From Escherichia coli (GTDB lineage Bacteria > Pseudomonadota > Gammaproteobacteria > Enterobacterales > Enterobacteriaceae), in assembly GCF_044324875.1 (NCBI RefSeq), contig NZ_CP172185.1: a stretch of DNA of 64,000 bases. One strand, written 5' to 3'. Below are positions 1-64,000 of the stretch, in pieces. Positions within the stretch are counted from its first letter, which is position 1; each line of letters starts with the position of its first letter. The notes under the pieces are model-generated. The model did no database searches and was not told where the DNA came from. It was given only the letters and a program-made list of their open reading frames with translations. The translations under genes and the position numbers were made by a program.

Positions 1-1777
1 AGGGCTGATCAACAAAATCGCTGCCTTCGTCGCTGACAATCAGGAATCCACCGGGAGCCGGACTGTTTAGTGATTGTGCCGCTCGCGCCGTTTCATGCGT
101 GATAAACGGCGCGGTGGAGGTTGCCACCAGGTTATCCAGTGATTCCGCACTCACCGGGCGTAATAACACATTCACGCCATCGAGTTTCCCGGCGTTGGCG
201 CGTTTTACCAGCGCGTCCCAGTCTTTACTGTTGCCGAGATTGACCAGCGCATTTTTCAGTCGCACACAGTCATCTTTGGCATAACACAGATCCGCTGTCT
301 TCAGTACTATGTCGCCAAAATCATCAAGCAATACCATGCCGGATTTTTGAATTGCTGAACGTAATGAGGCGCTGACGCGAGATTCATCTTCCGGTTTAGG
401 GTGCAGCTGGCGATTAACTGCTTCGGTCAATGCCGTCGCTTTGTTGACCAATTCAGATTCTGGTAATGGCAATGAGCGGGCGTCATTCCAGATGATCTGC
501 GAGCAGTCAAACGGTAAAAAAGGTGAGTTGGTTTTCGCGCTCCAGGTACCGGAAGTGCGAATATTACACATTCCCGTACCGCTAATACGCAATGTATCGC
601 CAACCCGCACGCCAGCGTCAGCCAGTTGTTTCACGCTGGTGGCTTCAATGGTCTGCGCGCCTTTCATCCACGAGAGGGTGAATTTCAGCGGCATATCCAG
701 CGGGATCCAGAATAACAGCATAAACAGCACCAGTAGCGAGCCCGCAGCGATAATCGTACTGCGCAGCCAGTGCTGTAACGGAAAGTTTTTTACTTCATCA
801 TGGAGCGAAAGATATCGCCCCTGACGCACTACGTGGCGGTCGAGATAGATATCGATATCGGTTTGTTGACCGAGATCCTGAGCAATGTATGGCTGCCAGT
901 GTGCGGGGTAGACCAGGTCGATAATACCGAGTGAAATATTGTTGATCTGTTCCTGATCGTTTTCGCCAAACAATCCCCAACGACGGGGTGTACCGCGCAG
1001 ACAATGAATTTCCCGCAGGGAGGATTTTGCCGGGGGCGCGAATAGCCCCCACAGACCTGCGCCCAGCAGCAGTAACGCGCCGCCTGCCAGCCACGGAACA
1101 AATACATCCGGGGTAATCAGGCAGAAAAAGAACATTAGGAATGAGGCGACAATCAGCAACGCTTCACGCAGCCCGCGCGGACGACTTAGCGCATACTCTT
1201 CGTGCGTTTCTTTGCGAATATTGAGTAGCTCGATTTGCTCACTCTCTTCCCCGCGAATCGACGCCTGTGTTGACGGAACAGGTTGCAAGGCATAGCCGCG
1301 AGTTTCCTGCATGTACTCCTGCAGCGTATGACCGTTGAGTGAAATAACCAGCGGCAGCGAATCGGTATGAATCAGTTCAACGGTATTCTCATCGTTGATG
1401 TACTGCTCCCAGAAAGGGGGCAGGTGGACTTCTACCGAATCGAGGTAGTAACGCCATTTATTCGGATCGTCGGTAGAGATGCCGTAACGCGTGATAGCGT
1501 GTGTCAGCATCATGACGTTGTTGCTTTCGGCATTCAGCGCCAGAGAGATCGGTGCCGCGCTGGCTCCCGTTGGGCCAGGCACCTGTAATACCTGCGTCAG
1601 GCTCTCAAGATAATTTTCAACGGCGCTATGTTCTTCAGGTGTGAGTTTACGCGTTTGCGCATCCGCGAAGGCGTTGGTCCAGGGCAGCTGACGCCGTCTG
1701 GATCGCACTTTTATCAGCCATCCCGCAAGTAGTGAGCAGGCCAGCAAAGCAGCTAAAAAAATCACAATGGTGCTCAT
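1..1777 (-). CDS. igaA: IgaA (YrfF) inner-membrane regulator of the Rcs phosphorelay; partial, C-terminal end cut by the window edge
   Basis: Minus-strand frame is open from 1777 to the window start; reverse complement at 1775-1777 gives ATG followed by MSTIVIFL, the IgaA N-terminus as I recall it. Not in the ORF track because the stop lies outside the window. Confidence 0.85.
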   Translation of the reverse strand, partial: MSTIVIFLAALLACSLLAGWLIKVRSRRRQLPWTNAFADAQTRKLTPEEHSAVENYLESLTQVLQVPGPTGASAAPISLALNAESNNVMMLTHAITRYGISTDDPNKWRYYLDSVEVHLPPFWEQYINDENTVELIHTDSLPLVISLNGHTLQEYMQETRGYALQPVPSTQASIRGEESEQIELLNIRKETHEEYALSRPRGLREALLIVASFLMFFFCLITPDVFVPWLAGGALLLLGAGLWGLFAPPAKSSLREIHCLRGTPRRWGLFGENDQEQINNISLGIIDLVYPAHWQPYIAQDLGQQTDIDIYLDRHVVRQGRYLSLHDEVKNFPLQHWLRSTIIAAGSLLVLFMLLFWIPLDMPLKFTLSWMKGAQTIEATSVKQLADAGVRVGDTLRISGTGMCNIRTSGTWSAKTNSPFLPFDCSQIIWNDARSLPLPESELVNKATALTEAVNRQLHPKPEDESRVSASLRSAIQKSGMVLLDDFGDIVLKTADLCYAKDDCVRLKNALVNLGNSKDWDALVKRANAGKLDGVNVLLRPVSAESLDNLVATSTAPFITHETARAAQSLNSPAPGGFLIVSDEGSDFVDQP

Positions 1778-2096
1778 GCTTTCCCCATCTTACTTAGTCT
1801 GTCAGGCGTGGTCAGTCGCACCGGACACAAAACATGATTCTGCGGTTGGCTATCGGCAAGCGTGGAGTTTAACTTGAGCATCATTAAGCACATCACAGTA
1901 ACCGCTGATCATAGCAAACCCTCTGAAGGCGGAATATCAGCAAATTCCTGGAGTTATTTCAACCTATTGACTTTTAATTTGATTTGAGGACGATTATTTA
2001 TTAAGTTACATAAATGTAAATAACATGCAATTCACATTGCCGAAAGCGTGTCCTATATCGCACAATAACCGCTGATTTCACAGCATAGATCCCACG

Positions 2097-2657
2097 ATGA
2101 GCAAATCATTACAAAAACCCACCATTCTGAATGTTGAAACTGTAGCCCGTTCCCGACTGTTTACCGTCGAAAGCGTGGATCTGGAGTTCAGCAATGGCGT
2201 GCGGCGTGTTTATGAACGAATGCGTCCAACCAACCGGGAAGCAGTGATGATTGTGCCGATTGTGGACGATCACCTGATCCTGATCCGCGAATACGCAGTG
2301 GGAACTGAATCCTACGAATTAGGTTTTTCGAAAGGATTAATTGATCCGGGTGAAAGCGTCTTCGAAGCCGCGAACCGCGAGCTAAAAGAAGAGGTGGGAT
2401 TTGGTGCGAACGATCTGACTTTTTTGAAGAAGCTCAGCATGGCACCGTCTTACTTTTCCAGCAAAATGAATATCGTGGTAGCGCAAGATCTCTACCCGGA
2501 ATCGCTGGAAGGCGATGAGCCAGAGCCGCTACCACAGGTGCGCTGGCCGCTGGCGCATATGATGGATTTGCTGGAAGACCCTGACTTCAACGAAGCGCGT
2601 AATGTCAGCGCGCTGTTCCTCGTGCGCGAATGGTTGAAAGGGCAGGGGCGGTTGTAA
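2097..2657 (+). CDS. nudE: ADP-sugar diphosphatase NudE (Nudix hydrolase)
   Basis: 186-aa ORF; Nudix-type segment RELKEEVGF; conserved position next to mrcA. Confidence 0.9.
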   Translation: MSKSLQKPTILNVETVARSRLFTVESVDLEFSNGVRRVYERMRPTNREAVMIVPIVDDHLILIREYAVGTESYELGFSKGLIDPGESVFEAANRELKEEVGFGANDLTFLKKLSMAPSYFSSKMNIVVAQDLYPESLEGDEPEPLPQVRWPLAHMMDLLEDPDFNEARNVSALFLVREWLKGQGRL

Positions 2658-2798
2658 ATGCGTGAAGTTTGCCTGATGCATAATGCTTATCAGGCCTGTG
2701 CGGCTCCTGCAATATATTGATTTTTCTAGATGTTGCTAGACGGGTAAAGTGTTCACGCCGTATCCGGTATAAACAAAGTGCACTTTGTCAGCAAACTT

Positions 2799-2823
2799 AA
2801 AAAGGCGCTGAAGCGCCTTTTTA
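2799..2823. terminator. Bidirectional rho-independent terminator between convergent nudE and mrcA
   Basis: GC hairpin aggcgc-tgaa-gcgcct flanked by an A-run upstream and a T-run downstream, immediately outside both stop codons. Confidence 0.6.
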
Positions 2824-2824
2824 A

Positions 2825-5377
2825 TCAGAACAATTCCTGTGCCTCGCCATTATCGATAATGGTCGTTCCCACCTCGTGCACCGCCTGTTGTGTCGGCTGC
2901 GTACCTTCGATGAAATACTCTTCGCGGCTGTTGCCACCATTAGCTAACTGCCCGGTGCTGCGATCGATATTCACCGTCACAATACCCGGCGGCGGCGTCA
3001 GCGGCTGCTCCGGCACACCTTCAAGAACGGCTTTCATATAAGCGTCCCATGCAGGCTGGGCACTCTTGGCACCGCCTTCGTAACCTGAGATCTGATCTTT
3101 AATCGCTCCGGAAGCCGTTGTATGACCGAGATTACGACGGTGATCATCAAAGCCAATCCAGACCGAGGTCACAACGCCCGGACCGTAACCCGAAAACCAC
3201 GCATCTTTCGAACTGTTAGTGGTACCGGTTTTCCCGCCGATATCGCGACGCTGCAAATCACGACCTGCACGCCAGCCGGTACCCTGCCAGCCTGGCTCAC
3301 CAAAGATATTGGTGTTCAAAGCACTCTTAATCAGGAATGCCAGCGGAGTGTTGATGACGTGCGGTGCGTACTCCTGCGCGCCAGTCTTCGCCACTAACGC
3401 CTGATTTGCCTGCTCCAGCTGCGGCATTGGCACAGAAACATTCTGCTGCTCGCGGGAGATAGCGACATCTTCAACATCGTTATTTTCCAGCACGTTCGAT
3501 TTCTGCGTATCACCGTAAATTACCGGAATATCGCATTCCGGGCAGGCTACTTTCGGTTTCGCTTCGAAAATCACGCCGCCCTGATCGTTTTCAATTTTGC
3601 TGATAAACCACGGGTCCACCAGGAAGCCGCCGTTCGCCATGACCGCGTAGCCGCGCGCCACCTGCATTGGGGTGAATGACGCTGAACCCAGCGCCAGCGA
3701 TTCGGTGTGGACAATGTTTTGCGCCGGGAAGCCGAAGCGTTGCAGATATTCTGCAGCGTAGTCGACGCCCATCGCCCGCATTGCGCGTACCATCACCACG
3801 TTTTTCGACTGGCCCAGTCCCTGACGTAAGCGAATTGGACCAGCATATTGTGGCGGCGAGTTTTTCGGCTGCCAGTCAGAACCGGCACCTGCGTCCCAGC
3901 GAGAAATTGGCACATCGTTCAACATACTTGCCAGCGTCAGACCTTTATCCATCGCCGCGGTGTAGAGGAACGGTTTGATGTTGGAACCCACCTGACGCAG
4001 TGCCTGGGTGGCGCGGTTAAACTTGCTCTGATTGAAATCAAAGCCACCGACCAGCGCCATAACGGCACCGTTTTGCGGATTGATCGACACCAGCGCCGAG
4101 TTCACTTCCGGCACTTGTGCCAGCCACCAAGCATCGCCAACCTGACGAACCCAGATTTGCTGACCCGTTTGCAGAACATCGGTCACTTTACGCGGCGTCG
4201 GTCCCTGCTGAGTATCCGAACGGTAAGGACGCGCCCAGCGAACGCCTTCCATACTCAATGCGACGGTCGACCCGTCCGCCAGCATCGCCGTCGCTTCCTG
4301 AGGATTGGCGCTGGTGACTGCGGCAGGTAGCAGAGGACCATAGGTCGGCAGCGCCTTCAACGTATCGGTAATCTTGTTGTTATCCCACGCCGACTCGCCC
4401 ACTTTCCACAGCACATTTGCCGGGCCGCGATAGCCGTGGCGCATGTCGTAGTCCAGCACGTTATTACGTACCGCCTGCTGTGCGGCCTGCTGCACTTTGC
4501 GGGTGATGGTGGTGTAAATGCGATAACCGTCTTCATAGGCACTTTCGCCATAACGGTTATACATCTCCTGGCGCACCATTTCGCTCAGGTACGGCGCAGA
4601 GAAAGCAATCTCCGGCGCGTGATAGTTAGCGTTAATCGCCTCAGTGCGTGTCTGATCGAACTGTTGCTGGGTGATATACCCTTCATCCAGCATCCGCGAC
4701 AGTACGACGTTACGCCGCGCGACGGCACGATCCATTGAGTAGAGCGGATTAAAGGTGGAAGGCGCTTTCGGCAGCCCGGCTATCACCGCCATTTCGTTCA
4801 GCGTCAGTTGGTCGACCGTTTTACCGAAATAGACTTGTGCCGCAGCACCGACACCATAGGCGCGGTAACCGAGGTAAATCTTGTTCAGATAAAGCTCGAG
4901 GATCTCGTCTTTCGTCAGCAATTGTTCAATGCGAATCGCGAGGAAGACTTCCTTAATCTTACGCATCAGCGTGCGTTCTGGACTGAGGAAGAAGTTTCTC
5001 GCCAGCTGCTGGGTAATGGTACTCGCCCCTTGTGACGCGTGGCCGGAGAACAGCGCCACACTTGCCGCACGGAAGATCCCCACCGGGTCAACGCCGTGAT
5101 GCTCGTAGAAGCGGCTGTCTTCCGTCGCGATAAAGGCTTTCACCATCTCCGGCGGGATTTGATCCAACGTAACCGGAATACGACGTTTCTCACCGTATTG
5201 AGCGATCAGCTCGCCATCGGCGCTGTAAATCTGCATCGGAATTTGCAGGCGAACATCTTTTAATGTCGCCACATCCGGCAGTTGTGGCTCGATGTAGCGG
5301 TATAGGCCATAAATCGAGCCTGCTCCCAGCAGAATGCAACAGACTGCAAGGATCAAAAAATACTTTACGAACTTCAC
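2825..5377 (-). CDS. mrcA: Penicillin-binding protein 1A (bifunctional glycosyltransferase/transpeptidase)
   Basis: 858-aa ORF in track; likely true start is the GTG at 5377 (VKFVKYFLIL...), giving 850 aa; N-terminal transmembrane anchor, glycosyltransferase and transpeptidase regions recognisable. Confidence 0.93.
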   Translation of the reverse strand: MKFVKYFLILAVCCILLGAGSIYGLYRYIEPQLPDVATLKDVRLQIPMQIYSADGELIAQYGEKRRIPVTLDQIPPEMVKAFIATEDSRFYEHHGVDPVGIFRAASVALFSGHASQGASTITQQLARNFFLSPERTLMRKIKEVFLAIRIEQLLTKDEILELYLNKIYLGYRAYGVGAAAQVYFGKTVDQLTLNEMAVIAGLPKAPSTFNPLYSMDRAVARRNVVLSRMLDEGYITQQQFDQTRTEAINANYHAPEIAFSAPYLSEMVRQEMYNRYGESAYEDGYRIYTTITRKVQQAAQQAVRNNVLDYDMRHGYRGPANVLWKVGESAWDNNKITDTLKALPTYGPLLPAAVTSANPQEATAMLADGSTVALSMEGVRWARPYRSDTQQGPTPRKVTDVLQTGQQIWVRQVGDAWWLAQVPEVNSALVSINPQNGAVMALVGGFDFNQSKFNRATQALRQVGSNIKPFLYTAAMDKGLTLASMLNDVPISRWDAGAGSDWQPKNSPPQYAGPIRLRQGLGQSKNVVMVRAMRAMGVDYAAEYLQRFGFPAQNIVHTESLALGSASFTPMQVARGYAVMANGGFLVDPWFISKIENDQGGVIFEAKPKVACPECDIPVIYGDTQKSNVLENNDVEDVAISREQQNVSVPMPQLEQANQALVAKTGAQEYAPHVINTPLAFLIKSALNTNIFGEPGWQGTGWRAGRDLQRRDIGGKTGTTNSSKDAWFSGYGPGVVTSVWIGFDDHRRNLGHTTASGAIKDQISGYEGGAKSAQPAWDAYMKAVLEGVPEQPLTPPPGIVTVNIDRSTGQLANGGNSREEYFIEGTQPTQQAVHEVGTTIIDNGEAQELF

Positions 5378-5496
5378 TGGAAATTTCCCATTTAGTTTCA
5401 TTTGGGCAGTTTATAAACAAACGCGCGGTAGTATAAAGGCAAGCCAGACGCATTGATATACCCGTCAGAGTGACGGGTGATAAGGAGATCATCACA

Positions 5497-6276
5497 ATGG
5501 CATTTAAGATCTGGCAAATTGGTTTGCATTTACAACAGCAAGAAGCGGTAGCGGTTGCTATCGTGCGGGGCACAAAAGAATGTTTTTTGCAACGCTGGTG
5601 GCGGTTGCCGCTGGAGAACGACATAATCAAAGATGGGCGGATTGTTGATGCGCAGCGGCTGGCTAACACGTTGTTACCGTGGAGTCGCGAACTGCCGCAG
5701 CGTCATCACATTATGTTGGCGTTTCCCGCCAGTCGCACATTACAGCGGTCATTTCCACGCCCGTCGATGTCCCTTGGTGAGCGGGAGCAAACGGCCTGGC
5801 TGTCCGGGACGATGGCCCGCGAGCTGGATATGGATCCGGACTCCCTGCGCTTCGATTACAGCGAAGACTCACTCAGTCCCGCCTATAACGTGACTACCGC
5901 GCAAAGCAAAGAGTTGGCAACGCTGCTTACTCTGGCAGAAAGGTTGCGTGTTCATGTTAGCGCGATCACCCCGGATGCCAGTGCATTACAGCGATTCCTG
6001 CCTTTTTTACCTTCTCATCAGCAATGTCTGGCCTGGCGTGATAACGAACAGTGGCTGTGGGCGACGCGCTATCGCTGGGGGCGCAAACTGGCGGTGGGGA
6101 TAACTAGCGCGAAGGAGCTGGCGGCAGCGTTATCCGTTGATCCCGAAAGCGTCGCGATATGTGGCGAAGGCGGATTTGATCCCTGGGAGGCCGTTTCTGT
6201 TCGTCAGCCGCCGCTACCGCCGCCAGGTGGAGACTTTGCCATCGCGCTGGGGCTGGCGCTTGGGAAGGCGTACTGA
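5497..6276 (+). CDS. hofM: HofM (PilM-like type IV pilus / DNA-uptake assembly protein)
   Basis: Track ORF 5470-6276; internal ATG at 5497 (MAFKIWQIGL...) matches the usual N-terminus; first gene of hofMNOPQ. Confidence 0.85.
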   Translation: MAFKIWQIGLHLQQQEAVAVAIVRGTKECFLQRWWRLPLENDIIKDGRIVDAQRLANTLLPWSRELPQRHHIMLAFPASRTLQRSFPRPSMSLGEREQTAWLSGTMARELDMDPDSLRFDYSEDSLSPAYNVTTAQSKELATLLTLAERLRVHVSAITPDASALQRFLPFLPSHQQCLAWRDNEQWLWATRYRWGRKLAVGITSAKELAAALSVDPESVAICGEGGFDPWEAVSVRQPPLPPPGGDFAIALGLALGKAY

Positions 6277-6815
6277 TGAACCCGCCAATTAATTTTTTGC
6301 CCTGGCGACAGCAACGCCGGACCGCTTTTCTTCGTTTCTGGTTGCTGATGTTCGTTGCGCCTCTGCTGCTGGCTGTCGGGATAACGCTAATACTGCGTCT
6401 GACAAGCAACGCCGAAGCACGCGTAGACACCGTTTTGCTTCAGGCGGAACAACAACTCGCCCGCAGCTTACAGATAACGAAACCACGTTTGCTGGAACGC
6501 CAGCAGTTACGCGAACAGCGTTTGCAAAGGCAGCTCCAGCGACAATTTACCCGTGACTGGCAATCTGCGCTGGAAGCACTGGCGGCGCTTTTACCCGAAC
6601 ACGCCTGGCTGACAACGATAAGCTGGCAGCAGGGAACGCTGGAGATCAAGGGGCTGACAACAAGCATTACCGCGTTAAACGCACTAGAAACGTCACTCCG
6701 CCAGGATGCTTCTTTTCATCTCAATCAGCGGGGGGCCACGCAGCAGGATACGCAGGGACGCTGGCAATTTGAGTATCAGTTAACAAGAAAGGTTAGCGAT
6801 GGACATGCTCTTTGA
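6276..6815 (+). CDS. hofN: HofN (PilN-like)
   Basis: 179-aa ORF with N-terminal transmembrane helix; ATGA start/stop overlap with hofM. Confidence 0.85.
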   Translation: MNPPINFLPWRQQRRTAFLRFWLLMFVAPLLLAVGITLILRLTSNAEARVDTVLLQAEQQLARSLQITKPRLLERQQLREQRLQRQLQRQFTRDWQSALEALAALLPEHAWLTTISWQQGTLEIKGLTTSITALNALETSLRQDASFHLNQRGATQQDTQGRWQFEYQLTRKVSDGHAL

Positions 6816-7239
6816 CTGGTGGTTCGTCGCATCACCCCGCCTCCGCCAGCTTTGCTGGGCAGTCTGGTTGCTGGTGTTAGTTACGCTCATTTTTCTGTCA
6901 TCGACACACCAGGAAGAGAGCGACGCATTAATTCGACTACGGGCGAGTCATCACCAGCAGTGGGCCGCACTGTATCGCCTGGTAGACACCACTCCCTTCA
7001 GCGAGGAAAAAACGCTGCCCTTTTCGCCACTGGATTTTCAGTTATCCGGCACGCAACTGGTTTACTGGCATCCATCCGCGCAGGGAGGTGAGTTGGCGTT
7101 GAAAACGCTGTGGGAAGCAGTGCCATCGGCATTTACACGGCTGGCAGAGCGCAACGTCAGCGTGAGCCGTTTTTCGTTAAGCGTGGAAGGTGATGACCTT
7201 TTGTTCACGCTACAACTGGAGACGCCGCATGAGGGTTAA
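6799..7239 (+). CDS. hofO: HofO (PilO-like)
   Basis: 146-aa ORF overlapping the hofN end; transmembrane N-terminus. Confidence 0.82.
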   Translation: MDMLFDWWFVASPRLRQLCWAVWLLVLVTLIFLSSTHQEESDALIRLRASHHQQWAALYRLVDTTPFSEEKTLPFSPLDFQLSGTQLVYWHPSAQGGELALKTLWEAVPSAFTRLAERNVSVSRFSLSVEGDDLLFTLQLETPHEG

Positions 7240-7633
7240 ACGCTGGTTGTTGGCAGGTATTGCATTGTGCCTTTTAACCGGTATGCGTGACCCTTTTAAA
7301 CCGCCGGAAGATCTATGCCGGATTAGCGAACTTAGCCAGTGGCGCTATCAGGGGATAGTAGGGCGAGGCGAGCGCATCATCGGTGTAATAAAAGACGGGC
7401 AAAAGAAATGGCGACGGGTGCAGCAAAACGATGTGCTGGAAAACGGTTGGACAATTTTACAGCTGACGCCAGACGCACTAACGCTGGGAACCGGGACAAA
7501 CTGCGAACCGCCACACTGGTTGTGGCAACGGCAAGGAGATACAAATGAAGCAATGGATAGCCGCACTACTGTTGATGCTTATACCCGGCGTACAGGCGGC
7601 AAAGCCGCAAAAAGTGACGCTGATGGTGGATGA
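7229..7633 (+). CDS. hofP: HofP (PilP-like lipoprotein)
   Basis: Track ORF 7190-7633; ATG at 7229 gives MRVKRWLLAGIALCLLTGM, a lipoprotein-type signal with cysteine. Confidence 0.8.
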   Translation: MRVKRWLLAGIALCLLTGMRDPFKPPEDLCRISELSQWRYQGIVGRGERIIGVIKDGQKKWRRVQQNDVLENGWTILQLTPDALTLGTGTNCEPPHWLWQRQGDTNEAMDSRTTVDAYTRRTGGKAAKSDADGG

Positions 7634-8783
7634 CGTTCCGGTAGCTCAGGTGTTGCAGGCGCTGGCTGAACAGGAGAAGTTGAACCTGGTCGTGTCGCCA
7701 GACGTCAGCGGTACGGTGTCGTTACATCTAACAGATGTTCCCTGGAAGCAGGCACTACAAACTGTAGTAAAAAGCGCCGGACTGATAACGCGGCAGGAAG
7801 GCAACATTCTCTCGGTGCATTCCGTTGCCTGGCAGAATGACAATATCGCCCGTCAGGAGGCGGAGCAGGCGCGGGCGCAGGCAAATCTGCCGCTGGAAAA
7901 TCGCAATATTACTCTGCAATACGCCGACGCCGGAGAGCTGGCGAAAGCGGGGGAGAAGCTACTGAGTGCCAAAGGGAGTATGACCGTCGATAAACGCACC
8001 AATCGCCTTTTGCTGCGAGATAACAAAGCGGCGTTAAGCGCGCTTGAACAGTGGGTAGCGCAAATGGATCTGCCGGTCGGGCAGGTTGAGCTGTCGGCGC
8101 ATATTGTCACCATTAATGAAAAAAGTTTGCGTGAGTTAGGCGTGAAATGGACGTTGGCTGATGCGCAACAAGCTGGTGGCGTTGGGCAAGTCACCACGCT
8201 TGGCAGCGACCTCTCCGTAGCGACGGCGACAACGCATGTCGGTTTTAACATTGGACGCATCAACGGACGTTTACTGGATCTTGAGCTTTCCGCGCTCGAA
8301 CAAAAACAGCAGCTGGATATTATCGCCAGTCCGCGTCTGCTTGCCTCACATCTTCAGCCTGCCAGCATTAAACAGGGGAGCGAAATTCCATATCAGGTTT
8401 CCAGCGGGGAAAGTGGCGCGACGTCGGTGGAATTTAAAGAGGCCGTCCTGGGGATGGAAGTTACGCCCACGGTGTTACAAAAAGGTCGCATCCGGCTGAA
8501 ATTACACATCAGCCAGAACGTTCCGGGGCAGGTGCTACAGCAGGCCGATGGCGAAGTGTTGGCGATTGATAAGCAGGAGATCGAAACGCAGGTCGAGGTC
8601 AAAAGCGGAGAAACGTTGGCGCTGGGCGGCATTTTTACCCGTAAAAATAAATCGGGTCAGGATAGCGTACCGTTGCTTGGCGACATTCCCTGGTTCGGGC
8701 AATTATTTCGTCATGACGGAAAAGAAGATGAACGACGCGAGTTAGTGGTGTTTATCACGCCACGACTGGTTTCCAGTGAGTAA
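7545..8783 (+). CDS. hofQ: HofQ secretin (DNA-uptake / type IV pilus outer-membrane channel)
   Basis: 412-aa ORF with signal peptide and secretin C-terminal domain (..VPLLGDIPWFGQLFR..). Confidence 0.9.
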   Translation: MKQWIAALLLMLIPGVQAAKPQKVTLMVDDVPVAQVLQALAEQEKLNLVVSPDVSGTVSLHLTDVPWKQALQTVVKSAGLITRQEGNILSVHSVAWQNDNIARQEAEQARAQANLPLENRNITLQYADAGELAKAGEKLLSAKGSMTVDKRTNRLLLRDNKAALSALEQWVAQMDLPVGQVELSAHIVTINEKSLRELGVKWTLADAQQAGGVGQVTTLGSDLSVATATTHVGFNIGRINGRLLDLELSALEQKQQLDIIASPRLLASHLQPASIKQGSEIPYQVSSGESGATSVEFKEAVLGMEVTPTVLQKGRIRLKLHISQNVPGQVLQQADGEVLAIDKQEIETQVEVKSGETLALGGIFTRKNKSGQDSVPLLGDIPWFGQLFRHDGKEDERRELVVFITPRLVSSE

Positions 8784-9183
8784 ACAGCCGTAAAAGCGGT
8801 AATGTTTTTACGCTGAACATGTTTCATCTATTTGACGCGCGCAGGTATTTAGCATACAAGGAGTACCGATTTGAGAGTTGGTGCTCTTCGCTGCCTGCGT
8901 TCCATGATGATGATTTATCATTCAGGCGGCATTTTGCTGTCTTTTTTACGCTAATCTTACCCGGTGATTTATCGCCAGAGCGGTGGTAGCAAGGCAGCGC
9001 GCTTGCAGCGACCAGATATGCAGAGGGATGGGTGATTTATTCAGTTGCCAAACCCGCTGGAGTATTGAGATAATTTTCAGTCTGACTCTCGCAATATCTT
9101 ATGAGGTTTCAGTTCATGTCCTGCGGCGCTCTCTGAGCGAAGCGGGTTTATCATTAACGAATAGTCTTAGTAGTACCGAAAAA

Positions 9184-9705
9184 ATGGCAGAGAAACGCAA
9201 TATCTTTCTGGTTGGGCCTATGGGTGCCGGAAAAAGCACTATTGGGCGCCAGTTAGCTCAACAACTCAATATGGAATTTTACGATTCCGATCAAGAGATT
9301 GAGAAACGAACCGGAGCTGATGTGGGCTGGGTTTTCGATTTAGAAGGCGAAGAAGGCTTCCGCGATCGCGAAGAAAAGGTCATCAATGAGTTGACCGAGA
9401 AACAGGGTATTGTGCTGGCTACTGGCGGCGGCTCTGTGAAATCCCGCGAAACGCGTAACCGTCTTTCCGCACGTGGCGTTGTCGTTTATCTTGAAACGAC
9501 CATCGAAAAGCAACTTGCACGCACGCAGCGTGATAAAAAACGCCCGTTGCTGCACGTTGAAACACCGCCGCGTGAAGTTCTGGAAGCGTTGGCCAATGAA
9601 CGCAATCCGCTGTATGAAGAGATTGCCGACGTGACCATTCGTACTGATGATCAAAGCGCTAAAGTGGTCGCAAACCAGATTATTCACATGCTGGAAAGCA
9701 ACTAA
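9184..9705 (+). CDS. aroK: Shikimate kinase I
   Basis: Track ORF 8983-9705 is an upstream extension; ATG at 9184 gives [23 protein letters not shown] (Walker A), 173 aa. Confidence 0.93.
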
Positions 9706-9761
9706 TTCTGGCTTTATATACACTCGTCTGCGGGTACAGTAATTAAGGTGGATGTCGCGTT

Positions 9762-10850
9762 ATGGAGAGGATTGTCGTTACTCTCGGGGAACGTAGTTAC
9801 CCAATTACCATCGCATCTGGTTTGTTTAATGAACCAGCTTCATTCTTACCGCTGAAATCGGGCGAGCAGGTCATGTTGGTTACCAACGAAACCCTGGCTC
9901 CTCTGTATCTCGATAAGGTCCGCGGCGTACTTGAACAGGCGGGTGTTAACGTCGATAGCGTTATCCTCCCTGACGGCGAGCAGTATAAAAGCCTGGCTGT
10001 ACTCGATACCGTCTTTACGGCGTTGTTACAAAAGCCGCATGGTCGCGATACTACGCTGGTGGCGCTTGGCGGCGGCGTAGTGGGCGATCTGACCGGCTTT
10101 GCGGCGGCGAGTTATCAGCGCGGTGTACGTTTCATTCAAGTCCCGACGACGTTGCTGTCGCAGGTCGATTCCTCCGTTGGCGGCAAAACTGCGGTCAACC
10201 ATCCCCTCGGTAAAAACATGATTGGCGCGTTCTACCAGCCTGCTTCAGTGGTGGTGGATCTCGACTGTCTGAAAACGCTTCCCCCGCGTGAGTTAGCGTC
10301 GGGGCTGGCAGAAGTCATCAAATACGGCATTATTCTTGACGGTGCGTTTTTCAACTGGCTGGAAGAGAATCTGGATGCGTTGTTGCGTCTGGACGGTCCG
10401 GCAATGGCGTACTGTATTCGCCGTTGTTGTGAACTGAAGGCAGAAGTTGTCGCCGCCGACGAGCGCGAAACCGGGTTACGTGCTTTACTGAATCTGGGAC
10501 ATACCTTTGGTCATGCCATTGAAGCTGAAATGGGGTATGGCAATTGGTTACACGGTGAAGCGATCGCTGCGGGTATGGTGATGGCGGCGCGGACGTCGCA
10601 ACGTCTCGGGCAGTTTAGTTCTGCCGAAACGCAGCGTATTATAACCCTGCTCACGCGGGCTGGGTTACCGGTCAATGGGCCGCGCGAAATGTCTGCGCAG
10701 GCGTATTTACCGCACATGCTGCGTGACAAGAAAGTCCTTGCGGGAGAGATGCGCTTAATTCTTCCGTTGGCAATTGGTAAGAGTGAAGTTCGCAGCGGCG
10801 TTTCGCACGAGCTTGTTCTTAACGCCATTGCCGATTGTCAATCAGCGTAA
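9762..10850 (+). CDS. aroB: 3-dehydroquinate synthase
   Basis: 362-aa ORF; immediately downstream of aroK as in the aroKB-damX-dam operon. Confidence 0.93.
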
Positions 10851-10941
10851 CAACAAGAAAGGTCAGGCCGCTTATCAAGCGGTCTATTAGCTTCAGGTTA
10901 ATTGCAACGTGGTAAGCATTAACCTTTTAGTGGGGTGTTAA

Positions 10942-12228
10942 ATGGATGAATTCAAACCAGAAGACGAGCTGAAACCCGATCCCAGCGATCGTCGTACTGG
11001 TCGTTCTCGTCAATCTTCTGAACGTTCTGAGCGTACTGAACGTGGCGAACCGCAGATCAATTTTGATGATATTGAACTTGATGACACTGACGATCGCCGT
11101 CCGACTCGTGCGCAAAAAGAGCGCAATGAGGAACCGGAACTCGAAGAAGAAATTGACGAATCCGAAGATGAAACCGTGGATGAAGAGCGCGTAGAGCGTC
11201 GTCCGCGTAAGCGCAAAAAAGCAGCCAGTAAACCCGCTTCTCGTCAGTATATGATGATGGGCGTCGGCATTCTGGTTCTCCTGCTGTTGATTATCGGTAT
11301 CGGTTCTGCGCTAAAAGCCCCCTCGACCTCTTCCAGCGATCAAACCGCGTCTGGCGAGAAGAGTATTGATCTTGCTGGCAATGCGACCGATCAGGCGAAT
11401 GGCGTGCAGCCAGCACCGGGAACCACGTCTGCGGAAAATACTCAGCAGGATGTATCTCTGCCGCCGATCTCTTCTACGCCGACTCAAGGGCAAACCCCGG
11501 CGGCAACGGATGGTCAACAACGTGTTGAAGTGCAGGGTGACCTGAACAATGCGCTGACCCAGCCACAAAATCAGCAACAGTTGAACAATGTGGCGGTCAA
11601 TTCCACGTTGCCGACTGAACCCGCGACGGTCGCGCCTGTTCGCAATGGCAATGCATCGCGTGACACGGCGAAAACGCAAACCGCTGAACGTCCGGCCACC
11701 ACGCGTCCAGCTCGTCAGCAGGCGGTGATTGAACCGAAAAAACCGCAAGCAACCGTGAAAACGGAACCGAAGCCGGTAGCTCAGACGCCGAAGCGTATTG
11801 AACCAGCTGCTCCTGTGGCGAGCGCGAAGGCACCGGCTGCGACCTCTACGCCAGCACCAAAAGAGACCGCAACTACGGCTCCAGTACAGACGGCATCCCC
11901 GGCGCAAACCACGGCAACACCAGCCGCTGGAGGGAAGACCGCAGGTAATGTTGGTTCGTTGAAATCGGCACCGTCCAGCCATTACACTCTGCAGCTGAGC
12001 AGTTCCTCTAACTACGACAACCTGAACGGTTGGGCGAAGAAAGAGAATCTGAAAAACTACGTTGTCTATGAAACGACGCGTAATGGTCAGCCGTGGTATG
12101 TCCTGGTTTCTGGCGTGTACGCTTCGAAAGAAGAGGCGAAAAAAGCGGTATCTACATTGCCAGCAGATGTCCAGGCCAAAAACCCGTGGGCGAAACCGCT
12201 GCGTCAGGTACAGGCCGATCTGAAGTAA
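10942..12228 (+). CDS. damX: DamX cell-division protein (SPOR domain)
   Basis: 428-aa ORF; acidic N-terminus, one transmembrane helix, long Q/T/P/A-rich linker, C-terminal SPOR-like domain. Confidence 0.9.
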
Positions 12229-12334
12229 TCAAGGTTATCTCCCGCAATGGTTTATCATCGCGGGAGTTGCCTGAAGCGCTGGATGCTGTCGGAGCTTTCT
12301 CCACAGCCGGAGAAGGTGTAATTAGTTAGTCAGC

Positions 12335-13171
12335 ATGAAGAAAAATCGCGCTTTTTTGAAGTGGGCAGGGGGCAAGTATCCCCTGCTTGATGATATTAAA
12401 CGGCATTTGCCCAAGGGCGAATGTCTGGTTGAGCCTTTTGTAGGTGCCGGGTCGGTGTTTCTCAACACCGACTTTTCTCGTTATATCCTTGCCGATATCA
12501 ATAGCGACCTGATCAGTCTCTATAACATTGTGAAGATGCGTACTGATGAGTACGTACAGGCCGCACGCGAGCTGTTTGTTCCCGAAACAAATTGCGCCGA
12601 GGTTTACTATCAGTTCCGCGAAGAGTTCAACAAAAGCCAGGATCCGTTCCGTCGGGCGGTACTGTTTTTATATTTGAACCGCTACGGTTACAACGGCCTG
12701 TGTCGTTACAATCTGCGCGGTGAGTTTAACGTGCCGTTTGGCCGCTACAAAAAACCCTATTTCCCGGAAGCAGAGTTGTATCACTTCGCTGAAAAAGCGC
12801 AGAATGCCTTTTTCTATTGTGAGTCTTACGCCGATAGCATGGCGCGCGCAGATGATGCATCCGTCGTCTATTGCGATCCGCCTTATGCGCCGCTGTCTGC
12901 GACTGCCAACTTTACGGCGTATCACACAAACAGTTTTACGCTTGAACAACAAGCGCATCTGGCGGAGATCGCCGAAGGTCTGGTTGATCGCCATATTCCA
13001 GTGCTGATCTCCAATCACGATACGATGTTAACGCGTGAGTGGTATCAGCGCGCAAAATTGCATGTCGTCAAAGTTCGACGCAGTATAAGCAGCAACGGCG
13101 GCACACGTAAAAAGGTGGACGAACTGCTGGCTTTGTACAAACCAGGAGTCGTTTCACCCGCGAAAAAATAA
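12335..13171 (+). CDS. dam: DNA adenine methyltransferase (GATC N6-adenine)
   Basis: 278-aa ORF with the DPPY catalytic motif (CDPPYAP) and AdoMet-binding N-terminus. Confidence 0.95.
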
Positions 13172-13188
13172 TTCTCAAGGAGAAGCGG

Positions 13189-13866
13189 ATGAAACAGTAT
13201 TTGATTGCCCCCTCAATTCTGTCGGCTGATTTTGCCCGCCTGGGTGAAGATACCGCAAAAGCCCTGGCAGCTGGCGCTGATGTCGTGCATTTTGACGTCA
13301 TGGATAACCACTATGTTCCCAATCTGACGATTGGGCCAATGGTGCTGAAATCCTTGCGTAACTACGGCATTACCGCCCCTATCGACGTACACCTGATGGT
13401 GAAACCGGTCGATCGCATTGTGCCTGATTTCGCTGCCGCTGGTGCCAGCATCATTACCTTTCATCCAGAAGCCTCCGAGCATGTTGACCGCACGCTGCAA
13501 CTGATTAAAGAAAATGGCTGTAAAGCGGGTCTGGTATTTAACCCGGCGACACCTCTGAGCTATCTGGATTACGTGATGGACAAACTGGATGTGATCCTGC
13601 TGATGTCCGTCAACCCAGGTTTCGGCGGTCAGTCTTTCATTCCGCAAACACTGGATAAACTGCGCGAAGTACGTCGTCGTATCGACGAGTCTGGCTTTGA
13701 CATTCGTCTGGAAGTGGACGGTGGCGTGAAGGTGAACAACATTGGCGAAATCGCTGCGGCGGGCGCAGATATGTTCGTCGCCGGTTCGGCAATCTTCGAC
13801 CAGCCAGACTACAAAAAAGTCATTGATGAAATGCGCAGTGAACTGGCAAAGGTAAGTCATGAATAA
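13189..13866 (+). CDS. rpe: Ribulose-phosphate 3-epimerase
   Basis: 225-aa ORF, TIM-barrel epimerase; operon context. Confidence 0.93.
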
Positions 13867-14617
13867 GTTTGAAGATATTCGCGGCGTCGCTTTTGATCTC
13901 GATGGTACGCTGGTGGACAGTGCTCCTGGCTTGGCTACCGCAGTAGATATGGCGCTGTATGCGCTGGAGTTGCCCGTCGCAGGTGAAGAACGCGTTATAA
14001 CCTGGATTGGTAACGGCGCAGATGTTCTGATGGAGCGCGCATTGACCTGGGCGCGTCAGGAACGTGCGACTCTGCGTAAAACAATGGGTAAACCGCCCGT
14101 TGATGACGACATTCCGGCAGAAGAACAAGTACGTATTCTGCGTAAACTATTCGATCGCTACTATGGCGAGGTTGCCGAAGAGGGGACGTTTTTGTTCCCG
14201 CACGTTGCCGATACGCTGGGCGCATTGCAGGCTAAAGGCCTGCCGTTGGGCCTGGTCACCAACAAACCGACGCCGTTCGTCGCGCCGCTGCTGGAAGCCT
14301 TAGATATCGCTAAATACTTCAGCGTGGTGATTGGTGGTGATGATGTGCAAAACAAAAAACCGCATCCGGACCCGCTGTTACTGGTGGCTGAGCGGATGGG
14401 AATTGCTCCACAACAGATGCTGTTTGTTGGCGACTCACGCAATGATATTCAGGCAGCAAAAGCGGCAGGTTGCCCATCAGTTGGCTTAACCTACGGATAT
14501 AACTACGGCGAGGCTATCGATCTCAGCCAGCCTGATGTAATTTATCAGTCTATAAATGACCTTCTGCCCGCATTAGGGCTTCCGCATAGCGAAAATCAGG
14601 AATCGAAAAATGACTAA
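13859..14617 (+). CDS. gph: Phosphoglycolate phosphatase (HAD family)
   Basis: 252-aa ORF; HAD motif [11 protein letters not shown]; overlaps the rpe end by 8 nt. Confidence 0.9.
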
Positions 14618-15614
14618 GCCCATCGTTTTTAGTGGCGCACAGCCCTCAGGTGAATTGACCATTGGTAACTACATGGGTGCGCTGCGTCAGTGGGTAAACA
14701 TGCAGGATGACTACCATTGCATTTACTGTATCGTTGACCAACACGCGATCACCGTGCGCCAGGATGCACAGAAGCTGCGTAAAGCGACGCTGGATACGCT
14801 GGCCTTGTATCTGGCTTGTGGTATCGATCCTGAGAAAAGCACCATTTTTGTTCAGTCCCACGTACCAGAACATGCGCAGTTAGGCTGGGCACTGAACTGC
14901 TATACCTACTTCGGCGAACTGAGCCGCATGACGCAGTTTAAAGATAAATCTGCGCGTTATGCCGAGAACATCAATGCTGGTCTGTTTGACTATCCGGTGC
15001 TGATGGCAGCGGACATCCTGCTGTATCAAACTAATCTGGTACCGGTGGGTGAAGACCAGAAACAGCACCTGGAACTGAGCCGCGATATCGCCCAGCGTTT
15101 TAACGCGCTGTATGGCGAGATCTTTAAAGTGCCGGAGCCGTTTATTCCGAAATCTGGCGCGCGCGTAATGTCGCTGCTGGAGCCGACCAAAAAGATGTCC
15201 AAGTCTGACGATAACCGCAATAACGTTATCGGCCTGCTGGAAGATCCGAAATCGGTGGTGAAGAAAATCAAACGCGCGGTCACCGACTCCGACGAGCCGC
15301 CGGTAGTTCGCTACGATGTGCAGAACAAAGCGGGCGTTTCCAACCTGCTGGATATCCTTTCTGCGGTAACGGGCCAGAGCATCCCGGAACTGGAAAAACA
15401 GTTCGAAGGCAAGATGTATGGTCATCTGAAAGGCGAAGTGGCTGATGCCGTTTCCGGTATGCTGACTGAATTGCAGGAACGCTATCACCGTTTCCGCAAT
15501 GACGAAGCCTTCCTGCAACAGGTGATGAAAGATGGCGCGGAAAAAGCCAGCGCACACGCTTCCCGTACGCTAAAAGCGGTGTACGAAGCGATTGGTTTTG
15601 TGGCGAAGCCGTAA
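14610..15614 (+). CDS. trpS: Tryptophanyl-tRNA synthetase
   Basis: 334-aa ORF; class I signature KMSKS present; overlaps the gph end. Confidence 0.95.
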
Positions 15615-15630
15615 TTTAACATTAATGCCA

Positions 15631-15656
15631 AAAACCGGGGAAACCCGGTTTTTTTA
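15631..15656 (+). terminator. Rho-independent terminator of the dam-trpS operon
   Basis: aaaaccgggg-aaa-cccggttttttt hairpin plus T-run directly after the trpS stop. Confidence 0.75.
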
Positions 15657-15725
15657 TCCTCTTTTTGTAATAATCCGAAAAAATGTGAAGCGCCTCGCCG
15701 TTTCCACATCTCGCAGTTGCCACTT

Positions 15726-15745
15726 ATCTTCATTTTTATGAAGAT
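15726..15745. promoter_or_regulatory. Perfect inverted repeat (atcttcat-tttt-atgaagat) 30 bp upstream of yhfZ; candidate operator
   Basis: Exact 8-bp inverted repeat with 4-bp spacer in an AT-rich promoter region; binding protein unknown. Confidence 0.3.
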
Positions 15746-15774
15746 ATAAATATTCATTTTATTGAAAATTTACT

Positions 15775-16680
15775 ATGCGTCGAACGTTTATCAAAAAAGA
15801 AGGCGTCGTCATCACGACACTGGCCCGTTATTTGTTGGGTGAAAAGTGCGGTAATCGACTGAAAACCATAGATGAGCTGGCAACTGAATGCCGTTCATCC
15901 GTTGGCCTGACGCAGGCCGCGTTGAAAACGCTGGAATCAAGCGGAGCGATACGGATTGAACGCCGTGGGCGCAATGGCAGTTATCTGGTCGAGATGGATA
16001 ACAAAGCATTGCTGACTCATGTGGATATCAACAACGTGGTATGTGCGATGCCCTTGCCCTATACCCGTTTGTACGAAGGCCTGGCGAGCGGATTGAAAGC
16101 CCAGTTCGATGGCATTCCTTTTTACTATGCGCATATGCGCGGCGCGGATATTCGCGTGGAGTGTTTACTTAACGGCGTGTATGACATGGCGGTTGTTTCC
16201 CGACTGGCGGCGGAAAGTTATCTCACGCAAAAAGGCTTATGCCTCGCGCTGGAGTTGGGGCCGCACACCTACGTTGGCGAGCACCAGTTGATTTGCCGTA
16301 AAGGCGAGTCCGCAAACGTGAAGCGCGTGGGGCTGGATAACCGTTCGGCGGATCAGAAAATCATGACCGATGTCTTTTTTGGCGATAGTGATGTGGAACG
16401 TGTCGATCTCTCTTATCACGAGAGTTTACAACGCATTGTTAAAGGCGATGTTGATGCGGTGATCTGGAACGTGGTGGCGGAAAACGAACTGACCATGCTG
16501 GGATTAGAAGCGACGCCGCTCACAGACGATCCGCGATTTTTACAGGCCACCGAAGCCGTGATCCTGACGCGAGTCGATGATTACCCAATGCAACAATTGC
16601 TGCGTGCAGTTGTTGATAAACAGGCCCTGCTTGCCCATCAACAACGAGTGGTCAGTGGGGAACAGGAACCCAGTTATTAA
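15775..16680 (+). CDS. yhfZ: YhfZ, uncharacterised protein (putative regulator) heading the yhf cluster
   Basis: 301-aa ORF; conserved position after trpS. Confidence 0.8.
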   Translation: MRRTFIKKEGVVITTLARYLLGEKCGNRLKTIDELATECRSSVGLTQAALKTLESSGAIRIERRGRNGSYLVEMDNKALLTHVDINNVVCAMPLPYTRLYEGLASGLKAQFDGIPFYYAHMRGADIRVECLLNGVYDMAVVSRLAAESYLTQKGLCLALELGPHTYVGEHQLICRKGESANVKRVGLDNRSADQKIMTDVFFGDSDVERVDLSYHESLQRIVKGDVDAVIWNVVAENELTMLGLEATPLTDDPRFLQATEAVILTRVDDYPMQQLLRAVVDKQALLAHQQRVVSGEQEPSY

Positions 16681-16696
16681 ACGAAAGGCATCTGAA

Positions 16697-16807
16697 ATGG
16701 AAACCAGACTCAACCTGCTTTGCGATGCAGGCGTTATTGATAAGGACATCTGCAAAGGCATGATGCAGGTCGTCAACGTACTGGAAACTGAGTGTCATCT
16801 ACCGGTG
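16697..16807 (+). pseudogene. yhfY: yhfY (PRD-domain protein) 5' fragment, codons 1-37, interrupted by the IS insertion
   Basis: ATG at 16697 gives METRLNLLCDAGVIDKDICKGMMQVVNVLETECHLPV, then the frame runs into IS sequence at 16808. Confidence 0.75.
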
Positions 16808-16906
16808 TGCGTATTCCGCTCTATTCGATCACGGATTGGCATCGAAGTCCGATCAGCGATTCGCATCCATTCGATCAACCGGGAACTTAACTTTTTCTAC
16901 CGCTTT

Positions 16907-17662
16907 TTAACGCGTTTTTTCGCTGCTTTCCACTACCGGGGGATTTTTCCTCAGTGACTCTCCCTGAAGGACCACTCGGTGTGAGTTATGTACCAGTCTG
17001 TCCAGGATGGCATCTGCTGTTGTTGGGTTCTCCATCAGACCATGCCATTTATCTACCGGGAACTGGCTTACCACTATCGTGCTGCTTTGTCCGTAACGAT
17101 CCTCTATGAGCTCCAGAAGGTCATTACACTGGGCGTTACTTAACTGTTCCAGCCCCAGATCGTCCAGGATTAGAACCTGTATTTTTTGCAACTGTTTCAG
17201 ATATTTCAGCCAGCTGCCATCAACACGTCCCTGAGCCAGTTGTTCCAGTAATCGCCCGGTTCTACAGTACCGGACGCTGTGTTTCTGTCGACATGCCTGT
17301 TCGCCCAGCGCATTGGCTATCCAGCTCTTGCCACATCCTGTCGGACCGGTTATCAGCAGGTTTTTCCTGTGGGTTATGTAGTGGCCGTTCAGCAGTTCTC
17401 TCATCTGTTCAGCCCGCAGACCTCTTGAGGCCGGATAGCGCAGCCCTTCCGGTGTTGCCTGGTATTTCAGGCCGGCATTTTTTCTCAACCGTGCCACACG
17501 GCTGTTTTCCCTGCTCAGAAGCTCGTCATCAACCAGCAGCGTCAGCCTTTCCTCGAACGACAGTTCGTCGTAGGTCTGAGGCGTTTCCCGCTGCCGTATC
17601 AGGCTCCCGGCCATCGCCGGGAGTTTCAGTTGGGTCAGTTTGTTTAACAGGTTATCACTCAT
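16907..17662 (-). CDS. istB: IstB helper ATPase (AAA+, DnaC-like) of the IS21-family element
   Basis: Track ORF is extended; likely start ATG at 17662 (MSDNLLNKL...); Walker A GPTGCGKSW and Walker B LILDDLG. Confidence 0.85.
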   Translation of the reverse strand: MSDNLLNKLTQLKLPAMAGSLIRQRETPQTYDELSFEERLTLLVDDELLSRENSRVARLRKNAGLKYQATPEGLRYPASRGLRAEQMRELLNGHYITHRKNLLITGPTGCGKSWIANALGEQACRQKHSVRYCRTGRLLEQLAQGRVDGSWLKYLKQLQKIQVLILDDLGLEQLSNAQCNDLLELIEDRYGQSSTIVVSQFPVDKWHGLMENPTTADAILDRLVHNSHRVVLQGESLRKNPPVVESSEKTR

Positions 17663-17678
17663 ACTGTTGTTCCTTCTG

Positions 17679-19214
17679 TCAGTGGTAGTAGCCCGGACCA
17701 CGCAGGTTTTCATGCTCTGAAGCATATGCCGGATGTTGTTCGCCCTGGCGGGATAATGGAAGCTCCAGGTTCTCCCGATGGTGACGCAGCAGATTGTCGA
17801 TAAAGCGTCTGTCAGGGGCGTTATAGTGCAGGGCAACGTAACAGGCCTTTTCCAGCCGTTCCGGGCCGTATTTTTTCTGAAGTGCCAGCAGCCCCAGAAC
17901 TGCACGATAAGCCAGTTCCGGATGGGGTTTTGCCTTCAGCATGGATTCAACCACCCGGCCTGTGGACGGGCCCGTACGTTTTCCCTGCTCGATCAGGCGT
18001 TCCGGTGTCCATGTCCCGTGCTGCCGGTGGCGCTCTGGCATGTGAAGCGGATTGGTTGTGTGTTTATATTCATGTGTGCTGCGCGGATGTTGCGCCACAC
18101 ACTGCCCCTTGTGCCAGAGCTGTACCACCGACTGCCCCGCCTTCAGTGACAGACGCTGACCGACCAGTTCGTGTGGAACGGAGTACCAGTGACGGGCATA
18201 TTCAACGTGGTAGTCAGGGCCAACCTTCACAGCTTTGTATTCCGTGTATTCATAAGGTGCCAGAGGCAGCGGAGAGAGTGCTGGCGCATCCAGTATGCGG
18301 AAGCGTTCTGCACGGGTTTGATTGCCGTACCCCTTCATTGGCCGGTTATTCATGTCTGTCAGTAACTCCCTAAGGCGCGCATTCAGCGCCCTGAGCGTGT
18401 GGAAGGTTTCATTACGGATGCGGGCAAGAAGCCATCGTTCAACGATGAGGACGCCGTTTTCTGCTTTTGGTTTATCTTTAGGTTTGCGTGGTCGGGCCGG
18501 GATGATAACCGTGCCATAGTGCTCAGCCAGTGCCTGATAACTGTCGTTGATGACAGGCTCATATCGATCGGCCTTTTTCACTGCGCTTCTGAGGTTATCG
18601 GGGATGAGCAGCTTCGGTACGCCGCCCAGGAAGGTCAGGCAACGGCTGTGGGCATTTAACCATGACATCATGTCCTGACCTTCGCACGCTTCAACGTAGG
18701 TATAGTTGGACGCCCCCATTACGGCCACGAAGATTGCCACGCGGCGTATCTCACCGGTGTCCGGATTAATAACAGGAACCGTAGGACCACAGAAGTCGAT
18801 AAAAAGCTTTTCGCCGGCACGATGCTCCTGGCGCATGGAGAGACGTCGCGTTTTTTTCCACTCCCGGTAGCAACGGCAGAAGTGCGAGTATCCCATCGCT
18901 TTGTTACCCGCCTGTGCCTTGTATTCCATCCACAACAGTTGCCGCGTCACACCTGGTTTTCTCATTTCCGTATCGAAGTACAACATGTCAGGCATTACAA
19001 GCTCTGATGCAAAGGTGTCTTTGGGCGGAAAAATGAGTTTCTCCAGCGTGTCATGGGATATATCAGCAGGTAATGGCCATGACAGAGAAGAGGCTTTGAA
19101 GCGGGCAAGAACCTCAAAAACGGTTGAGGCGCTGATGTGTAACGTCAGTCCGATACAACGGTTAGTCAGCTTCTTGTCGAACTTGAGCTGAAGGATCTTA
19201 AAACAGGTTTCCAT
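17679..19214 (-). CDS. istA: IstA transposase (DDE integrase core with N-terminal HTH) of the IS21-family element
   Basis: Track ORF 17679-19325; likely start ATG at 19214 (METCFKILQL...); stop is 16 nt upstream of istB. Confidence 0.85.
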   Translation of the reverse strand: METCFKILQLKFDKKLTNRCIGLTLHISASTVFEVLARFKASSLSWPLPADISHDTLEKLIFPPKDTFASELVMPDMLYFDTEMRKPGVTRQLLWMEYKAQAGNKAMGYSHFCRCYREWKKTRRLSMRQEHRAGEKLFIDFCGPTVPVINPDTGEIRRVAIFVAVMGASNYTYVEACEGQDMMSWLNAHSRCLTFLGGVPKLLIPDNLRSAVKKADRYEPVINDSYQALAEHYGTVIIPARPRKPKDKPKAENGVLIVERWLLARIRNETFHTLRALNARLRELLTDMNNRPMKGYGNQTRAERFRILDAPALSPLPLAPYEYTEYKAVKVGPDYHVEYARHWYSVPHELVGQRLSLKAGQSVVQLWHKGQCVAQHPRSTHEYKHTTNPLHMPERHRQHGTWTPERLIEQGKRTGPSTGRVVESMLKAKPHPELAYRAVLGLLALQKKYGPERLEKACYVALHYNAPDRRFIDNLLRHHRENLELPLSRQGEQHPAYASEHENLRGPGYYH

Positions 19215-19318
19215 AGTGCTCCTGGATTTTCTCTTTCTGGACATTGACGTCTCCACTGGTTTAAACACGGCAATGGAGACTGTGGTGAAAAGAGTTAATT
19301 CCCGGAGTGACTGGCAGG

Positions 19319-19440
19319 ATGCCAATCAATGATCGGAAGCATGCCAAATCGTGATCGATTGTGATGCCAAACTGTGATCGGAGATGGATGCCAAATCATG
19401 ATCGATTCGAATGCCAAACTGCGATCGATTCAGATGCCAT
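19319..19440. repeat. Six tandem direct repeats (period 22-24 bp, core ATGCCAAA..GATCG) at the istA-proximal IS end
   Basis: Copies start at 19319, 19341, 19364, 19388, 19411 and 19434; inverted copies of the motif occur at the other end (16825-16880). Typical of the multi-repeat termini of IS21-family elements. Confidence 0.7.
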
Positions 19441-19446
19441 TTTGCA

Positions 19447-19704
19447 CCGGTGCGCAGCGAGCAAGGAATGATGGCGATGACACATATGGCGAGCGCACTG
19501 ATGCGCAGTCGCCGTGGTGAAGAAATAGAGCCGCTGGACGCCGAATTGCTGGCAGAACTGGCGCAATCCAGCCACTGGCAAGCCGTTGTGCAATTGCATC
19601 AGGTATTGTTGAAGGAATTTGCACTGGAAGTTAACTCGTGTGAAGAAGGCTATTTGCTGGCCAACCTTTATGGATTATGGATGGCCGCGAACGAAGAGGC
19701 CTGA
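19447..19704 (+). pseudogene. yhfY: yhfY 3' fragment (duplicated codons 36-37 then codons 38-120), downstream of the IS
   Basis: Frame PVRSEQGMMAMTHMASALMRSRRGEEIEPLD...ANEEA continues the N-terminal fragment once the IS and one duplication copy are removed. Confidence 0.75.
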
Positions 19705-19787
19705 AGCTCACTACAAATCCACGTCGCATATCTTAAATATTCAAAAAAATGAATATTTGATTCAAGGAACAGAAACGAGGCAACAAG

Positions 19788-20951
19788 ATGTTTGTAGAAG
19801 CATTGAAACGCCAGAACCCGGCGCTGATTTCCGCCGCACTAAACCTGTGGCAAAAGGGCAAGATCGCCCCGGACAGCTGGGTGATCGACGTGGATCAGAT
19901 ACTGGAAAACGGTAAGCGGCTGATTGAGACGGCGCGGCTTTACGGCATTGAACTGTATCTGATGACCAAGCAGTTTGGTCGTAATCCGTGGCTGGCGGAA
20001 AAATTGCTGGCATTAGGCTACAGCGGCATTGTGGCGGTGGATTACAAAGAGGCGCGAGTCATGCGCCGCGCCGGTTTGCCGGTGGCGCATCAGGGGCATC
20101 TGGTACAAATCCCTTGTCATCAGGTTGCTGACGCCGTTGCACAGGGAACCGACGTCATCACCGTGTTTACCCTTGCCAAAGCGCGGGAAGTGTCTGCGGC
20201 AGCGGTGAAAGCGGGGCGGGTCCAGTCTGTGCTGCTCAAAGTTTATAGCGACGATGATTTTCTTTATCCGGGGCAGGAGAGCGGTTTTGCGCGACATTCG
20301 TTGCAGGAAATTGTCGCTGAAATCCAAAAATTGCCAGGACTCCATTTAGCGGGGCTAACTCATTTCCCTTGCCTGCTTTGGGATGAGGCTGCCGGGAAAG
20401 TTTTGCCGACACCGAATCTTCACACGCTGATACAGGCACGGGAGCAACTGGCGAAATCTGGTATTGCGATTGAGCAACTGAACGCACCTTCTGCGACCAG
20501 CTGCACTTCGCTGCCATTGCTGGCGGAATACGGTGTGACTCATGCCGAACCCGGTCATGCGCTGATGGGCACTATTCCGGCAAACCAGCAGGGCGATCAG
20601 CCTGAACGTATCGCGATGCTCTGGTTAAGTGAAATCTCCCATCATTTCCGTGGCGACAGCTACTGCTACGGCGGCGGTTACTACCGTCGTGGTCATGCGC
20701 AACATGCGCTGGTGTTTACGCCAGAAAATCAAAAGATTACTGAAACCAATCTCAAAACTGTGGATGACAGCAGTATCGACTACACCCTGCCGCTGGCAGG
20801 CGAGTTTCCGGTAAGCAGTGCAGTAGTGCTCTGTTTTCGCACGCAGATTTTTGTCACCCGTAGCGATGTGGTGCTGGTGTCTGGTATTCATCGTGGCGAA
20901 CCGGAAATCGTCGGTCGTTATGACAGCCTCGGCAACCCTCTGGAGGCGTAA
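19788..20951 (+). CDS. yhfX: YhfX, PLP-dependent alanine-racemase-fold protein
   Basis: 387-aa ORF; family assignment from recall of the K-12 cluster. Confidence 0.85.
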   Translation: MFVEALKRQNPALISAALNLWQKGKIAPDSWVIDVDQILENGKRLIETARLYGIELYLMTKQFGRNPWLAEKLLALGYSGIVAVDYKEARVMRRAGLPVAHQGHLVQIPCHQVADAVAQGTDVITVFTLAKAREVSAAAVKAGRVQSVLLKVYSDDDFLYPGQESGFARHSLQEIVAEIQKLPGLHLAGLTHFPCLLWDEAAGKVLPTPNLHTLIQAREQLAKSGIAIEQLNAPSATSCTSLPLLAEYGVTHAEPGHALMGTIPANQQGDQPERIAMLWLSEISHHFRGDSYCYGGGYYRRGHAQHALVFTPENQKITETNLKTVDDSSIDYTLPLAGEFPVSSAVVLCFRTQIFVTRSDVVLVSGIHRGEPEIVGRYDSLGNPLEA

Positions 20952-33850: not shown

Positions 33851-34177
33851 TTAACCGCGCAGCTGTACCACGCCGTCTTTCACTCGCGCTTCGTAATGCT
33901 TGACGGAAAACTGTTCGTCTTCCATGCACAAGCCGTCGCTTAAGCGAAAACGCTGTTTTTTCAGCGGGCTGGCGACCCACAGCTCGCCCTGGTGTTCCGC
34001 AATCAGCCCGCGTGACAGCACGCTGGACTCGAAGAACGGGTCGATGTTGCTGATCGCAAACACCTGGTCGCTGTGATACGGGCGGAAAATTGCTACCTGC
34101 TCGTCACCTAACAGCGCGCAGACGCCGGTTTCAGGCAGGATGTCATCGATTTTGCAGATGTCTTTCCACTGGCTCAT
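33851..34177 (-). CDS. nirD: Nitrite reductase (NADH) small subunit
   Basis: 108-aa Rieske-like ORF overlapping the nirB stop. Confidence 0.92.
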   Translation of the reverse strand: MSQWKDICKIDDILPETGVCALLGDEQVAIFRPYHSDQVFAISNIDPFFESSVLSRGLIAEHQGELWVASPLKKQRFRLSDGLCMEDEQFSVKHYEARVKDGVVQLRG

Positions 34178-36717
34178 GCGTTGTCCTCCACCAGAGTTAC
34201 CGGGATACGTTCATACGGCGTTGCCGGACGGTGCTGTTCGCGCTCTGGCACCATCTGCACGTTCGGGTCACGCTTGTCGCTGTTGATGAAGTGTTTGAAG
34301 CGAGTCTGCGCGGACGGTGTATTGACCGTCTCAGTCCACTCACACACTACCGCTTCACGCAGGCGCGCCATCTCTTCTTCCAGATGAGCGTTCAGCCCCA
34401 GTTTGTCGTCAATGATCACCGCTTTCAGGTAATCGATGCCGCCTTCAAGGTTTTCTAACCACGGCGCGGTACGCGTCAGTTTGTCGGCGGTACGGATGTA
34501 GAACATCATGAAGCGGTCGAGATATTTGATCAGCGTTTCGCGATCGATATCCGCTGCCAGCAGATCTGCATGACGCGGTTTCATGCCGCCGTTACCGCAA
34601 ACATACAGGTTCCAGCCTTTTTCGGTGGCGATAATACCCACGTCTTTACCCTGAGCTTCTGAACATTCACGGGTACAGCCGGAGACACCGAACTTCATTT
34701 TGTGCGGCGTACGGATGCCTTTGTAGCGGTTTTCCAGTTCCACGCCGAGGCCGACGCTGTCGCCAACGCCGTAGCGGCACCAGGTGCTACCCACGCAGGT
34801 TTTCGCCATACGCAGTGCTTTCGCATAGGCATGACCGGTTTCGAAACCGGCTTCAATCAGCTGACGCCAGATTTCCGGCAGATCGTCTTTCTGTGCGCCA
34901 AACATCGCCAGGCGCTGGGAGCCGGTGATTTTGGTGTAGAGATTAAATTCACGCGCGATACGACCCACTGCCATCAGCCCTTCCGGGGTGATTTCACCGC
35001 CCGGAGAACGCGGGATCACCGAGTAGGTGCCGTCTTTCTGGATGTTAGCGAGGAAGTTGTCGTTAGAATCCTGCAGCGGAGTATGTTCCGGCTTCAGAAT
35101 GTATTCGTTCCAGCAGGAGGCCAGCAGCGAACCGACGGTCGGTTTACAAACTTCACAACCGTAGCCTTTGCCGTGTTTCGCCAGCAGCTCTTCGAAGGTT
35201 TTAATGCCTTCAACGCGGATCAAATGGAACAGTTCCTGACGCGAATAAGCAAAGTGTTCGCACAGGTTGTTGTTAACTTCGATGCCCTGTTTCGCCAGTT
35301 CCGCGTTCAGTACCTGAGTGACCAGCGGGATACAGCCACCGCAGCCAGTACCCGCTTTGGTTTCAGCTTTCAGCGCCGCAACGGTGTGGCAGCCTTTGTT
35401 GATAGCAGCAATCAGGTCGCCTTTGGTGACGTCGAAGCAGGAGCAGATTTGCGCGCTGTCCGGCAGTTTATCAACACCGATAGACGGCTTACCGCTACCA
35501 GAGTGCGCCGGCAGAATCAGAGAATCCGGGTTTTCCGGCAGCTCGATAGCGTTCAGCACCAGTTGCAGCAGGTTGCCGTAGTCGCTGGTATCGCCCACCA
35601 GTACCGCACCGAGCAGGGTTTTGTTGTCTTCGCTGACAATAAGGCGTTTGTAGATCTCTTTGCTTTCGTCGAGGTAAACGTAGCTACGTGCGCCAGGTGT
35701 GCGACCGTGCGCATCACCAATACCGCCTACGTCTACGCCCAGCAGTTTCAGCTTGGCGCTAAGGTCAGCACCTTCAAAGGCGTTTTCGCTGCCAAGAATA
35801 TGGTCAACGGCGACCTGCGCCATTTTGTAGCCTGGTGCTACCAGACCAAATACACGGTTGTTCCAGCTTGCGCATTCACCGATGGCGTAGATATCCGGAT
35901 CGGAAGTCTGGCAGGAATCATTTATGACGATACCCCCACGCGGAGCAACGTCCAGACCACACTGGGTTGCCAGCTTATCGCGCGGACGGATACCGGTAGA
36001 GAAGACGATAAAGTCGACTTCCAGTTCGCTGCCGTCGGCAAAACGCATGGTTTTACGCGCTTCGACACCTTCCTGCACAATCTCAAGGGTGTTTTTGCTG
36101 GTGTGAACGCGCACACCCATACTTTCGATTTTGCGACGTAGCTGCTCGCCGCCCATCTGATCAAGCTGTTCCGCCATCAGCATAGGGGCAAATTCGATAA
36201 CGTGGGTTTCAATGCCTAAGTTTTTCAGCGCGCCAGCGGCTTCCAGACCTAACAGGCCGCCACCAACAACGGCACCGCGTTTGCTGCGACGGGCACAGGA
36301 TTCAATGGCGTTGAGGTCTTCAATGGTGCGATAGACAAAGCAGTCCTGAGTATCAGAACCTTTGATTGGTGGGATCCACGGGTAGGAACCGGTCGCCATG
36401 ATCAGCTTGTCATAAAAAACGGTGCGCCCGGCGCTGGAGTGAATCACCTTCTCCTGACGGTTGATGGTGATAGCGCGTTCGCCGACCAGAACTTTGATGC
36501 CGTGTTTCTCGTAGAAGCCTTCGCGCACCAGCGACAGCTCTTCGGCGGTGTGGTGAGAGAAGTAAGACGAGAGGTGTACGCGGTCATAAGCGATGCGCGG
36601 TTCTTCACAGAAAACGGTAATATCAAAGTTGGCCGCATCAGATTTATCAAGAAGATCTTCGATAAAGCGATGGCCGACCATACCGTTACCGATAATTGCG
36701 AGTCTGACTTTGCTCAT
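34174..36717 (-). CDS. nirB: Nitrite reductase (NADH) large subunit
   Basis: 847-aa ORF; N-terminal FAD/NAD fold MSKVRLAIIGNGMVGHRF and cysteine clusters for the siroheme/Fe-S site. Confidence 0.95.
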   Translation of the reverse strand: MSKVRLAIIGNGMVGHRFIEDLLDKSDAANFDITVFCEEPRIAYDRVHLSSYFSHHTAEELSLVREGFYEKHGIKVLVGERAITINRQEKVIHSSAGRTVFYDKLIMATGSYPWIPPIKGSDTQDCFVYRTIEDLNAIESCARRSKRGAVVGGGLLGLEAAGALKNLGIETHVIEFAPMLMAEQLDQMGGEQLRRKIESMGVRVHTSKNTLEIVQEGVEARKTMRFADGSELEVDFIVFSTGIRPRDKLATQCGLDVAPRGGIVINDSCQTSDPDIYAIGECASWNNRVFGLVAPGYKMAQVAVDHILGSENAFEGADLSAKLKLLGVDVGGIGDAHGRTPGARSYVYLDESKEIYKRLIVSEDNKTLLGAVLVGDTSDYGNLLQLVLNAIELPENPDSLILPAHSGSGKPSIGVDKLPDSAQICSCFDVTKGDLIAAINKGCHTVAALKAETKAGTGCGGCIPLVTQVLNAELAKQGIEVNNNLCEHFAYSRQELFHLIRVEGIKTFEELLAKHGKGYGCEVCKPTVGSLLASCWNEYILKPEHTPLQDSNDNFLANIQKDGTYSVIPRSPGGEITPEGLMAVGRIAREFNLYTKITGSQRLAMFGAQKDDLPEIWRQLIEAGFETGHAYAKALRMAKTCVGSTWCRYGVGDSVGLGVELENRYKGIRTPHKMKFGVSGCTRECSEAQGKDVGIIATEKGWNLYVCGNGGMKPRHADLLAADIDRETLIKYLDRFMMFYIRTADKLTRTAPWLENLEGGIDYLKAVIIDDKLGLNAHLEEEMARLREAVVCEWTETVNTPSAQTRFKHFINSDKRDPNVQMVPEREQHRPATPYERIPVTLVEDNA

Positions 36718-36765
36718 TTTTGCCTCGATTTCTTTTCTATTACCGCCTACCTTAACGATTCAGCA

Positions 36766-36779
36766 ACCCCGCTTATTGA
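36766..36779 (-). promoter_or_regulatory. FNR binding site (TTGAT-N4-ATCAA) of the nirB promoter
   Basis: Exact consensus ttgatgtaaatcaa about 50 bp upstream of the nirB start, the position expected for the class II FNR site. Confidence 0.8.
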
Positions 36780-36792
36780 TGTAAATCAAATT

Positions 36793-36808
36793 CACCTTTA
36801 TATACTCC
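36793..36808 (-). promoter_or_regulatory. NarL/NarP 7-2-7 heptamer pair of the nirB promoter
   Basis: tactcct-ta-aggggta inverted heptamers centred 28 bp upstream of the FNR site centre. Confidence 0.65.
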
Positions 36809-36978
36809 TTAAGGGGTATATTGCTGATTTGTATAAATTTTCTTAAGTCACGGAATTGTCTGACATTTCATGTTTGTGCAAAAAACAGACAAATTGAACG
36901 GGTTTATAGAAATAGATGCACGTAGCGGGGTTAGAGAGGAAAAGGCCGGACGACGATAGTGCCGTCCGGCATGAGCAA

Positions 36979-38160
36979 TTAATGAGAGGTCAGGGTGTTA
37001 TGCTGACGGTGACGGCTGACGAAACCTAACAGGAAGCACATCACAAAGACGACAGCGTACAGACCGTTTGCTGTAAGCAGTGCCGCCTGCGGACCGCTAT
37101 GTTCAACAATCGGCCCGGTAACCACAAAGGTCAACATAGTACCGATGGTCCCGCAGGTCAGGACAAAGTTAACCAGTTTTGGCGACGGTACTTTGGTCTG
37201 CTGTGAACCCAGGGTGATGATGGTGGTATAGATCGCGCTGGAGAAGAAGCCCAGGGCGAGAATTGACCACGCCATATGTGCCGGTGTTCCGGTGTTAAAG
37301 ACGTACATCAGAATCGCGGCCAGACCCGCCAGTACGGTCAGGATACGTTGCAAATCAAAGAAGCGAAGAATAAAGCTGAACGCCCACATGCCGATCATGT
37401 ATGACATCCAGAAGTTACTCACCAGCGTACCAGCATCATTCAGGCTCATGCCCAGGCCTTTGGCATACTCAGGCACCCAGGAGATAAAACCTAACTGACC
37501 GAGGATGTAGCACAGTGCCGCAATGGAGAGAAACAGCACGCCGATCCCCCACTTTTCTTTCTCTACCGGAGCATCCGTTTTTGGTGCATGTTTGCCCAGT
37601 GCCGGGAACTCACAGCCGAAGGTCAGAATAAAAATAGCGACATACACCAGCCCGATGCAGGCATAAACCCAGTACCACTCAATGCTGCGCGCCAGTAGAA
37701 ACGCGGCGATCATTGGGAAAATCATCCCAGCCATACTGAAGAAGGAGTCGGTAAATAACAGGCGGGAACCGCGCTGACGCCCTTCATACATTTGTGTTAT
37801 CAGGAATGTACCAATCGACATGGTGATGCCGCTGACCACCCCGAGAATGAACATCGCCGCCGAGAACAGCGCCAGGCTGTGGCTGAACATCAAACCGGCA
37901 ACCGCCAGCACCATCAGGAGAAAGCCAAAACGTAACTGCGTTTTCAACGGGACGATTTCCATCAGCCAGGCGTTGAGGAAGATAGAGATTAAAATGCCGG
38001 CGTTGAGGAAGGTGAAGGTATTACTCATACTGGAAACAGGCAGATTGAAATAATCGGCGATATTTCCCATCACCATCCCGGTGACAATAACCAACGCACC
38101 GGTCAGTGCGTAGGAGAGAAAGCTAATCCATGTGAGCTTGATGCGATTGCTGTTAGTCAT
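36979..38160 (-). CDS. tsgA: TsgA, MFS-type inner-membrane transporter
   Basis: 393-aa ORF with 12 predicted transmembrane helices. Confidence 0.88.
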
Positions 38161-38421
38161 GATTGGCCTGCGTTCAAAAATAAAATGGCATAGCGGGCTA
38201 TGCCGCGAGCGGGCGATTTTAGGTGATTTTGTGATCTGATTAAATGTTTTATTGCAATCGGTTGCTAAATTGCATTTTAAGAGGTGATTTTTATCACAGA
38301 ATAAAAAGTGATCGTCAGGTTACATATATTTCAGATACGTAAAATTAGGTAAAGGGATGGCCTTGTTCTTGAAGGCTATTTAGAATCTCTTCACTTGCTT
38401 TTTTTCTGCTCTGTTTGTTAA

Positions 38422-39003
<582 letters not shown>

Positions 39004-39107
39004 TGATTTCTCGCGCGGGCAATCTTGCCCGCGCTTCTGCTCTCCCGGCGTAACCCGGATTTGCCGCTTATACTTGTGGCAAATGGACACGTTCAGGGAG
39101 GCATCAA

Positions 39108-39275
39108 GTGAAGAAACTCACCGATAAGCAAAAGTCCCGTCTCTGGGAGTTTCAGCGTAATCGTAATTTCCAGGCCAGTCGCCGTCTTGAAGGCGTCGAG
39201 ATGCCTTTAGTCACTCTTACTGCCGCAGAGGCTTTAGCGCGACTTGAAGAGCTGAGGAGGCACTATGAGCGATAA
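39108..39275 (+). CDS. yhfG: YhfG, small protein overlapping fic (Fic inhibitor / antitoxin-like)
   Basis: Below the track cut-off; GTG start at 39108; my translation is [55 protein letters not shown]; stop overlaps the fic start by 11 nt. Confidence 0.75.
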
Positions 39276-39867
39276 ATTCGGCGAAGGGCGCGATCCGTAT
39301 CTTTATCCTGGCCTTGATATCATGCGTAACCGGCTGAACATCCGCCAGCAACAACGGCTGGAACAGGCCGCTTACGAAATGACGGCGCTACGTGCTGCGA
39401 CCATTGAGCTTGGTCCGCTGGTGCGCGGTTTACCGCATTTGCGCACTATCCATCGCCAGCTGTATCAGGATATTTTCGACTGGGCGGGGCAACTGCGTGA
39501 AGTTGATATTTATCAGGGTGATACGCCGTTCTGCCACTTTGCTTATATCGAAAAAGAGGGCAATGCCCTGATGCAGGATCTGGAGGAAGACGGTTATCTG
39601 GTTGGCCTGGATAAAGCGAAGTTCGTCGAGCGGCTGGCGCATTACTATTGTGAAATCAACGTGCTGCATCCCTTCCGTGTGGGAAGCGGACTGGCACAGC
39701 GGATCTTCTTCGAGCAGCTGGCGATTCATGCGGGCTACCAACTGAGCTGGCAGGGTATCGAAAAAGAGGCCTGGAATCAGGCAAATCAGAGTGGGGCAAT
39801 GGGGGATCTCACCGCGCTGCAGATGATATTTAGCAAAGTGGTAAGCGAAGCCGGGGAATCTGAGTAA
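39265..39867 (+). CDS. fic: Fic-domain protein (cell filamentation protein)
   Basis: 200-aa ORF; Fic-like core [12 protein letters not shown], which is degenerate relative to the canonical HPFx(D/E)GNGRxxR. Confidence 0.9.
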
Positions 39868-39898
39868 AATAGCGCGGTTCTTTCGTACCGGAGCCGCC

Positions 39899-40462
39899 AT
39901 GATCCTGCTTATTGATAACTACGATTCTTTTACCTGGAACCTCTACCAGTACTTTTGTGAACTGGGGGCGGATGTGCTGGTTAAGCGCAACGATGCGTTG
40001 ACGCTGGCGGATATCGATGCCCTTAAACCACAAAAAATTGTCATCTCACCCGGACCCTGTACGCCAGATGAAGCCGGGATCTCCCTTGACGTTATTCGCA
40101 ACTATGCCGGGTGCTTGCCGATTCTTGGCGTCTGCCTCGGTCATCAGGCAATGGCGCAGGCATTTGGCGGCAAAGTTGTGCGCGCCGCAAAGGTCATGCA
40201 CGGCAAAACCTCGCCGATTACACATAACGGTGAGGGCGTATTTCGGGGGCTGGCAAATCCACTTACCGTGACACGCTACCATTCGCTGGTGGTGGAACCT
40301 GACTCATTACCAGCGTGCTTTGAAGTGACGGCCTGGAGCGAAACCCGCGAGATTATGGGGATTCGCCATCGCCAGTGGGATCTGGAAGGCGTGCAGTTCC
40401 ATCCAGAAAGTATTCTCAGCGAACAAGGACATCAACTGCTGGCTAATTTCCTGCATCGCTGA
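39899..40462 (+). CDS. pabA: Aminodeoxychorismate synthase glutamine-amidotransferase subunit
   Basis: 187-aa class I amidotransferase ORF with catalytic Cys (GVCLGHQ). Confidence 0.93.
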
Positions 40463-40484
40463 TTTCTGATTGCTATTAAGTGAT

Positions 40485-40517
40485 TTTTTATGCATATTTT
40501 GTGATTATAATTTCACA
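40485..40517 (+). promoter_or_regulatory. Candidate argD promoter -10 (tataat) overlapping ARG-box-like near-palindromes
   Basis: tgtgattataatttcaca and the adjacent ttatgcatattttgtgat resemble tandem ARG boxes; weak by-eye match only. Confidence 0.35.
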
Positions 40518-40532
40518 TTTATTTATGTGTAA

Positions 40533-41768
<1,236 letters not shown>

Positions 41769-41796
41769 ATAAGACGCATCAGGCAAAAGATGTCGG

Positions 41797-41826
41797 ATGC
41801 GGCGTGAATGCCTTATCCGATGGTTT
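41797..41826. repeat. REP-like element downstream of argD
   Basis: tcggatgcggcgtgaatgccttatccgatg resembles the REP consensus. Confidence 0.5.
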
Positions 41827-41834
41827 AGCCTGTA

Positions 41835-43937
41835 TTACGCCTTCGAATCCCGCAACTTGCGACTCAGCCAAATCCCATGATGTGGTCGCTGACGCCATGC
41901 CATCGACGAAATGGTGTGCATGGTGTTCAGATGACCTATAACCCGCTGTAAATGCTGCTCCAGCGTACCTGCCGCGCCTTCGTGCGGCTGCATCTCCGGC
42001 GCATCCATGATATTGGCATCGCCGGAACTACCCGGTTCGTCATACTCCAGCCGCTGCTGACAACGCTGAATGGCGATTTCACAAGACTGTAAATACTCTT
42101 GTGCCAGTTCCGGTGGCAATGCCCGGTGTTCCCGCGCCAGCGTGGTCATGGCATTAATATGCTCAACAATAAACTGGCTGTGCGTTACCCACAGTTTCAT
42201 ATCTGCCAGATAATGGCTGTTAAACGCCGGTTCCTGCATCGCCTGATTCAATGAGTTATACAGAGTGTTATGCGCCTGATTTACCCGCATTCGCTGCCAG
42301 GCCAGTGGCGTAGGTTGCGGGTCCTCGCTCAGAATCAAGCGAATCGCGTCCTGATAGGCTTCTAAAGCGTCATGGGCGTTCTTACGCAATAACCCGCTCT
42401 GCCACTGCGGCCACAGCCAGACAGTACCGCCGAAAGCAATTAAACAACCAATAATGGTATCGATAAGACGCGGAAGGATGTACTGCTCACCGTTCAGCCA
42501 CAACAGTTGCAGGGTATACACTGCGGTAATGGTAAAGCCGACCGTCGCCCAGCCGTAGTTTTTGCGCAATATCAGGTAGCTGGCGAGGGTGGTAATCAGC
42601 ATCAAGGTCAGAGTGTAACCTTCGGGAATTTTAAAGTGCAGGGCAACGCCCGCAATGATTAACCCGACCACGGTTCCCACGGAGCGATTCACAATCCTCA
42701 GACGGGTTGCGCCATAGCCATTTTGCGTCACCAGCAATACCGTCATCAGGATCCAGTACGACTTCGGCAGATGCAGCGCGGTGCCCATCAGGCTGGCAAC
42801 GCTTAACATCACACTGAGTCGTCCGGCATTGCGTAGCGCCGGAGATTTCAGTGACAGATAACTTTTCAGCGCCGGAAGTAACGGCATTCGCCGCTGTTTA
42901 TCGGCCAGTAAGTCACGGGCATAGAGCGGTTTTTGGGTGCGCAGCACGCGGGCGATGCGGCTGAAATGCCAATAGCAGAATTGCCCAACCGGATTATCCG
43001 GATGCTGGCGGGCGATTTTTTCCAGTGCGCCAATTTGCTTTTCCATCGTAAAACGCGTCGGCAGGCGATGGTAAAGAATGTCATCAGCCAGCACGCGCAG
43101 GCGAGCGGCGACGGTTTGCGCATTCCAGCGGATAACTTCCTCCGCATGGCTACGCTCGACCAGTTTTTGCACCTCTTCCGGCTGATGCAAACTGACCGAA
43201 ATATGTTCCTGCAAATCCAGCGCCTCCTGGAAAATACGCAGCATCCGCTTGTAATCGTTATTATTTTGCGCGGAAAGCATATGCATTTGCTGATAGCACT
43301 GGGTAATTAAATCGACCGCTTTTTGCTGGCGCACCAGCAGCGGCGGCAGCGCTTTTTCAGGGTCGGTGTGCTGGGTAAGCAGGCTGTATTTGGCTTCACA
43401 ATAATCTGCCAGTTCACGGTACAGCAGACTTAGTGACTCGCGCAGCGGTTGTTCGCGCCAGATCCAGAACCAAAACCAGTTAAACAATCCGTACCAGAGA
43501 GTGCCCAACGCATAGATGAGCAACGGTTCCCAGACCGGCATGTATCCCGCCAGACTGAGGGTAAAAATGGCGGCGAGCAGCGATGCGGGAAGCAATTTTG
43601 CGTGCAATGGCCCCAGCTCAGCAGTGACGCCAAGTACCAGCGTTAATCCGGTCAGCAAAAAGGGCAGGGGAACATCTTTTGCCAGTAACAGCTGTGTCAG
43701 CAAGCTACAGGTGGCAAACAGCGACGCACCAATGATTAAGCGTTTGAAAAAACGTTTATGAGGCGTATCAAGGCCCGCAATATTGCAACAAGCAGGAACG
43801 AGGGAGAAGAGCAGACCGAATCGTAATTCGCCAAGCATTAACCCAACGGCCACGGGCAAACATAGCACCAGCGTTTGTCGCAGTGCATAGTTGATATCGG
43901 GGTGATAAATCAGTCTGCGCCACATCGGGGGAAACAA
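41835..43937 (-). CDS. yhfK: YhfK, large inner-membrane protein (FUSC-like efflux family)
   Basis: 700-aa ORF in track from a TTG codon; an ATG at 43925 (MWRRLIYHPD...) is an alternative start. Confidence 0.85.
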   Translation of the reverse strand: MFPPMWRRLIYHPDINYALRQTLVLCLPVAVGLMLGELRFGLLFSLVPACCNIAGLDTPHKRFFKRLIIGASLFATCSLLTQLLLAKDVPLPFLLTGLTLVLGVTAELGPLHAKLLPASLLAAIFTLSLAGYMPVWEPLLIYALGTLWYGLFNWFWFWIWREQPLRESLSLLYRELADYCEAKYSLLTQHTDPEKALPPLLVRQQKAVDLITQCYQQMHMLSAQNNNDYKRMLRIFQEALDLQEHISVSLHQPEEVQKLVERSHAEEVIRWNAQTVAARLRVLADDILYHRLPTRFTMEKQIGALEKIARQHPDNPVGQFCYWHFSRIARVLRTQKPLYARDLLADKQRRMPLLPALKSYLSLKSPALRNAGRLSVMLSVASLMGTALHLPKSYWILMTVLLVTQNGYGATRLRIVNRSVGTVVGLIIAGVALHFKIPEGYTLTLMLITTLASYLILRKNYGWATVGFTITAVYTLQLLWLNGEQYILPRLIDTIIGCLIAFGGTVWLWPQWQSGLLRKNAHDALEAYQDAIRLILSEDPQPTPLAWQRMRVNQAHNTLYNSLNQAMQEPAFNSHYLADMKLWVTHSQFIVEHINAMTTLAREHRALPPELAQEYLQSCEIAIQRCQQRLEYDEPGSSGDANIMDAPEMQPHEGAAGTLEQHLQRVIGHLNTMHTISSMAWRQRPHHGIWLSRKLRDSKA

Positions 43938-43940
43938 AAT

Positions 43941-43962
43941 GGCGCGCTACTCAGTAACGCGC
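43941..43962 (-). terminator. Rho-independent terminator downstream of crp
   Basis: On the minus strand: ggcgcgttactgagtagcgcgcc hairpin followed by attttgttt. Confidence 0.6.
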
Positions 43963-43975
43963 CACTCCGACGGGA

Positions 43976-44608
43976 TTAACGAGTGCCGTAAACGACGATG
44001 GTTTTACCGTGTGCGGAGATCAGGTTCTGATCTTCCAGCATCTTCAGAATGCGTCCCACGGTTTCACGAGAACAGCCGACTATCTGACCAATTTCCTGAC
44101 GGGTAATTTTGATTTGCATACCGTCCGGGTGAGTCATAGCATCCGGTTGTTTTGCCAGGTTCAGCAGAGTCTGTGCAATGCGGCCCGTCACGTCGAGGAA
44201 CGCCAGGTTGCCCACTTTCTCTGAAGTGACTTGCAGGCGACGCGCCATCTGTGCAGACAGACGCATCAGAATGTCCGGGTTTACCTGAATCAATTGGCGA
44301 AATTTTTTGTACGAAATTTCAGCCACTTCACAGGCGGTTTTCGCACGTACCCATGCGCTACGTTCCTGGCCCTCTTCAAACAGGCCCAGTTCGCCAATAA
44401 AATCACCCTGATTCAGATAGGAGAGGATCATTTCTTTACCCTCTTCGTCTTTGATCAGCACTGCCACAGAGCCTTTAACGATGTAGTACAGCGTTTCCGC
44501 TTTTTCACCCTGGTGAATAAGCGTGCTCTTGGATGGGTACTTATGAATGTGGCAATGAGACAAGAACCATTCGAGAGTCGGGTCTGTTTGCGGTTTGCCA
44601 AGCACCAT
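43976..44608 (-). CDS. crp: cAMP receptor protein (CRP/CAP global regulator)
   Basis: 210-aa ORF recognisable end to end, including the C-terminal [14 protein letters not shown]. Confidence 0.97.
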
Positions 44609-44909
44609 GCGCGGTTATCCTCTGTTATAAGCTTTCTCCAGAGCCAGATAACGCCGCTGTCTCTGGATTGCCGAAATATGCTTCCCGCTACCTGGGAAGG
44701 GGCTATCAACTGTACTGCACGGTAATGTGACGTCCTTTGCATACATGCAGTACATCAATGTATTACTGTAGCATCCTGACTGTTTTAGCATAGCTTTCGC
44801 TTTGTGTCTCCTGGTGTCTCGCTTCAGCATGACCCAGGTCGCCTTCCGTTGCGCGATTTGGTTAGTACGCGTACTCTGTCAGGAAAATTGACGCAGTGGA
44901 GTAGCAAAA

Positions 44910-45314
44910 ATGCAAGCGCGAGTGAAGTGGGTCGAAGGGTTAACTTTTCTGGGCGAATCCGCCTCTGGTCACCAGATTTTAATGGACGGCAACTCAGGCG
45001 ATAAAGCACCAAGTCCGATGGAAATGGTGTTGATGGCGGCGGGTGGTTGCAGTGCCATCGATGTGGTTTCTATTCTGCAAAAAGGGCGTCAGGATGTGGT
45101 CGATTGTGAAGTAAAATTGACCTCTGAACGCCGCGAAGAGGCACCACGCCTGTTTACGCACATTAATCTGCATTTCATCGTCACCGGTCGCGACCTGAAA
45201 GACGCAGCGGTTGCGCGTGCGGTTGATCTCTCTGCTGAGAAATATTGTTCAGTGGCGTTGATGCTGGAAAAAGCGGTGAATATTACTCACTCGTATGAAG
45301 TGGTTGCCGCGTGA
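44910..45314 (+). CDS. yhfA: YhfA, OsmC/Ohr-family protein
   Basis: 134-aa ORF divergent from crp. Confidence 0.85.
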   Translation: MQARVKWVEGLTFLGESASGHQILMDGNSGDKAPSPMEMVLMAAGGCSAIDVVSILQKGRQDVVDCEVKLTSERREEAPRLFTHINLHFIVTGRDLKDAAVARAVDLSAEKYCSVALMLEKAVNITHSYEVVAA

Positions 45315-45368
45315 TTTAACTATCCCATTGTGAAGCCGGATAGTATTTTATCCGGCGTAATAGCAAAG

Positions 45369-46238
45369 TTACTCGATTTTCTTTCCTTCCATCAATCGTT
45401 GCACCAGCGGCAGCATAATTAATTCCATTGCCAGACCCATTTTGCCGCCCGGTACCACTAACGTATTGACGTGGGAAATGAATGAGCCTTGCAACATCGC
45501 CAGCAGCCAGGGGAAATCGATCCCTTCCAGATTACGAAAATGGATCACCACAAAGCTTTCATCCAGCGACGGGATAGCTTTTGCCGCGAACGGGTTTGAG
45601 GTGTCAACGGTGGGGACGCGCTGGAAGTTAAGATGGGTGCGGGAAAACTGCGGTGTGATGTAGTTGATATAGTCTTCCATTGAACGCACTACTGAGTCCA
45701 TCACGGCTTCTCGTGAGTGCCCGCGCTCGCTGGTATCGCGGATCAGTTTTTGAATCCACTCAAGGTTAACGATAGGCACCACGCCAACCAGTAAATCCAC
45801 ATGCTGCGCAACGTTATGCTGTGGCGTGACTACGCCGCCGTGTAAACCTTCATAAAACAGTACATCAGTGGGTTCCGGTAAAGGTTGCCAGGGGGTGAAT
45901 GTCCCCGGTACCTGATTCCACGGTACGGCTTCATCGTAGGTATGCAGATATTTGCGAGATTTCCCTTTGCCGCTCTGACCATATTCAATGAAGGTTTGTT
46001 CCAGCAGGCCAAAGTCGTTCGCTTCGGGGCCGAAGTAGCTGATATGCCGCCCGGCGTCGCGCGCTTTGCGGATCGCCATGTCCATTTCCGGGCGGGTGTA
46101 ACGGTGAAAACTGTCGCCTTCCACCTCGGCTGCATGCAGATTTAACTGCGCGAATATTTTACGAAACGCGAGGCTGGTGGTGGTGGTCCCCGCGCCGCTG
46201 GATCCTGTTACCGCAATGACCGGATGTTTGGCAGACAT
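45369..46238 (-). CDS. prkB: Phosphoribulokinase-like protein
   Basis: 289-aa ORF with P-loop VIAVTGSSGAGTTT. Confidence 0.9.
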   Translation of the reverse strand: MSAKHPVIAVTGSSGAGTTTTSLAFRKIFAQLNLHAAEVEGDSFHRYTRPEMDMAIRKARDAGRHISYFGPEANDFGLLEQTFIEYGQSGKGKSRKYLHTYDEAVPWNQVPGTFTPWQPLPEPTDVLFYEGLHGGVVTPQHNVAQHVDLLVGVVPIVNLEWIQKLIRDTSERGHSREAVMDSVVRSMEDYINYITPQFSRTHLNFQRVPTVDTSNPFAAKAIPSLDESFVVIHFRNLEGIDFPWLLAMLQGSFISHVNTLVVPGGKMGLAMELIMLPLVQRLMEGKKIE

Positions 46239-46291
46239 AGTAACTCCATGACTTAGCTATCATTATTATCTCGTCCGCCGACGGTTGCAGG

Positions 46292-46510
46292 TTATTCGCG
46301 AAACTGACTGCGCGGCATGATATTGACCGTTTCGTGCAGCTCCGACCATACCAGCACCGCTTCTCCGCACTGTAGCTGGCGTTTGACGTCGGCGACTTTC
46401 TGTTCAAGTGTACGCTCATGTTCACCATAATCGGTGCCTTCACGTAACACAAAGCTTTCAATTAAATTTTCCAGCGTTTCGGGGGAGAGGTCTTGCCACG
46501 GAATCAACAT
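46292..46510 (-). CDS. yheU: YheU (UPF0270-family small protein)
   Basis: 72-aa ORF overlapping the yheT start region. Confidence 0.8.
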
Positions 46511-47526
46511 GATTTCGCCTCCAGATACGTTGTTAACCAGTCAGGAATACGTGACTCCAGCCACATTTGCGGATGAAGTAATGTACCGCCAATAAAGCCA
46601 ACATGACCGCCATGTTCAGTCAGCTGATACTCCACCTGCGGGGGGAGACTTTCCGGTTTCGGGATCACCTGATGATCCATAAACGGATCGTCTTTGGCGT
46701 GAATAATCAGCGTCGGTTTGGCTATCCGATTAAGCATCGGCATGGCGCTACACTGACGATAATAGTCGATAGCGTCAGCGTAGCCGTGAATTCTGGCGGT
46801 GATGAGATCGTCAAATTCACGGATGCGACGTACCGATTTTAACTGCGCGAGATTAATCGGCAGCGTTCCGGGGTAGGCTGCCAGCTTGCGCGCGGCATTG
46901 GCTTTTAACAGGTTCAGCAAGTAACGCTGATAAACGCGGGAAAAGCCCTTTTCCATATGGTAACTACAGGCCTCCAGCATAAATGGCGCGGAGACAATTA
47001 CCGCTGCATCAATCGGGAGGTTATTACCTTCTTTTGCCAGCAAACAGGCCAGCATATTTCCGCCGAGCGAATAGCCGACGGCAGCCGTTGGCGCATGACC
47101 AAATTCGCGTTGCAGCCAGCGTAAAAACCAACTGGCGTCTTCGGTTTCGCCCGAATGGTAAATGCGGTGCATACGGTTTGGTTCACCGCTGCATCCGCGA
47201 AAATGCATCACCACGCCCAGCCAGCCACGCTTTTGCGCCGCCTCAACCAGACCGTGGGCGTAAGGGCTATTGAGACTGCCTTCCAGCCCGTGAAACACGA
47301 CTAAACGCGGTTTATGCCGCGCCTGTGCAGGATCTTCACTCCACGCGAGATCGACAAAATCGCCGTCGGGCAACTCCAGTCGCTGCCAGTGTGGGGTGAA
47401 TTTCACCTGACGACGAAACAGACGCGGCAGCATGGTTTGTAGATGACAATTGCTAAAGCCGCGCATGGGGGTGAATTCAGCACTGCTGCTGAATTCATTG
47501 GCATCGGTCGTCGTTATCTGCGCCAT
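46504..47526 (-). CDS. yheT: YheT, alpha/beta-hydrolase-fold protein
   Basis: 340-aa ORF with a GxSxG-type nucleophile elbow (GYSLGG). Confidence 0.85.
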
Positions 47527-49439
47527 CAGTTGCTTTGGCCTTCCAGCAGCATCTGCTCAAGCTGCTCCTGGGCTTCCAGCCACGCCATTTCGCACTCTTC
47601 CAGGCCGGATTTGGCGCTGGCTTGCTGTTGCAGGCAGGCGGTCAACTCCGCTTTACGGCTTTGATCGTACAGTTCGCTGTCGCCGAGTTTCTCTTCCGCC
47701 TGCGCCAGCTGTGCGTTCAGCTTCTCCATCTCTTTTTCCAGACGGGCAATCTCTTTACGCAGTGGCTGGGTTTGCGCACGCAGCTCCGCTTCCCGACGTT
47801 TCTGATCTTTACGTGCCTGGGCGCTGTTCGCGTTCTCTTTTGGCGCTTCGTCGGTCTGGTTTTCCTGCTTTTGTACGTCGCTCAACCACTGTTGATAATC
47901 TTCCAGATCGCCGTCGAACGGTTCGACTTTATGATCGTGAACCAGGTAGAGATCGTCAGTGGTGGAACGCAGCAAATGACGGTCGTGCGAGACGACAACC
48001 AGCGCGCCTTCGAACTCGATTAATGCTTCGGTGAGTGCCTGACGCATGTCGAGGTCAAGGTGGTTAGTCGGTTCGTCGAGCAGCAGCAGATTCGGACGCT
48101 GCCAGACGATTAATGCCAGCACCAGGCGGGCTTTTTCCCCACCGGAAAAGCGGCGCGTTTCTTCCGTCACTTTATCGCCCTGGAAACCAAAGCCGCCGAG
48201 GTAGTCACGCAGTTTTTGCTCCAGTTCCTGCGGCGCTAAACGTGCCAGATGTTGAATAGGCGATTCGTCGGCGCTCAGGTATTCAAGTTGATGCTGGGCG
48301 AAGTAGCCGAGCTTGATCCCTTTCGCCAGACCAATTTCACCGCTGACTGGCGCAAGTTCACCGGCTAACAGTTTGATTAATGTCGATTTACCCGCGCCGT
48401 TGCGGCCTAGCAGACCAATGCGCGAGCCGGGGACCAGATTCAGTTTAATCGAGTCGAGAATAATGCGATCGCCATAGCCTGCGCTGACCTTTTCCATCTT
48501 CAGTAACGGATTTGGCAGGCTTTCCGGCGCGCGGAAGCTAAAGCGGAACGGGTTGTCGACGTGCGCGGGGGCAATCAGCTCCATACGCTCAAGCATCTTA
48601 ATGCGGCTCTGGGCCTGCTTCGCTTTGGTGGCTTTGGCACGGAAACGGTCGATATAACTTTGCAGATGCGCCACGCGTTCCTGCTGGCTTTCGTACATCG
48701 CTTGTTGCTGCGCCAGACGGGTGGCGCGCTGCACTTCAAACGAACTGTAGTTGCCGGTGTACTCGAACATGCTTTGTTGTTCGATATGAATAATTTTATC
48801 AACGATCGGATCGAGGAAGTCGCGGTCGTGAGAGATCAGGATCAGTGTGCCCTGATAGCTCTTCAGCCATTTTTCCAGCCAGATAACAGCATCGAGATCG
48901 AGGTGGTTAGTCGGTTCGTCGAGCAGCAGCAAGTCTGAACGGCAAATCAGCGCCTGGGCAAGGTTAAGACGCATACGCCAGCCACCAGAGAAATCACTTA
49001 CCGGGCGCTCCAGTTGTTCATTGCTGAAACCGAGGCCGTGCAGCAGGCTGGCGGCACGGGAGCGAATACTCCATGCGTCAATAGCATCCAGCTTGCCATG
49101 AATAGTGGCGATGGCGTGCCCGTCGTTACGTTCGTTGGCGTCGTGTAGCTGCGCTTCCAGTTGACGATATTCACGGTCGCCGTCAATGACATATTCCAGC
49201 GCCGCTTGCGGTAACGCCGGCGTTTCCTGATTCACCCACGCCAGTTGCCAGCTTCCCGGAAAGGTGTAGCTGCCGCCGTCGGCGCTGATTTCATTTTTCA
49301 GCAATGCCAGCAGGGTAGATTTACCACAGCCGTTTTTACCCACCAGGCCGACTTTCTGCCCGGGGTTGATGGTGGCGGTGGCATTATCCAGCAGGACGCG
49401 CACGCCGCGACGAATTTGTAACGAGGAGAAAACAATCAT
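47526..49439 (-). CDS. yheS: YheS, ABC-F family ATPase (tandem ABC domains, no transmembrane domain)
   Basis: 637-aa ORF; two Walker A sites (GKNGCGKST, GRNGAGKST) and two LSGG-type signatures; coiled-coil C-terminus. Confidence 0.9.
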   Translation of the reverse strand: MIVFSSLQIRRGVRVLLDNATATINPGQKVGLVGKNGCGKSTLLALLKNEISADGGSYTFPGSWQLAWVNQETPALPQAALEYVIDGDREYRQLEAQLHDANERNDGHAIATIHGKLDAIDAWSIRSRAASLLHGLGFSNEQLERPVSDFSGGWRMRLNLAQALICRSDLLLLDEPTNHLDLDAVIWLEKWLKSYQGTLILISHDRDFLDPIVDKIIHIEQQSMFEYTGNYSSFEVQRATRLAQQQAMYESQQERVAHLQSYIDRFRAKATKAKQAQSRIKMLERMELIAPAHVDNPFRFSFRAPESLPNPLLKMEKVSAGYGDRIILDSIKLNLVPGSRIGLLGRNGAGKSTLIKLLAGELAPVSGEIGLAKGIKLGYFAQHQLEYLSADESPIQHLARLAPQELEQKLRDYLGGFGFQGDKVTEETRRFSGGEKARLVLALIVWQRPNLLLLDEPTNHLDLDMRQALTEALIEFEGALVVVSHDRHLLRSTTDDLYLVHDHKVEPFDGDLEDYQQWLSDVQKQENQTDEAPKENANSAQARKDQKRREAELRAQTQPLRKEIARLEKEMEKLNAQLAQAEEKLGDSELYDQSRKAELTACLQQQASAKSGLEECEMAWLEAQEQLEQMLLEGQSN

Positions 49440-49566
49440 AAGGTGCCGTATGTTCAGACTATGTTAACTTATCATTATGATAATGTAATGTATGGGCGAG
49501 CTGCCGCACCGGGCGCAATGGTAGCCCAAAACAGCGACTATACACAAAAACCATACCGGGAGGGGG

Positions 49567-50121
49567 ATGATGTCTCAGCCAGCGAAAGTTTTGCTGCTGT
49601 ATGCCCATCCGGAATCTCAGGACTCGGTGGCAAACCGGGTACTGCTTAAACCGGCCACGCAGCTCAGCAATGTTACCGTGCACGACCTTTACGCGCACTA
49701 TCCCGATTTTTTTATTGATATCCCCCGTGAGCAGGCATTACTGCGCGAGCACGAGGTGATTGTCTTTCAGCATCCTCTTTATACCTATAGCTGCCCGGCG
49801 CTACTGAAAGAGTGGCTGGACCGGGTATTAAGTCGTGGTTTTGCCAGCGGGCCGGGGGGAAACCAACTGGCGGGAAAGTACTGGCGTAGCGTGATTACCA
49901 CCGGCGAGCCGGAAAGTGCTTACCGTTATGACGCCTTGAATCGCTACCCGATGAGCGATGTTCTGCGCCCCTTTGAACTAGCGGCGGGCATGTGCCGGAT
50001 GCATTGGTTGAGTCCCATCATTATTTACTGGGCGAGACGGCAAAGCGCACAGGAGCTGGCGAGTCACGCCAGAGCCTACGGTGACTGGCTGGCAAATCCG
50101 CTGTCTCCAGGAGGCCGCTGA
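49567..50121 (+). CDS. kefG: KefG, ancillary subunit of the glutathione-regulated K+ efflux system
   Basis: 184-aa quinone-oxidoreductase-like ORF overlapping the kefB start. Confidence 0.9.
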
Positions 50122-51926
50122 TGGAAGGTTCCGATTTTTTACTCGCAGGAGTGTTGTTTCTCTTCGCGGCGGTGGCTGCGGTGCCGCTGGCATCGCGGCT
50201 GGGTATTGGCGCTGTGTTGGGATATTTGCTGGCAGGGATTGCAATTGGCCCGTGGGGGCTGGGTTTTATTAGCGACGTCGATGAGATCCTCCACTTTTCG
50301 GAACTCGGCGTGGTGTTCCTGATGTTTATCATCGGCCTGGAGTTGAATCCCTCCAAGCTTTGGCAATTGCGGCGTTCGATTTTTGGCGTAGGTGCAGCAC
50401 AGGTGCTGTTAAGCGCGGCGTTGCTGGCGGGATTATTGATGCTGACGGATTTCGCCTGGCAGGCGGCGGTGGTCGGTGGCATTGGCCTTGCGATGTCTTC
50501 AACTGCAATGGCGTTGCAATTGATGCGTGAGAAAGGGATGAATCGCAGCGAATCCGGGCAGTTAGGTTTTTCGGTTCTGCTGTTTCAGGATCTGGCGGTG
50601 ATCCCGGCGCTGGCGTTAGTACCGTTACTGGCGGGTTCGGCAGACGAACATTTCGACTGGATGAAGATCGGCATGAAGGTGCTGGCGTTTGTCGGCATGC
50701 TGATTGGGGGACGCTATTTACTGCGTCCGGTATTCCGTTTTATTGCAGCTTCTGGCGTGCGGGAAGTGTTCACCGCCGCGACGCTACTGCTGGTGTTGGG
50801 TTCCGCAATGTTTATGGATGCGCTGGGGCTGTCGATGGCGCTCGGTACGTTTATTGCGGGCGTGTTGCTGGCAGAAAGCGAATATCGCCACGAACTGGAA
50901 ACAGCTATCGACCCGTTTAAGGGGTTGCTGCTCGGTTTGTTCTTTATCTCTGTCGGCATGTCGCTCAATCTCGGGGTGCTTTATACCCATCTGTTGTGGG
51001 TAGTGATAAGCGTGGTTGTGCTGGTGGCGGTGAAAATTCTCGTGTTGTATCTGCTGGCGCGATTGTATGGCGTGCGTAGCTCAGAGCGGATGCAGTTTGC
51101 TGGCGTGTTGAGTCAGGGCGGCGAGTTTGCCTTTGTCCTCTTTTCTACCGCTTCTTCGCAACGCTTATTCCAGGGCGACCAGATGGCGCTGTTGCTGGTG
51201 ACGGTGACGCTTTCCATGATGACCACGCCGTTGCTGATGAAGCTGGTGGATAAATGGCTATCCCGCCAGTTTAACGGACCGGAAGAAGAAGACGAAAAAC
51301 CGTGGGTCAACGATGATAAACCCCAGGTCATTGTCGTGGGCTTCGGGCGTTTTGGTCAGGTGATTGGTCGTTTGCTGATGGCAAATAAAATGCGCATTAC
51401 TGTGCTGGAGCGGGATATCAGTGCCGTTAACCTGATGCGCAAATATGGCTACAAAGTTTATTACGGCGACGCCACGCAGGTCGATCTGTTACGTTCTGCG
51501 GGAGCAGAGGCCGCTGAGTCTATCGTCATTACCTGTAACGAGCCGGAAGACACCATGAAGCTGGTGGACATATGCCAGCAGCACTTTCCGCATTTGCATA
51601 TTCTTGCGCGAGCGCGCGGACGTGTGGAAGCGCATGAGTTATTACAGGCAGGGGTGACGCAGTTTTCCCGTGAAACATTCTCCAGTGCGTTAGAGCTGGG
51701 GCGCAAGACGCTGGTCACGCTTGGCATGCATCCGCATCAGGCACAGCGGGCGCAACTGCATTTTCGTCGCCTGGATATGCGGATGCTGCGAGAGCTCATC
51801 CCAATGCATACCGATACCGTACAAATTTCTCGCGCCAGGGAAGCCCGACGCGAACTGGAAGAGATTTTCCAGCGTGAAATGCAACAAGAACGACGCCAGC
51901 TGGACGGCTGGGATGAATTTGAGTAG
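50121..51926 (+). CDS. kefB: KefB, glutathione-regulated potassium-efflux antiporter
   Basis: 601-aa ORF; membrane CPA2 domain plus C-terminal KTN/RCK nucleotide-binding domain ([11 protein letters not shown]). Confidence 0.93.
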
Positions 51927-51935
51927 AGGGTAAAG

Positions 51936-52136
51936 ATGGCAATCCGAAAACGTTTTATTGCGGGCGCAAAATGCCCGGCCTGTCAGGCACAGGATTCAAT
52001 GGCGATGTGGCGCGAAAATAATATTGATATTGTTGAATGTGTTAAGTGTGGACATCAGATGCGAGAAGCAGACAAAGAAGCCCGCGATCACGTTCGCAAA
52101 GATGAGCAAGTGATCGGGATTTTTCATCCGGACTAG
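51936..52136 (+). CDS. yheV: YheV, small zinc-ribbon protein
   Basis: 66-aa ORF with CPAC...CVKCGH cysteine pairs. Confidence 0.8.
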   Translation: MAIRKRFIAGAKCPACQAQDSMAMWRENNIDIVECVKCGHQMREADKEARDHVRKDEQVIGIFHPD

Positions 52137-52230
52137 CGATATGCGCCGAGTTTTTTTAAGCTAGTGAGTACACGGCTGCAGAATTCCGCTACAATCTGCG
52201 CCACTATTCTTCCCATGCTCAGGAGATATC

Positions 52231-52821
52231 ATGAAAGTAGCAAAAGACCTGGTGGTCAGCCTGGCCTATCAGGTACGTACAGAAGACGGTGTGTTGGTTG
52301 ATGAGTCTCCGGTGAGTGCGCCGCTGGACTACCTGCATGGTCACGGTTCCCTGATCTCTGGCCTGGAAACGGCGCTGGAAGGTCATGAAGTTGGCGACAA
52401 ATTTGATGTCGCTGTTGGCGCGAACGACGCTTACGGTCAGTACGACGAAAACCTGGTGCAACGCGTTCCTAAAGACGTATTTATGGGCGTTGATGAACTG
52501 CAGGTTGGTATGCGTTTCCTGGCTGAAACCGACCAGGGTCCGGTACCGGTTGAAATCACTGCGGTTGAAGACGATCACGTCGTGGTTGATGGTAACCACA
52601 TGCTGGCCGGTCAGAACCTGAACTTCAACGTTGAAGTTGTGGCGATTCGCGAAGCGACTGAAGAAGAACTGGCTCATGGCCACGTTCACGGTGCGCACGA
52701 TCATCACCACGATCACGACCACGACGGTTGCTGCGGTGGTCATGGCCACGATCACGGTCATGAACACGGTGGCGAAGGCTGCTGCGGCGGTAAAGGTAAC
52801 GGCGGTTGCGGTTGCCACTAA
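52231..52821 (+). CDS. slyD: SlyD, FKBP-type peptidyl-prolyl isomerase with metal-binding His/Cys-rich tail
   Basis: 196-aa ORF; C-terminal HGHVHGAHDHHHDHDHDGCCGGHGHDHGHEHGGEGCCGG tail. Confidence 0.93.
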   Translation: MKVAKDLVVSLAYQVRTEDGVLVDESPVSAPLDYLHGHGSLISGLETALEGHEVGDKFDVAVGANDAYGQYDENLVQRVPKDVFMGVDELQVGMRFLAETDQGPVPVEITAVEDDHVVVDGNHMLAGQNLNFNVEVVAIREATEEELAHGHVHGAHDHHHDHDHDGCCGGHGHDHGHEHGGEGCCGGKGNGGCGCH

Positions 52822-52837
52822 TACCGAAAACGTGACA

Positions 52838-52866
52838 AAAAAGCGGGGAATCCCCGCTTTTTTTAC
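52838..52866. terminator. Bidirectional rho-independent terminator between convergent slyD and slyX
   Basis: aaaaaagcgggga-a-tccccgcttttttt: a GC hairpin flanked by A- and T-runs. Confidence 0.7.
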
Positions 52867-52869
52867 GCC

Positions 52870-53088
52870 TCAATAATGTGGCGGTGGCGTTTCTTCAGCC
52901 TGCGACGCGATGTTCGACGGCTGGCTGGCTTTTAGCTTCTCGGTCAGCAGACGCAGATGATCGCGCAGTTTCGCCATCTCCATTTCATGAGCGGTCACCG
53001 TGACGTTCAGTTCTTCAATGGTGATTTCCTGAAAAGCCAGTCGGCTCTCCAGCTCTGCCAGGCGTGCTTCCAATGATAAATCCTGCAT
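52870..53088 (-). CDS. slyX: SlyX (small coiled-coil protein)
   Basis: 72-aa ORF. Confidence 0.85.
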
Positions 53089-53308
53089 GATTCACCTCTT
53101 TTGTCGAATGGTCGCCGCGGATTCTACTTAACTTTGCTGCCCGAGACAGCACTCATTTCGCGGTCATCGAAACTAATTTAAACAAAAAGAGTCTGAAAAT
53201 AGATGATAATAGGGCGTGTCTGTATGTAGATTTGTTCGACAACGCTTTATAGTACCCTTCTGATAATAGTTAACCCTGGGGTGAGATGCCCCGATCCTGG
53301 AGATATGG

Positions 53309-54121
53309 ATGAAATCACTGTTTAAAGTAACGCTGCTGGCGACCACAATGGCCGTTGCCCTGCATGCACCGATCACTTTTGCTGCTGAAGCTGCAAAACC
53401 TGCTACAACTGCTGACAGCAAAGCAGCGTTCAAAAATGACGATCAGAAATCAGCTTATGCACTGGGTGCTTCGCTGGGTCGTTACATGGAAAACTCTCTT
53501 AAAGAACAAGAAAAACTGGGCATCAAACTGGATAAAGATCAGCTGATCGCTGGTGTTCAGGATGCATTTGCTGATAAGAGCAAACTCTCCGACCAAGAGA
53601 TCGAACAGACACTGCAAGCATTCGAAGCTCGCGTGAAGTCTTCTGCTCAGGCGAAGATGGAAAAAGACGCGGCAGATAACGAAGCGAAAGGTAAAGAGTA
53701 CCGCGAGAAATTTGCCAAAGAGAAAGGTGTGAAAACCTCTTCAACTGGTCTGGTTTATCAGGTAGTCGAAGCCGGTAAAGGCGAAGCACCGAAAGACAGC
53801 GATACTGTTGTCGTGAACTACAAAGGTACGCTGATCGACGGTAAAGAGTTCGACAACTCTTACACCCGTGGTGAACCGCTCTCTTTCCGTCTGGACGGTG
53901 TTATTCCGGGTTGGACAGAAGGTCTGAAGAACATCAAGAAAGGCGGTAAGATCAAACTGGTTATTCCACCAGAACTGGCTTACGGCAAAGCGGGTGTTCC
54001 GGGGATCCCACCGAATTCTACCCTGGTGTTTGACGTAGAGCTGCTGGATGTGAAACCAGCGCCGAAGGCTGATGCAAAGCCGGAAGCTGATGCGAAAGCC
54101 GCAGATTCTGCTAAAAAATAA
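53309..54121 (+). CDS. fkpA: FkpA, periplasmic FKBP-type peptidyl-prolyl isomerase / chaperone
   Basis: 270-aa ORF with signal peptide and C-terminal FKBP domain. Confidence 0.93.
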   Translation: MKSLFKVTLLATTMAVALHAPITFAAEAAKPATTADSKAAFKNDDQKSAYALGASLGRYMENSLKEQEKLGIKLDKDQLIAGVQDAFADKSKLSDQEIEQTLQAFEARVKSSAQAKMEKDAADNEAKGKEYREKFAKEKGVKTSSTGLVYQVVEAGKGEAPKDSDTVVVNYKGTLIDGKEFDNSYTRGEPLSFRLDGVIPGWTEGLKNIKKGGKIKLVIPPELAYGKAGVPGIPPNSTLVFDVELLDVKPAPKADAKPEADAKAADSAKK

Positions 54122-54130
54122 GCATTAAGA

Positions 54131-54160
54131 ACCGCCGCCTGACCAGGCGGCGGTTTTTTT
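54131..54160 (+). terminator. Rho-independent terminator of fkpA
   Basis: accgccgcctg-acc-aggcggcggt hairpin followed by a T-run. Confidence 0.8.
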
Positions 54161-54287
54161 ATTACAGGCCGGATATAATTAGTGCTGGAAAGCGGAACCT
54201 CCGCTGTATTAATTTAGTTACCCGCATCATTAATGAGCCTGCCCTGAAAAGTTAACGACAGGCTCCTGAAAAGGAGTGTTTTTTTTC

Positions 54288-55395
<1,108 letters not shown>

Positions 55396-55396
<1 letters not shown>

Positions 55397-55755
55397 TGAA
55401 ACGAATTGCGTTTGTTTTTTCTACTGCGCCTCATGGTACAGCTGCAGGCCGGGAAGGTTTAGATGCTTTACTGGCAACTTCCGCATTAACTGACGATCTG
55501 GCTGTCTTCTTTATAGCTGATGGCGTTTTTCAGCTGCTGCCAGGACAAAAGCCCGATGCAGTGCTGGCGCGTGATTACATTGCCACTTTTAAATTGTTGG
55601 GTCTGTACGACATTGAACAGTGCTGGGTTTGTGCGGCTTCACTGCGCGAACGCGGGTTAGATCCGCAGACACCCTTTGTTGTCGAAGCCACGCCGCTCGA
55701 AGCAGATGCCTTACGCCGCGAACTCGCCAACTACGATGTTATTTTGAGGTTTTGA
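55396..55755 (+). CDS. tusC: Sulfurtransferase complex subunit TusC
   Basis: 119-aa ORF; ATGA overlap with the tusD stop. Confidence 0.9.
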
Positions 55756-55762
55756 GGCGTTT

Positions 55763-56050
55763 ATGCTGCATACATTACATCGTTCACCCTGGCTGACGGA
55801 TTTTGCTGCGCTGCTGCGTCTGCTCAGTGAAGGCGACGAACTGCTGTTATTGCAAGATGGCGTAACTGCCGCAGTTGACGGTAACCGCTACCTTGAAAGT
55901 CTGCGTAATGCCCCCATTAAGGTCTATGCCCTGAACGAAGACCTTATTGCCCGCGGTTTGACTGGTCAAATTTCGAACGATATCATTCTCATTGACTATA
56001 CTGATTTCGTCAGACTTACGGTTAAGCACTCCAGCCAGATGGCCTGGTGA
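55763..56050 (+). CDS. tusB: Sulfurtransferase complex subunit TusB
   Basis: 95-aa ORF. Confidence 0.9.
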
Positions 56051-56076
56051 TGGCGGGATCGTTGTATATTTCTTGA

Positions 56077-56550
<474 letters not shown>

Positions 56551-56631
56551 TGGTTCTCCGTTAAGTAAGGCCAAACGTTTTAACTTAAATGTCAAACTAA
56601 ACTCGTAGAGTTTTGGACAATCCTGAATTAA

Positions 56632-57117
<486 letters not shown>

Positions 57118-57201
57118 TCCCTTCGGAGTTTTAGTCACCAGGCGGGCGCTTCCAGTAAGCAGCCCGCTTTGGGCTACTTAAATTGAACGCCTAAAAGATA
57201 A

Positions 57202-59328
<2,127 letters not shown>

Positions 59329-59341
59329 GCCTAAGGGTTAA

Positions 59342-60583
<1,242 letters not shown>

Positions 60584-60607
60584 TTACACGTTAATTAGTT
60601 TCGAATT

Positions 60608-60634
60608 AAAAAGGGCGCTTCGGCGCCCTTTTTG
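60608..60634 (+). terminator. Rho-independent terminator of the str operon (after tufA)
   Basis: aagggcgc-ttcg-gcgccctt hairpin followed by ttt. Confidence 0.8.
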
Positions 60635-60765
60635 CTGCCCGTAATTTGAGCTCGAAATATTTAGTCGCAATTTCACTCGCTGAACTATGGCGCAAATAAA
60701 ACTGTGCTATTGTAATCATAACCATTCTCATTTACACTTTGCGCAGAATTTGAACGGGAGCAATC

Positions 60766-60960
60766 ATGTACGTTTGTTTGTGTAATGGTGTAAGTGACAA
60801 AAAAATTCGCCAGGCAGTCCGTCAGTTTCATCCGCAATCTTTCCAACAATTGCGTAAGTTTATTCCTGTGGGAAATCAATGCGGTAAGTGCATTCGCGCC
60901 GCGCGCGAAGTGATGCAGGACGAGTTGATGCAGATGCCAGAATTTAAAGAGATTGCCTGA
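60766..60960 (+). CDS. bfd: Bacterioferritin-associated ferredoxin
   Basis: 64-aa ORF with the four-Cys 2Fe-2S pattern (C4, C6, C39, C42). Confidence 0.88.
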   Translation: MYVCLCNGVSDKKIRQAVRQFHPQSFQQLRKFIPVGNQCGKCIRAAREVMQDELMQMPEFKEIA

Positions 60961-61032
60961 AGCCCACGCTTATTTTTTGACATCCCGCTAGCCCCATCTA
61001 CGCTCTAATAGTGGAAGCGGAGGGACTATAAA

Positions 61033-61509
61033 ATGAAAGGTGATGTTAAAATCATAAATTATCTCAATAAACTATTGGGAAATGAGCTTGTCGCAATCAA
61101 TCAGTATTTTCTCCATGCCCGGATGTTTAAAAACTGGGGCCTGATGCGTCTTAATGACGTCGAATACCATGAATCTATCGATGAGATGAAACACGCTGAT
61201 AAATATATCGAGCGTATTTTGTTTTTAGAAGGAATCCCCAACTTACAGGATTTAGGCAAACTGGGGATTGGTGAAGATGTCGAGGAGATGCTGCAATCCG
61301 ACCTGCGATTAGAACTGGAAGGCGCGAAGGATCTCCGTGAGGCTATCGCGTATGCCGACAGCGTTCATGACTATGTTAGCCGTGATATGATGATCGAGAT
61401 CCTTGCCGATGAAGAAGGTCATATTGACTGGCTCGAAACTGAGTTGGATCTCATCGGTAAAATCGGTCTACAAAATTACCTGCAATCACAAATAAAAGTT
61501 AAAGATTAA
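61033..61509 (+). CDS. bfr: Bacterioferritin
   Basis: 158-aa ORF; ferritin-like four-helix bundle. Confidence 0.93.
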
Positions 61510-61973
61510 CGGCCTGCCAGCAAACTATCCCAGCCTACAACGAAACCCGCAGCCGCCAGAAATGGACCAAACGGCAGCGGGTTTTTTAATGACTCTTTTC
61601 CTCTCATAAGCAAACCAATAACTACGGCTCCGCAAGCGAATGAGGCAGCAAGGAAAACCAGTCGTGGCAAGAAGGTCCATGTATGCCAGGCACCAAGGGC
61701 GGCGAGAAACTTCACATCACCATAGCCTAATCCTTCTTTATGGCGCAGTATGCGATACCCCCAGTAAATGACAGCGAATGTGCCGTAACCAATAATCGCC
61801 CCCCATAACGCATCGGCTAAACCGTCAGGATTACAAACTTGATAGAACAAAAGACCTGACCAGAGTAACGGGCAGGTAAACCTGTCAGGTAACAAGCCAT
61901 GCTTTGCATCCCAGAAAAAAAGTAGGGTTGATAAACAAGCGTACAAAATCAGAAAGGGAAGGGCAGCGTCCAT
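61506..61973 (-). CDS. Short prepilin (leader) peptidase-like membrane protein, peptidase domain only (HopD/GspO-like)
   Basis: 155-aa ORF with the two aspartate motifs typical of A24 prepilin peptidases (LLPDRF and [18 protein letters not shown]); no N-terminal methyltransferase region; convergent 4-nt overlap with bfr. Confidence 0.7.
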
Positions 61974-62146
61974 AAAATATCCTCTGTAATTGGAGTATCA
62001 CCATCGAATAACTCCGGATGCTCAGCAACAGAGAAATCGCTGATTTGTTAACCTGGTTCCGGTGAAAAACGCTATCTTCACAACCTTACAAATTTCGTGG
62101 AATGCAGCTCGCAATCTGCGCGTTGCGATTAATTTCTACCCGATGC

Positions 62147-62174
62147 TTGCGTCAGGCTCAGATTTGCGTATAAT
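62147..62174 (+). promoter_or_regulatory. Candidate S10 operon promoter (-35 ttgcgt, 16-bp spacer, -10 tataat)
   Basis: Consensus-like -10 at 62169-62174 with a plausible -35 at 62147-62152, about 180 bp upstream of rpsJ. Confidence 0.55.
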
Positions 62175-62663
<489 letters not shown>

Positions 62664-62683
62664 TCAGGTCATTGAGCGATTGA

Positions 62684-64000
<1,317 letters not shown>

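Follow-up and report, generated by a model that had tools for sequence, protein, structure and literature searches.

The perfect palindrome located just upstream of yhfZ in this Escherichia coli strain is probably the first of three operators of a YhfZ system, in which a YhfZ dimer would bind the palindrome and repress its own, CRP-dependent promoter, and in which a third site would bring the yhfX operon under the same control. This reading rests on sequence comparison: related sites in the window (the whole stretch of 64 kb of DNA analysed), their conservation in orthologous loci and the co-variation of their core with the recognition helix of YhfZ. The php/yhf cluster (php and yhfS to yhfZ) is conserved, and a literature search found no paper assigning it a substrate or a regulation. 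Now that operators are defined and a repressor is proposed, its function can be put to the test, and PyhfZ and PyhfX reporters combined with inducer screening could provide a pointer to the substrate of the pathway.

The window carries dam-rpe-gph-trpS followed by the yhf cluster, all on the + strand. The features discussed here are the following.

15630..15656, + strand: trpS intrinsic terminator, AAAAACCGGG-gaaa-CCCGGTTTTTTT, an inverted repeat (15630/15631) read from the sequence
15684..15699, + strand: CRP-like box TGTGA-agcgcc-TCGCC (TGTGAagcgccTCGCC), 8/10 consensus positions, centre 15691.5, putative CRP binding
15717..15722, + strand: -35-like hexamer TTGCCA, its TTG conserved at a fixed distance from site 1 (14-genus alignment)
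15725..15746, no strand: putative operator site 1, TATCTTCAT-tttt-ATGAAGATA, exact 9-4-9, conserved arms, 32.4 bits
15750..15769, no strand: putative operator site 2, ATATTCA-ttttat-TGAAAAT (ATATTCAttttatTGAAAAT), a 3-mismatch match, 29.0 bits
15775..16680, + strand: yhfZ, predicted regulator: winged helix-turn-helix (HTH_41) at the N-terminus, YhfZ_C domain at the C-terminus (Pfam, NCBIfam)
19735..19758, no strand: putative operator site 3, perfect AAATATTCA-aaaaaa-TGAATATTT, in the yhfY-yhfX gap, 29.2 bits
19788..25830, + strand: yhfX-yhfW-php-yhfU-yhfT-yhfS, placed under site 3 (domain matches, synteny in 80 loci)

The palindrome and its copies in the window

Read directly in the 64-kb window, atcttcat-tttt-atgaagat is an exact inverted repeat at 15726-15745, whose arms gain one more pair (T15725/A15746) to give a perfect 9-4-9 repeat (15725-15746). 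The yhfZ ATG is at 15775 and the gap between palindrome and ATG measures 29 nt, which bears out the original prediction of an exact palindrome about 30 bp before this gene. The conserved unit of site 1, ATCTTCA-N6-TGAAGAT (15726-15745), is centred at 15735.5, about 39 nt 5' of the ATG; a distance of 10 bp, about one helical turn, separates the centres of its TTCA and TGAA cores.

Taken alone, this palindrome is only modestly improbable. Indeed, 14 distinct perfect inverted repeats with an arm of 9 nt or more and a loop of 8 nt or less occur in the window, where dinucleotide shuffles give 2.1 +/- 1.4; for one such repeat to arise within the AT-rich segment 15660-15774, the chance is about 0.01. 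The case is therefore built on related sites and conservation. A perfect repeat with 9-nt arms in about 1% of shuffles, in an intergenic region of 33% G+C, is what could be said for a chance palindrome in an AT-rich spacer or a by-product of the trpS terminator, an origin that we find hardly credible. This terminator, a distinct G+C-rich hairpin, is located 70 nt further upstream; it bounds the yhfZ control region on that side and lies outside the operator.

A search for the palindrome with up to three mismatches yielded four matches in the window, where 0.17 were expected, three of the four being at the yhfZ and yhfX gene starts. Site 2 is an imperfect dyad located 24 bp from site 1 (centre to centre), its own centre being about 15 nt 5' of the yhfZ ATG, and the unit of site 3 (19737-19756) is centred 41.5 nt 5' of the yhfX ATG. 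The fourth match, at 23984 within yhfT, scores less than 10 bits on the weight matrix described below and is taken as chance. The original prediction, right about its single palindrome, omits the tandem site 2, site 3 upstream of yhfX, the 7-6-7 unit and the conserved CRP-like box.

Several look-alike elements were considered and rejected for this palindrome. An intrinsic terminator does not fit a stem with one G-C pair that is followed by no T-run and is absent from the terminator scan. There are four mismatches to a CRP site (TGTGA-N6-TCACA); relative to ARG boxes (TGAAT-N4-ATTCA, usually in tandem), the half-sites are in reverse order and the best match has 3-4 mismatches; and none of the KdgR, Cra, Fur, IHF and LacI-family motifs fits. 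The best matches to the canonical GntR cores (TGGT-N3-ACCA and GT-N-TA-N-AC) have 4/8 and 2/6 mismatches and fall outside the dyad. REP/BIME elements occur as many dispersed G+C-rich copies at the 3' ends of genes, and the window contains no other copies of the palindrome of this kind.

A conserved unit with variable spacers

In K-12/BL21-type alleles, site 1 is TATCTTCA-aattcc-TGAAGATA, in which the inner pair of the palindrome is lost, and site 2 is ATATTCA-atttac-TGAAAAT. As the 7-nt arms are kept and the six central bases changed, the 8-4-8 structure is allele-specific and the unit is 7-6-7, that is ATnTTCA, 6 A/T-rich bp and TGAAnAT (7-nt arm, 6-bp spacer, 7-nt arm). The 8-4-8 palindrome initially described is therefore exact for the present allele but does not hold as the general unit. 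The perfect symmetry seen in the window is a lineage feature, the conserved thing being the two half-sites. The difference and imperfection of the K-12 allele are relevant to the design of probes from the present sequence.

Within Escherichia, the comparison of 13 alleles (one strain with a 6-bp deletion being left out) revealed variation at 3/28 arm positions, including 1/16 in the TTCA/TGAA cores, at 6/12 spacer positions and at 16/44 positions of the rest (Fisher's exact test, p=0.012 for arms versus spacers and p=0.027 for arms versus rest). The control region as a whole (15700-15777) is unusually polymorphic within E. coli: the exact 78-bp allele of the window is present in 32 of the 5,083 E. 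coli genomes carrying the region, most alleles are 80-95% identical, and 343/5,426 genomes gave no match. In E. coli UPEC_U013 (locus L089), a 6-bp deletion between sites 1 and 2 (junction TGAAGA/CATTCA) reduces their spacing from 24 to 18 bp.

Conservation across species

A YhfZ alignment scan, with one genome per species, recovered 80 orthologous loci from Escherichia, Citrobacter, Klebsiella, Trabulsiella, Cedecea, Buttiauxella, Photorhabdus, Xenorhabdus, Serratia, Providencia, Vibrio and Photobacterium. The order yhfZ-yhfY-yhfX-(yhfW)-php-yhfU-(yhfT)-yhfS is syntenic in 80/80 loci; the upstream neighbour is trpS in Enterobacteriaceae only, and the sites persist where this neighbour differs. 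A lack of conservation upstream of orthologous yhfZ genes had been named as a result that would refute the operator, and the outcome is the reverse: TTCA-N6-TGAA is found at most 110 nt before yhfZ in 77/80 loci, from Escherichia to Vibrio. Furthermore, in an unseeded MAFFT alignment of 14 genera, the invariant columns include 15725-27, 15729-32, 15739-42 and 15744-45, and the spacer (15733-38) is not among them.

A symmetrised 24-nt weight matrix was derived from 57 unique sites located before yhfZ, the present window being left out. On the 64-kb window, just three positions reach 10 bits or more, and these are sites 1, 2 and 3 (32.4, 29.0 and 29.2 bits, respectively). Over 981 kb of loci, 133 sites of at least 14 bits are located before yhfZ, 75 before yhfX and 14 elsewhere; the chance matches expected per 4.9 Mb are 0.6 at 14 bits and 0.002 at 25 bits. 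Although the matrix was trained on yhfZ-upstream sites alone, it detects a yhfX-upstream site in 75/75 non-Vibrionaceae loci. The 14 outside matches, considered as possible extra regulon members in the flanks, were rejected as intragenic, located between convergent genes or, in the rearranged locus L040, located before yhfY; no further target genes were found among those that were checked.

The site centres lie at fixed distances from the yhfZ ATG, about 39 nt for the site 1 type and about 15 nt for the site 2 type, a copy at the latter position being found in 45 of the orthologous loci. Both yhfZ-proximal sites are present from Escherichia to Buttiauxella, the distal one alone in Xenorhabdus, Serratia and Providencia, and the proximal one alone in Photorhabdus. 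In four Vibrio loci, where the yhfY-php spacing does not exceed 11 nt, the sole intergenic site is the one before yhfZ, and in Pluralibacter gergoviae, where the gene order is yhfY-yhfZ-yhfX, the site is found before yhfY. These lineage differences in the number and position of predicted sites fit a control at the operon level.

Conservation from Escherichia to Vibrio and beyond, recurrence before yhfX and the arm-versus-spacer pattern already refute the chance origin. The dyads are very probably conserved protein-binding operators.

Some additional copies and particularities were noticed in these loci. At yhfX heads (L003-L077), the AAAAAA spacer of the yhfX-proximal site (19744-19749 here) is invariant in most genera, from Escherichia to Xenorhabdus, and differs in Serratia, Providencia and Pluralibacter; by contrast, the spacers of the yhfZ sites are variable. 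This invariance is not demanded by a simple operator model and could reflect the shape of the A-tract or an overlapping promoter element. In five Vibrio/Photobacterium loci (L078-L082), a motif-like sequence, AAATCCTCAATTTATTGAAAATTT, is found about 180 nt inside php (for example L078:7457-7480; 17-22 bits) and could be an internal operator or plain conservation of the coding sequence. In Photorhabdus (L037:1439, L039:1433 and L043:1000), an additional near-copy of yhfX-type sites is found some 5 kb before the cluster, between convergent ORFs in L043. As a short yhfS-like remnant is found upstream in L037, this near-copy may be a relic of a duplicated cluster.

YhfZ as the probable reader of the dyads

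E. coli YhfZ matches HTH_41 (7e-19) and YhfZ_C (1e-84) in Pfam and the YhfZ_full equivalog in NCBIfam. Its DNA-binding domain matches HTH_41 and not PF00392, and some distant homologues also display GntR matches, faint to unmarked. The AlphaFold model, of moderate confidence (mean pLDDT 69.5, 74-83 over the HTH), comprises helices 3-22, 32-38 and 43-55 and a beta-hairpin, the wing, at 59-74, which would make residue 43 the first residue of the predicted recognition helix (43-55). The only solved YhfZ structure in the PDB, 2OZZ, covers residues 74-301, without the DNA-binding domain and without DNA. From E. coli to Vibrio, S42-V43-G44-x-x-Q47-x-A49-L50 and the wing G65-R66-N67-G68 are invariant, the identity of the whole domain going down to 40%; the invariance of these predicted recognition-helix and wing residues matches the unchanged half-site.

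Beyond these loci, a profile search gave 728 representatives of the family, the N-termini of which are mainly of a V43 type (S-V-G) or of an R43 type (x-R-G-T), and the genomic context was obtained for eleven distant members. At distant V43-type loci, TTCA-N6-TGAA is present at the head of the gene in 5/5 distinct loci. At distant R43-type loci, TACA-N6-TGTA is found instead at the head of the gene or operon, in four cases exactly and in one (L103) with one mismatch. The opposite core is absent from the heads of both types. Two loci (L094, of the R43 type, and L095) are uninformative, yhfZ being in the middle of an operon whose head is off the contig. The R43-type locus L099 carries a perfect TTTCAATATACA-aaaaaa-TGTATATTGAAA, two others (L101 and L104) have second TACA-type sites before the next gene, and the V43-type locus L096 displays the full architecture, with a site following a TTGACA-17-TAAACT promoter and a further two preceding the downstream PRD-php-DUF2620-yhfT genes. 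TACA-N6-TGTA does not occur at the heads of 80 V43-type loci, its background rate being 0.012 per kb.

As the core changes from TTCA to TACA together with the replacement of Val43 by Arg, these data point to YhfZ as the binding protein, and this co-variation is, in our view, the strongest argument that the regulator of the cluster itself reads the dyad. YhfZ is thus quite probably the protein that recognizes these sites. The proposal that the palindrome is the operator of a dimeric regulator, with autoregulation by YhfZ as one possibility, is thereby supported by the conservation in orthologs and by the co-variation of core and recognition helix. In a neighbour-joining tree of the C-terminal domain, the sampled V43 loci fall in at least three groups and so do the R43 loci, which suggests more than one Val/Arg switch; since the tree has no bootstrap support, the co-variation could reflect few independent events. 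The predicted Val43/Arg43 rule lends itself to a clean specificity-swap experiment.

Recognition of the dyads by another regulator, either global or specific and unlinked to the cluster, appears quite improbable. In its favour, site 1 of the window resembles an FNR site at 8/10 positions (TTCAT-N4-ATGAA versus TTGAT-N4-ATCAA). Nevertheless, both mismatches affect the third position of the half-site, the G/C pair of the FNR consensus, and the resemblance is allele-specific, the FNR-like inner T/A pair being missing in K-12/BL21 alleles and in other genera, so that the palindrome was rejected as an FNR site. The cores of CRP, ArgR, KdgR, Cra, Fur and canonical GntR sites fit poorly. Against any such regulator, the motif follows the cluster into lineages where its neighbours differ and across phyla, and its core co-varies with the recognition helix of YhfZ. 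Indeed, the sites travel with the yhf cluster in Enterobacterales, in Vibrionaceae and in far more distant low-G+C genomes.

A wider generalisation is proposed as a tentative and rather doubtful one. The YhfZ family would be a widespread undescribed class of regulators, all controlling php/yhf-type clusters through 7-6-7 dyads, in which the residue opening the recognition helix would determine the second base of the core, Val giving TTCA and Arg giving TACA, and in which Asn, Ile or Phe may specify other cores. The PRD-like YhfY, always encoded beside YhfZ, may link these systems to sugar-phosphotransferase signalling.

Proposed promoter geometry and direction of control

The CRP-like box is located 44 bp upstream of the centre of site 1 in 57 loci. 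Its centre lies 83 nt upstream of the yhfZ ATG in the window, 82-83 nt in most genera including Vibrio, 81 nt in Serratia, and 79 and 89 nt in single loci. In the 14-genus alignment, the three bases of the TTG of TTGCCA (T63, T64 and G65) are invariant or almost so. With a 17-bp spacer after TTGCCA, the -10 element would be GAAGAT (15740-15745), within the right arm of site 1, and transcription would start near 15752-15753. On this numbering, the CRP-like box would occupy a class I position at about -61.5, and sites 1 and 2 would fall at about -17 and +7, respectively. A scan for consensus promoters found none on the + strand in the yhfZ or yhfX control regions; for yhfZ this is compatible with the weak, activator-dependent promoter that we infer, and for yhfX no promoter could be proposed with any confidence. 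The corresponding yhfZ leader, rich in A/U, would measure only about 22 nt; no Shine-Dalgarno sequence can be recognised for yhfZ (15745-15777), and site 2 ends 5 nt before the ATG.

In the model that we favour, the two recognition helices of a YhfZ dimer would each enter a major groove, the two grooves being successive ones on the same face of the DNA. The yhfZ promoter would be a weak, CRP-dependent class I promoter, at which bound YhfZ would block RNA polymerase and so repress its own operon, site 3 imposing the same repression on yhfXW-php-yhfUTS. A small molecule bound by the C-terminal domain would release the repressor. Repression is the effect that we attribute to YhfZ with modest preference.

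YhfZ might also read the dyads as an activator or dual regulator, for example by aiding RNA polymerase at promoters with poor -10 and -35 elements, which we judge unlikely. No consensus sigma-70 promoter was detected in the two control regions, a feature typical of promoters that need an activator; site 1 is flanked by the conserved TTG and, downstream, by a TATAAA-like sequence, with an over-long spacing; and no conserved promoter elements are evident 5' of site 3. However, the geometry deduced above puts the sites over the -10 element and the start, and the CRP-like box already occupies the position of an activator. Moreover, in loci L096 and L098, the site is directly downstream of near-consensus promoters needing no activator (TTGACA-17-TAAACT and TTGACA-17-TATAAC, respectively), a placement that corresponds to a repressor-type position.

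The same two loci bear on another proposal, namely that the repeats work as RNA, forming hairpins in the 5' leaders to which a PRD-type antiterminator, for example, could bind, the PRD-like YhfY being encoded alongside. The L096 and L098 sites would indeed be transcribed, the arms fold with energies of -9.0 and -8.2 kcal/mol (z about -5 to -6, by construction), the switch from TTCA to TACA keeps the pairing, and the overall pairing is above that of column shuffles, with a formal pair count of 82%. As the core pairs hardly vary, they give no information on compensation. The arms do vary: fully complementary 7-nt arms are present in just 15/83 unique sites, the mid-stem pair is non-standard in 55/83, the position adjoining the core (C15728/G15743 here) is Watson-Crick in 22/83, A.G being the commonest, and before yhfX the right arm often contains TGAT without a compensating change. 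Such uncompensated changes argue against an RNA hairpin. Furthermore, site 1 lies upstream of the proposed start, there is no relevant Rfam match at E<=1, and the correlation with an HTH residue points to the recognition of duplex DNA. The PRD match of YhfY is sub-threshold (20.2 bits versus a Pfam cutoff of 23), and this protein of 120 residues has no other domain match and therefore no evident RNA-binding domain. The terminator scan gave no terminator after either site, its negatives being subject to the caveat that it missed the clear trpS hairpin, probably because an extension of the stem by A/T pairs consumed the T-run. Globally, an RNA signal seems very improbable, and a DNA operator, probably read by YhfZ, is retained.

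Relationship with known systems

As proposed for YhfZ, local winged-HTH repressors of the GntR family such as FadR, PdhR, NanR and FrlR, the last of which is encoded next to the yhf cluster, are dimeric and encoded at the head of the operon that they control. The operators are also alike, with a dyad near the promoter (a predicted one for yhfZ) whose half-sites are conserved and whose centre is not, and the NCBI name of YhfZ is GntR-family regulator. However, the yhf operator lacks the GT...AC core of FadR/HutC-type sites, the effector domain is YhfZ_C instead of FCD or UTRA, and the DNA-binding domain is HTH_41 instead of PF00392.

The arrangement also recalls lac-type promoters, with a CRP-like box about 61.5 bp before the proposed start, two operators around that start (about -17 and +7) and another one within the cluster. 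Nevertheless, YhfZ does not belong to the LacI family, and the yhf positions are predicted ones. The third operator is 4 kb away here (1.4 kb in strains devoid of the IS described below) and fronts a second operon, which makes it an unlikely looping partner.

With LysR-type regulators, YhfZ shares the combination of an N-terminal winged HTH and a C-terminal effector domain, and the fold of YhfZ_C resembles that of solute-binding proteins. The Pfam profile of this domain, PF14503, is mentioned in a survey of solute-binding-protein profiles (PMC9602780). Unlike LysR-type regulators, YhfZ has no LysR_substrate domain and its gene is co-directional with its targets instead of divergent; the yhf dyad is even in length (TTCA-N6-TGAA) and does not correspond to T-N11-A.

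The evidence is of the kind used for RegPrecise-style regulons established by phylogenetic footprinting, that is a palindrome before the regulator and the neighbouring operon, and the co-variation of regulator and operator. In the literature, RegPrecise and RegulonDB being outside the search, no data on a YhfZ operator, start site or function were found. YhfZ is called a 'putative transcription factor' in PMC12147183, and an operon list (PMC4448311) gives a php-yhfSTUWX unit apart from yhfZY. Mentions of YhfZ or the cluster came from a note on a BIME, lists of operons and a knockout screen. The palindrome would be an ordinary kind of element, a repressor-type operator, and sites for YhfZ have, as far as we found, not been described previously.

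Surroundings of the cluster

The genes placed under site 3 encode a YhfX-like PLP enzyme, a metalloenzyme/phosphopentomutase-like protein, a member of the phosphotriesterase family, a DUF2620 protein, YhfT and the aminotransferase-like YhfS. In this strain, an IS21-family element (istA/istB, ISSso4-like, minus strand, 16808-19445) interrupts yhfY, with a target duplication of 7 bp, and parts the yhfZ promoter from the yhfX operon. Downstream of this element, the identity to strain Ecol_316 is 95.9%, down from 99.8%, a drop suggestive of a mosaic or of a recombination boundary. In Ecol_316 (L001 17224-18527), yhfT is annotated as frameshifted and the yhfZ control region is the same as in the window; this frameshift and the IS in yhfY hint that the cluster is decaying in some lineages.

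In BL21 (L002 6060-6190) and K-12 C600 (L083), about 127 bp of additional REP/BIME-like sequence lie between the stop codon of trpS and its terminator. A 2010 paper (PMC2965389) includes in its list a BIME located upstream of yhfZ. This stretch of the K-12/BL21-type alleles is absent from the window and separate from the operator.

Follow-up and report, generated by a model that had tools for sequence, protein, structure and literature searches.

Gene content of the locus

The window, which is the whole stretch of 64,000 nucleotides of Escherichia coli DNA that was analysed, contains on its plus strand the gene yhfZ (15775..16680, +), an intact upstream neighbour encoding a GntR-family regulator, followed by a small gene, yhfY, that is cut into two halves, and by yhfX (19788..20951, +), the first intact gene downstream. 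YhfZ matched the model NF041241 (YhfZ_full) at 373.9 bits (cut-off 260) and is annotated in the collinear reference chromosome, that of E. coli CH4796; the YhfX protein does not differ from that of lineages in which the site is empty. The location of yhfY between yhfZ and yhfX matches the annotated synteny. Between its two halves, within 16697-19704, lie two large ORFs on the minus strand, antisense to both yhfZ and yhfX, so that the opposite orientation described in an earlier note on this DNA was recovered here.

The larger of these ORFs, istA (17679..19214, −; annotated as WP_045147483.1), encodes a DDE transposase of 511 aa that scored 284.7 bits against the NCBIfam IS21-family transposase model NF033546 (cut-off 160) and contains the Pfam domains rve (integrase core) and Mu-transpos_C_2 (Mu-transposase C-terminal barrel). 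Its residues D140, D206 and E252 correspond in an alignment to D124, D187 and E233 of IS5376 IstA, residues at which mutation leaves that protein with almost no integration activity (PMC10122671). The istA stop codon is separated by a 16-nt gap from istB (16907..17662, −), which is on the same strand and encodes a 251-aa AAA+ helper ATPase, with coordinates that match the annotation (WP_001282653.1). IstB scored 257.8 bits against the NCBIfam helper ATPase model NF038214 (cut-off 200), carries a Walker A motif (GPTGCGKS, from residue 106) and a Walker B motif (LILDDLG, at residue 164), and is homologous to the IS5376 IstB structures 8q3w, 8q4d and 5bq5. The starts of both genes, which are those that RefSeq assigns to identical copies, each have a Shine-Dalgarno sequence; in the case of istA the ATG is preceded at 6 nt by an AGGAG ribosome-binding site. 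With both family models matched above their cut-offs, rve and Mu-transpos_C_2 in place and the triad aligned, the identification of an IS21-family istA-istB element, first made from the sequence in the earlier note, is upheld.

Ends of the element and target-site duplication

The ends of the element were fixed using seven other full-length copies, fetched from different E. coli genomes. All seven begin with TGCGTATTCC and end with CCATTTTGCA, whereas their flanks are unrelated from site to site, and the termini TGCG... and ...TGCA are kept in all eight copies. At the seven other sites, direct repeats of 4-7 bp hold only when the final A is counted as belonging to the element. Because all seven copies end in ...TTTTGCA, because the duplications need that A and because a 3′-CA is the signature of IS21-family donor ends (PMC10122671), we placed the right end at 19446. 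The insertion sequence is then complete at 16808..19446 (−), measures 2639 bp from 5′-TG to CA-3′ and shows 100% full-length identity to other copies.

The target-site duplication that accompanies these ends is CCGGTG. Its left copy (16802..16807) corresponds to nucleotides 106-111 of yhfY, that is to codons 36-37 (Pro-Val), and its right copy (19447..19452) was delimited by the comparison of ends together with the collinear reference, on which the left flank runs up to position 8000 and the right flank, when started at 19447 of the window, already aligns from 7995, an overlap of 6 bp. Intact yhfY contains CCGGTG a single time, both in the CH4796 allele and in that of a near-identical lineage described below. 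IS21-family elements generate target-site duplications of 4-8 bp. The 6 bp found at yhfY lie inside this range, as do the 4-7 bp found at the seven other sites. The earlier note had placed the element at 16808-19445 and had proposed a 7-bp duplication, accggtg. Its left end stands, but the right end is 19446, the element has 2639 and not 2638 bp, and the real duplication is the 6-bp CCGGTG, the extra A being the element's last base; the combination of a 7-bp duplication and a 2638-bp element is ruled out by the ends of the seven other copies. That position 16801 also carries an A, matching this last base, is a coincidence.

The tips of the element form an imperfect inverted repeat. The istA-proximal end (IRL, 19319..19446) comprises the ...TTTTGCA tip and five copies of a 17-nt repeat, CGATCnnnnnTTGGCAT, located between 19319 and 19427 with a spacing of 22-24 bp, and the istB-distal end (IRR, 16808..16866) comprises the TG tip and two copies of the same repeat (16826-16842 and 16850-16866). 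Several repeats within each terminal inverted repeat, bound by IstA, are a hallmark of the IS21 family (PMC10122671). The element therefore combines the features by which the family is recognised, namely an IstA that matches the family model and retains an intact triad, an IstB encoded downstream on the same strand, TG...CA ends with repeats, and a short target-site duplication.

Reconstruction of yhfY and the empty site

The 5′ fragment of yhfY (16697..16807, +), delimited by translation and by alignment to intact yhfY, holds codons 1-37 and continues into the insertion sequence as a hybrid ORF of 86 aa, with its stop codon at 16955-16957. The 3′ fragment (19453..19704, +) holds the remaining 83 codons, 38-120, and the stop codon, and has neither a start codon nor a ribosome-binding site. 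Deletion of 16808-19452, that is of the insertion sequence and one CCGGTG, yields an ORF of 363 nt and 120 codons, which aligns without gaps to CH4796 yhfY and differs from it at 13 nucleotides and four amino acids (116/120 aa match). A closer relative was located through an exact-match search with the YhfX sequence of the window, which led to the assembly GCA_044682655.1 and to a Logan assembly. Across the 9171 bases aligned on the two sides of the insertion, the contigs of this near-identical lineage differ from the window at two or three positions (two for GCA_044682655.1). In the same lineage, yhfT is split into two ORFs.

Both GCA_044682655.1 and the Logan contigs have an empty site, with a single CCGGTG and an intact YhfY that is identical to our reconstruction (120/120 aa). 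The continuous 120-codon frame that the earlier note had obtained by excising 16808-19452 thus exists as a natural allele, and alignment of both flanks to uninterrupted yhfY, either that of CH4796 or that of the near-identical lineage, restores a single frame. Since a lineage with only 2-3 differences in 9171 bases keeps the empty site, the insertion is recent. The break in yhfY falls between codons 37 and 38, and full-length YhfY certainly cannot be made; the gene is inactivated, as had been expected, and the insertion constitutes a natural null allele of yhfY. The description of YhfY as a PRD protein fared less well. Its similarity to PRD proteins is weak, and the matches to Pfam PRD (i-E 0.006, 17.3 bits) and to TIGR03582, 'PRD domain protein EF_0829/AHA_3910' (27.6 bits against a cut-off of 69.35), are both below threshold; PGAP labels the product a hypothetical protein. 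The PRD label is accordingly best treated as a lead rather than as demonstrated membership.

A simple insertion in a single lineage

Comparison of the window with 68.5 kb of CH4796 by BLAST gave two blocks, 1-16807 and 19446-64000, with 99.1% identity and three 1-nt gaps. On this alignment the insertion sequence is the sole structural difference between the 64-kb window and CH4796, and the collinearity of the remainder supports the earlier view of a simple insertion, with no rearrangement. A repeat-motif search and the CH4796 comparison revealed no other insertion sequence or rearrangement in the window, and scans for Rfam families and for tRNAs gave no matches there. It could be proposed that the segment is a dead relic, or that it belongs to something larger, such as a mobile or composite element, or to a rearrangement, given that IS21-family elements are able to form tandem and composite structures (established knowledge; PMC10122671); nothing specific to this locus points that way. 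A relic would not be expected to keep two full-length ORFs with their catalytic and ATPase motifs preserved, nor to be 100% identical to elements present in many copies elsewhere. Relative to the reference, nothing but the 2639 bp and a 6-bp duplication has been added, both flanks are collinear, and no further copy of the element turned up in the window when it was searched for the repeat motif. We regard this whole set of readings as extremely improbable; the collinearity of the 64-kb window with CH4796, together with the empty site of the near-identical lineage, effectively rules out both a rearrangement and any composite or larger element.

The distribution of the insertion was examined in 5426 complete E. 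coli genomes. The empty site aligned end to end in 5066 of them, and the yhfZ-yhfX query sequence was missing in 348. Neither of the two junctions between the insertion sequence and yhfY was found with at least 80% query coverage at any place in these 5426 genomes, in agreement with the earlier note, which had described K-12 as lacking an insertion here. The exact 32-nt left junction was also absent from a one-genome-per-species bacterial collection and from JGI metagenome contigs, and exact-sequence look-up of the 86-aa hybrid ORF and of a 78-aa truncated YhfY C-terminus returned no record. The insertion is private to one lineage, and, being absent from all 5426 complete genomes, it can serve as a marker of that lineage. 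Since the best match of the window among complete E. coli genomes is only ~99%, the lineage is poorly represented among complete genomes; draft assemblies do hold it. With regard to a possible Shigella origin, the 64-kb window gave no positive sign (no other insertion sequence or rearrangement), a result that does not settle the origin.

That the junction occurs in no other public sequence searched is also what would be expected if an assembler had misplaced a copy of the insertion sequence into yhfY. An artefact of this kind would, however, have had to produce a perfect 6-bp duplication of a single-copy sequence together with exact TG...CA ends, which is the signature of transposition, and IS insertions confined to a single lineage are frequent in this species. 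We consider an assembly error scarcely credible.

Possible consequences for yhfX-yhfS

Because the ist genes are antisense to yhfZ...yhfS, transcripts that start at yhfZ would have to traverse some 2.6 kb of IS sequence, antisense and untranslated, before reaching yhfX. In Rho-dependent polarity, an untranslated stretch of this kind should lower read-through. Judging from the antisense placement, the insertion probably lowers read-through expression of yhfX-yhfW-php-yhfU-yhfT-yhfS. Terminator-like hairpins were in mild excess around the insertion (10, against a shuffled expectation of 5.1 ± 2.2), which is too weak an excess to decide on polarity. It is also possible that yhfX is transcribed from a promoter of its own within the 83-bp spacer that separates it from yhfY; a simple scan for sigma-70 consensus sequences around the insertion, which is a weak scan, gave no promoter-like site in this spacer and none directed towards yhfX.

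If the removal of YhfY and the insulation of yhfX-yhfS from yhfZ-driven transcription did rewire this uncharacterised catabolic cluster, the insertion would not be neutral, and the strain would offer a natural knockout for finding the role of YhfY and of the cluster; we think this very unlikely. Very unlikely, too, is the view that the insertion is adaptive or regulatory, in the sense that loss of YhfY, or transcription out of the insertion sequence, was selected for altered yhfX-yhfS expression. Many insertion sequences do carry promoters able to change the expression of their neighbours (PMC10122671), and YhfY is weakly PRD-like and adjoins a regulator. Against selection stands the confinement of the insertion to a single lineage. 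The ist genes, moreover, are directed away from yhfX, and the weak scan placed no promoter-like site towards that gene. The absence of the yhfZ-yhfX query from 348 of the 5426 genomes suggests that the region is dispensable, and the split of yhfT in the near-identical lineage is consistent with neutral decay.

Spread of the element and origin of the insertion

The 2639-bp sequence is identical (100%, full length) to copies carried by many E. coli chromosomes and plasmids. Among the complete E. coli genomes, 225 of 5426 contain a match that spans 80% or more of the element, and up to 23 places per genome match it when partial and diverged matches are counted. A near-full copy is also present in 232 plasmid records; the plasmids with matches are mostly conjugative, and Escherichia is their main source, although some derive from Salmonella, Shigella and Klebsiella. 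The exact variant occurs mostly in E. coli, including many poultry isolates, and on conjugative plasmids. Its full-length, 100% identical copies lie at many unrelated sites, and each copy that was sampled has its own duplication of 4-7 bp. From its sequence integrity and its copy number, the element is apparently competent for transposition.

We conclude that, almost certainly, one copy of a known and apparently active IS21-family element, probably an isoform of ISSso4, transposed into yhfY on an ordinary E. coli chromosome; nothing in the evidence contradicts the insertion itself. By analogy with what is described for the family (PMC10122671, PMC11208146), an IstA tetramer would bring the two ends of the element into synapsis, and the AAA+ protein IstB would capture the target DNA and activate the transposase. 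Staggered strand transfer followed by gap repair would then have duplicated the 6-bp CCGGTG. The event is an ordinary one, in which a known and widespread insertion sequence entered a gene of uncharacterised function. The element circulates among Enterobacteriaceae, on chromosomes as well as on conjugative plasmids. Outside strain typing, the importance of this insertion is small.

Comparison with ISSso4 and IS5376

A copy of the element on a Shigella sonnei plasmid, in which both genes are labelled as ISSso4 family, is 96.3% identical to ours over the full 2639 bp. It shares the istA-istB layout and the length class (2638 bp, against 2639 bp here) but differs by ~4% at the nucleotide level. 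By the ISfinder convention, elements with at least 95% nucleotide identity are isoforms. Judged from the S. sonnei plasmid copy rather than from the ISfinder entry, the element is thus probably an isoform of ISSso4. In PGAP annotation, IstB on identical copies is called 'IS21-like element ISSso4 family helper ATPase', whereas IstA of this variant bears the generic name 'IS21 family transposase'. ISSso4 has been listed among the insertion sequences of S. sonnei 53G (PMC7373316) and also occurs on the E. coli plasmid pCT (PMC6361801).

The resemblance to IS5376 and IS21 is one of architecture. Like our element, they have a DDE transposase IstA with an rve domain, a Mu-transposase-C β-barrel and a conserved triad, an AAA+ IstB, a terminal CA dinucleotide and multiple repeats per terminal inverted repeat. 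In sequence, IS5376 is only distantly similar (E ~1e-13 for IstA and ~1e-24 for IstB), and its IstA has ~400 aa, whereas the 511-aa protein encoded here is ~110 residues longer. The ends differ as well, in that prototypical members of the IS21 family have two repeats per end (L1/L2 and R1/R2; PMC10122671), whereas the element in yhfY has five at its istA-proximal end.

The source lineage and presence of the yhf cluster

When the window (1-64000) was compared with 5426 complete E. coli genomes, the top identity was only ~98.9-99.1%; the draft assembly GCA_044682655.1 matched it at 99.97%. The source lineage of the window seems to be unrepresented among the complete RefSeq E. coli genomes. The window begins at mrcA, passes crp and reaches the str and S10 ribosomal-protein operons; neither an Rfam scan at the gathering threshold nor a tRNA scan returned any match across the whole 64 kb (1-64000).

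Not every E. coli carries the yhfZ-yhfY-yhfX part of the cluster. Using the empty-site query (window 16300-19960), we found no match at all to this segment in 348 of the 5426 complete genomes, and a partial match only in a further 12. In a Logan contig from a near-identical lineage with an empty site (L012, SRR31740797; ~99.97% identity to the window), yhfT (7642-8946, homologous to window ~23429-24733) was called not as a single 434-aa ORF but as two, 276 and 151 aa long. Such a split would be a second, independent disruption of the yhfZ-yhfS genes, a hint that this lineage can dispense with the cluster or is losing it to decay.

Spread and structure of the IS21-family element

Many of the 100% identical copies of the element among the best-ranked matches (H1-H30, complete E. 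coli genomes, and H81-H92, plasmids) came from chicken or other poultry E. coli, and these matches also included Salmonella and Klebsiella plasmids carrying copies at 99.7-99.8%, some of chicken origin. Taken together, these copies suggest that the ISSso4 variant found in the window (16808-19446) has spread recently in the poultry reservoir.

A Pfam domain search gave no match for the C-terminal ~120 residues (~390-511) of its transposase IstA (window 17679-19214, minus strand), which is ~110 residues longer than the IstA of IS5376. The element also differs from prototypical IS21 members at its istA-proximal end (19319-19446), where we counted five internal repeats, whereas the prototypical members carry two at each end (PMC10122671).

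Follow-up and report, generated by a model that had tools for sequence, protein, structure and literature searches.

GATC-containing terminal repeats in an ISSso4-like IS21-family element and their reading as multi-copy IstA binding sites

Among the described systems close to the element studied here is the insertion sequence IS5376, which carries 23-bp direct repeats at each end, with a CS1 and a CS2 box separated by about one helical turn in each repeat (PMC10122671). In a cryo-EM structure (PDB 8B4H), IS5376 IstA contacts CS1 through HTH-2 and CS2 through HTH-1 via the major groove, with a minor-groove linker between the two, and an IstA tetramer synapses the two ends as a negative supercoil, an arrangement favoured by the 23-bp spacing (PMC10122671). 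Integration requires two repeats per end, the terminal promoter elements are occluded by bound IstA, and both the oligonucleotides used in that work (TGTTAAAGCCGATGATAAAATCCCCAATATAGCCGGAATAAAATTCCCCA...) and its figure legends place CS1 next to the tip (PMC10122671). The binding of IstA to the repeats and the need for IstB in integration have been shown for IS5376 only (PMC10122671).

The element described in this work belongs to the same family, and its terminal repeats contain the Dam methylation site GATC. In IS10 and IS50, one or two GATCs are located at the inside end and in the transposase promoter, and an effect of their methylation has been demonstrated. A reading of the present DNA from its sequence alone (the sequence-only reading) had suggested methylation-sensitive transposase binding as in IS10 and IS50, and we asked how the repeats are built, how they compare with those of relatives, and which explanation of their GATC sites is best supported.

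The element in yhfY and the register of its repeats

The window, that is, the whole stretch of 64,000 nucleotides of E. coli DNA that was analysed, contains an ISSso4-like IS21-family insertion sequence of 2,639 bp, located at 16808-19446 on the minus strand, which interrupts yhfY downstream of trpS-yhfZ. In its own orientation, the IS sequence starts with 5'-TGCAAAATGG and ends with GGAATACGCA-3'. Its main features are the following.

16808-19446, minus strand: complete ISSso4-like IS, based on full-length identity to annotated istA/istB elements, with the ends placed by alignment with two relatives
16802-16807, no strand: target-site duplication CCGGTG on the istB-distal side; the same hexamer abuts both tips
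19447-19452, no strand: target-site duplication CCGGTG on the istA-proximal side; the same hexamer abuts both tips
17679-19214, minus strand: istA, DDE transposase of 511 aa, based on Pfam rve and Mu-transpos_C_2, the PGAP annotation of an identical copy, and a distant match to the IS5376 IstA structures 8b4h and 8q4d
16907-17662, minus strand: istB, AAA+ helper ATPase of 251 aa, based on Pfam IstB_IS21 (E = 1e-60) and the RefSeq annotation of an identical copy
19287-19305, no strand: arm GAAAAGAGTTAATTCCCGG of an inner 19-bp inverted repeat, which on the RNA pairs with the istA Shine-Dalgarno region
16879-16897, no strand: arm CCGGGAACTTAACTTTTTC of the same inverted repeat, between unit R3 and the istB stop codon

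The gene order is that of the IS21 family, with istA followed directly by istB, and so are the termini, with TG...CA tips (TGCAAAA...ACGCA) and a target duplication of 6 bp, within the expected 4-8 bp; an ISSso4 copy is flanked by a 7-bp target duplication. Over the whole IS, the sequence is 100% identical to copies on E. coli chromosomes and plasmids annotated as IS21-family transposase and ISSso4-family IstB. It falls into the ISSso4 group, with 96.3% nucleotide identity over 2,639 bp to the copy on S. sonnei pMHMC-001 annotated as ISSso4, and its IstA and IstB are 97.7% and 97.6% identical, respectively, to the ISSso4 proteins. The element is a known, active IS21-family IS, a variant of ISSso4 that is very common in enterobacteria. 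Copies covering at least 80% of the element were found in 225 complete E. coli genomes. A single genome had as many as 23 matches when full and partial ones are counted together, and about 1,500 E. coli genomes contain only fragments of the left-end array. The insertion in yhfY was found in none of 5,426 complete E. coli genomes, a collection that does not include the source strain; it is therefore evidently not widespread, and the element has been active in Dam hosts.

The sequence-only reading had described six phased repeats, each with a GATC, between the IS tip and istA of an IS21-family element, and this position was verified. The motif ATGCCAAN5GATCG occurs on the plus strand in five exact copies with a spacing of 22-24 bp, starting at 19319, 19341, 19364, 19388 and 19411; the supposed sixth copy, at 19434, consists of ATGCCA and the IS tip only and lacks a GATC. 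The inverted copies reported for the opposite end are borne out by one exact match (16826-16842) and one with a single mismatch (16850-16866) on the minus strand. The counts of five Dam sites at the istA-proximal end (19331, 19353, 19376, 19400 and 19423, with spacings of 22, 23, 24 and 23) and three at the other (16827, 16851 and 16873, with spacings of 24 and 22) also hold, and an intact dam gene is indeed encoded in the same window, at 12335-13171.

A period-23 array was called by TRF. Beyond the two IS ends, the 64-kb window has no phased chain of three or more GATCs, and a five-long phased chain was obtained in none of 2000 random placements; since the GATCs are copies of one repeated unit, these phasing statistics add little. 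An unusual density of GATC as such was considered and rejected, because five GATCs within 130 bp are found at two further sites of the window, and the phasing alone is unusual. These two sites, 48804-48900 (spacings 5/25/6/56) and 62391-62510 (spacings 11/4/62/39), are unphased.

The array is real, but the register in which it had been read is wrong, as the claimed unit spans two neighbouring units, with the inner box of the first and the outer box of the second. We fixed the register with the IS tip and about 60 relatives as anchors; in these relatives, the tip consensus is TGC(G/A)TATTCC and the first outer box begins at tip position 6. In this register, the natural unit has a period of 23 and consists of an outer box (TTTGGCAT), about 7 variable nucleotides, an inner box (CGATCAC) and another 2-3 nucleotides. 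Multiple direct repeats of about 23 bp at each terminus, as expected for the IS21 family, are thus present: the istA-proximal (left) end comprises six units of 22-24 bp and the right end three, with the same spacing of 22-24 bp.

19421-19441, minus strand: L1, outer box AATGGCAT, inner box CGATCGC, GATC at 19423
19398-19418, minus strand: L2, outer box TTTGGCAT, inner box CGATCAT, GATC at 19400
19374-19395, minus strand: L3, outer box TTTGGCAT, inner box CGATCAC, GATC at 19376
19351-19371, minus strand: L4, outer box TTTGGCAT, inner box CGATCAC, GATC at 19353
19329-19348, minus strand: L5, outer box TTTGGCAT, inner box CGATCAT, GATC at 19331
19307-19326, minus strand: L6, outer box ATTGGCAT, inner box AGTCAC, no GATC
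16813-16832, plus strand: R1, outer box ATTCCGCT, inner box CGATCAC, GATC at 16827
16835-16856, plus strand: R2, outer box ATTGGCAT, inner box CGATCAG, GATC at 16851
16859-16878, plus strand: R3, outer box ATTCGCAT, inner box CGATCAA, GATC at 16873

The GATC lies inside the presumed IstA-binding end sequence, in the inner boxes of eight of the nine units; the exception is L6, whose inner box reads GATCAC in an 83%-identical element of Enterobacter asburiae. The outer boxes of the left end follow (A/T)(A/T)TGGCAT and the inner boxes of L1-L5 follow CGATC(G/A)(C/T), while CGATCA is present in all of R1-R3. The right tip, TGCGTATTCCGC, corresponds to the family consensus tip, and the left tip is deviant.

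On the minus strand, istA has two in-frame ATGs, at 19214 and 19244, which are 10 codons apart (MSRKRKSRST-METCF...) and are each preceded by a Shine-Dalgarno sequence of the GGAG type. RefSeq gives the shorter IstA form for the window sequence, and the N-terminus is 7-11 aa longer in relatives. A parallel to the two starts is seen in IS21, whose transposase and cointegrase isoforms are distinguished by 8 residues at the N-terminus. The istA leader RNA (19205-19310, minus strand) has a stable fold (-30 kcal/mol, z = -2.95). In the predicted structure, the Shine-Dalgarno sequence of the upstream AUG is masked by a hairpin, GUCUCCA...UGGAGAC, and that of the second AUG by the pairing of CUCCGGG and CUCUUUU with AGAAAGAG...CCAGGAG; such a fold may serve the translational silencing of read-through transcripts. 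The 19-bp inverted repeat CCGGGAAnTTAACTnTTTTC, which lies just inside both repeat arrays, is conserved in the 83%-identical Enterobacter element and absent from more distant relatives, and its left arm is also the anti-Shine-Dalgarno strand of the leader fold. An IHF site in this inverted repeat was considered, and inspection by eye gave no convincing match.

Architecture of the repeat unit across the family

To place the repeats in a family context, seven IstA proteins were aligned and one genome per species was scanned. This yielded 80 loci at 43-52% IstA identity from Gamma-, Beta-, Alpha- and Deltaproteobacteria, Firmicutes, Acidobacteria, Nitrospirota and other groups, to which nine plasmid loci were added; the array count with TRF took in the 80 genome loci and six of plasmid origin. 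At nearly every locus with enough upstream sequence, an array with a 23-bp period and 3-5 copies was called in the 420 bp that precede istA. Tip-anchored stacking of the elements with at least three units gave 3-6 left units, with a mode of 4-5, and 2-5 right units in 17 elements. The six left and three right units of the window element are within this family range, the left count being at its upper end. Many relatives (L006, L008, L009, L024, L011, L074 and others) have 4-5 direct units, a CTTTT-like spacer and 2-4 inverted units, which together form a large palindromic block of putative IstA sites before istA; the window element does not have this block.

Unit statistics were compiled from 52 non-redundant elements with at least four units. 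Agreement between the units of one element was 0.88-0.96 at positions 1-6, 0.87-0.95 at positions 15-20 and 0.63-0.82 in the spacer, a profile that defines two boxes separated by a spacer. T3 and C19 are almost universal across elements. At positions 17 and 18, which hold the A and T of GATC, the units of one element hardly differ (agreement of 0.95 and 0.94), and no other box positions vary as much from element to element (1.35 and 1.64 bits). The general form of the inner box is G16-N17-N18-C19-A20-C21, and its variants are GGCCAC (11 elements), TGCCAC (8), GATCA(C/T/G) (8, and 2 more one base out of register), GAACAC (6) and GGACAC (5); GATC is one substitution away from GAAC. From these comparisons, the specificity of the unit appears to be set at positions 17-18, in co-evolution with each IstA. 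The IstA columns that best split GATC-type from other elements (I7, H348, K448 and others) are scattered and phylogenetic-looking, and no recognition residues were derived from them. Several elements without GATC boxes (the L005-L061 arrays from Pseudomonas and Thiocapsa, as well as L083, L054 and L064) have a GATC in the spacer of one unit; in the Pseudomonas elements, unit L3 reads CT[GATC]CGGACAC, and this spacer GATC recurs at the same unit in related elements.

Every GATC is kept in intact elements at 83-100% identity, with variation in the spacers and in some outer boxes. Two remnants on E. coli chromosomes (L090, 1501-1602, and L091, 1501-1711) proved to be IS ends that are truncated and in decay, next to other insertion sequences; for one of the two, the neighbour is IS66, in the ter island of an O157 strain. 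The remnants have lost entire units, and GATCs have changed to GCTC or GTTC. The retention of the GATCs in intact elements and their loss in remnants indicate that the constraint belongs to the live element. A separate MITE-like element was considered for the solo partial matches and rejected, both examined cases being truncated IS ends.

Explanations for the GATC sites

We regard the repeats as the ordinary multi-copy IstA binding sites of an ISSso4-like IS21-family element, in which GATC is a recognition variant of the inner box and not a Dam device, and we assign this reading a probability of about 0.85. Our results establish the anatomy of the repeats, their family-wide architecture, the series of box variants and the host distribution given below. 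That the repeats are IstA sites, as the sequence-only reading had also proposed, is supported by analogy, as their terminal position, 23-bp period and two-box layout match those of the IS5376 repeats (PMC10122671). The GATC would be present because the inner box G-N-N-C-A-C has a lineage-specific central dinucleotide, which here is A-T.

The 23-bp unit, of about two helical turns, is bipartite, and by comparison with IS5376 its outer box (TTTGGCAT) would be the counterpart of CS1, read by HTH-2, and its inner box (CGATCAC) the counterpart of CS2, read by HTH-1. In a phmmer search, the window IstA aligned with 8b4h and 8q4d over residues 75-373, the catalytic region, only (E = 6e-14), so that this assignment of boxes to HTH domains is an analogy and not a demonstrated homology of DNA-binding domains. 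The two outermost units of each end, L1/L2 and R1/R2, would position the IstA tetramer that synapses the ends, and IstB would, by homology, be needed for integration. Because the solved IS5376 tetramer contains two units per end, we infer the function of the extra units L3-L6 and R3: they most likely load more IstA and thereby stabilise the complex, and IstA bound at the inner units may occlude a weak resident promoter or leader, leading to autoregulation. A consensus scan of the whole element (16780-19480) detected no sigma-70-like promoter, which leaves the promoter-occlusion idea without an anchoring site.

The main alternative is a gating of transposase binding by Dam, of the kind known from IS10 and IS50. 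If the eight GATC boxes were fully methylated, IstA would bind them with lower or higher affinity, and the ends would be competent for synapsis, or freed from autorepression, only while hemimethylated just after passage of the fork. This explanation has the attraction that eight GATCs lie in presumed IstA sites of a host with an intact dam gene, that the two specificity positions, probably read through the major groove, are occupied by the methylatable adenines, and that Dam sites within transposase-binding ends are known to control IS10 and IS50. In E. coli, the GATC sites will be methylated, at bases that are also the specificity positions of the box; an effect on IstA binding in this host is chemically plausible, and we consider it doubtful. 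Enterobacterales, Vibrionales, Aeromonadales, Pasteurellales and Alteromonadales were taken as the Dam-carrying clade. Among elements with named hosts, GATC boxes were found in six of nine from this clade (Enterobacterales, Vibrionales, Alteromonadales) versus two of 21 from other orders (Fisher p = 0.003), an enrichment that would not be expected if GATC were purely a recognition variant, unless it stems from shared ancestry. When the lineages were collapsed to about five apparent origins on a neighbour-joining tree of IstA, however, the enrichment was gone (p = 0.21). A literature search for a list of orders carrying Dam, SeqA and MutH found none; a general remark holds that GATC occurs in oriC motifs solely in taxa with a dam gene (PMC7174414).

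GATC boxes are not tied to Dam hosts in either direction, which argues against Dam gating. ISRme9 from Cupriavidus and ISBmu3 from Burkholderia, whose hosts lack Dam, have equally complete sets of boxes, with GATC in all 8-9 left-end units and in both right-end units. Two strains of B. cenocepacia with determined methylomes have CACAG and GTWWAC methylation only, and the same two motifs are found in B. pseudomallei (PMC7364216). GATC-type elements were also detected in one MAG of the Alphaproteobacteria and one of the Acidimicrobiia. Conversely, relatives without GATC in their repeats, which the sequence-only reading had named as evidence that would speak against it, do exist and include elements of the Dam host Aeromonas: the box of ISAs29 is GTGAACAC, and the nearest relative outside the ISSso4 group that was fetched with an array, an Aeromonas element with 51.7% IstA identity, has the box CCGGCCAC. 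One of two Parashewanella elements uses GGACAC and has no GATC boxes, and about 80% of the sampled relatives lack phased GATCs. In addition, the element multiplies well in Dam+ E. coli, the scan found no recognisable promoter that its GATCs could overlap, and no paper linking IS21 with Dam was found in the literature searched. Dam-sensitive binding as in IS10 and IS50 is therefore not favoured, and we judge it unlikely.

Two further explanations have less in their favour. The five GATCs of the left end, on the same helical face and about two turns apart, could form a strong hemimethylated tract for SeqA, which is known to prefer hemimethylated GATCs on the same helical face, so that this end would be transiently hidden from IstA or RNA polymerase after replication. 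The 22-24-bp phasing of the five left-end and three right-end GATCs would suit such capture, but it is fully accounted for by the 23-bp IstA unit, which is common to relatives without GATC, and the same arrays occur in some hosts that, to our knowledge, lack SeqA; SeqA capture thus appears highly improbable. A functionless tandem duplication or a chance cluster of GATCs might be entertained in view of the two other places in the window with five GATCs in 130 bp. Those places are unphased, however, and such an origin is contradicted by a unit architecture that is conserved across phyla at 43-52% protein identity, by boxes that are conserved while spacers vary, and by the decay of the boxes in dead remnants, so that we attach almost no weight to it.

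For Dam hosts, a combined hypothesis can be formulated, which we offer as a speculative and rather improbable extension. Methylation of the eight inner boxes would tune the binding of IstA (HTH-1) and couple the synapsis of ISSso4/ISEc12-type elements, or their release from autorepression, to fork passage, with SeqA possibly competing at the left end, and GATC boxes would for this reason be preferentially retained in Enterobacterales, Vibrionales and Alteromonadales. If true, this would be the first methylation-controlled element of the IS21 family and the first multi-site transposon end with a Dam site in every unit.

Returning to the preferred reading of the repeats as ordinary IstA sites, our findings mainly confirm the known anatomy of the IS21 family in a known kind of structure and a known element. 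What may be useful is the corrected register of the repeat units, the family-wide description of a bipartite unit with two central inner-box positions as apparent specificity determinants, and the finding that in this lineage these positions happen to spell a Dam site. If methylation affects IstA binding, an IS family that is disseminated by plasmids for resistance and virulence would gain a replication-coupled layer of control. Such an effect would be easy to test, given the in vitro system and the structure available for a relative.

Comparison with known multi-site transposon ends

The element shares with IS5376 an istA-istB operon, TG...CA tips, 23-bp direct repeats at both ends and two boxes per repeat about one turn apart; in both, the repeats separate the tip from istA, and IstA bound at this location would cover expression signals. 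It differs in the number of units, which is two plus two in IS5376 versus six left and three right here, and in its transposase, which has about 400 aa in IS5376 and is of the long type, with 511 aa, in the window element. The boxes of IS5376, GCCGA and TCCCCA, are unrelated to TTTGGCAT and CGATCAC and do not contain GATC.

A closer likeness is found within the long-IstA subgroup of the IS21 family, formed by ISSso4, ISEc12, ISRme9, ISBmu3, IS1491 and ISAs29, with which the element has in common the tip TGC(G/A)TATTCC, the 23-bp unit, the inner box GNNCAC and a left end of 3-6 units. GATC is present in every unit of ISEc12, ISRme9 and ISBmu3. In contrast to the subgroup, the left tip (TGCAAAATGG) and the outer box (TTTGGCAT) of the window element deviate from the family ATTCC form, and the element lacks the block of 2-4 inverted units found behind the direct ones in many elements, among them ISEc12, ISRme9 and ISBmu3.

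Phage Mu (sites L1-L3 and R1-R3) and Tn7 (TnsB sites) resemble the element in having several transposase sites per end with left/right asymmetry, a related transposase architecture (tandem HTH, DDE domain and beta-barrel) and an AAA+ partner. Their sites are irregularly spaced and need host factors or extra proteins, whereas the units of the window element form a regular head-to-tail array. With IS10 (Tn10) and IS50 (Tn5), the element shares a GATC within presumed transposase-binding sequence and a host with Dam. It differs from them in that it is known from its sequence alone, that its type of GATC box is also found in hosts without Dam, and that its GATCs occur in eight of nine repeated units, the scan having found no recognisable promoter that they overlap.

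Follow-up and report, generated by a model that had tools for sequence, protein, structure and literature searches.

The tsgA-nirB intergenic region of Escherichia coli as, very probably, the known nir operon promoter with an FNR box and a NarL/NarP 7-2-7 site 28 bp apart

The DNA analysed was a stretch of 64,000 nucleotides from E. coli, referred to here as the window. The region 36718-36978 was found to be exactly the 261-bp space between tsgA and nirB, both of which lie on the minus strand. The nirB gene (34174-36717), encoding the large subunit of nitrite reductase, was identified by the NCBIfam model NF011565 with 1873 bits; it was the first gene behind the promoter and its ATG was at 36717. 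The upstream gene, tsgA (36979-38160), coded for an MFS transporter (NCBIfam NF002982 equivalog, E = 1e-193). Its stop codon occupied 36979-36981 and adjoined position 36978, so the first-pass annotation was right in placing the region directly after the tsgA stop. The outer limits given there were also exact, whereas the coordinates of both regulatory motifs had been set 10 bp too low. A permissive Rfam scan of 36500-37200 (E up to 1) returned no family, and hence no known riboswitch, leader or sRNA. Small open reading frames were present in the tsgA-nirB gap, all of them on the antisense strand; these were purely mechanical and were dismissed.

On the other side of tsgA, in the ppiA-tsgA intergenic region, the palindrome GTGATAAAAATCAC was observed at positions 38284-38297 of the window. 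It was one base off the K-12 14-mer GTGATCAAAATCAC, which Myers et al. (PMC3688515) list among the predicted FNR sites covered by an FNR ChIP-seq peak, the PatSer score being 12.33. The GTGA and TCAC half-sites of the palindrome in the window looked more CRP-like than FNR-like.

The FNR box was located at 36776-36789, with no strand assigned, and read TTGATGTAAATCAA on the plus strand and TTGATTTACATCAA in the nirB sense. Both half-sites were perfect, matching 10 of the 10 specified bases of TTGAT-N4-ATCAA. The perfect box had been quoted correctly before, but at 36766-36779. The pattern TTGATNNNNATCAA had this single match in the 64-kb window, against a chance expectation of 0.11, and 11 of 100 shuffled versions of the window also reached one match. 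The centre of the box fell between 36782 and 36783, at a distance of 65.5 bp from the A of the ATG.

The NarL/NarP 7-2-7 site, also with no strand assigned, was found at 36803-36818 rather than at 36793-36808, where the same sequence had originally been placed. It consisted of two inverted TACYYMT heptamers 2 bp apart, reading TACTCCT-TA-AGGGGTA on the plus strand and TACCCCT-TA-AGGAGTA in the nirB sense. The pattern TACYYMTNNAKRRGTA had a single match in the 64-kb window, with 0 mismatches (0.00 expected; 0 of 100 shuffles). The centre of the pair lay between 36810 and 36811, which was 93.5 bp from the ATG and 28 bp from the centre of the FNR box, with the NarL/NarP site being the upstream one; the spacing reported earlier was thereby reproduced. 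NarP presumably uses the same heptamers as NarL.

The transcript start (+1, an A) was set at 36741 on the minus strand by taking the FNR centre as -41.5. This position is 24 nt before the ATG, and the nirB start has been mapped 23 or 24 nt before it, with TAAGGT named as the -10 element (PMC4216584). A start 24 nt before the ATG gave -41.5 for the FNR box and -69.5 for the 7-2-7 site, in agreement with the published K-12 positions: the FNR site of nirBDC-cysG is listed at -41.5 by Myers et al. (PMC3688515), and the NarL site of the K-12 nir promoter (pnir) lies at -69.5 (PMC10853779). A discrepancy between the sites and the mapped nirB start had been named as the observation that would overturn the original reading; agreement was obtained instead.

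The -10 hexamer TAAGGT (36749-36754, minus strand; -13 to -8) was read from the sequence and was kept across species. It matched TATAAT at 3 of 6 positions, and no -35 hexamer accompanied it. A sigma-70 scan gave no promoter-like site in the region. Such a result was not regarded as counter-evidence, since a class II activator-dependent promoter with a weak -10 element and no -35 element would account for it. With the start taken from K-12, the FNR site near -41.5 overlapped the -35 region, as is required of a class II promoter. The nirB 5' UTR, AATAGAAAAGAAATCGAGGCAAAA (36718-36741, minus strand), contained the Shine-Dalgarno motif GAGG at 36723-36726 and was nearly invariant among 98 distinct upstream sequences, namely those of 97 other species and that of the window.

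A Cra (FruR)-like element, GCTGAATCGTTAAG, overlapped the -10 region at 36751-36764 on the minus strand and had one mismatch to RSTGAAWCSNTHHW. The scan of the window with the Cra consensus yielded 16 matches, with 12.9 expected, and was not significant by itself. The block GCTGAATCGTTAAGGT (-24 to -8), which is Cra-like and overlaps the -10 element, was strongly conserved across species. Repression of nirB by Cra was reportedly described by Tyson, Busby and Cole in 1997.

The FNR 14-mer TTGATTTACATCAA was the same in K-12. There, according to PMC3688515, it is bound by FNR in ChIP and has a PatSer score of 17.06, level with the narX/narK site; among the Table S6 entries covered, yfiD (17.25) was the only one with a higher score. 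In the fnr mutant data set of that study, K-12 nirB RNA stands at 0.03 of the wild-type level (PMC3688515). ChIP-seq and expression data for K-12, whose site is identical, demonstrated both occupancy and activation (PMC3688515), from which we infer that FNR would occupy the box and activate transcription anaerobically in this strain as well. Binding of phosphorylated NarL or NarP, with induction by nitrate and nitrite, is predicted by the same analogy, the window allele being one consensus-compatible base away from that of K-12.

Further, the conservation of the two sites was analysed in a sample comprising one genome per species, in which nirB loci were retrieved by the sequence coding for the N-terminus of NirB, using the degenerate DNA pattern KVRLAIIGNGMVGH, and hence without regard to promoter content. 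A total of 106 nirB loci were found, and the 102 with at least 140 nt of upstream sequence were used for the counts. Perfect FNR half-sites were recorded in 89 of the 102 species, and all 102 had a box with no more than two mismatches. The single best 7-2-7 match was positioned exactly 28 bp upstream of the FNR centre in 97 of the 102 species, and a 7-2-7 site with at most two mismatches occupied the 28-bp position in 93. The exact spacing was kept in Escherichia, Salmonella, Citrobacter, Klebsiella, Enterobacter and Kluyvera, and also in Rahnella, Ewingella, Hafnia, Pectobacterium and Photobacterium. Enterobacterales had 64-65 bp between the FNR centre and the ATG, and most Photobacterium had 70-72 bp. 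For other families, comparative genomics had earlier predicted NarP sites ahead of nir (PMC1805755).

An alignment of the 98 distinct upstream regions revealed conserved blocks at the FNR box, at the outer heptamer bases TAC...GTA, at -91 to -83, -131 to -100 and -24 to -8, and throughout the 5' UTR. Heptamer positions 4-6 varied freely between species, while the site itself stayed in place.

Short consensus sequences do match at random, and the FNR pattern was reached in some of the shuffles, so it was considered whether both motifs could be chance matches with no regulatory role in this strain. The probability of such a coincidence was judged to be negligible. The 7-2-7 pattern arose in none of the shuffles, each of the two sites was unique in the window, and the pair, with its 28-bp spacing, stood at the canonical distance from nirB. 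Moreover, they were identical or nearly identical to characterised K-12 sites, and their positions were conserved in about 100 species. The explanation by chance was thus refuted by the conservation together with the experimental literature on K-12, and the motifs were retained as regulatory sites of the nir promoter.

Several individual loci of the species sample were also recorded. In nine Photobacterium loci the 28-bp spacing was kept; the Photobacterium FNR box had an imperfect downstream half-site, TTGATTTACGTCAT or TTGATTTACATCAT, and TT replaced TA at the centre of the 7-2-7 site. Two copies on different contigs were present in P. sanguinicancri, and P. obscurum was an exception with a different arrangement. 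An enterobacterial-type nirB start was found in two assemblies labelled as Bacteroidota, Chryseobacterium sp. 18061 and Prolixibacteraceae bacterium JC049, the latter on a 408-bp contig. The former had, base for base, the FNR/7-2-7 promoter of Citrobacter sp. 18056, which came from the same study. Both are probably contaminating contigs.

The block at -91 to -83, ACAAATCAG (36824-36832, minus strand), had column identities of roughly 90% or higher among the species and adjoined the upstream NarL heptamer. It coincided with the published position of IHF I (-88), and IHF at -88 clashes with NarL at -69.5 (PMC10853779). The strict IHF consensus WATCAANNNNTTR had no match in the region, an outcome that carries little information by itself. 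The IHF site at ACAAATCAG is therefore a predicted one, its identity being drawn from the literature position and from conservation. Further conserved blocks at -100 to -131 (36841-36872, minus strand) were evident from the conservation profile and fell where IHF II and Fis sites have been published. IHF II reportedly lies at -115 and Fis I at -142 (Browning et al. 2000-2008), and Fis II is presumably at +23. The region had the arrangement expected of pnir, with FNR and NarL sites 28 bp apart and an IHF site beside that of NarL, where the identity of IHF comes from the literature.

It had been suggested in the first-pass annotation that read-through from tsgA could enter the promoter. A strong terminator-like hairpin after the tsgA stop had been overlooked in that proposal. 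The tsgA intrinsic terminator was delimited to 36935-36970 on the minus strand and comprised the stem GCCGGACGGC / GUCGUCCGGC with a 6-nt loop ACUAUC, followed by CUUUUCCUCU. The hairpin proper (36945-36970) began 9 nt past the tsgA stop and had a 10-bp stem with 8 G-C pairs. Its minimum free energy was -20.3 kcal/mol (z = -5.2), and 0 of 200 shuffles folded as well. A terminator scan flagged it as terminator-like, and the GC-rich hairpin with its U-rich tract had the composition of an intrinsic terminator, although the U-tract (CUUUUCCUCU) was interrupted. The hairpin was identical in K-12. A GC-rich hairpin of unrelated sequence stood directly after the tsgA stop in 64 of the 64 species that had tsgA upstream on the same strand. 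No match for tsgA/nirB 3'-end or transcript-start data was obtained in the eLife 2021 supplements.

The tsgA-nirB gap was about 1560 bp in Klebsiella, Enterobacter, Leclercia, Lelliottia, Trabulsiella, Yokenella and Pseudocitrobacter (five loci and about 20 others). This longer gap contained a cytosine-deaminase gene (NF006685, E = 5e-258) divergent from nirB, and the FNR/7-2-7 pair was unchanged. About 240 bp separated the nirB ATG from the deaminase start codon upstream of it, and the nir regulatory region is therefore a shared divergent promoter region in these genera. The persistence of the pair where the deaminase gene intervenes shows that the promoter does not depend on adjacency to tsgA.

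These data were weighed against the view that tsgA read-through materially feeds nirB expression or interferes with the promoter. The tsgA gene shares the strand of nirB and stops 261 bp before it, and with an imperfect U-tract termination may be incomplete. Against this stood the stable hairpin located 9 nt after the stop, the recurrence of hairpins of differing sequence behind tsgA in every species with that arrangement, and the many genera in which the promoter pair was unchanged despite an intervening gene. Additionally, the low K-12 nirB RNA level in the fnr mutant data set leaves little room for FNR-independent read-through (PMC3688515). A material contribution of tsgA was consequently considered very improbable. 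Large-scale read-through is unlikely because of the hairpin directly after the tsgA stop, and some leakage through the imperfect U-tract may occur. As read from the sequence, the promoter is an autonomous unit that is insulated from tsgA.

The 501-bp region around the promoter was 100% identical to that of E. coli strain 118UI. Of 5426 complete E. coli genomes, 5424 contained it with at least 95% identity, and the annotation was tsgA | nirB in every case. The 501-bp query also found three plasmid records in total. One of them, pLR-45_1 (NZ_AP027533.1; 86 kb, E. coli), carried nirB-nirD-nirC-cysG at 3395-8143. Homology to the window started at about -1 of the promoter in this plasmid, the FNR and NarL sites thus being absent; they were replaced by a truncated serine-hydrolase gene beside IS26.

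The region occupied the orthologous position before nirBDC-cysG in K-12, and the proposed comparison with the characterised K-12 nir promoter bore out its assignment, with the same site positions and 254 of 261 intergenic positions identical to those of strain BW25113 (about 97%). The sequence was the same from -71 to the ATG and beyond, which includes the FNR box, the downstream NarL heptamer, TAAGGT, the 5' UTR and the start codon. The tsgA-nirB locus, the 28-bp spacing and the tsgA terminator were shared as well. Seven single-base differences were noted, at -72, -123, -145, -153, -157, -190 and -191 (window positions 36813, 36864, 36886, 36894, 36898, 36931 and 36932). At -72, the window had C in the nirB sense where K-12 has A, and the upstream heptamer was accordingly TACCCCT as opposed to TACCCAT. 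The six other differences were in or beyond the upstream nucleoid-protein (IHF/Fis) region.

The frequency of the heptamer alleles was determined from exact matches of a 59-bp block around the NarL site in 5422 E. coli genomes. The window heptamer TACCCCT was found in 3806 of them, the K-12 heptamer TACCCAT in 1204 (22%) and TACCACT in 126. The window therefore had the majority allele and K-12 a minority one.

With seven differences, the quantitative behaviour of the promoter could depart from that of K-12. It was asked whether the window allele, with C at -72 and the changes at -123 and -145, responds to nitrate and nitrite in a quantitatively different manner. One of the intergenic differences is inside the NarL site, at least three heptamer alleles occur within E. 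coli, and strain-specific divergence has a precedent at the sister promoter pnrf (PMC5434802). Yet C and A at -72 both satisfy the TACYYMT consensus, and positions 4-6 of the heptamer are free to vary between species while the site persists. A quantitatively different response was hence considered unlikely, though it deserves more credit than the read-through discussed above. A broader proposal, in which natural nir promoter alleles (the three heptamer variants with linked changes in the Fis/IHF region) would tune the induction of the cytoplasmic nitrite reductase by nitrate and nitrite across E. coli lineages, was held to be somewhat less probable still. If it were true, the minority allele of K-12, on which the textbook model was built, would not be representative.

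Taken together, the region 36718-36978 is, with high confidence, the promoter of the E. coli nir operon and belongs to the class II FNR-dependent promoters. The anaerobic, nitrite- and nitrate-responsive architecture recognised in the original annotation was upheld by orthology to K-12, by NirB downstream and by the published site positions. Direct observation established that the sites are present and unique, how they are spaced, that they are deeply conserved and that the promoter is nearly identical to that of K-12. Factor binding, the transcript start and anti-repression are carried over to this strain from the literature.

In the published model, anaerobic activation comes from FNR at -41.5 and is repressed by IHF (-88) and Fis; phosphorylated NarL at -69.5 collides with IHF and displaces it, so that the repression is relieved (PMC10853779; PMC3688515). 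We proposed the following sequence of events for the promoter in the window. Under anaerobiosis, FNR bound to the TTGAT-N4-ATCAA box at -41.5 would recruit RNA polymerase to a promoter with a weak -10 element (TAAGGT) and no -35 element. Upstream nucleoid proteins, including IHF at about -88, would hold down this FNR-dependent activation. In the presence of nitrate or nitrite, phosphorylated NarL or NarP would bind the 7-2-7 site at -69.5, displace IHF and lift the repression. Transcription would then proceed from about 24 nt before the nirB ATG through nirBDC-cysG, while the terminator hairpin after tsgA would shield the promoter from upstream transcription.

The feature itself is already known and ordinary, and the importance of the analysis lies mainly in correct annotation and in little beyond that. 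The nir promoter is among the best-characterised cases of co-dependence on the oxygen sensor FNR and the nitrate/nitrite response regulators NarL/NarP through anti-repression. The by-products were the corrected coordinates, the 28-bp spacing kept in about 100 species up to Photobacterium, and the minority status of the K-12 heptamer.

Among the known systems, the E. coli pnrf promoter resembles pnir in having FNR at -41.5 and an upstream NarL/NarP site (PMC5434802, PMC3688515) and in a repression by nucleoid-associated proteins that is countered by NarL/NarP (PMC5434802). In contrast to pnir, it serves the operon of the periplasmic nitrite reductase, differs in sequence and in how its NarL/NarP, IHF and Fis sites are arranged, and lies outside this region. 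The yeaR and ogt promoters share with pnir the 7-2-7 heptamer architecture for NarL (PMC10853779). In those promoters, however, NarL sites at -43.5, or at -44.5 and -77.5, serve the direct activation of RNA polymerase without FNR, whereas at pnir the site is at -69.5 and would act by anti-repression of an FNR-dependent promoter.

Follow-up and report, generated by a model that had tools for sequence, protein, structure and literature searches.

The yhfG-fic locus of Escherichia coli raises the question of what a Fic protein does when its signature loop has departed from that of canonical AMPylating members of the family and an inhibitor-like partner is nevertheless still encoded beside it. The locus considered here lies in a 64,000-nt stretch of E. 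coli DNA (hereafter, the window) and is almost certainly ecficA-ecficT, the class I Fic module that Enterobacteriaceae carry on the chromosome and inherit vertically, for which the same gene names, yhfG and fic, are used in the annotation of K-12. Of 5426 complete E. coli genomes, 5425 carry the locus, and its DNA is 100% identical to that of E. coli NZ_AP022261.1.

Identity of the gene pair and its inhibition motif

The coding features of the pair are the following:

39108-39275, + strand: yhfG (= ecficA), GTG start, 55 codons, 55 aa; class I Fic inhibitor protein
39177-39194, + strand: SRRLEG codons, at the end of the alpha-inh helix of YhfG
39265-39275, + strand: overlap of the yhfG stop with the fic start (ATGAGCGATAA), 11 nt
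39265-39867, + strand: fic (= ecficT), ATG start, 200 codons, 200 aa; FIC-domain protein
39427-39429, + strand: G55 codon of fic (GGT), changed in the historical filamentation allele fic-1 (G55R) described in PMC5033356; wild type here
39667-39702, + strand: codons of the degenerate FIC signature loop, Fic residues 135-146

The start of yhfG at 39108 is the earliest possible one after the upstream stop, and its product is 96% identical to PDB 5JFF chain B, matches the Pfam family YhfG (PF10832, E = 1.8e-24) and passes the cut-off of NCBIfam NF007573 (127.8 bits, cut-off 77). On the strength of these family matches, the PDB chains 5JFF_B and 5JFZ_B, and a dN/dS of 0.03-0.09 against four genera, yhfG is a real gene and not a chance open reading frame. 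Similarly, Fic is 98.5% identical to PDB 5JFZ chain A and carries a FIC domain at residues 58-152 (Pfam PF02661, Fic/DOC, E = 1.1e-13); it passes the equivalog model NCBIfam NF007672 for the putative AMP-protein transferase Fic (428.1 bits, cut-off 181) and fails the equivalog model NF045983 for the type II toxin-antitoxin adenylyltransferase VbhT (138.3 bits, cut-off 800). The structures 5JFF and 5JFZ are those of the YhfG-Fic complex and are matched at E = 1e-132 for Fic and 1e-29 for YhfG. EcFicT and EcFicA of K-12 (Fic P20605 with YhfG) represent the same locus in another strain, with identical gene order, overlap, motifs and pocket residues; the differences are confined to strain-level substitutions (H27R, E109D and E115D in Fic; L15F and S51R in YhfG), none of which falls at a position marked as functional in PMC5033356.

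The arrangement is that of class I, or FicTA, in the Engel 2012 classification as summarised in PMC5033356: a separate small inhibitor with an (S/T)xxxE(G/N) motif is encoded upstream, and yhfG ends 11 nt inside fic. The first-pass annotation had already noted both the 11-nt overlap of the 55-codon yhfG with the fic start and the fit of SRRLEG to this motif, and the two are read directly from the sequence, the motif at YhfG residues 24-29. It had also taken YhfG for an antitoxin-like inhibitor, which agrees with published work: YhfG (EcFicA) and Fic (EcFicT) form a tight 1:1 complex in which SRRLEG, at the end of the first YhfG helix, reaches into the active site of Fic, and in 5JFF the residues S24 and E28 of YhfG bind R146 of Fic, with YhfG R25 contacting T40 (PMC5033356). 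The latch residues E28 and R146 are both present here, the contact itself being seen in 5JFF between proteins that are 96-98.5% identical to the present ones (PMC5033356). Across five genera the inhibition motif reads SR[RL]LEG.

The signature loop and the missing AMPylation

Residues 135-146 of Fic align without gaps, column for column, with HPFREGNGRxxR in phmmer comparisons to Fic-1 (PDB 8WT0, HPFREGNGRAQR) and VbhT (PDB 3ZCB/3SHG, HPFREGNGRTLR). The loop retains H135 (catalytic), F137 (structural), G140, G142 and R146 (R2, its last arginine), and it departs from the canonical AMPylating motif at three positions, the D/E being replaced by V139, the N by S141 and R1 by L143. No second HxF...G...R motif was found in the whole of Fic, and the idea of a canonical motif elsewhere in the protein is rejected, since there is a single signature loop with a gap-free alignment to the canonical one. 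The earlier statement that the acidic residue, the Asn and the first Arg are all replaced is thereby upheld, as is the identification of the motif by alignment to characterised Fic proteins.

Two of the lost residues have assigned roles in canonical Fic enzymes, R1 as the ligand of the ATP beta-phosphate and the acidic residue as that of Mg2+ (PMC5033356). As related in PMC5033356 with reference to Harms 2015, no auto- or target AMPylation by EcFicT was detected, even with a mutated inhibition motif; the E28G antitoxin mutant likewise revealed no activity (PMC5033356), and an independent group found EcFic to be without AMPylation of E. coli GyrB or ParE (PMC7479194). These published negatives bear out the first-pass argument from the motif against standard AMPylation, and the authors of PMC5033356 themselves attributed the missing AMPylation to the loss of R1, the acidic residue and the Asn. 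Moreover, no growth defect of a fic deletion is reported in the introduction of that paper, and the mechanism of Fic was still called elusive in 2026 (PMC13327609). Stanger et al. 2016 (PMC5033356) thus already describe how SRRLEG latches R146, give the three changes in the motif, report the lack of AMPylation and propose an unknown substrate; the observation made on the present sequence is correct and not new, because the pair, its inhibition motif, the degenerate loop, the interaction, the missing AMPylation and the crystal structures belong to the 2016 literature.

The same authors defined an EcFicT-like subgroup 3 by the replacement of R1 with a small or medium hydrophobic residue, a hydrophobic residue at the acidic position, the A36/T40/Y67/F71 pocket, and a DPY sequence with R0 retained. 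All of its residues are present in Fic (L143, V139, A36, T40, Y67, F71, D10-P11-Y12 and R138), and its translation also contains E79 and Y83, which Stanger et al. name as further pocket residues. The 120 close homologues of Fic show this pattern as well.

Related systems show how differently such a fold may be used. VbhT/VbhA of Bartonella schoenbuchensis (PDB 3SHG, 3ZC7, 3ZCB) is likewise class I, with a separate upstream inhibitor, the same fold and a Ser/Glu latch on R2; VbhT, about 33% identical to EcFicT (PMC5033356), differs in being a toxic, plasmid-encoded protein with the canonical motif HPFREGNGRTLR that AMPylates GyrB and ParE, and VbhA has three helices whereas YhfG has two. Fic-1/AntF of Pseudomonas bijieensis 2P24 (PDB 8WT0; PMC13327609) aligns with Fic over its full length (E = 7.5e-49), and AntF uses S24 and E28 to contact R146 of Fic-1, all three being numbered as in YhfG and Fic. 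Unlike Fic, however, Fic-1 has the motif HPFREGNGRAQR and AMPylates GyrB at Y111, and the complex it forms with AntF is a metal-dependent deAMPylase (PMC13327609). Phage P1 Doc/Phd and Legionella AnkX are FIC folds with altered motifs and other chemistries, phosphorylation by Doc and phosphocholination by AnkX (PMC5033356, introduction); their motif variants are other ones and their substrates are known. The likeness is one of functional analogy only.

Genomic setting, expression signals and selection

The pair is flanked by ppiA (38431-39003) and pabA (39899-40462), a syntenic position that also characterises subgroup 3, and the order tsgA-ppiA-yhfG-fic-pabA-argD-yhfK, together with the geometry of the 11-nt overlap, is the same in Salmonella, Klebsiella, Citrobacter and Leclercia. 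Horizontal acquisition, or residence on an island, is rejected in view of the ordinary local G+C, the tRNA-free window and a housekeeping gene order identical in five genera. No tRNA lies within the 64-kb window, and no Rfam family of structured RNA reaches its gathering score there. The following noncoding and signal features accompany the genes:

39013-39034, + strand: terminator-like hairpin of ppiA (GCGCGGGC-AATCTT-GCCCGCGC), separating ppiA from the yhfG-fic unit
39062-39079, + strand: conserved block TGCCGCTTATACTTGTGG, invariant at 17 of 18 positions across nine enterobacterial genomes, the exception being C/T at 39065
39069-39074, + strand: putative -10 hexamer TATACT of a sigma-S-dependent fic promoter, assigned by sequence match
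39096-39101, + strand: Shine-Dalgarno of yhfG, GGGAGG, 6 nt upstream of the GTG; AGGGAGG invariant in nine genomes
39254-39260, + strand: Shine-Dalgarno of fic, GAGGAGG, within the yhfG coding sequence and 4 nt upstream of the fic ATG
39868-39898, + strand: fic-pabA spacer, 31 nt, containing the pabA Shine-Dalgarno GGAG; conserved in five genera

The stem of the ppiA hairpin keeps its pairing through compensatory changes in the nine-genome alignment (e.g., CACACGGGC...GCCCGTGT and GCGCGAGTA...TACTCGCGC), and it was missed by a simple terminator scan on account of its weak T-run. A generic sigma-70 promoter scan upstream of yhfG likewise returned nothing, and the TATACT block is known from the cross-genus alignment and from the literature. 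The -10 of the fic promoter is given as TATACT (Utsumi 1993, as tabulated in PMC5650638), and in E. coli EDL933 the pair figures among the RpoS-dependent genes (PMC2907692); we infer from the matching hexamer that 39069-39074 is the -10 of this published sigma-S promoter. The frame of fic is +1 relative to yhfG, with 157 nt from start to start, and AGGAG(G/T)CACTATGAGCGATAA at the fic start is common to five genera. Translational coupling of yhfG and fic is implied by this geometry and would fit the constancy of the 11-nt overlap across five genera. Downstream, the scan found no terminator-like site in the fic-pabA spacer, and such a terminator-free spacer suggests that pabA is probably co-transcribed with fic.

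Both genes are under strong purifying selection. Against four other genera, dN/dS amounts to 0.047-0.088 for fic and 0.028-0.088 for yhfG, as compared with 0.045-0.076 for the neighbouring pabA. Among 120 close homologues of Fic (at least 79% identity), His135, both anion-nest glycines and R2 are invariant, and the variant motif reads HPFR[LIVF]G[SN]G[LMI][AV]QR except in the singletons HPFCLGSGLAQR and HPFRLGCGLAQR. The canonical motif, on the other hand, occurs in 117 of 150 Fic representatives (50% clustering), the degenerate form being found only in the EcFicT cluster and in a few further ones. Decay of the motif, or a pseudogene, is rejected on two counts, the fixation of the variant in the 120 homologues and the dN/dS of 0.05-0.09 of fic. 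A variant motif that is fixed across genera, combined with purifying selection on both genes, argues for changed function and not decay. As a result, of the "different or lost activity" that the first-pass annotation had left side by side, a different activity is favoured, given the fixed motif and a dN/dS like that of pabA, and a lost one is less so.

Possible functions of YhfG-Fic and the natural fusions

The conserved variant motif, the purifying selection and the intact pocket residues of the subgroup indicate that Fic is kept for some function rather than decaying. On balance, and with restrained confidence, Fic appears to be a working enzyme or a ligand-binding protein whose pocket may have been reshaped to take a substrate that bears phosphate but is not ATP. 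This pocket would be a hydrophobic groove of A36, F71 and V139 edged by Y67 and T40; the protein would act on a target mainly in stationary phase, with YhfG gating access to R146. Doc and AnkX offer a precedent for such a remodelled Fic active site. To our knowledge, however, the acidic metal-binding residue is used by nearly all characterised Fic transferases, and its loss in Fic counts against the enzyme reading.

It is unlikely, though hardly negligible, that Fic is instead a catalytically dead pseudoenzyme, which the cell keeps together with YhfG for binding or scaffolding, for example to sequester a partner in stationary phase, and that the R146 latch merely stabilises the heterodimer. 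No Fic activity has ever been detected (PMC5033356, PMC7479194), three substrate-binding residues are gone, and E28G lowers the stability of the complex by 10 °C, which points to a structural role of the Glu-Arg contact (PMC5033356); purifying selection on fic fits a non-catalytic binding role equally well. A pure scaffold, however, would have no need of the invariant His135, glycines and R2 in 120 homologues, nor of the many conserved subgroup-specific residues that line the pocket beside the signature loop. More doubtful is the proposal that the complex acts as a dedicated eraser, stripping a modified protein of AMP or a similar group by hydrolysis, with the "inhibitory" Glu as the catalytic residue. 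We know of no core-genome Fic of E. coli whose AMPylation would supply such an eraser with its substrate. The proposal would explain why the YhfG partner is kept despite the loss of forward AMPylation; the closest canonical relative with a structure, the Fic-1-AntF complex (8WT0), is a deAMPylase that needs AntF E28 (PMC13327609), and His135, R146, S24 and E28 are all retained, R1 as the binder of the ATP beta-phosphate being dispensable for hydrolysis. Nevertheless, of the negatively charged cleft formed in that complex by Fic-1 E29, E36 and E139 with AntF E28, only the E28 of YhfG is retained, the Fic positions being Q29, A36 and V139 in the alignment, which weakens the deAMPylase idea; the Fic-1-AntF reaction moreover requires a divalent metal (PMC13327609), and Fic is without the acidic metal-binding residue of the motif.

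Two further readings place the pair among conflict systems. A role as an anti-phage defence pair is highly improbable: Fic does match the PADLOC candidate system PDC-S04 (model PDLC04838, E = 4.3e-75), but this is only a candidate family defined on general Fic-domain proteins, YhfG has no PADLOC match, the neighbours ppiA, pabA and argD are housekeeping genes with no defence island, and presence in essentially every E. coli with cross-genus synteny is not the pattern of a defence system. Scarcely credible is the reading as a FicTA type II toxin-antitoxin module of the conventional kind, in which degradation of YhfG would allow Fic to AMPylate GyrB or ParE and to stop growth. Its layout, in which a short gene for the inhibitor lies upstream and overlaps the start of the next one, and its SxxxEG motif are indeed those of VbhA-VbhT, some copies bear the RefSeq name "FicA/YhfG family antitoxin", and a 2024 review states that ectopic EcFicT strongly inhibits the growth of E. 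coli (PMC10886550). That toxicity statement comes from a secondary source, however, and conflicts with the same group's later summary of no activity (PMC5033356); AMPylation was absent in the hands of two laboratories (PMC5033356, PMC7479194), R1, the acidic residue and the Asn are lost, the VbhT equivalog model scores 138 bits against 800, and inheritance is strictly vertical and syntenic, unlike that of mobile toxin-antitoxin modules.

Lineages of Enterobacter and Buttiauxella encode YhfG and Fic as one protein, the two genes having been joined in frame at least twice; WP_120065544.1 is one of these natural single-chain proteins. One case comprises 194-aa proteins of Enterobacter huaxiensis and E. 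hormaechei, and the other 199-200-aa proteins of Buttiauxella, Dryocola and Scandinavium. The fused proteins keep the YhfG helix with a Ser and an acidic residue (SCLLEK, SxxLD[VI]), and their genes are under purifying selection (dN/dS 0.075 and 0.10). A single-chain YhfG-Fic cannot operate through the degradation of a separate antitoxin, and the joining of the genes into one frame at least twice hints at a reading put forward here only tentatively: YhfG may be a permanent subunit of a two-chain enzyme, not a releasable antitoxin, and the enzyme may perform an undescribed Fic chemistry on a non-ATP, partly hydrophobic phospho-substrate. The new-substrate part of this reading is an already published hypothesis. 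A search with poorly chosen terms found no published argument from YhfG-Fic fusions, and the word "fusion" is absent from Stanger 2016, so that the fusions may already be reported.

Fic is the founding member of the Fic family, and after about 40 years its real activity is still the interesting question, one that is no more testable through the present 64,000-nt stretch than before. The only fresh material is the fused YhfG-Fic, which could furnish single-chain reagents for ligand screening and may help to decide whether the inhibitor helix works as a switch or belongs permanently to the enzyme.

The yhfG-fic locus and its expression signals

The gene pair in the window is, with near certainty, the E. 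coli locus that Stanger, Harms, Dehio and Schirmer named ecficA-ecficT (PLoS One 2016, PMC5033356). The top PDB matches are 5JFZ and 5JFF (E ~1e-133 for Fic and ~1e-29 for YhfG), titled 'Probable adenosine monophosphate-protein transferase fic' with 'Uncharacterized protein YhfG'; the same genes are annotated at the locus in the K-12 record, relative to which the Fic of the window carries H27R, E109D and E115D, and its YhfG carries L15F and S51R. The proteins fall into the Pfam families PF02661 (Fic) and PF10832 (YhfG) and exceed by wide margins the cut-offs of the NCBIfam equivalogs NF007672 (Fic) and NF007573 (YhfG), while the VbhT equivalog model of NCBIfam is not reached by Fic (138 bits vs a cut-off of 800).

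Features of the yhfG-fic region, with reading frames and motif codons read from the sequence
39013-39034, + strand: hairpin 3' of ppiA, with a stem that covaries across nine genomes
39062-39079, + strand: 18-nt block TGCYGCTTATACTTGTGG, invariant in nine genomes but for one C/T position
39096-39101, + strand: Shine-Dalgarno GGGAGG of yhfG, 6 nt 5' of the GTG
39108-39275, + strand: yhfG, GTG start, 55 codons
39177-39194, + strand: SRRLEG codons, YhfG residues 24-29
39254-39260, + strand: Shine-Dalgarno GAGGAGG of fic, within yhfG, 4 nt 5' of the fic ATG
39265-39275, + strand: yhfG/fic overlap, 11 nt common to both ORFs
39265-39867, + strand: fic, ATG start, 200 codons
39667-39702, + strand: degenerate FIC loop codons, Fic residues 135-146

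The 11-nt overlap and the SRRLEG motif had both been claimed in the first-pass annotation, and every item of its observation on the pair is correct when read against the sequence. In the ppiA-yhfG spacer, aligned from nine genomes, AGGGAGG ahead of yhfG is invariant, and the 18-nt block contains TATACT, the same hexamer as the -10 of the sigma-S-dependent fic promoter in the table of PMC5650638 (after Utsumi 1993); this conserved block was missed by a generic promoter scan of the window. The pair yhfG-fic is listed among the RpoS-dependent genes of E. coli O157:H7 (PMC2907692). Downstream, transcription likely reads through from fic into pabA, because a scan of the 31-nt spacer between them revealed no terminator-like site.

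The 2-kb ppiA-to-pabA stretch is 100% identical to that of E. coli NZ_AP022261.1 and is carried on the chromosome, in single copy, by 5425 of the 5426 complete genomes of E. coli; one genome of this set has no match to the locus at all. In NZ_CP146670.1 (E. coli MS 21-1), the match covers only window positions 38431-39500, ends within fic at about codon 79 and resumes at a second place, and fic seems to be interrupted there. The order tsgA(-), ppiA, yhfG, fic, pabA, argD, yhfK(-) is common to loci of Salmonella, Klebsiella, Citrobacter and Leclercia, in which yhfG (55 codons), fic (200 codons) and the 11-nt overlap are also as in the window. Nei-Gojobori dN/dS between the window and these four loci, approximate because synonymous sites are near saturation, is 0.047-0.088 for fic, 0.028-0.088 for yhfG, 0.045-0.076 for pabA and 0.023-0.032 for ppiA. 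The window has an even G+C of 47-56%, with no tRNA genes in its 64,000 nt and no Rfam families at gathering threshold (1-64000), and is in keeping with ordinary core chromosome of E. coli.

The signature loop of Fic

Fic-1 of Pseudomonas bijieensis and VbhT of Bartonella are proven AMPylases. Using phmmer with Fic as the query against all PDB chains, full-length alignments without gaps around the signature loop were obtained to Fic-1 (8WT0, loop HPFREGNGRAQR) and VbhT (3ZCB/3SHG, loop HPFREGNGRTLR), in which the acidic residue, the Asn and the first Arg (R1) of the canonical loop are replaced in Fic by V139, S141 and L143, and H135, F137, G140, G142 and R146 (R2) are retained. The loss of these three residues, as first described, is thereby upheld, and the comparison with characterised Fic proteins that had been set beforehand finds the loop correctly identified. 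A misidentified motif, or a canonical one elsewhere, is ruled out by the gap-free alignment and by the absence of a second candidate FIC motif in the whole protein.

Among the 120 nearest homologues (identity 79-99%; Escherichia, Salmonella, Citrobacter, Klebsiella, Leclercia and others), all but two singletons, each one position off, carry HPFR[LIVF]G[SN]G[LMI][AV]QR; the H, the F, both G and R2 never vary, a hydrophobic residue always stands at the acidic position and at R1, and N alternates with S. In a wider census of the best 150 representatives from a library clustered at 50% identity, the canonical HxFx[DE]GNGRxxR was found in 117, 24 were fragments without the loop, and nine had variant loops; six of the nine belong to the EcFicT cluster and fragments of it, and the others are P0122, P0191 and P0219. 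The degenerate loop is thus essentially confined to one lineage.

Two database proteins stand apart. P0219 (511 aa) is an unrelated, longer Fic protein with a long C-terminal extension, whose loop reads HPFRRGNGLAIR, R1 having become Leu and the acidic residue Arg by independent loss. P0129 (212 aa, 47% identical to Fic) has many residues swapped for C, F, L, V, W or Y, the pattern expected from C-to-T converted (bisulfite-like or damaged) reads; this entry of the public collection is probably artefactual.

Activity of Fic and the role of YhfG

EcFicT and EcFicA associate in a stable 1:1 complex, solved in two crystal structures, in which R146 is bound by S24 and E28 of EcFicA (PMC5033356); for these near-identical proteins, a heterodimer is published in which the end of YhfG helix 1 fills the active site and keeps R146 engaged, with no AMP transfer. 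An independent group found no modification of E. coli GyrB or ParE by EcFic (b3361) with radioactive ATP (PMC7479194). These assays and the motif losses agree with the earlier argument against standard AMPylation, and the interpretation first given to the pair is supported. Most of the checks set beforehand, namely the alignment, the nucleotide-transfer assays and the interaction, are already in print, and the finding is known; the locus is a textbook case with solved structures. As late as 2026 the mechanism of EcFicT is called elusive (PMC13327609); what EcFicT does is a real question, and the finding does not advance its answer.

As for the 'different or lost activity' first proposed, the low dN/dS, approximate in value and clear in direction, argues for a function that is changed or at least retained, and simple loss is disfavoured. 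The mechanistic reading that we hold to be somewhat the better bet is that YhfG and Fic would be made in fixed proportion through coupled translation from a stationary-phase promoter; that the catalytic centre of Fic (His135, the glycine anion nest and R146) would be kept and its nucleotide-binding side rebuilt as a hydrophobic groove, for which reason a different phosphate-containing donor is probably used on a putative target; and that access would be controlled by YhfG.

A non-catalytic pseudoenzyme, which is unlikely, would fit the absence of any detected Fic activity but would leave the invariance of the catalytic His, both glycines and R2 unexplained. Less probable still is a de-modifying 'eraser' complex modelled on Fic-1 and its partner AntF: retention of a Glu-bearing partner would be accounted for, yet the acidic cleft of Fic-1 (E29, E36, E139) is Q29, A36 and V139 in the window Fic, and the Fic-1-AntF reaction is metal-dependent, although the metal-binding acidic residue is gone here. 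It is very improbable that the pair serves anti-phage defence, as suggested by a generic match of Fic (39265-39864) to the PADLOC candidate family PDC-S04 (E = 4.3e-75), its sole support; no PADLOC model matches YhfG, and the core-genome, housekeeping context is unlike a defence island. A classical gyrase-AMPylating toxin is scarcely credible, being contradicted by the two negative assays and by the Fic motif; in its favour, a 2024 review reports E. coli growth to be strongly inhibited by ectopic EcFicT (PMC10886550), at odds with the lack of detectable activity in PMC5033356.

Natural single-chain YhfG-Fic proteins

P0122 (Buttiauxella izardii WP_120065544.1) has the same length as Fic; its first ~30 residues are the YhfG N-terminus, and the Fic part follows from about residue 35-40. 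A second search yielded 41 fused YhfG-Fic clusters among its 120 best relatives, in three types, with the YhfG model found at the N-terminus by Pfam (precomputed) and NCBIfam.

Types of fused YhfG-Fic proteins
Type A: 194 aa; Enterobacter huaxiensis, E. hormaechei; inhibitor motif SCLLEK; Fic loop HPFMSGNG[IV][SA]QR
Type B: 199-200 aa; Buttiauxella, Dryocola, Scandinavium; inhibitor motif SxxLD[VI]; Fic loop HPF[FL][VI]GSGRAQR
Type C: 195 aa; single metagenomic sequence; inhibitor motif SYSLDP; Fic loop HPFRSGNGLALR

The fused gene lies between ppiA and pabA, without a separate yhfG, in four loci of other genomes (L006 1011-1613; L008 2501-3103; L007 2501-3085; L009 2501-3085). In the window, the start of fic lies 157 nt from that of yhfG (157 mod 3 = 1), and by exactly this length the fused gene of type B falls short of the yhfG-fic span; one deletion of 157 nt takes out the junction and at the same time restores a single frame. 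The fused genes are under purifying selection, with overall dN/dS of 0.075 and 0.103 and, for the part derived from YhfG, of 0.098 and 0.043. In a neighbour-joining distance tree of the Fic core, quick rather than rigorous, type B groups with unfused relatives (93% bootstrap) and type A forms a clade (100%) placed elsewhere, which suggests that the fusion arose independently at least twice. Type A matches the Enterobacter 'subgroup 2' of Stanger et al. (PMC5033356), which has a 'distinctive N-terminal region', is shorter by five residues, lacks the DPY motif, has an R0 other than Arg and is not called a fusion there.

Two E. coli-like proteins, P0001 (252 aa) and P0005 (233 aa), are 99% identical to Fic and carry the YhfG and Fic Pfam domains in one chain nearly as long as the two proteins combined; the overlapping genes have probably been joined there by a frameshift or by an error of assembly.

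The natural single-chain proteins retain the inhibitor helix even though, as part of the same chain, it can no longer act as an antitoxin that is separate and degradable; this bears only indirectly on the question of what EcFicT does.

Follow-up and report, generated by a model that had tools for sequence, protein, structure and literature searches.

The interval between the str and S10 operons in the E. coli window analysed here, a stretch of 64,000 nucleotides, carries a haplotype that differs from that of K-12 by an allelic replacement of the whole segment, an event wider than the presence or absence of chiA. Measured from the tufA terminator to the S10 promoter, the variable segment spans 1,532 bp in the window and 16,639 bp in K-12. 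Because the bfd and bfr alleles are themselves only 77-80% identical in DNA to those of K-12, the whole segment, and not chiA alone, has been replaced.

We consider it very likely that the window keeps the native str-S10 arrangement and that the K-12 block is a foreign replacement of the native segment; both the direction and the mechanism of the replacement are what we infer from the comparisons below. The native gap would have held the tufA terminator, the bfd promoter, bfd, bfr, a convergent hopD and the S10 promoter. A 16.6-kb chiA-bfd-bfr-gspO..C-gspAB block from an enterobacterium outside the Escherichia-Salmonella-Citrobacter group would then have taken the place of the native 1.5-kb segment, with the tufA and S10 flanks, both near-invariant, as the sites of homologous recombination, and both forms would have coexisted in E. 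coli ever since. More tentatively, and with somewhat more doubt than confidence, we suggest that E. coli has long been polymorphic for two haplotypes, native bfd-bfr-hopD and a foreign chiA-bfd-bfr-gsp that came with iron-storage genes and a bfd promoter of its own and with a part of the S10 promoter.

Gene content and boundaries of the interval

The sequence-only reading had started from the observation that bfd follows tufA directly, and its description of the gap was accurate. The stop of tufA (60583) and the start of bfd (60766) are separated by exactly 182 bp (60584-60765) without an ORF, and the gap contains, as had been proposed, the tufA terminator (hairpin and T-run at 60607-60634) and the bfd promoter, in a 60-bp block before bfd that is conserved in Salmonella. 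The order that had been given for K-12, with chiA between tufA and bfd, agrees with the annotation of MG1655, which runs rpsJ-gspB-gspA-gspC..gspO-bfr-bfd-chiA-tufA. In the window chiA is absent from this position, and tblastn with ChiA found no ChiA-like coding sequence (E<1) in the whole 64 kb. The gsp genes, which had also been reported missing beyond bfr, are indeed not there: neither gspC-M nor gspAB was found between bfr and rpsJ among the ORFs or by tblastn, in which GspA, B, C, D, E, L and M detected nothing at the locus. The sole content of the bfr-to-rpsJ interval is a gene for a 155-aa protein of the Peptidase_A24 family and a 378-bp spacer (Table 1). The stop codons of bfr and this gene overlap by 4 bp (61506-61509, within ATTAAC), and no terminator-like hairpin was found between the two convergent genes.

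Far from the str-S10 locus, positions 7902-8780 encode a secretin homologue that resembles GspD (30% identity to the K-12 protein over 334 aa) and which by its map position is probably hofQ of hofMNOPQ and not part of T2SS-alpha.

Table 1. Features of the window from the end of the str operon to the start of the S10 operon
Feature	Position	Strand	Remarks
fusA	57214-59328	+	Upstream of tufA
tufA	59399-60583	+	Last gene of the str operon; stop TAA 60581-60583; 99.7% DNA and 100% protein identity to K-12
Predicted intrinsic terminator of tufA/str operon	60607-60634	+	12-bp stem, UUCG loop, U-run
Left junction	60635-60636		K-12 similarity (99.1%) stops at 60635, directly past the terminator T-run
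Short-haplotype-specific spacer	60636-60708	+	No K-12 match; aligns loosely with Salmonella
bfd promoter block	60701-60765	+	Near-identical to Salmonella
bfd, bacterioferritin-associated ferredoxin	60766-60960	+	NCBIfam equivalog NF007803, 148 bits against a cut-off of 75
bfr, bacterioferritin	61033-61509	+	TIGR00754, 267 bits against a cut-off of 125.6
hopD-type orphan prepilin peptidase, 155 aa	61506-61973	-	One complete Peptidase_A24 domain; convergent with bfr
Short-haplotype-specific spacer 5' of the S10 operon	61974-62167	+	Holds the S10 -35 and the Salmonella-type promoter spacer
Right junction: S10 -10 (TATAAT, 62169-62174) and S10 leader	62168-62351	+	K-12-identical onward, 99.9% to 64000
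rpsJ	62352-62663	+	First gene of the S10 operon; 100% identical to K-12

In a blastn alignment with K-12, the window is 99.1% identical as far as 60635 and 99.9% identical from 62168 onward; inside these limits, 60709-61493 (bfd-bfr) aligned at 77.1% and 61494-62167 did not align. Because the junctions sit at the terminator T-run and at the S10 -10, the variable segment fills the gap between the two operons exactly. Placed in a terminator and a promoter, the replacement junctions lack the hallmarks of a mobile island: no repeats bracket them in the window, and neither an integrase nor an IS is annotated in the 16.6-kb block of K-12. The genes of the str-S10 insert have been described as not associated with mobility (Brandis et al., PMC6735719).

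The tufA terminator hairpin is common to the window, K-12, a B2 strain and Salmonella. Its fold (-19 kcal/mol, z = -3.1) was equalled by 2 of 200 shuffled sequences and, as a predicted G+C-rich hairpin with a U-run 3' of the stop codon, it has the features of a Rho-independent terminator. A consensus promoter/terminator scan reported neither this terminator nor the bfd promoter; we suspect that the scan counted the A/T runs as part of the stem, at the cost of the T-tail, and direct folding recovered the terminator. Just 5' of it, positions 60601-60611 read TTTCGAATTAAAAAG in the window and TTTTGAATTGAAAAG in K-12, the B2 strain and Salmonella alike, a difference of two substitutions private to the sub-lineage of the window.

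Over the final ~60 bp ahead of bfd, window and Salmonella are almost identical. Read by eye, the core promoter of bfd would be a weak sigma-70 promoter with a -35 of TTGTAA (60710-60715), a 17-nt spacer and a -10 of TACACT (60733-60738), and GGGAG (60756-60760) the putative ribosome-binding site. A candidate Fur-box-like site at 60711-60729 matches GATAATGATAATCATTATC at 14 of 19 positions, a score of at least 14 that also occurs in 7 of 702 random 182-bp windows drawn from the same sequence, and is identical in Salmonella; the bfd promoter is probably Fur-controlled. At the other end, the S10 -35 (TTGCGT, about 62147-62152) and -10 (TATAAT) are common to both haplotypes and, because the right junction falls at the -10 hexamer, the 16-nt spacer between them is not: it reads CAGGCTCAGATTTGCG in the window, with a near-identical counterpart in Salmonella, and TCGGTGGTTAAGTATG in K-12 and B2. 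This promoter drives 11 ribosomal-protein genes, and the difference in its spacer could affect their expression. A scan of 56000-64000 against Rfam matched no family and did not place the S10 leader by a family model.

Two complementary haplotypes in E. coli

Comparison of the individual genes with K-12 sets the interval apart from its flanks. The bfd gene is 76.9-77.1% identical in DNA (full gene and 192-nt core) and 87.7% in protein, with differences at 51% of third positions, and bfr is 79.2-80.3% identical in DNA and 88.1% in protein, with differences at 42% of third positions. For tufA, fusA and rpsJ the corresponding values are 99.6-100%, 99.9-100% and 0-1%. The K-12 chiA-bfd-bfr-gspC-O/gspAB locus occupies the same str-S10 slot between identical flanks and, like the window, has an A24 peptidase convergent with bfr, but it holds chiA and 14 gsp genes in addition, its peptidase GspO is 225 aa long against 155 aa for the HopD of the window, and its bfd promoter and S10 promoter spacer differ. 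With an identity of more than 95% taken as the mark of the bfd and bfr alleles of long-form genomes, the window, at 77.1% over bfd-bfr, does not belong to this K-12-type group.

We counted both forms in 5,426 complete E. coli genomes. The short-type segment was present at an identity of at least 95% in 2,255 (~42%), 2,251 of them with at least 80% coverage, and 3,160 (~58%) carried the K-12-type bfd-bfr, recognised by a match at 60-90% only. The chiA coding sequence was found in 3,163 of the 5,426 by sensitive blastn, chiA joined to the K-12-type bfd in 3,167 and gspB-E in 3,169. Thus chiA, gsp and the K-12-type bfd-bfr are linked almost one to one, and the short and long forms are complementary. 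Because the chiA count nearly equals that of the K-12-type bfd-bfr, a handful of short-form genomes at most can hold chiA elsewhere, a statement that applies to the population and not to the source genome itself. The earlier suggestion that the window comes from a lineage lacking the chiA-gsp pair is therefore supported, with three refinements: the linked absences of chiA and gsp are shared by several lineages, bfd and bfr differ as well, and in all likelihood it is the K-12 block that was acquired.

Positions 60300-62400 of the window are 100% identical to EAEC 042 and many other complete genomes. O157:H7 carries the same haplotype (96.9% over the haplotype-specific 1.5 kb), and nothing of substance distinguishes either strain from the window here. 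Other short-form genomes include 97-3250, which we take to be an O26 strain; 042, O157:H7 and 97-3250 presumably belong to phylogroups D, E and B1, respectively. The RefSeq annotation of strains with this haplotype shows tuf, bfd, bfr, a prepilin peptidase and rpsJ here. The long form is found in K-12, BL21 and UPEC strains. Its junctions are identical in K-12 and an O6:K2:H1 (B2) strain, which are 97.99% identical over 25 kb, and this suggests that the long form arose once. Divergence within each type is about 3% in both the short and long forms; both are therefore old in E. coli, and the order of events cannot be dated. The G+C contents of the two cassettes (44.8% and 48.8%) did not separate native from foreign.

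ChiA itself is variable in E. coli. A protein search returned many E. coli entries of 799 aa, as opposed to 897 aa in K-12, with 88-89% identity over 86% of the query (P0124-P0181); these seem to form a second class of ChiA alleles in which chitin-binding repeats at the N terminus are fewer. The ChiA entries of Shigella are truncated, at 701 aa. No match in this search was labelled as an Escherichia other than E. coli, which is weak evidence given the sparse taxon names in the results.

Outgroups and the orphan peptidase

The str-S10 insert of Salmonella has been listed as bfd, bfr and hopD (Brandis, Cao & Hughes 2019, PMC6735719). In a Salmonella contig we found the order rpsJ-hopD-bfr-bfd-tufA with a 4-bp overlap of the bfr and hopD stops (4465-4468), and the window has the same layout, with tufA, bfd and bfr on one strand, hopD convergent and then rpsJ. 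The insert of Salmonella enterica resembles that of the window in its genes, their order and orientation and the stop overlap, as well as in the length of the tufA-bfd gap (185 bp against 182 bp), the near-identical 60-bp bfd block and the type of S10 spacer; it differs in sequence, at 88.5% DNA identity for bfd, 84.4% for bfr and 67-68% protein identity for HopD.

A Bfr search of genome contigs provided 80 Enterobacterales loci, none of them from an Escherichia or Salmonella species, and together with K-12 these show four architectures. Xenorhabdus, Pantoea and Erwinia have bfd-bfr only. The bfd-bfr-hopD arrangement of the window occurs in Pluralibacter, Kluyvera, Silvania, Buttiauxella and some Enterobacter and Citrobacter. 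In C. braakii, C. amalonaticus S646, Chimaeribacter and Rahnella, bfd-bfr is joined to gsp without chiA, and chiA-bfd-bfr-gsp is found in K-12, Trabulsiella, E. sichuanensis, Kosakonia oryziphila and the MAG UBA5654. The window Bfr is 92-98% identical in protein to those of Phytobacter, Citrobacter, Enterobacter and Kluyvera, whereas K-12 Bfr reaches only 85-93%.

Two further observations concern individual loci. In four loci of the third architecture (L013, L019, L038 and L069), gsp adjoins bfr and bfd lies directly after tufA, so that the chiA-gsp pairing is not universal outside E. coli. One contig assigned to a Citrobacter MAG (Citrobacter sp. HRGM_Genome_0066, L042) has the order chiA-bfd-bfr-gspO; its Bfd and Bfr match those of K-12 at 100% and its ChiA at 97%, and in all probability the contig is from E. 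coli and was misplaced in that MAG.

The 155-aa peptidase of the window matches Pfam PF01478 (3.8e-22, 79 bits against a cut-off of 26.5) over profile positions 2-103 of 104; no NCBIfam model matched it. Members of the A24 family use two catalytic aspartates, one in the first cytoplasmic loop and one in the GxGD motif, and D22 and G83-Y-G-D86 of the window protein align with the matching residues of GspO. HopD would presumably be active as a prepilin peptidase. No partner pilin or secretion genes were found at the window locus. Possibly an older gsp cluster once occupied the str-S10 site and left the orphan hopD behind.

Its nearest clusters are from E. coli and Shigella (96%), followed by unlabelled sequences (89-90%), Salmonella HopD (67-68%) and Citrobacter (60-66%); identity to residues 79-215 of the 225-aa GspO is about 37-41% (37% in local alignment, 40.6% by tblastn). 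A neighbour-joining tree of the peptidases of 30 loci, drawn without bootstrap, joins the window peptidase to those of Salmonella and Citrobacter in a clade of orphan HopD proteins and puts K-12 GspO in a separate, secretion-linked clade. By sequence and position in this tree, the window peptidase is the orthologue of Salmonella HopD. We rejected its interpretation as a gspO remnant on the low identity to GspO, the complete A24 domain and the HopD clade. An apparent HopD identity of 80-81% in two error-rich E. coli assemblies with fragmented genes (L083 and L085; 95-97%, 43-102 gaps) was discarded, and a third contig (L084) proved to be ordinary E. coli at 99%.

Direction of the replacement

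The window and Salmonella share more in bfd-bfr than either shares with K-12. Against the 88.5/84.4% DNA identity (bfd/bfr) between window and Salmonella, the window and K-12 are 77.1/80.3% identical and K-12 and Salmonella 78.6/81.2%, and differences at first and second codon positions amount to 3% between window and Salmonella and to 8% for both comparisons with K-12. We built neighbour-joining trees on p-distances over 654 nt of bfd-bfr, in which third positions are near saturation, with 200 codon-resampled bootstraps. The window alleles group with those of Salmonella and Citrobacter; the K-12 allele fell inside the window-Salmonella clade in 2 of 200 bootstraps, and window and K-12 alleles came together to the exclusion of Salmonella in one. 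In 190 of 200, K-12 was sister to the chiA- and gsp-bearing UBA5654, an uncultured enterobacterium. K-12 and this MAG are 81.2/82.5% identical in bfd/bfr and, with the closest relative found for the K-12 block at only 81-82%, no donor can be pinpointed. The promoters agree with the genes: the window matches Salmonella in the promoter block before bfd and in the spacer between the S10 -35 and -10, and K-12 does so in neither. A taxon-unlabelled contig (L087) has the layout of the window, and no complete E. coli genome matches it at more than 89.8%, a distance that would be expected of a sister species. In K-12, chiA and gspC-O are silenced by H-NS (PMC5797941), which fits acquired DNA.

The opposite polarity, with the K-12 form native and bfd-bfr-hopD imported from a relative like Salmonella or Citrobacter, is in our view unlikely. 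It would be compatible with the similar internal divergence of both forms (~3%), by which neither is clearly younger, and with the presence of the long form in the O6:K2:H1 strain and the UPEC strains, which we take to be of the early-branching phylogroup B2. However, the 84-90% identity between the window and Salmonella or Citrobacter is at the level of vertical descent and too low for a recent import, and HopD identities are graded, from 96% in E. coli and Shigella through 89-90% in the unlabelled relative to 67% in Salmonella. Native K-12 alleles, moreover, would be expected to lie nearer to Salmonella than an outgroup does, yet 198 of 200 bootstraps put them outside the clade of Escherichia, Salmonella and Citrobacter, and ChiA outside E. 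coli and Shigella reached at most 76%, save for a partial entry at 87% labelled Klebsiella pneumoniae (P0187).

Less probable still is a trans-species polymorphism, in which both haplotypes were present in the ancestor of Escherichia, Salmonella and Citrobacter and were kept without horizontal transfer. Both architectures, with gsp-without-chiA intermediates, do occur patchily inside Citrobacter, Enterobacter and Kosakonia, but such a polymorphism would have had to persist across genus-level splits, the K-12 alleles are sister to a distant MAG and not basal to the clade (190 of 200 bootstraps), and a single recombination event would explain why the junctions of the B2 strain are identical to those of K-12. 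A simple deletion, by which a K-12-like ancestor lost chiA and gspA..gspO (or gspO-rpsJ at once) and was left with bfd, bfr and a truncated gspO, is hardly credible: the 155-aa peptidase has the position and orientation of gspO, and the loss in strain W has been worded as a gspO-rpsJ deletion (PMC3032704), yet bfd and bfr, which would lie between the supposed deletions, are 21-23% divergent in DNA beside flanks at 0-1%, the peptidase is about 37-41% identical to GspO, has its A24 domain in full and clusters with HopD of Salmonella, the spacers hold no chiA or gsp remnants, and the junctions have no flanking repeats.

That chiA and gsp are accessory genes is known from earlier work, and a bfd-bfr-hopD segment as in the window is an ordinary feature, the commoner layout in the Enterobacteriaceae. 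The report on E. coli W placed gspA-O between rpsJ and bfr, found gspA-O in none of the B1 strains it examined and gave W no known T2SS substrate (PMC3032704). A pan-genome association study of mastitis isolates recorded gsp and chiA as linked accessory genes, and bfd and bfr with the same frequencies, 0.812/0.375 (PMC11390585). Both papers cite Francetic et al. (2000) for the export of ChiA by the "cryptic" type II secretion system of K-12, and as cited there this supports the link between chitinase and secretion system that the sequence-only reading had mentioned. In the open-access literature we found no statement that the replacement extends beyond chiA and gsp to bfd and bfr, to the bfd promoter and into the S10 promoter, nor that K-12 is the derived form.

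The published wording of a deletion does not suit genomes that carry the short haplotype. If K-12 is derived at this locus, to describe the window as missing genes relative to K-12 misreads the polarity. K-12 would then express xenologous Bfd and Bfr and transcribe a major ribosomal-protein operon from a promoter that is foreign in part. The two sets of bfd and bfr alleles are ~12% apart in protein, and clustering tools that split them may produce spurious signals of accessory iron-storage genes. Our comparisons indicate that the bfd/bfr signal of the mastitis study reflects divergent alleles that were split into clusters and are linked to chiA-gsp, and not gene gain or loss; such pan-genome hits would be hitch-hiking artefacts of linkage. 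In Tables 2-3 of that study, bfd and bfr are scored as accessory and tied to fitness in mouse mammary glands (PMC11390585).

A further difference lies upstream. The rpsG gene of the window (56647-57117, 471 bp) encodes an S7 of 156 aa, as in 042 and the B2 strain, and that of MG1655 is annotated with 540 bp and 179 aa. We take this C-terminal extension to be a known peculiarity of K-12.

Follow-up and report, generated by a model that had tools for sequence, protein, structure and literature searches.

Fur is an established repressor of bfd in E. coli, Salmonella and Pseudomonas. It is likewise established, mainly through work in Pseudomonas aeruginosa, that Bfd promotes iron release from bacterioferritin. 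In E. coli K-12, Beauchene et al. (2015) observed a Fur ChIP-seq peak at bfd and found that a bfd promoter-lacZ fusion was repressed by Fur. Expression of bfd rose 5.9-fold in a Salmonella fur mutant, and a Fur box has been predicted at bfd in an ExPEC strain. Chen et al. (2007; PMC2189734) described the geometry in which overlapping Fur dimers bind with a 6-bp offset on opposite strands, and predicted a three-site cluster of 31 bp and 20.2 bits at -40 of K-12 bfd; in their work bfd carries neither an F nor a G mark, that is, neither a footprint nor a gel shift. The closest described locus is that of strain 042, one of nine strains in which Gao et al. (2023; PMC10164565) combined Fur ChIP-exo with RNA-seq of fur knockouts. 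We found no in vitro footprint or gel shift in the literature for the bfd allele examined here, and no mapping of the bfd transcription start.

We analyzed a 64,000-nucleotide stretch of E. coli DNA, hereafter the window, in which the gene order is fusA-tufA-bfd-bfr (Table 1). Strain 042 is colinear with the window over its full length, at 98.7-99.1% identity over 64 kb. Around bfd there was 1 mismatch in 6,441 nt, and the 481 bases around the site described below were 100% identical to strain 042 and to several other genomes; the bound site of strain 042 has the same sequence as that of the window. Overall identity and an additional IS element nonetheless set the window apart as a different strain. 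Strain 042 does not carry about 2.6 kb found at 16808-19445 of the window, between its yhfY and yhfZ. This segment is an IS21-family insertion sequence (istA and istB, ISSso4-like; at least 99% match) with many copies in other E. coli. We interpret positions 60711-60735 as the Fur operator of the bfd promoter, serving iron-dependent repression, and place the probability of this reading at about 93%.

Table 1. Features around bfd, in window coordinates.
Feature	Position	Strand	Score or source
fusA	57214-59328		Annotation carried over from strain 042
tufA	59399-60583		Annotation carried over from strain 042
Intrinsic terminator of tufA, AAAAAGGGCGC-UUCG-GCGCCCUUUUU, hairpin followed by a U-run	60608-60633	+	RNA folding
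Putative -35 hexamer TTGTAA	60710-60715	+	Read from sequence; 4/6 to TTGACA
Fur site 1, TGTAATCATAACCATTCTC	60711-60729 (-55 to -37 from the bfd ATG)	+	Matrix, 19.26 bits
Fur site 2, GTAAATGAGAATGGTTATG	60717-60735	-	Matrix, 17.11 bits; offset 6 bp from site 1
ChIP-exo peak P119 of strain 042, AACCATTCTCATT	60720-60732		Gao et al. 2023, Dataset 2, mapped by coordinate
Putative -10 hexamer TACACT, after a 17-bp spacer from the -35	60733-60738	+	Read from sequence; 4/6 to TATAAT
Shine-Dalgarno GGGAG, 5 nt before the bfd ATG	60756-60760	+	Read from sequence; conserved in the alignment
bfd, bacterioferritin-associated ferredoxin, 64 aa; the regulated gene (ATG at 60766)	60766-60960	+	ORF; 042 annotation WP_000289090.1
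bfr, bacterioferritin, 158 aa; downstream partner of bfd	61033-61509	+	ORF; bfr in 042 annotation
Short prepilin peptidase gene	61506-61973	- (opposite bfd and bfr)	Annotation carried over from strain 042
rpsJ	from 62352		Annotation carried over from strain 042

Because the Salmonella table gives only weak predicted sites, we built our own matrix from K-12 promoters. Twenty intergenic regions upstream of Fur-regulated K-12 genes were used, with bfd left out: fepA-fes, fepD-entS, fepB-entC, fhuA, fiu, fhuE, tonB, sufA, cirA, exbB, feoA, ryhB, sodA, fecA, fhuF, fur, yncE, mntH, fecI and nrdH. Refinement from the best site of each region gave a 19-column matrix of 16.9 bits, in which the textbook consensus was recovered. 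Because that consensus served as the seed and training used the top hit of each promoter, the training scores are inflated; leave-one-out scores compensate for this. Among the 127,964 positions scored in the window, Fur sites 1 and 2 ranked first and second, and they kept these ranks when fecI was left out of the matrix. Site 1 scored higher than 15 of the 20 leave-one-out scores of the K-12 training promoters (median 15.6). The two sites overlap on opposite strands with the 6-bp offset known from other Fur operators and together span 25 bp. Weaker matrix hits lay 6 bp before and 12 bp after site 1, at 5.0 bits (60705) and 7.65 bits (60723). The other top hits in the window reached at most 15.4 bits, the level of simulated maxima, and were more than 8 kb from the peaks of strain 042.

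A sequence-only reading of this DNA had flagged 60709-60731 as a possible Fur box upstream of bfd and had proposed matrix scoring as a check. The matrix rank supports that proposal, as do the conservation of a Fur site in 18 of 18 Enterobacterales, peak P119 and the derepression of bfd in fur knockouts, each taken up below. The string that it quoted, gctattgtaatcataaccattctcat, is present but spans 60706-60731, and the flagged interval omits its first three bases. The placement at about 35-55 bp upstream of bfd agrees with the position of that interval, -57 to -35 relative to the ATG. The operator itself ends slightly beyond that interval, at 60735.

The strength of the match depended on how it was scored. 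Against the classical consensus GATAATGATAATCATTATC, site 1 had 14 of 19 matching positions and site 2 had 13 of 19; five 19-mers in the window matched the consensus at 14 or more positions. With up to 3 mismatches allowed, the 19-bp consensus had no match anywhere in the window. The 15-bp ChIP-exo motif TGAnAATnATTcTCA, searched with up to 2 mismatches, gave 2 matches including the bfd site, where 1.3 were expected; shuffling did equally well in 38 of 100 cases. Simulation gave a different picture for the matrix. Of 300 simulated 64-kb windows, only 6 had a site as good as site 1 anywhere, and only 1 had a pair of sites spaced by 6 bp that both reached 17 bits. When the 182-bp intergenic region was simulated, 0.035% of the copies reached the score of site 1. 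Consensus counting is thus not above chance and is unable to settle the question, whereas the weighted matrix is above chance. The earlier description of the match as weak by eye was fair as far as consensus counts go, but by matrix the site is strong.

To place the operator in a wider comparison, we searched species-representative genomes with a degenerate pattern for the Bfd N-terminus, which retrieved 120 loci. In each of the 18 other Enterobacterales, the highest-scoring Fur hit within 200 bases upstream of bfd fell between -61 and -28 and scored 14.2-19.4 bits, and a 19-mer identical to site 1 was present in two Enterobacter species. A hit of at least 12 bits was found upstream of bfd at 62 of the 100 more distant loci (Pseudomonas, Marinomonas, Nitrospira, Rhodospirillales and others), compared with 0.4% of 3,960 control 200-bp chunks. 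Across 20 enteric upstream regions, column identity was 88% in the operator, 33% further upstream and 66% from the operator to the ribosome-binding site. The operator was the sole conserved block upstream of bfd in these sequences.

One Citrobacter sp. MAG stood apart in this comparison. On its contig DXKH01000010.1 the region upstream of bfd was nearly identical to that of K-12, including the part that is otherwise unalignable, which suggests either a mis-binned E. coli contig or a very recent transfer.

The intergenic region also has to accommodate a promoter. The hairpin downstream of tufA folded at -20.9 kcal/mol (z = -3.16), and 1 of 200 shuffles was equally good. Since transcription of tufA ends at this terminator, a promoter for bfd itself has to lie in the approximately 130 bases that remain. 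A promoter and terminator pattern scan of 60500-61100 called nothing, neither the bfd hexamers nor the tufA terminator; the latter was probably overlooked by the scan because A/U pairs absorb the T-run. The columns of the putative -35 were near-invariant across the 20 enteric sequences, and the putative -10 was conserved in most of them. From this layout we infer the exact hexamers and, with them, a mechanism of occlusion: the operator would cover the putative -35 and the entire 17-bp spacer and run into the putative -10.

The same layout allows the conserved block to be read as the core bfd promoter, with its likeness to a Fur box a by-product of an AT-rich promoter and with Fur control exerted elsewhere or indirectly. 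The -35-like TTG and -10-like TACACT do lie within or adjoining the block, and the crude consensus tests were not significant. Promoter spacers normally vary, yet here the spacer columns were the most conserved and fit the Fur matrix. The ChIP-exo peak falls inside the block at 13-bp resolution, and no other matrix site above 9 bits was found between tufA and bfr. A Fur-matrix hit also recurs upstream of bfd in distant bacteria whose promoter sequences are unrelated. We consider a promoter lacking Fur control of its own very improbable.

Binding and expression data from strain 042 bear on the operator directly. Peak P119 was reported at NC_017626.1 3816258-3816270, under condition R (iron-replete only), with bfd as the assigned gene (PMC10164565); we checked the conversion of its position to window coordinates against the sequence. 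In the 042 fur knockout, bfd had a log2 fold change of 5.52, an increase of approximately 46-fold, and the value was positive in the fur knockouts of seven further strains (PMC10164565). A bfd peak was listed for W3110 and seven other strains, and the MG1655 ChIP-exo sheet did not list one (PMC10164565). Within the span colinear with the window, the 042 sheet contained only two peaks, both at bfd/bfr. These published data, obtained on identical sequence, demonstrate that Fur occupies the site in vivo only when iron is replete and that loss of fur strongly derepresses bfd. Binding of Fur to precisely this sequence is therefore already known.

The direction of regulation was considered separately. 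Fur raises the expression of ftnA and dps (Beauchene et al. 2015), and bfd adjoins the storage gene bfr, so the site could in principle serve activation or binding by apo-Fur and not be a classical iron-dependent repressor site. The restriction of P119 to the iron-replete condition speaks against this, as does the change in bfd expression, which was up, not down, in the fur knockouts of eight strains and of Salmonella; the K-12 promoter fusion was also repressed by Fur. We likewise regard activation as very improbable. A similarly small chance attaches to the sequence being mainly the target of another regulator, such as a nucleoid protein or other metal sensor, with Fur binding incidental: the matrices used were for Fur only and overlap with another regulator's site is possible, but the approximately 46-fold derepression makes Fur the dominant control and the conserved columns track the Fur matrix. 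Each of the three alternatives is contradicted by the conserved spacer, by a peak confined to iron-replete conditions, and by how far and in which direction the knockout shifted bfd expression.

The preferred reading, an operator for iron-dependent repression of bfd, suggests the following sequence of events. When iron is sufficient, Fe2+-loaded Fur dimers would occupy both overlapping 19-bp sites. Bound there, from the putative -35 through the spacer into the putative -10, they would exclude RNA polymerase and keep bfd off. When iron falls, Fur would lose its metal and depart, allowing bfd to be transcribed, and the Bfd ferredoxin would then help to free the iron stored in bacterioferritin.

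The second peak of strain 042, P118, was assigned to bfr and labelled intergenic, and it maps to 60861-60873 in the window, inside the bfd coding sequence. No matrix hit above 5 bits was found under P118; the best hit within bfd was 8.6 bits at 60790-60808. Strain W likewise had two such peaks, separated by 149 bp (PMC10164565). P118 could represent a shoulder of P119, the result of Fur spreading, or a motif-poor site. The spacer between bfd and bfr contains a perfect TTGACA (60977-60982); 16 bases separate it from a TACGCT that has a C before it (60998-61004). Judged by eye, 60977-61004 resembles a promoter with a -10 element of the stationary-phase sigma factor type and may be a separate putative bfr promoter. 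One possibility is that P118 marks a motif-poor Fur site that would control such a promoter.

Downstream, the product of the prepilin peptidase gene has 155 aa, and the gene shares 4 bases with the end of bfr. In K-12 the corresponding gene, gspO, codes for approximately 225 aa and closes a complete gsp cluster, which is missing from the window. The 155-aa gene may be a remnant.

Comparison with K-12 revealed a similar operator in a different setting. The K-12 bfd operator shares with the window the regulated gene, the distance from the ATG, the overlapping opposite-strand pair 6 bp apart, and the putative arrangement of -35, 17-bp spacer and -10. The K-12 sites, at -52 and -46, scored lower, at 15.2 and 14.85 bits versus 19.3 and 17.1 bits in the window. 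This two-site layout matches the cluster that Chen et al. (2007; PMC2189734) predicted at -40. Upstream of bfd, K-12 has chiA inserted where the window has tufA. The tufA gene and its terminator were 99.55% identical to K-12 up to 60635, beyond which chiA is inserted in K-12; homology resumed at 60709, the start of the operator, with only 77% identity through bfr. At the protein level, 56 of 64 Bfd residues and 139 of 158 Bfr residues were identical between the two alleles.

The window-type allele, with tufA directly adjacent to bfd, was present in 2,254 of 5,426 complete E. coli genomes (approximately 42%). The K-12-type allele was flanked by chiA and gsp secretion genes, and there were almost no intermediate genomes. 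This pattern suggests that the bfd-bfr segment was replaced by recombination or horizontal transfer.

A close counterpart of site 1 exists elsewhere in the K-12 genome. Chen et al. (2007; PMC2189734) mark fecI as footprinted (F). This different gene, for the ferric citrate sigma factor, shows no homology to the bfd region beyond the box. The site that the matrix picked at K-12 fecI, TGTAATGATAACCATTCTC, is identical to site 1 at 18 of 19 positions. Judging from the F mark, this 19-mer is probably the footprinted stretch.

These results carry little weight as a discovery. They do show that a reader working without tools can recognize a true operator whose consensus match is weak. What is gained is a set of base-level coordinates for the two-site Fur operator of a non-K-12 bfd allele. 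As a tentative and rather unlikely extension, allelic replacement by horizontal transfer may have kept the layout of the operator while changing its strength, in which case E. coli lineages would differ in the threshold at which they mobilize stored iron.
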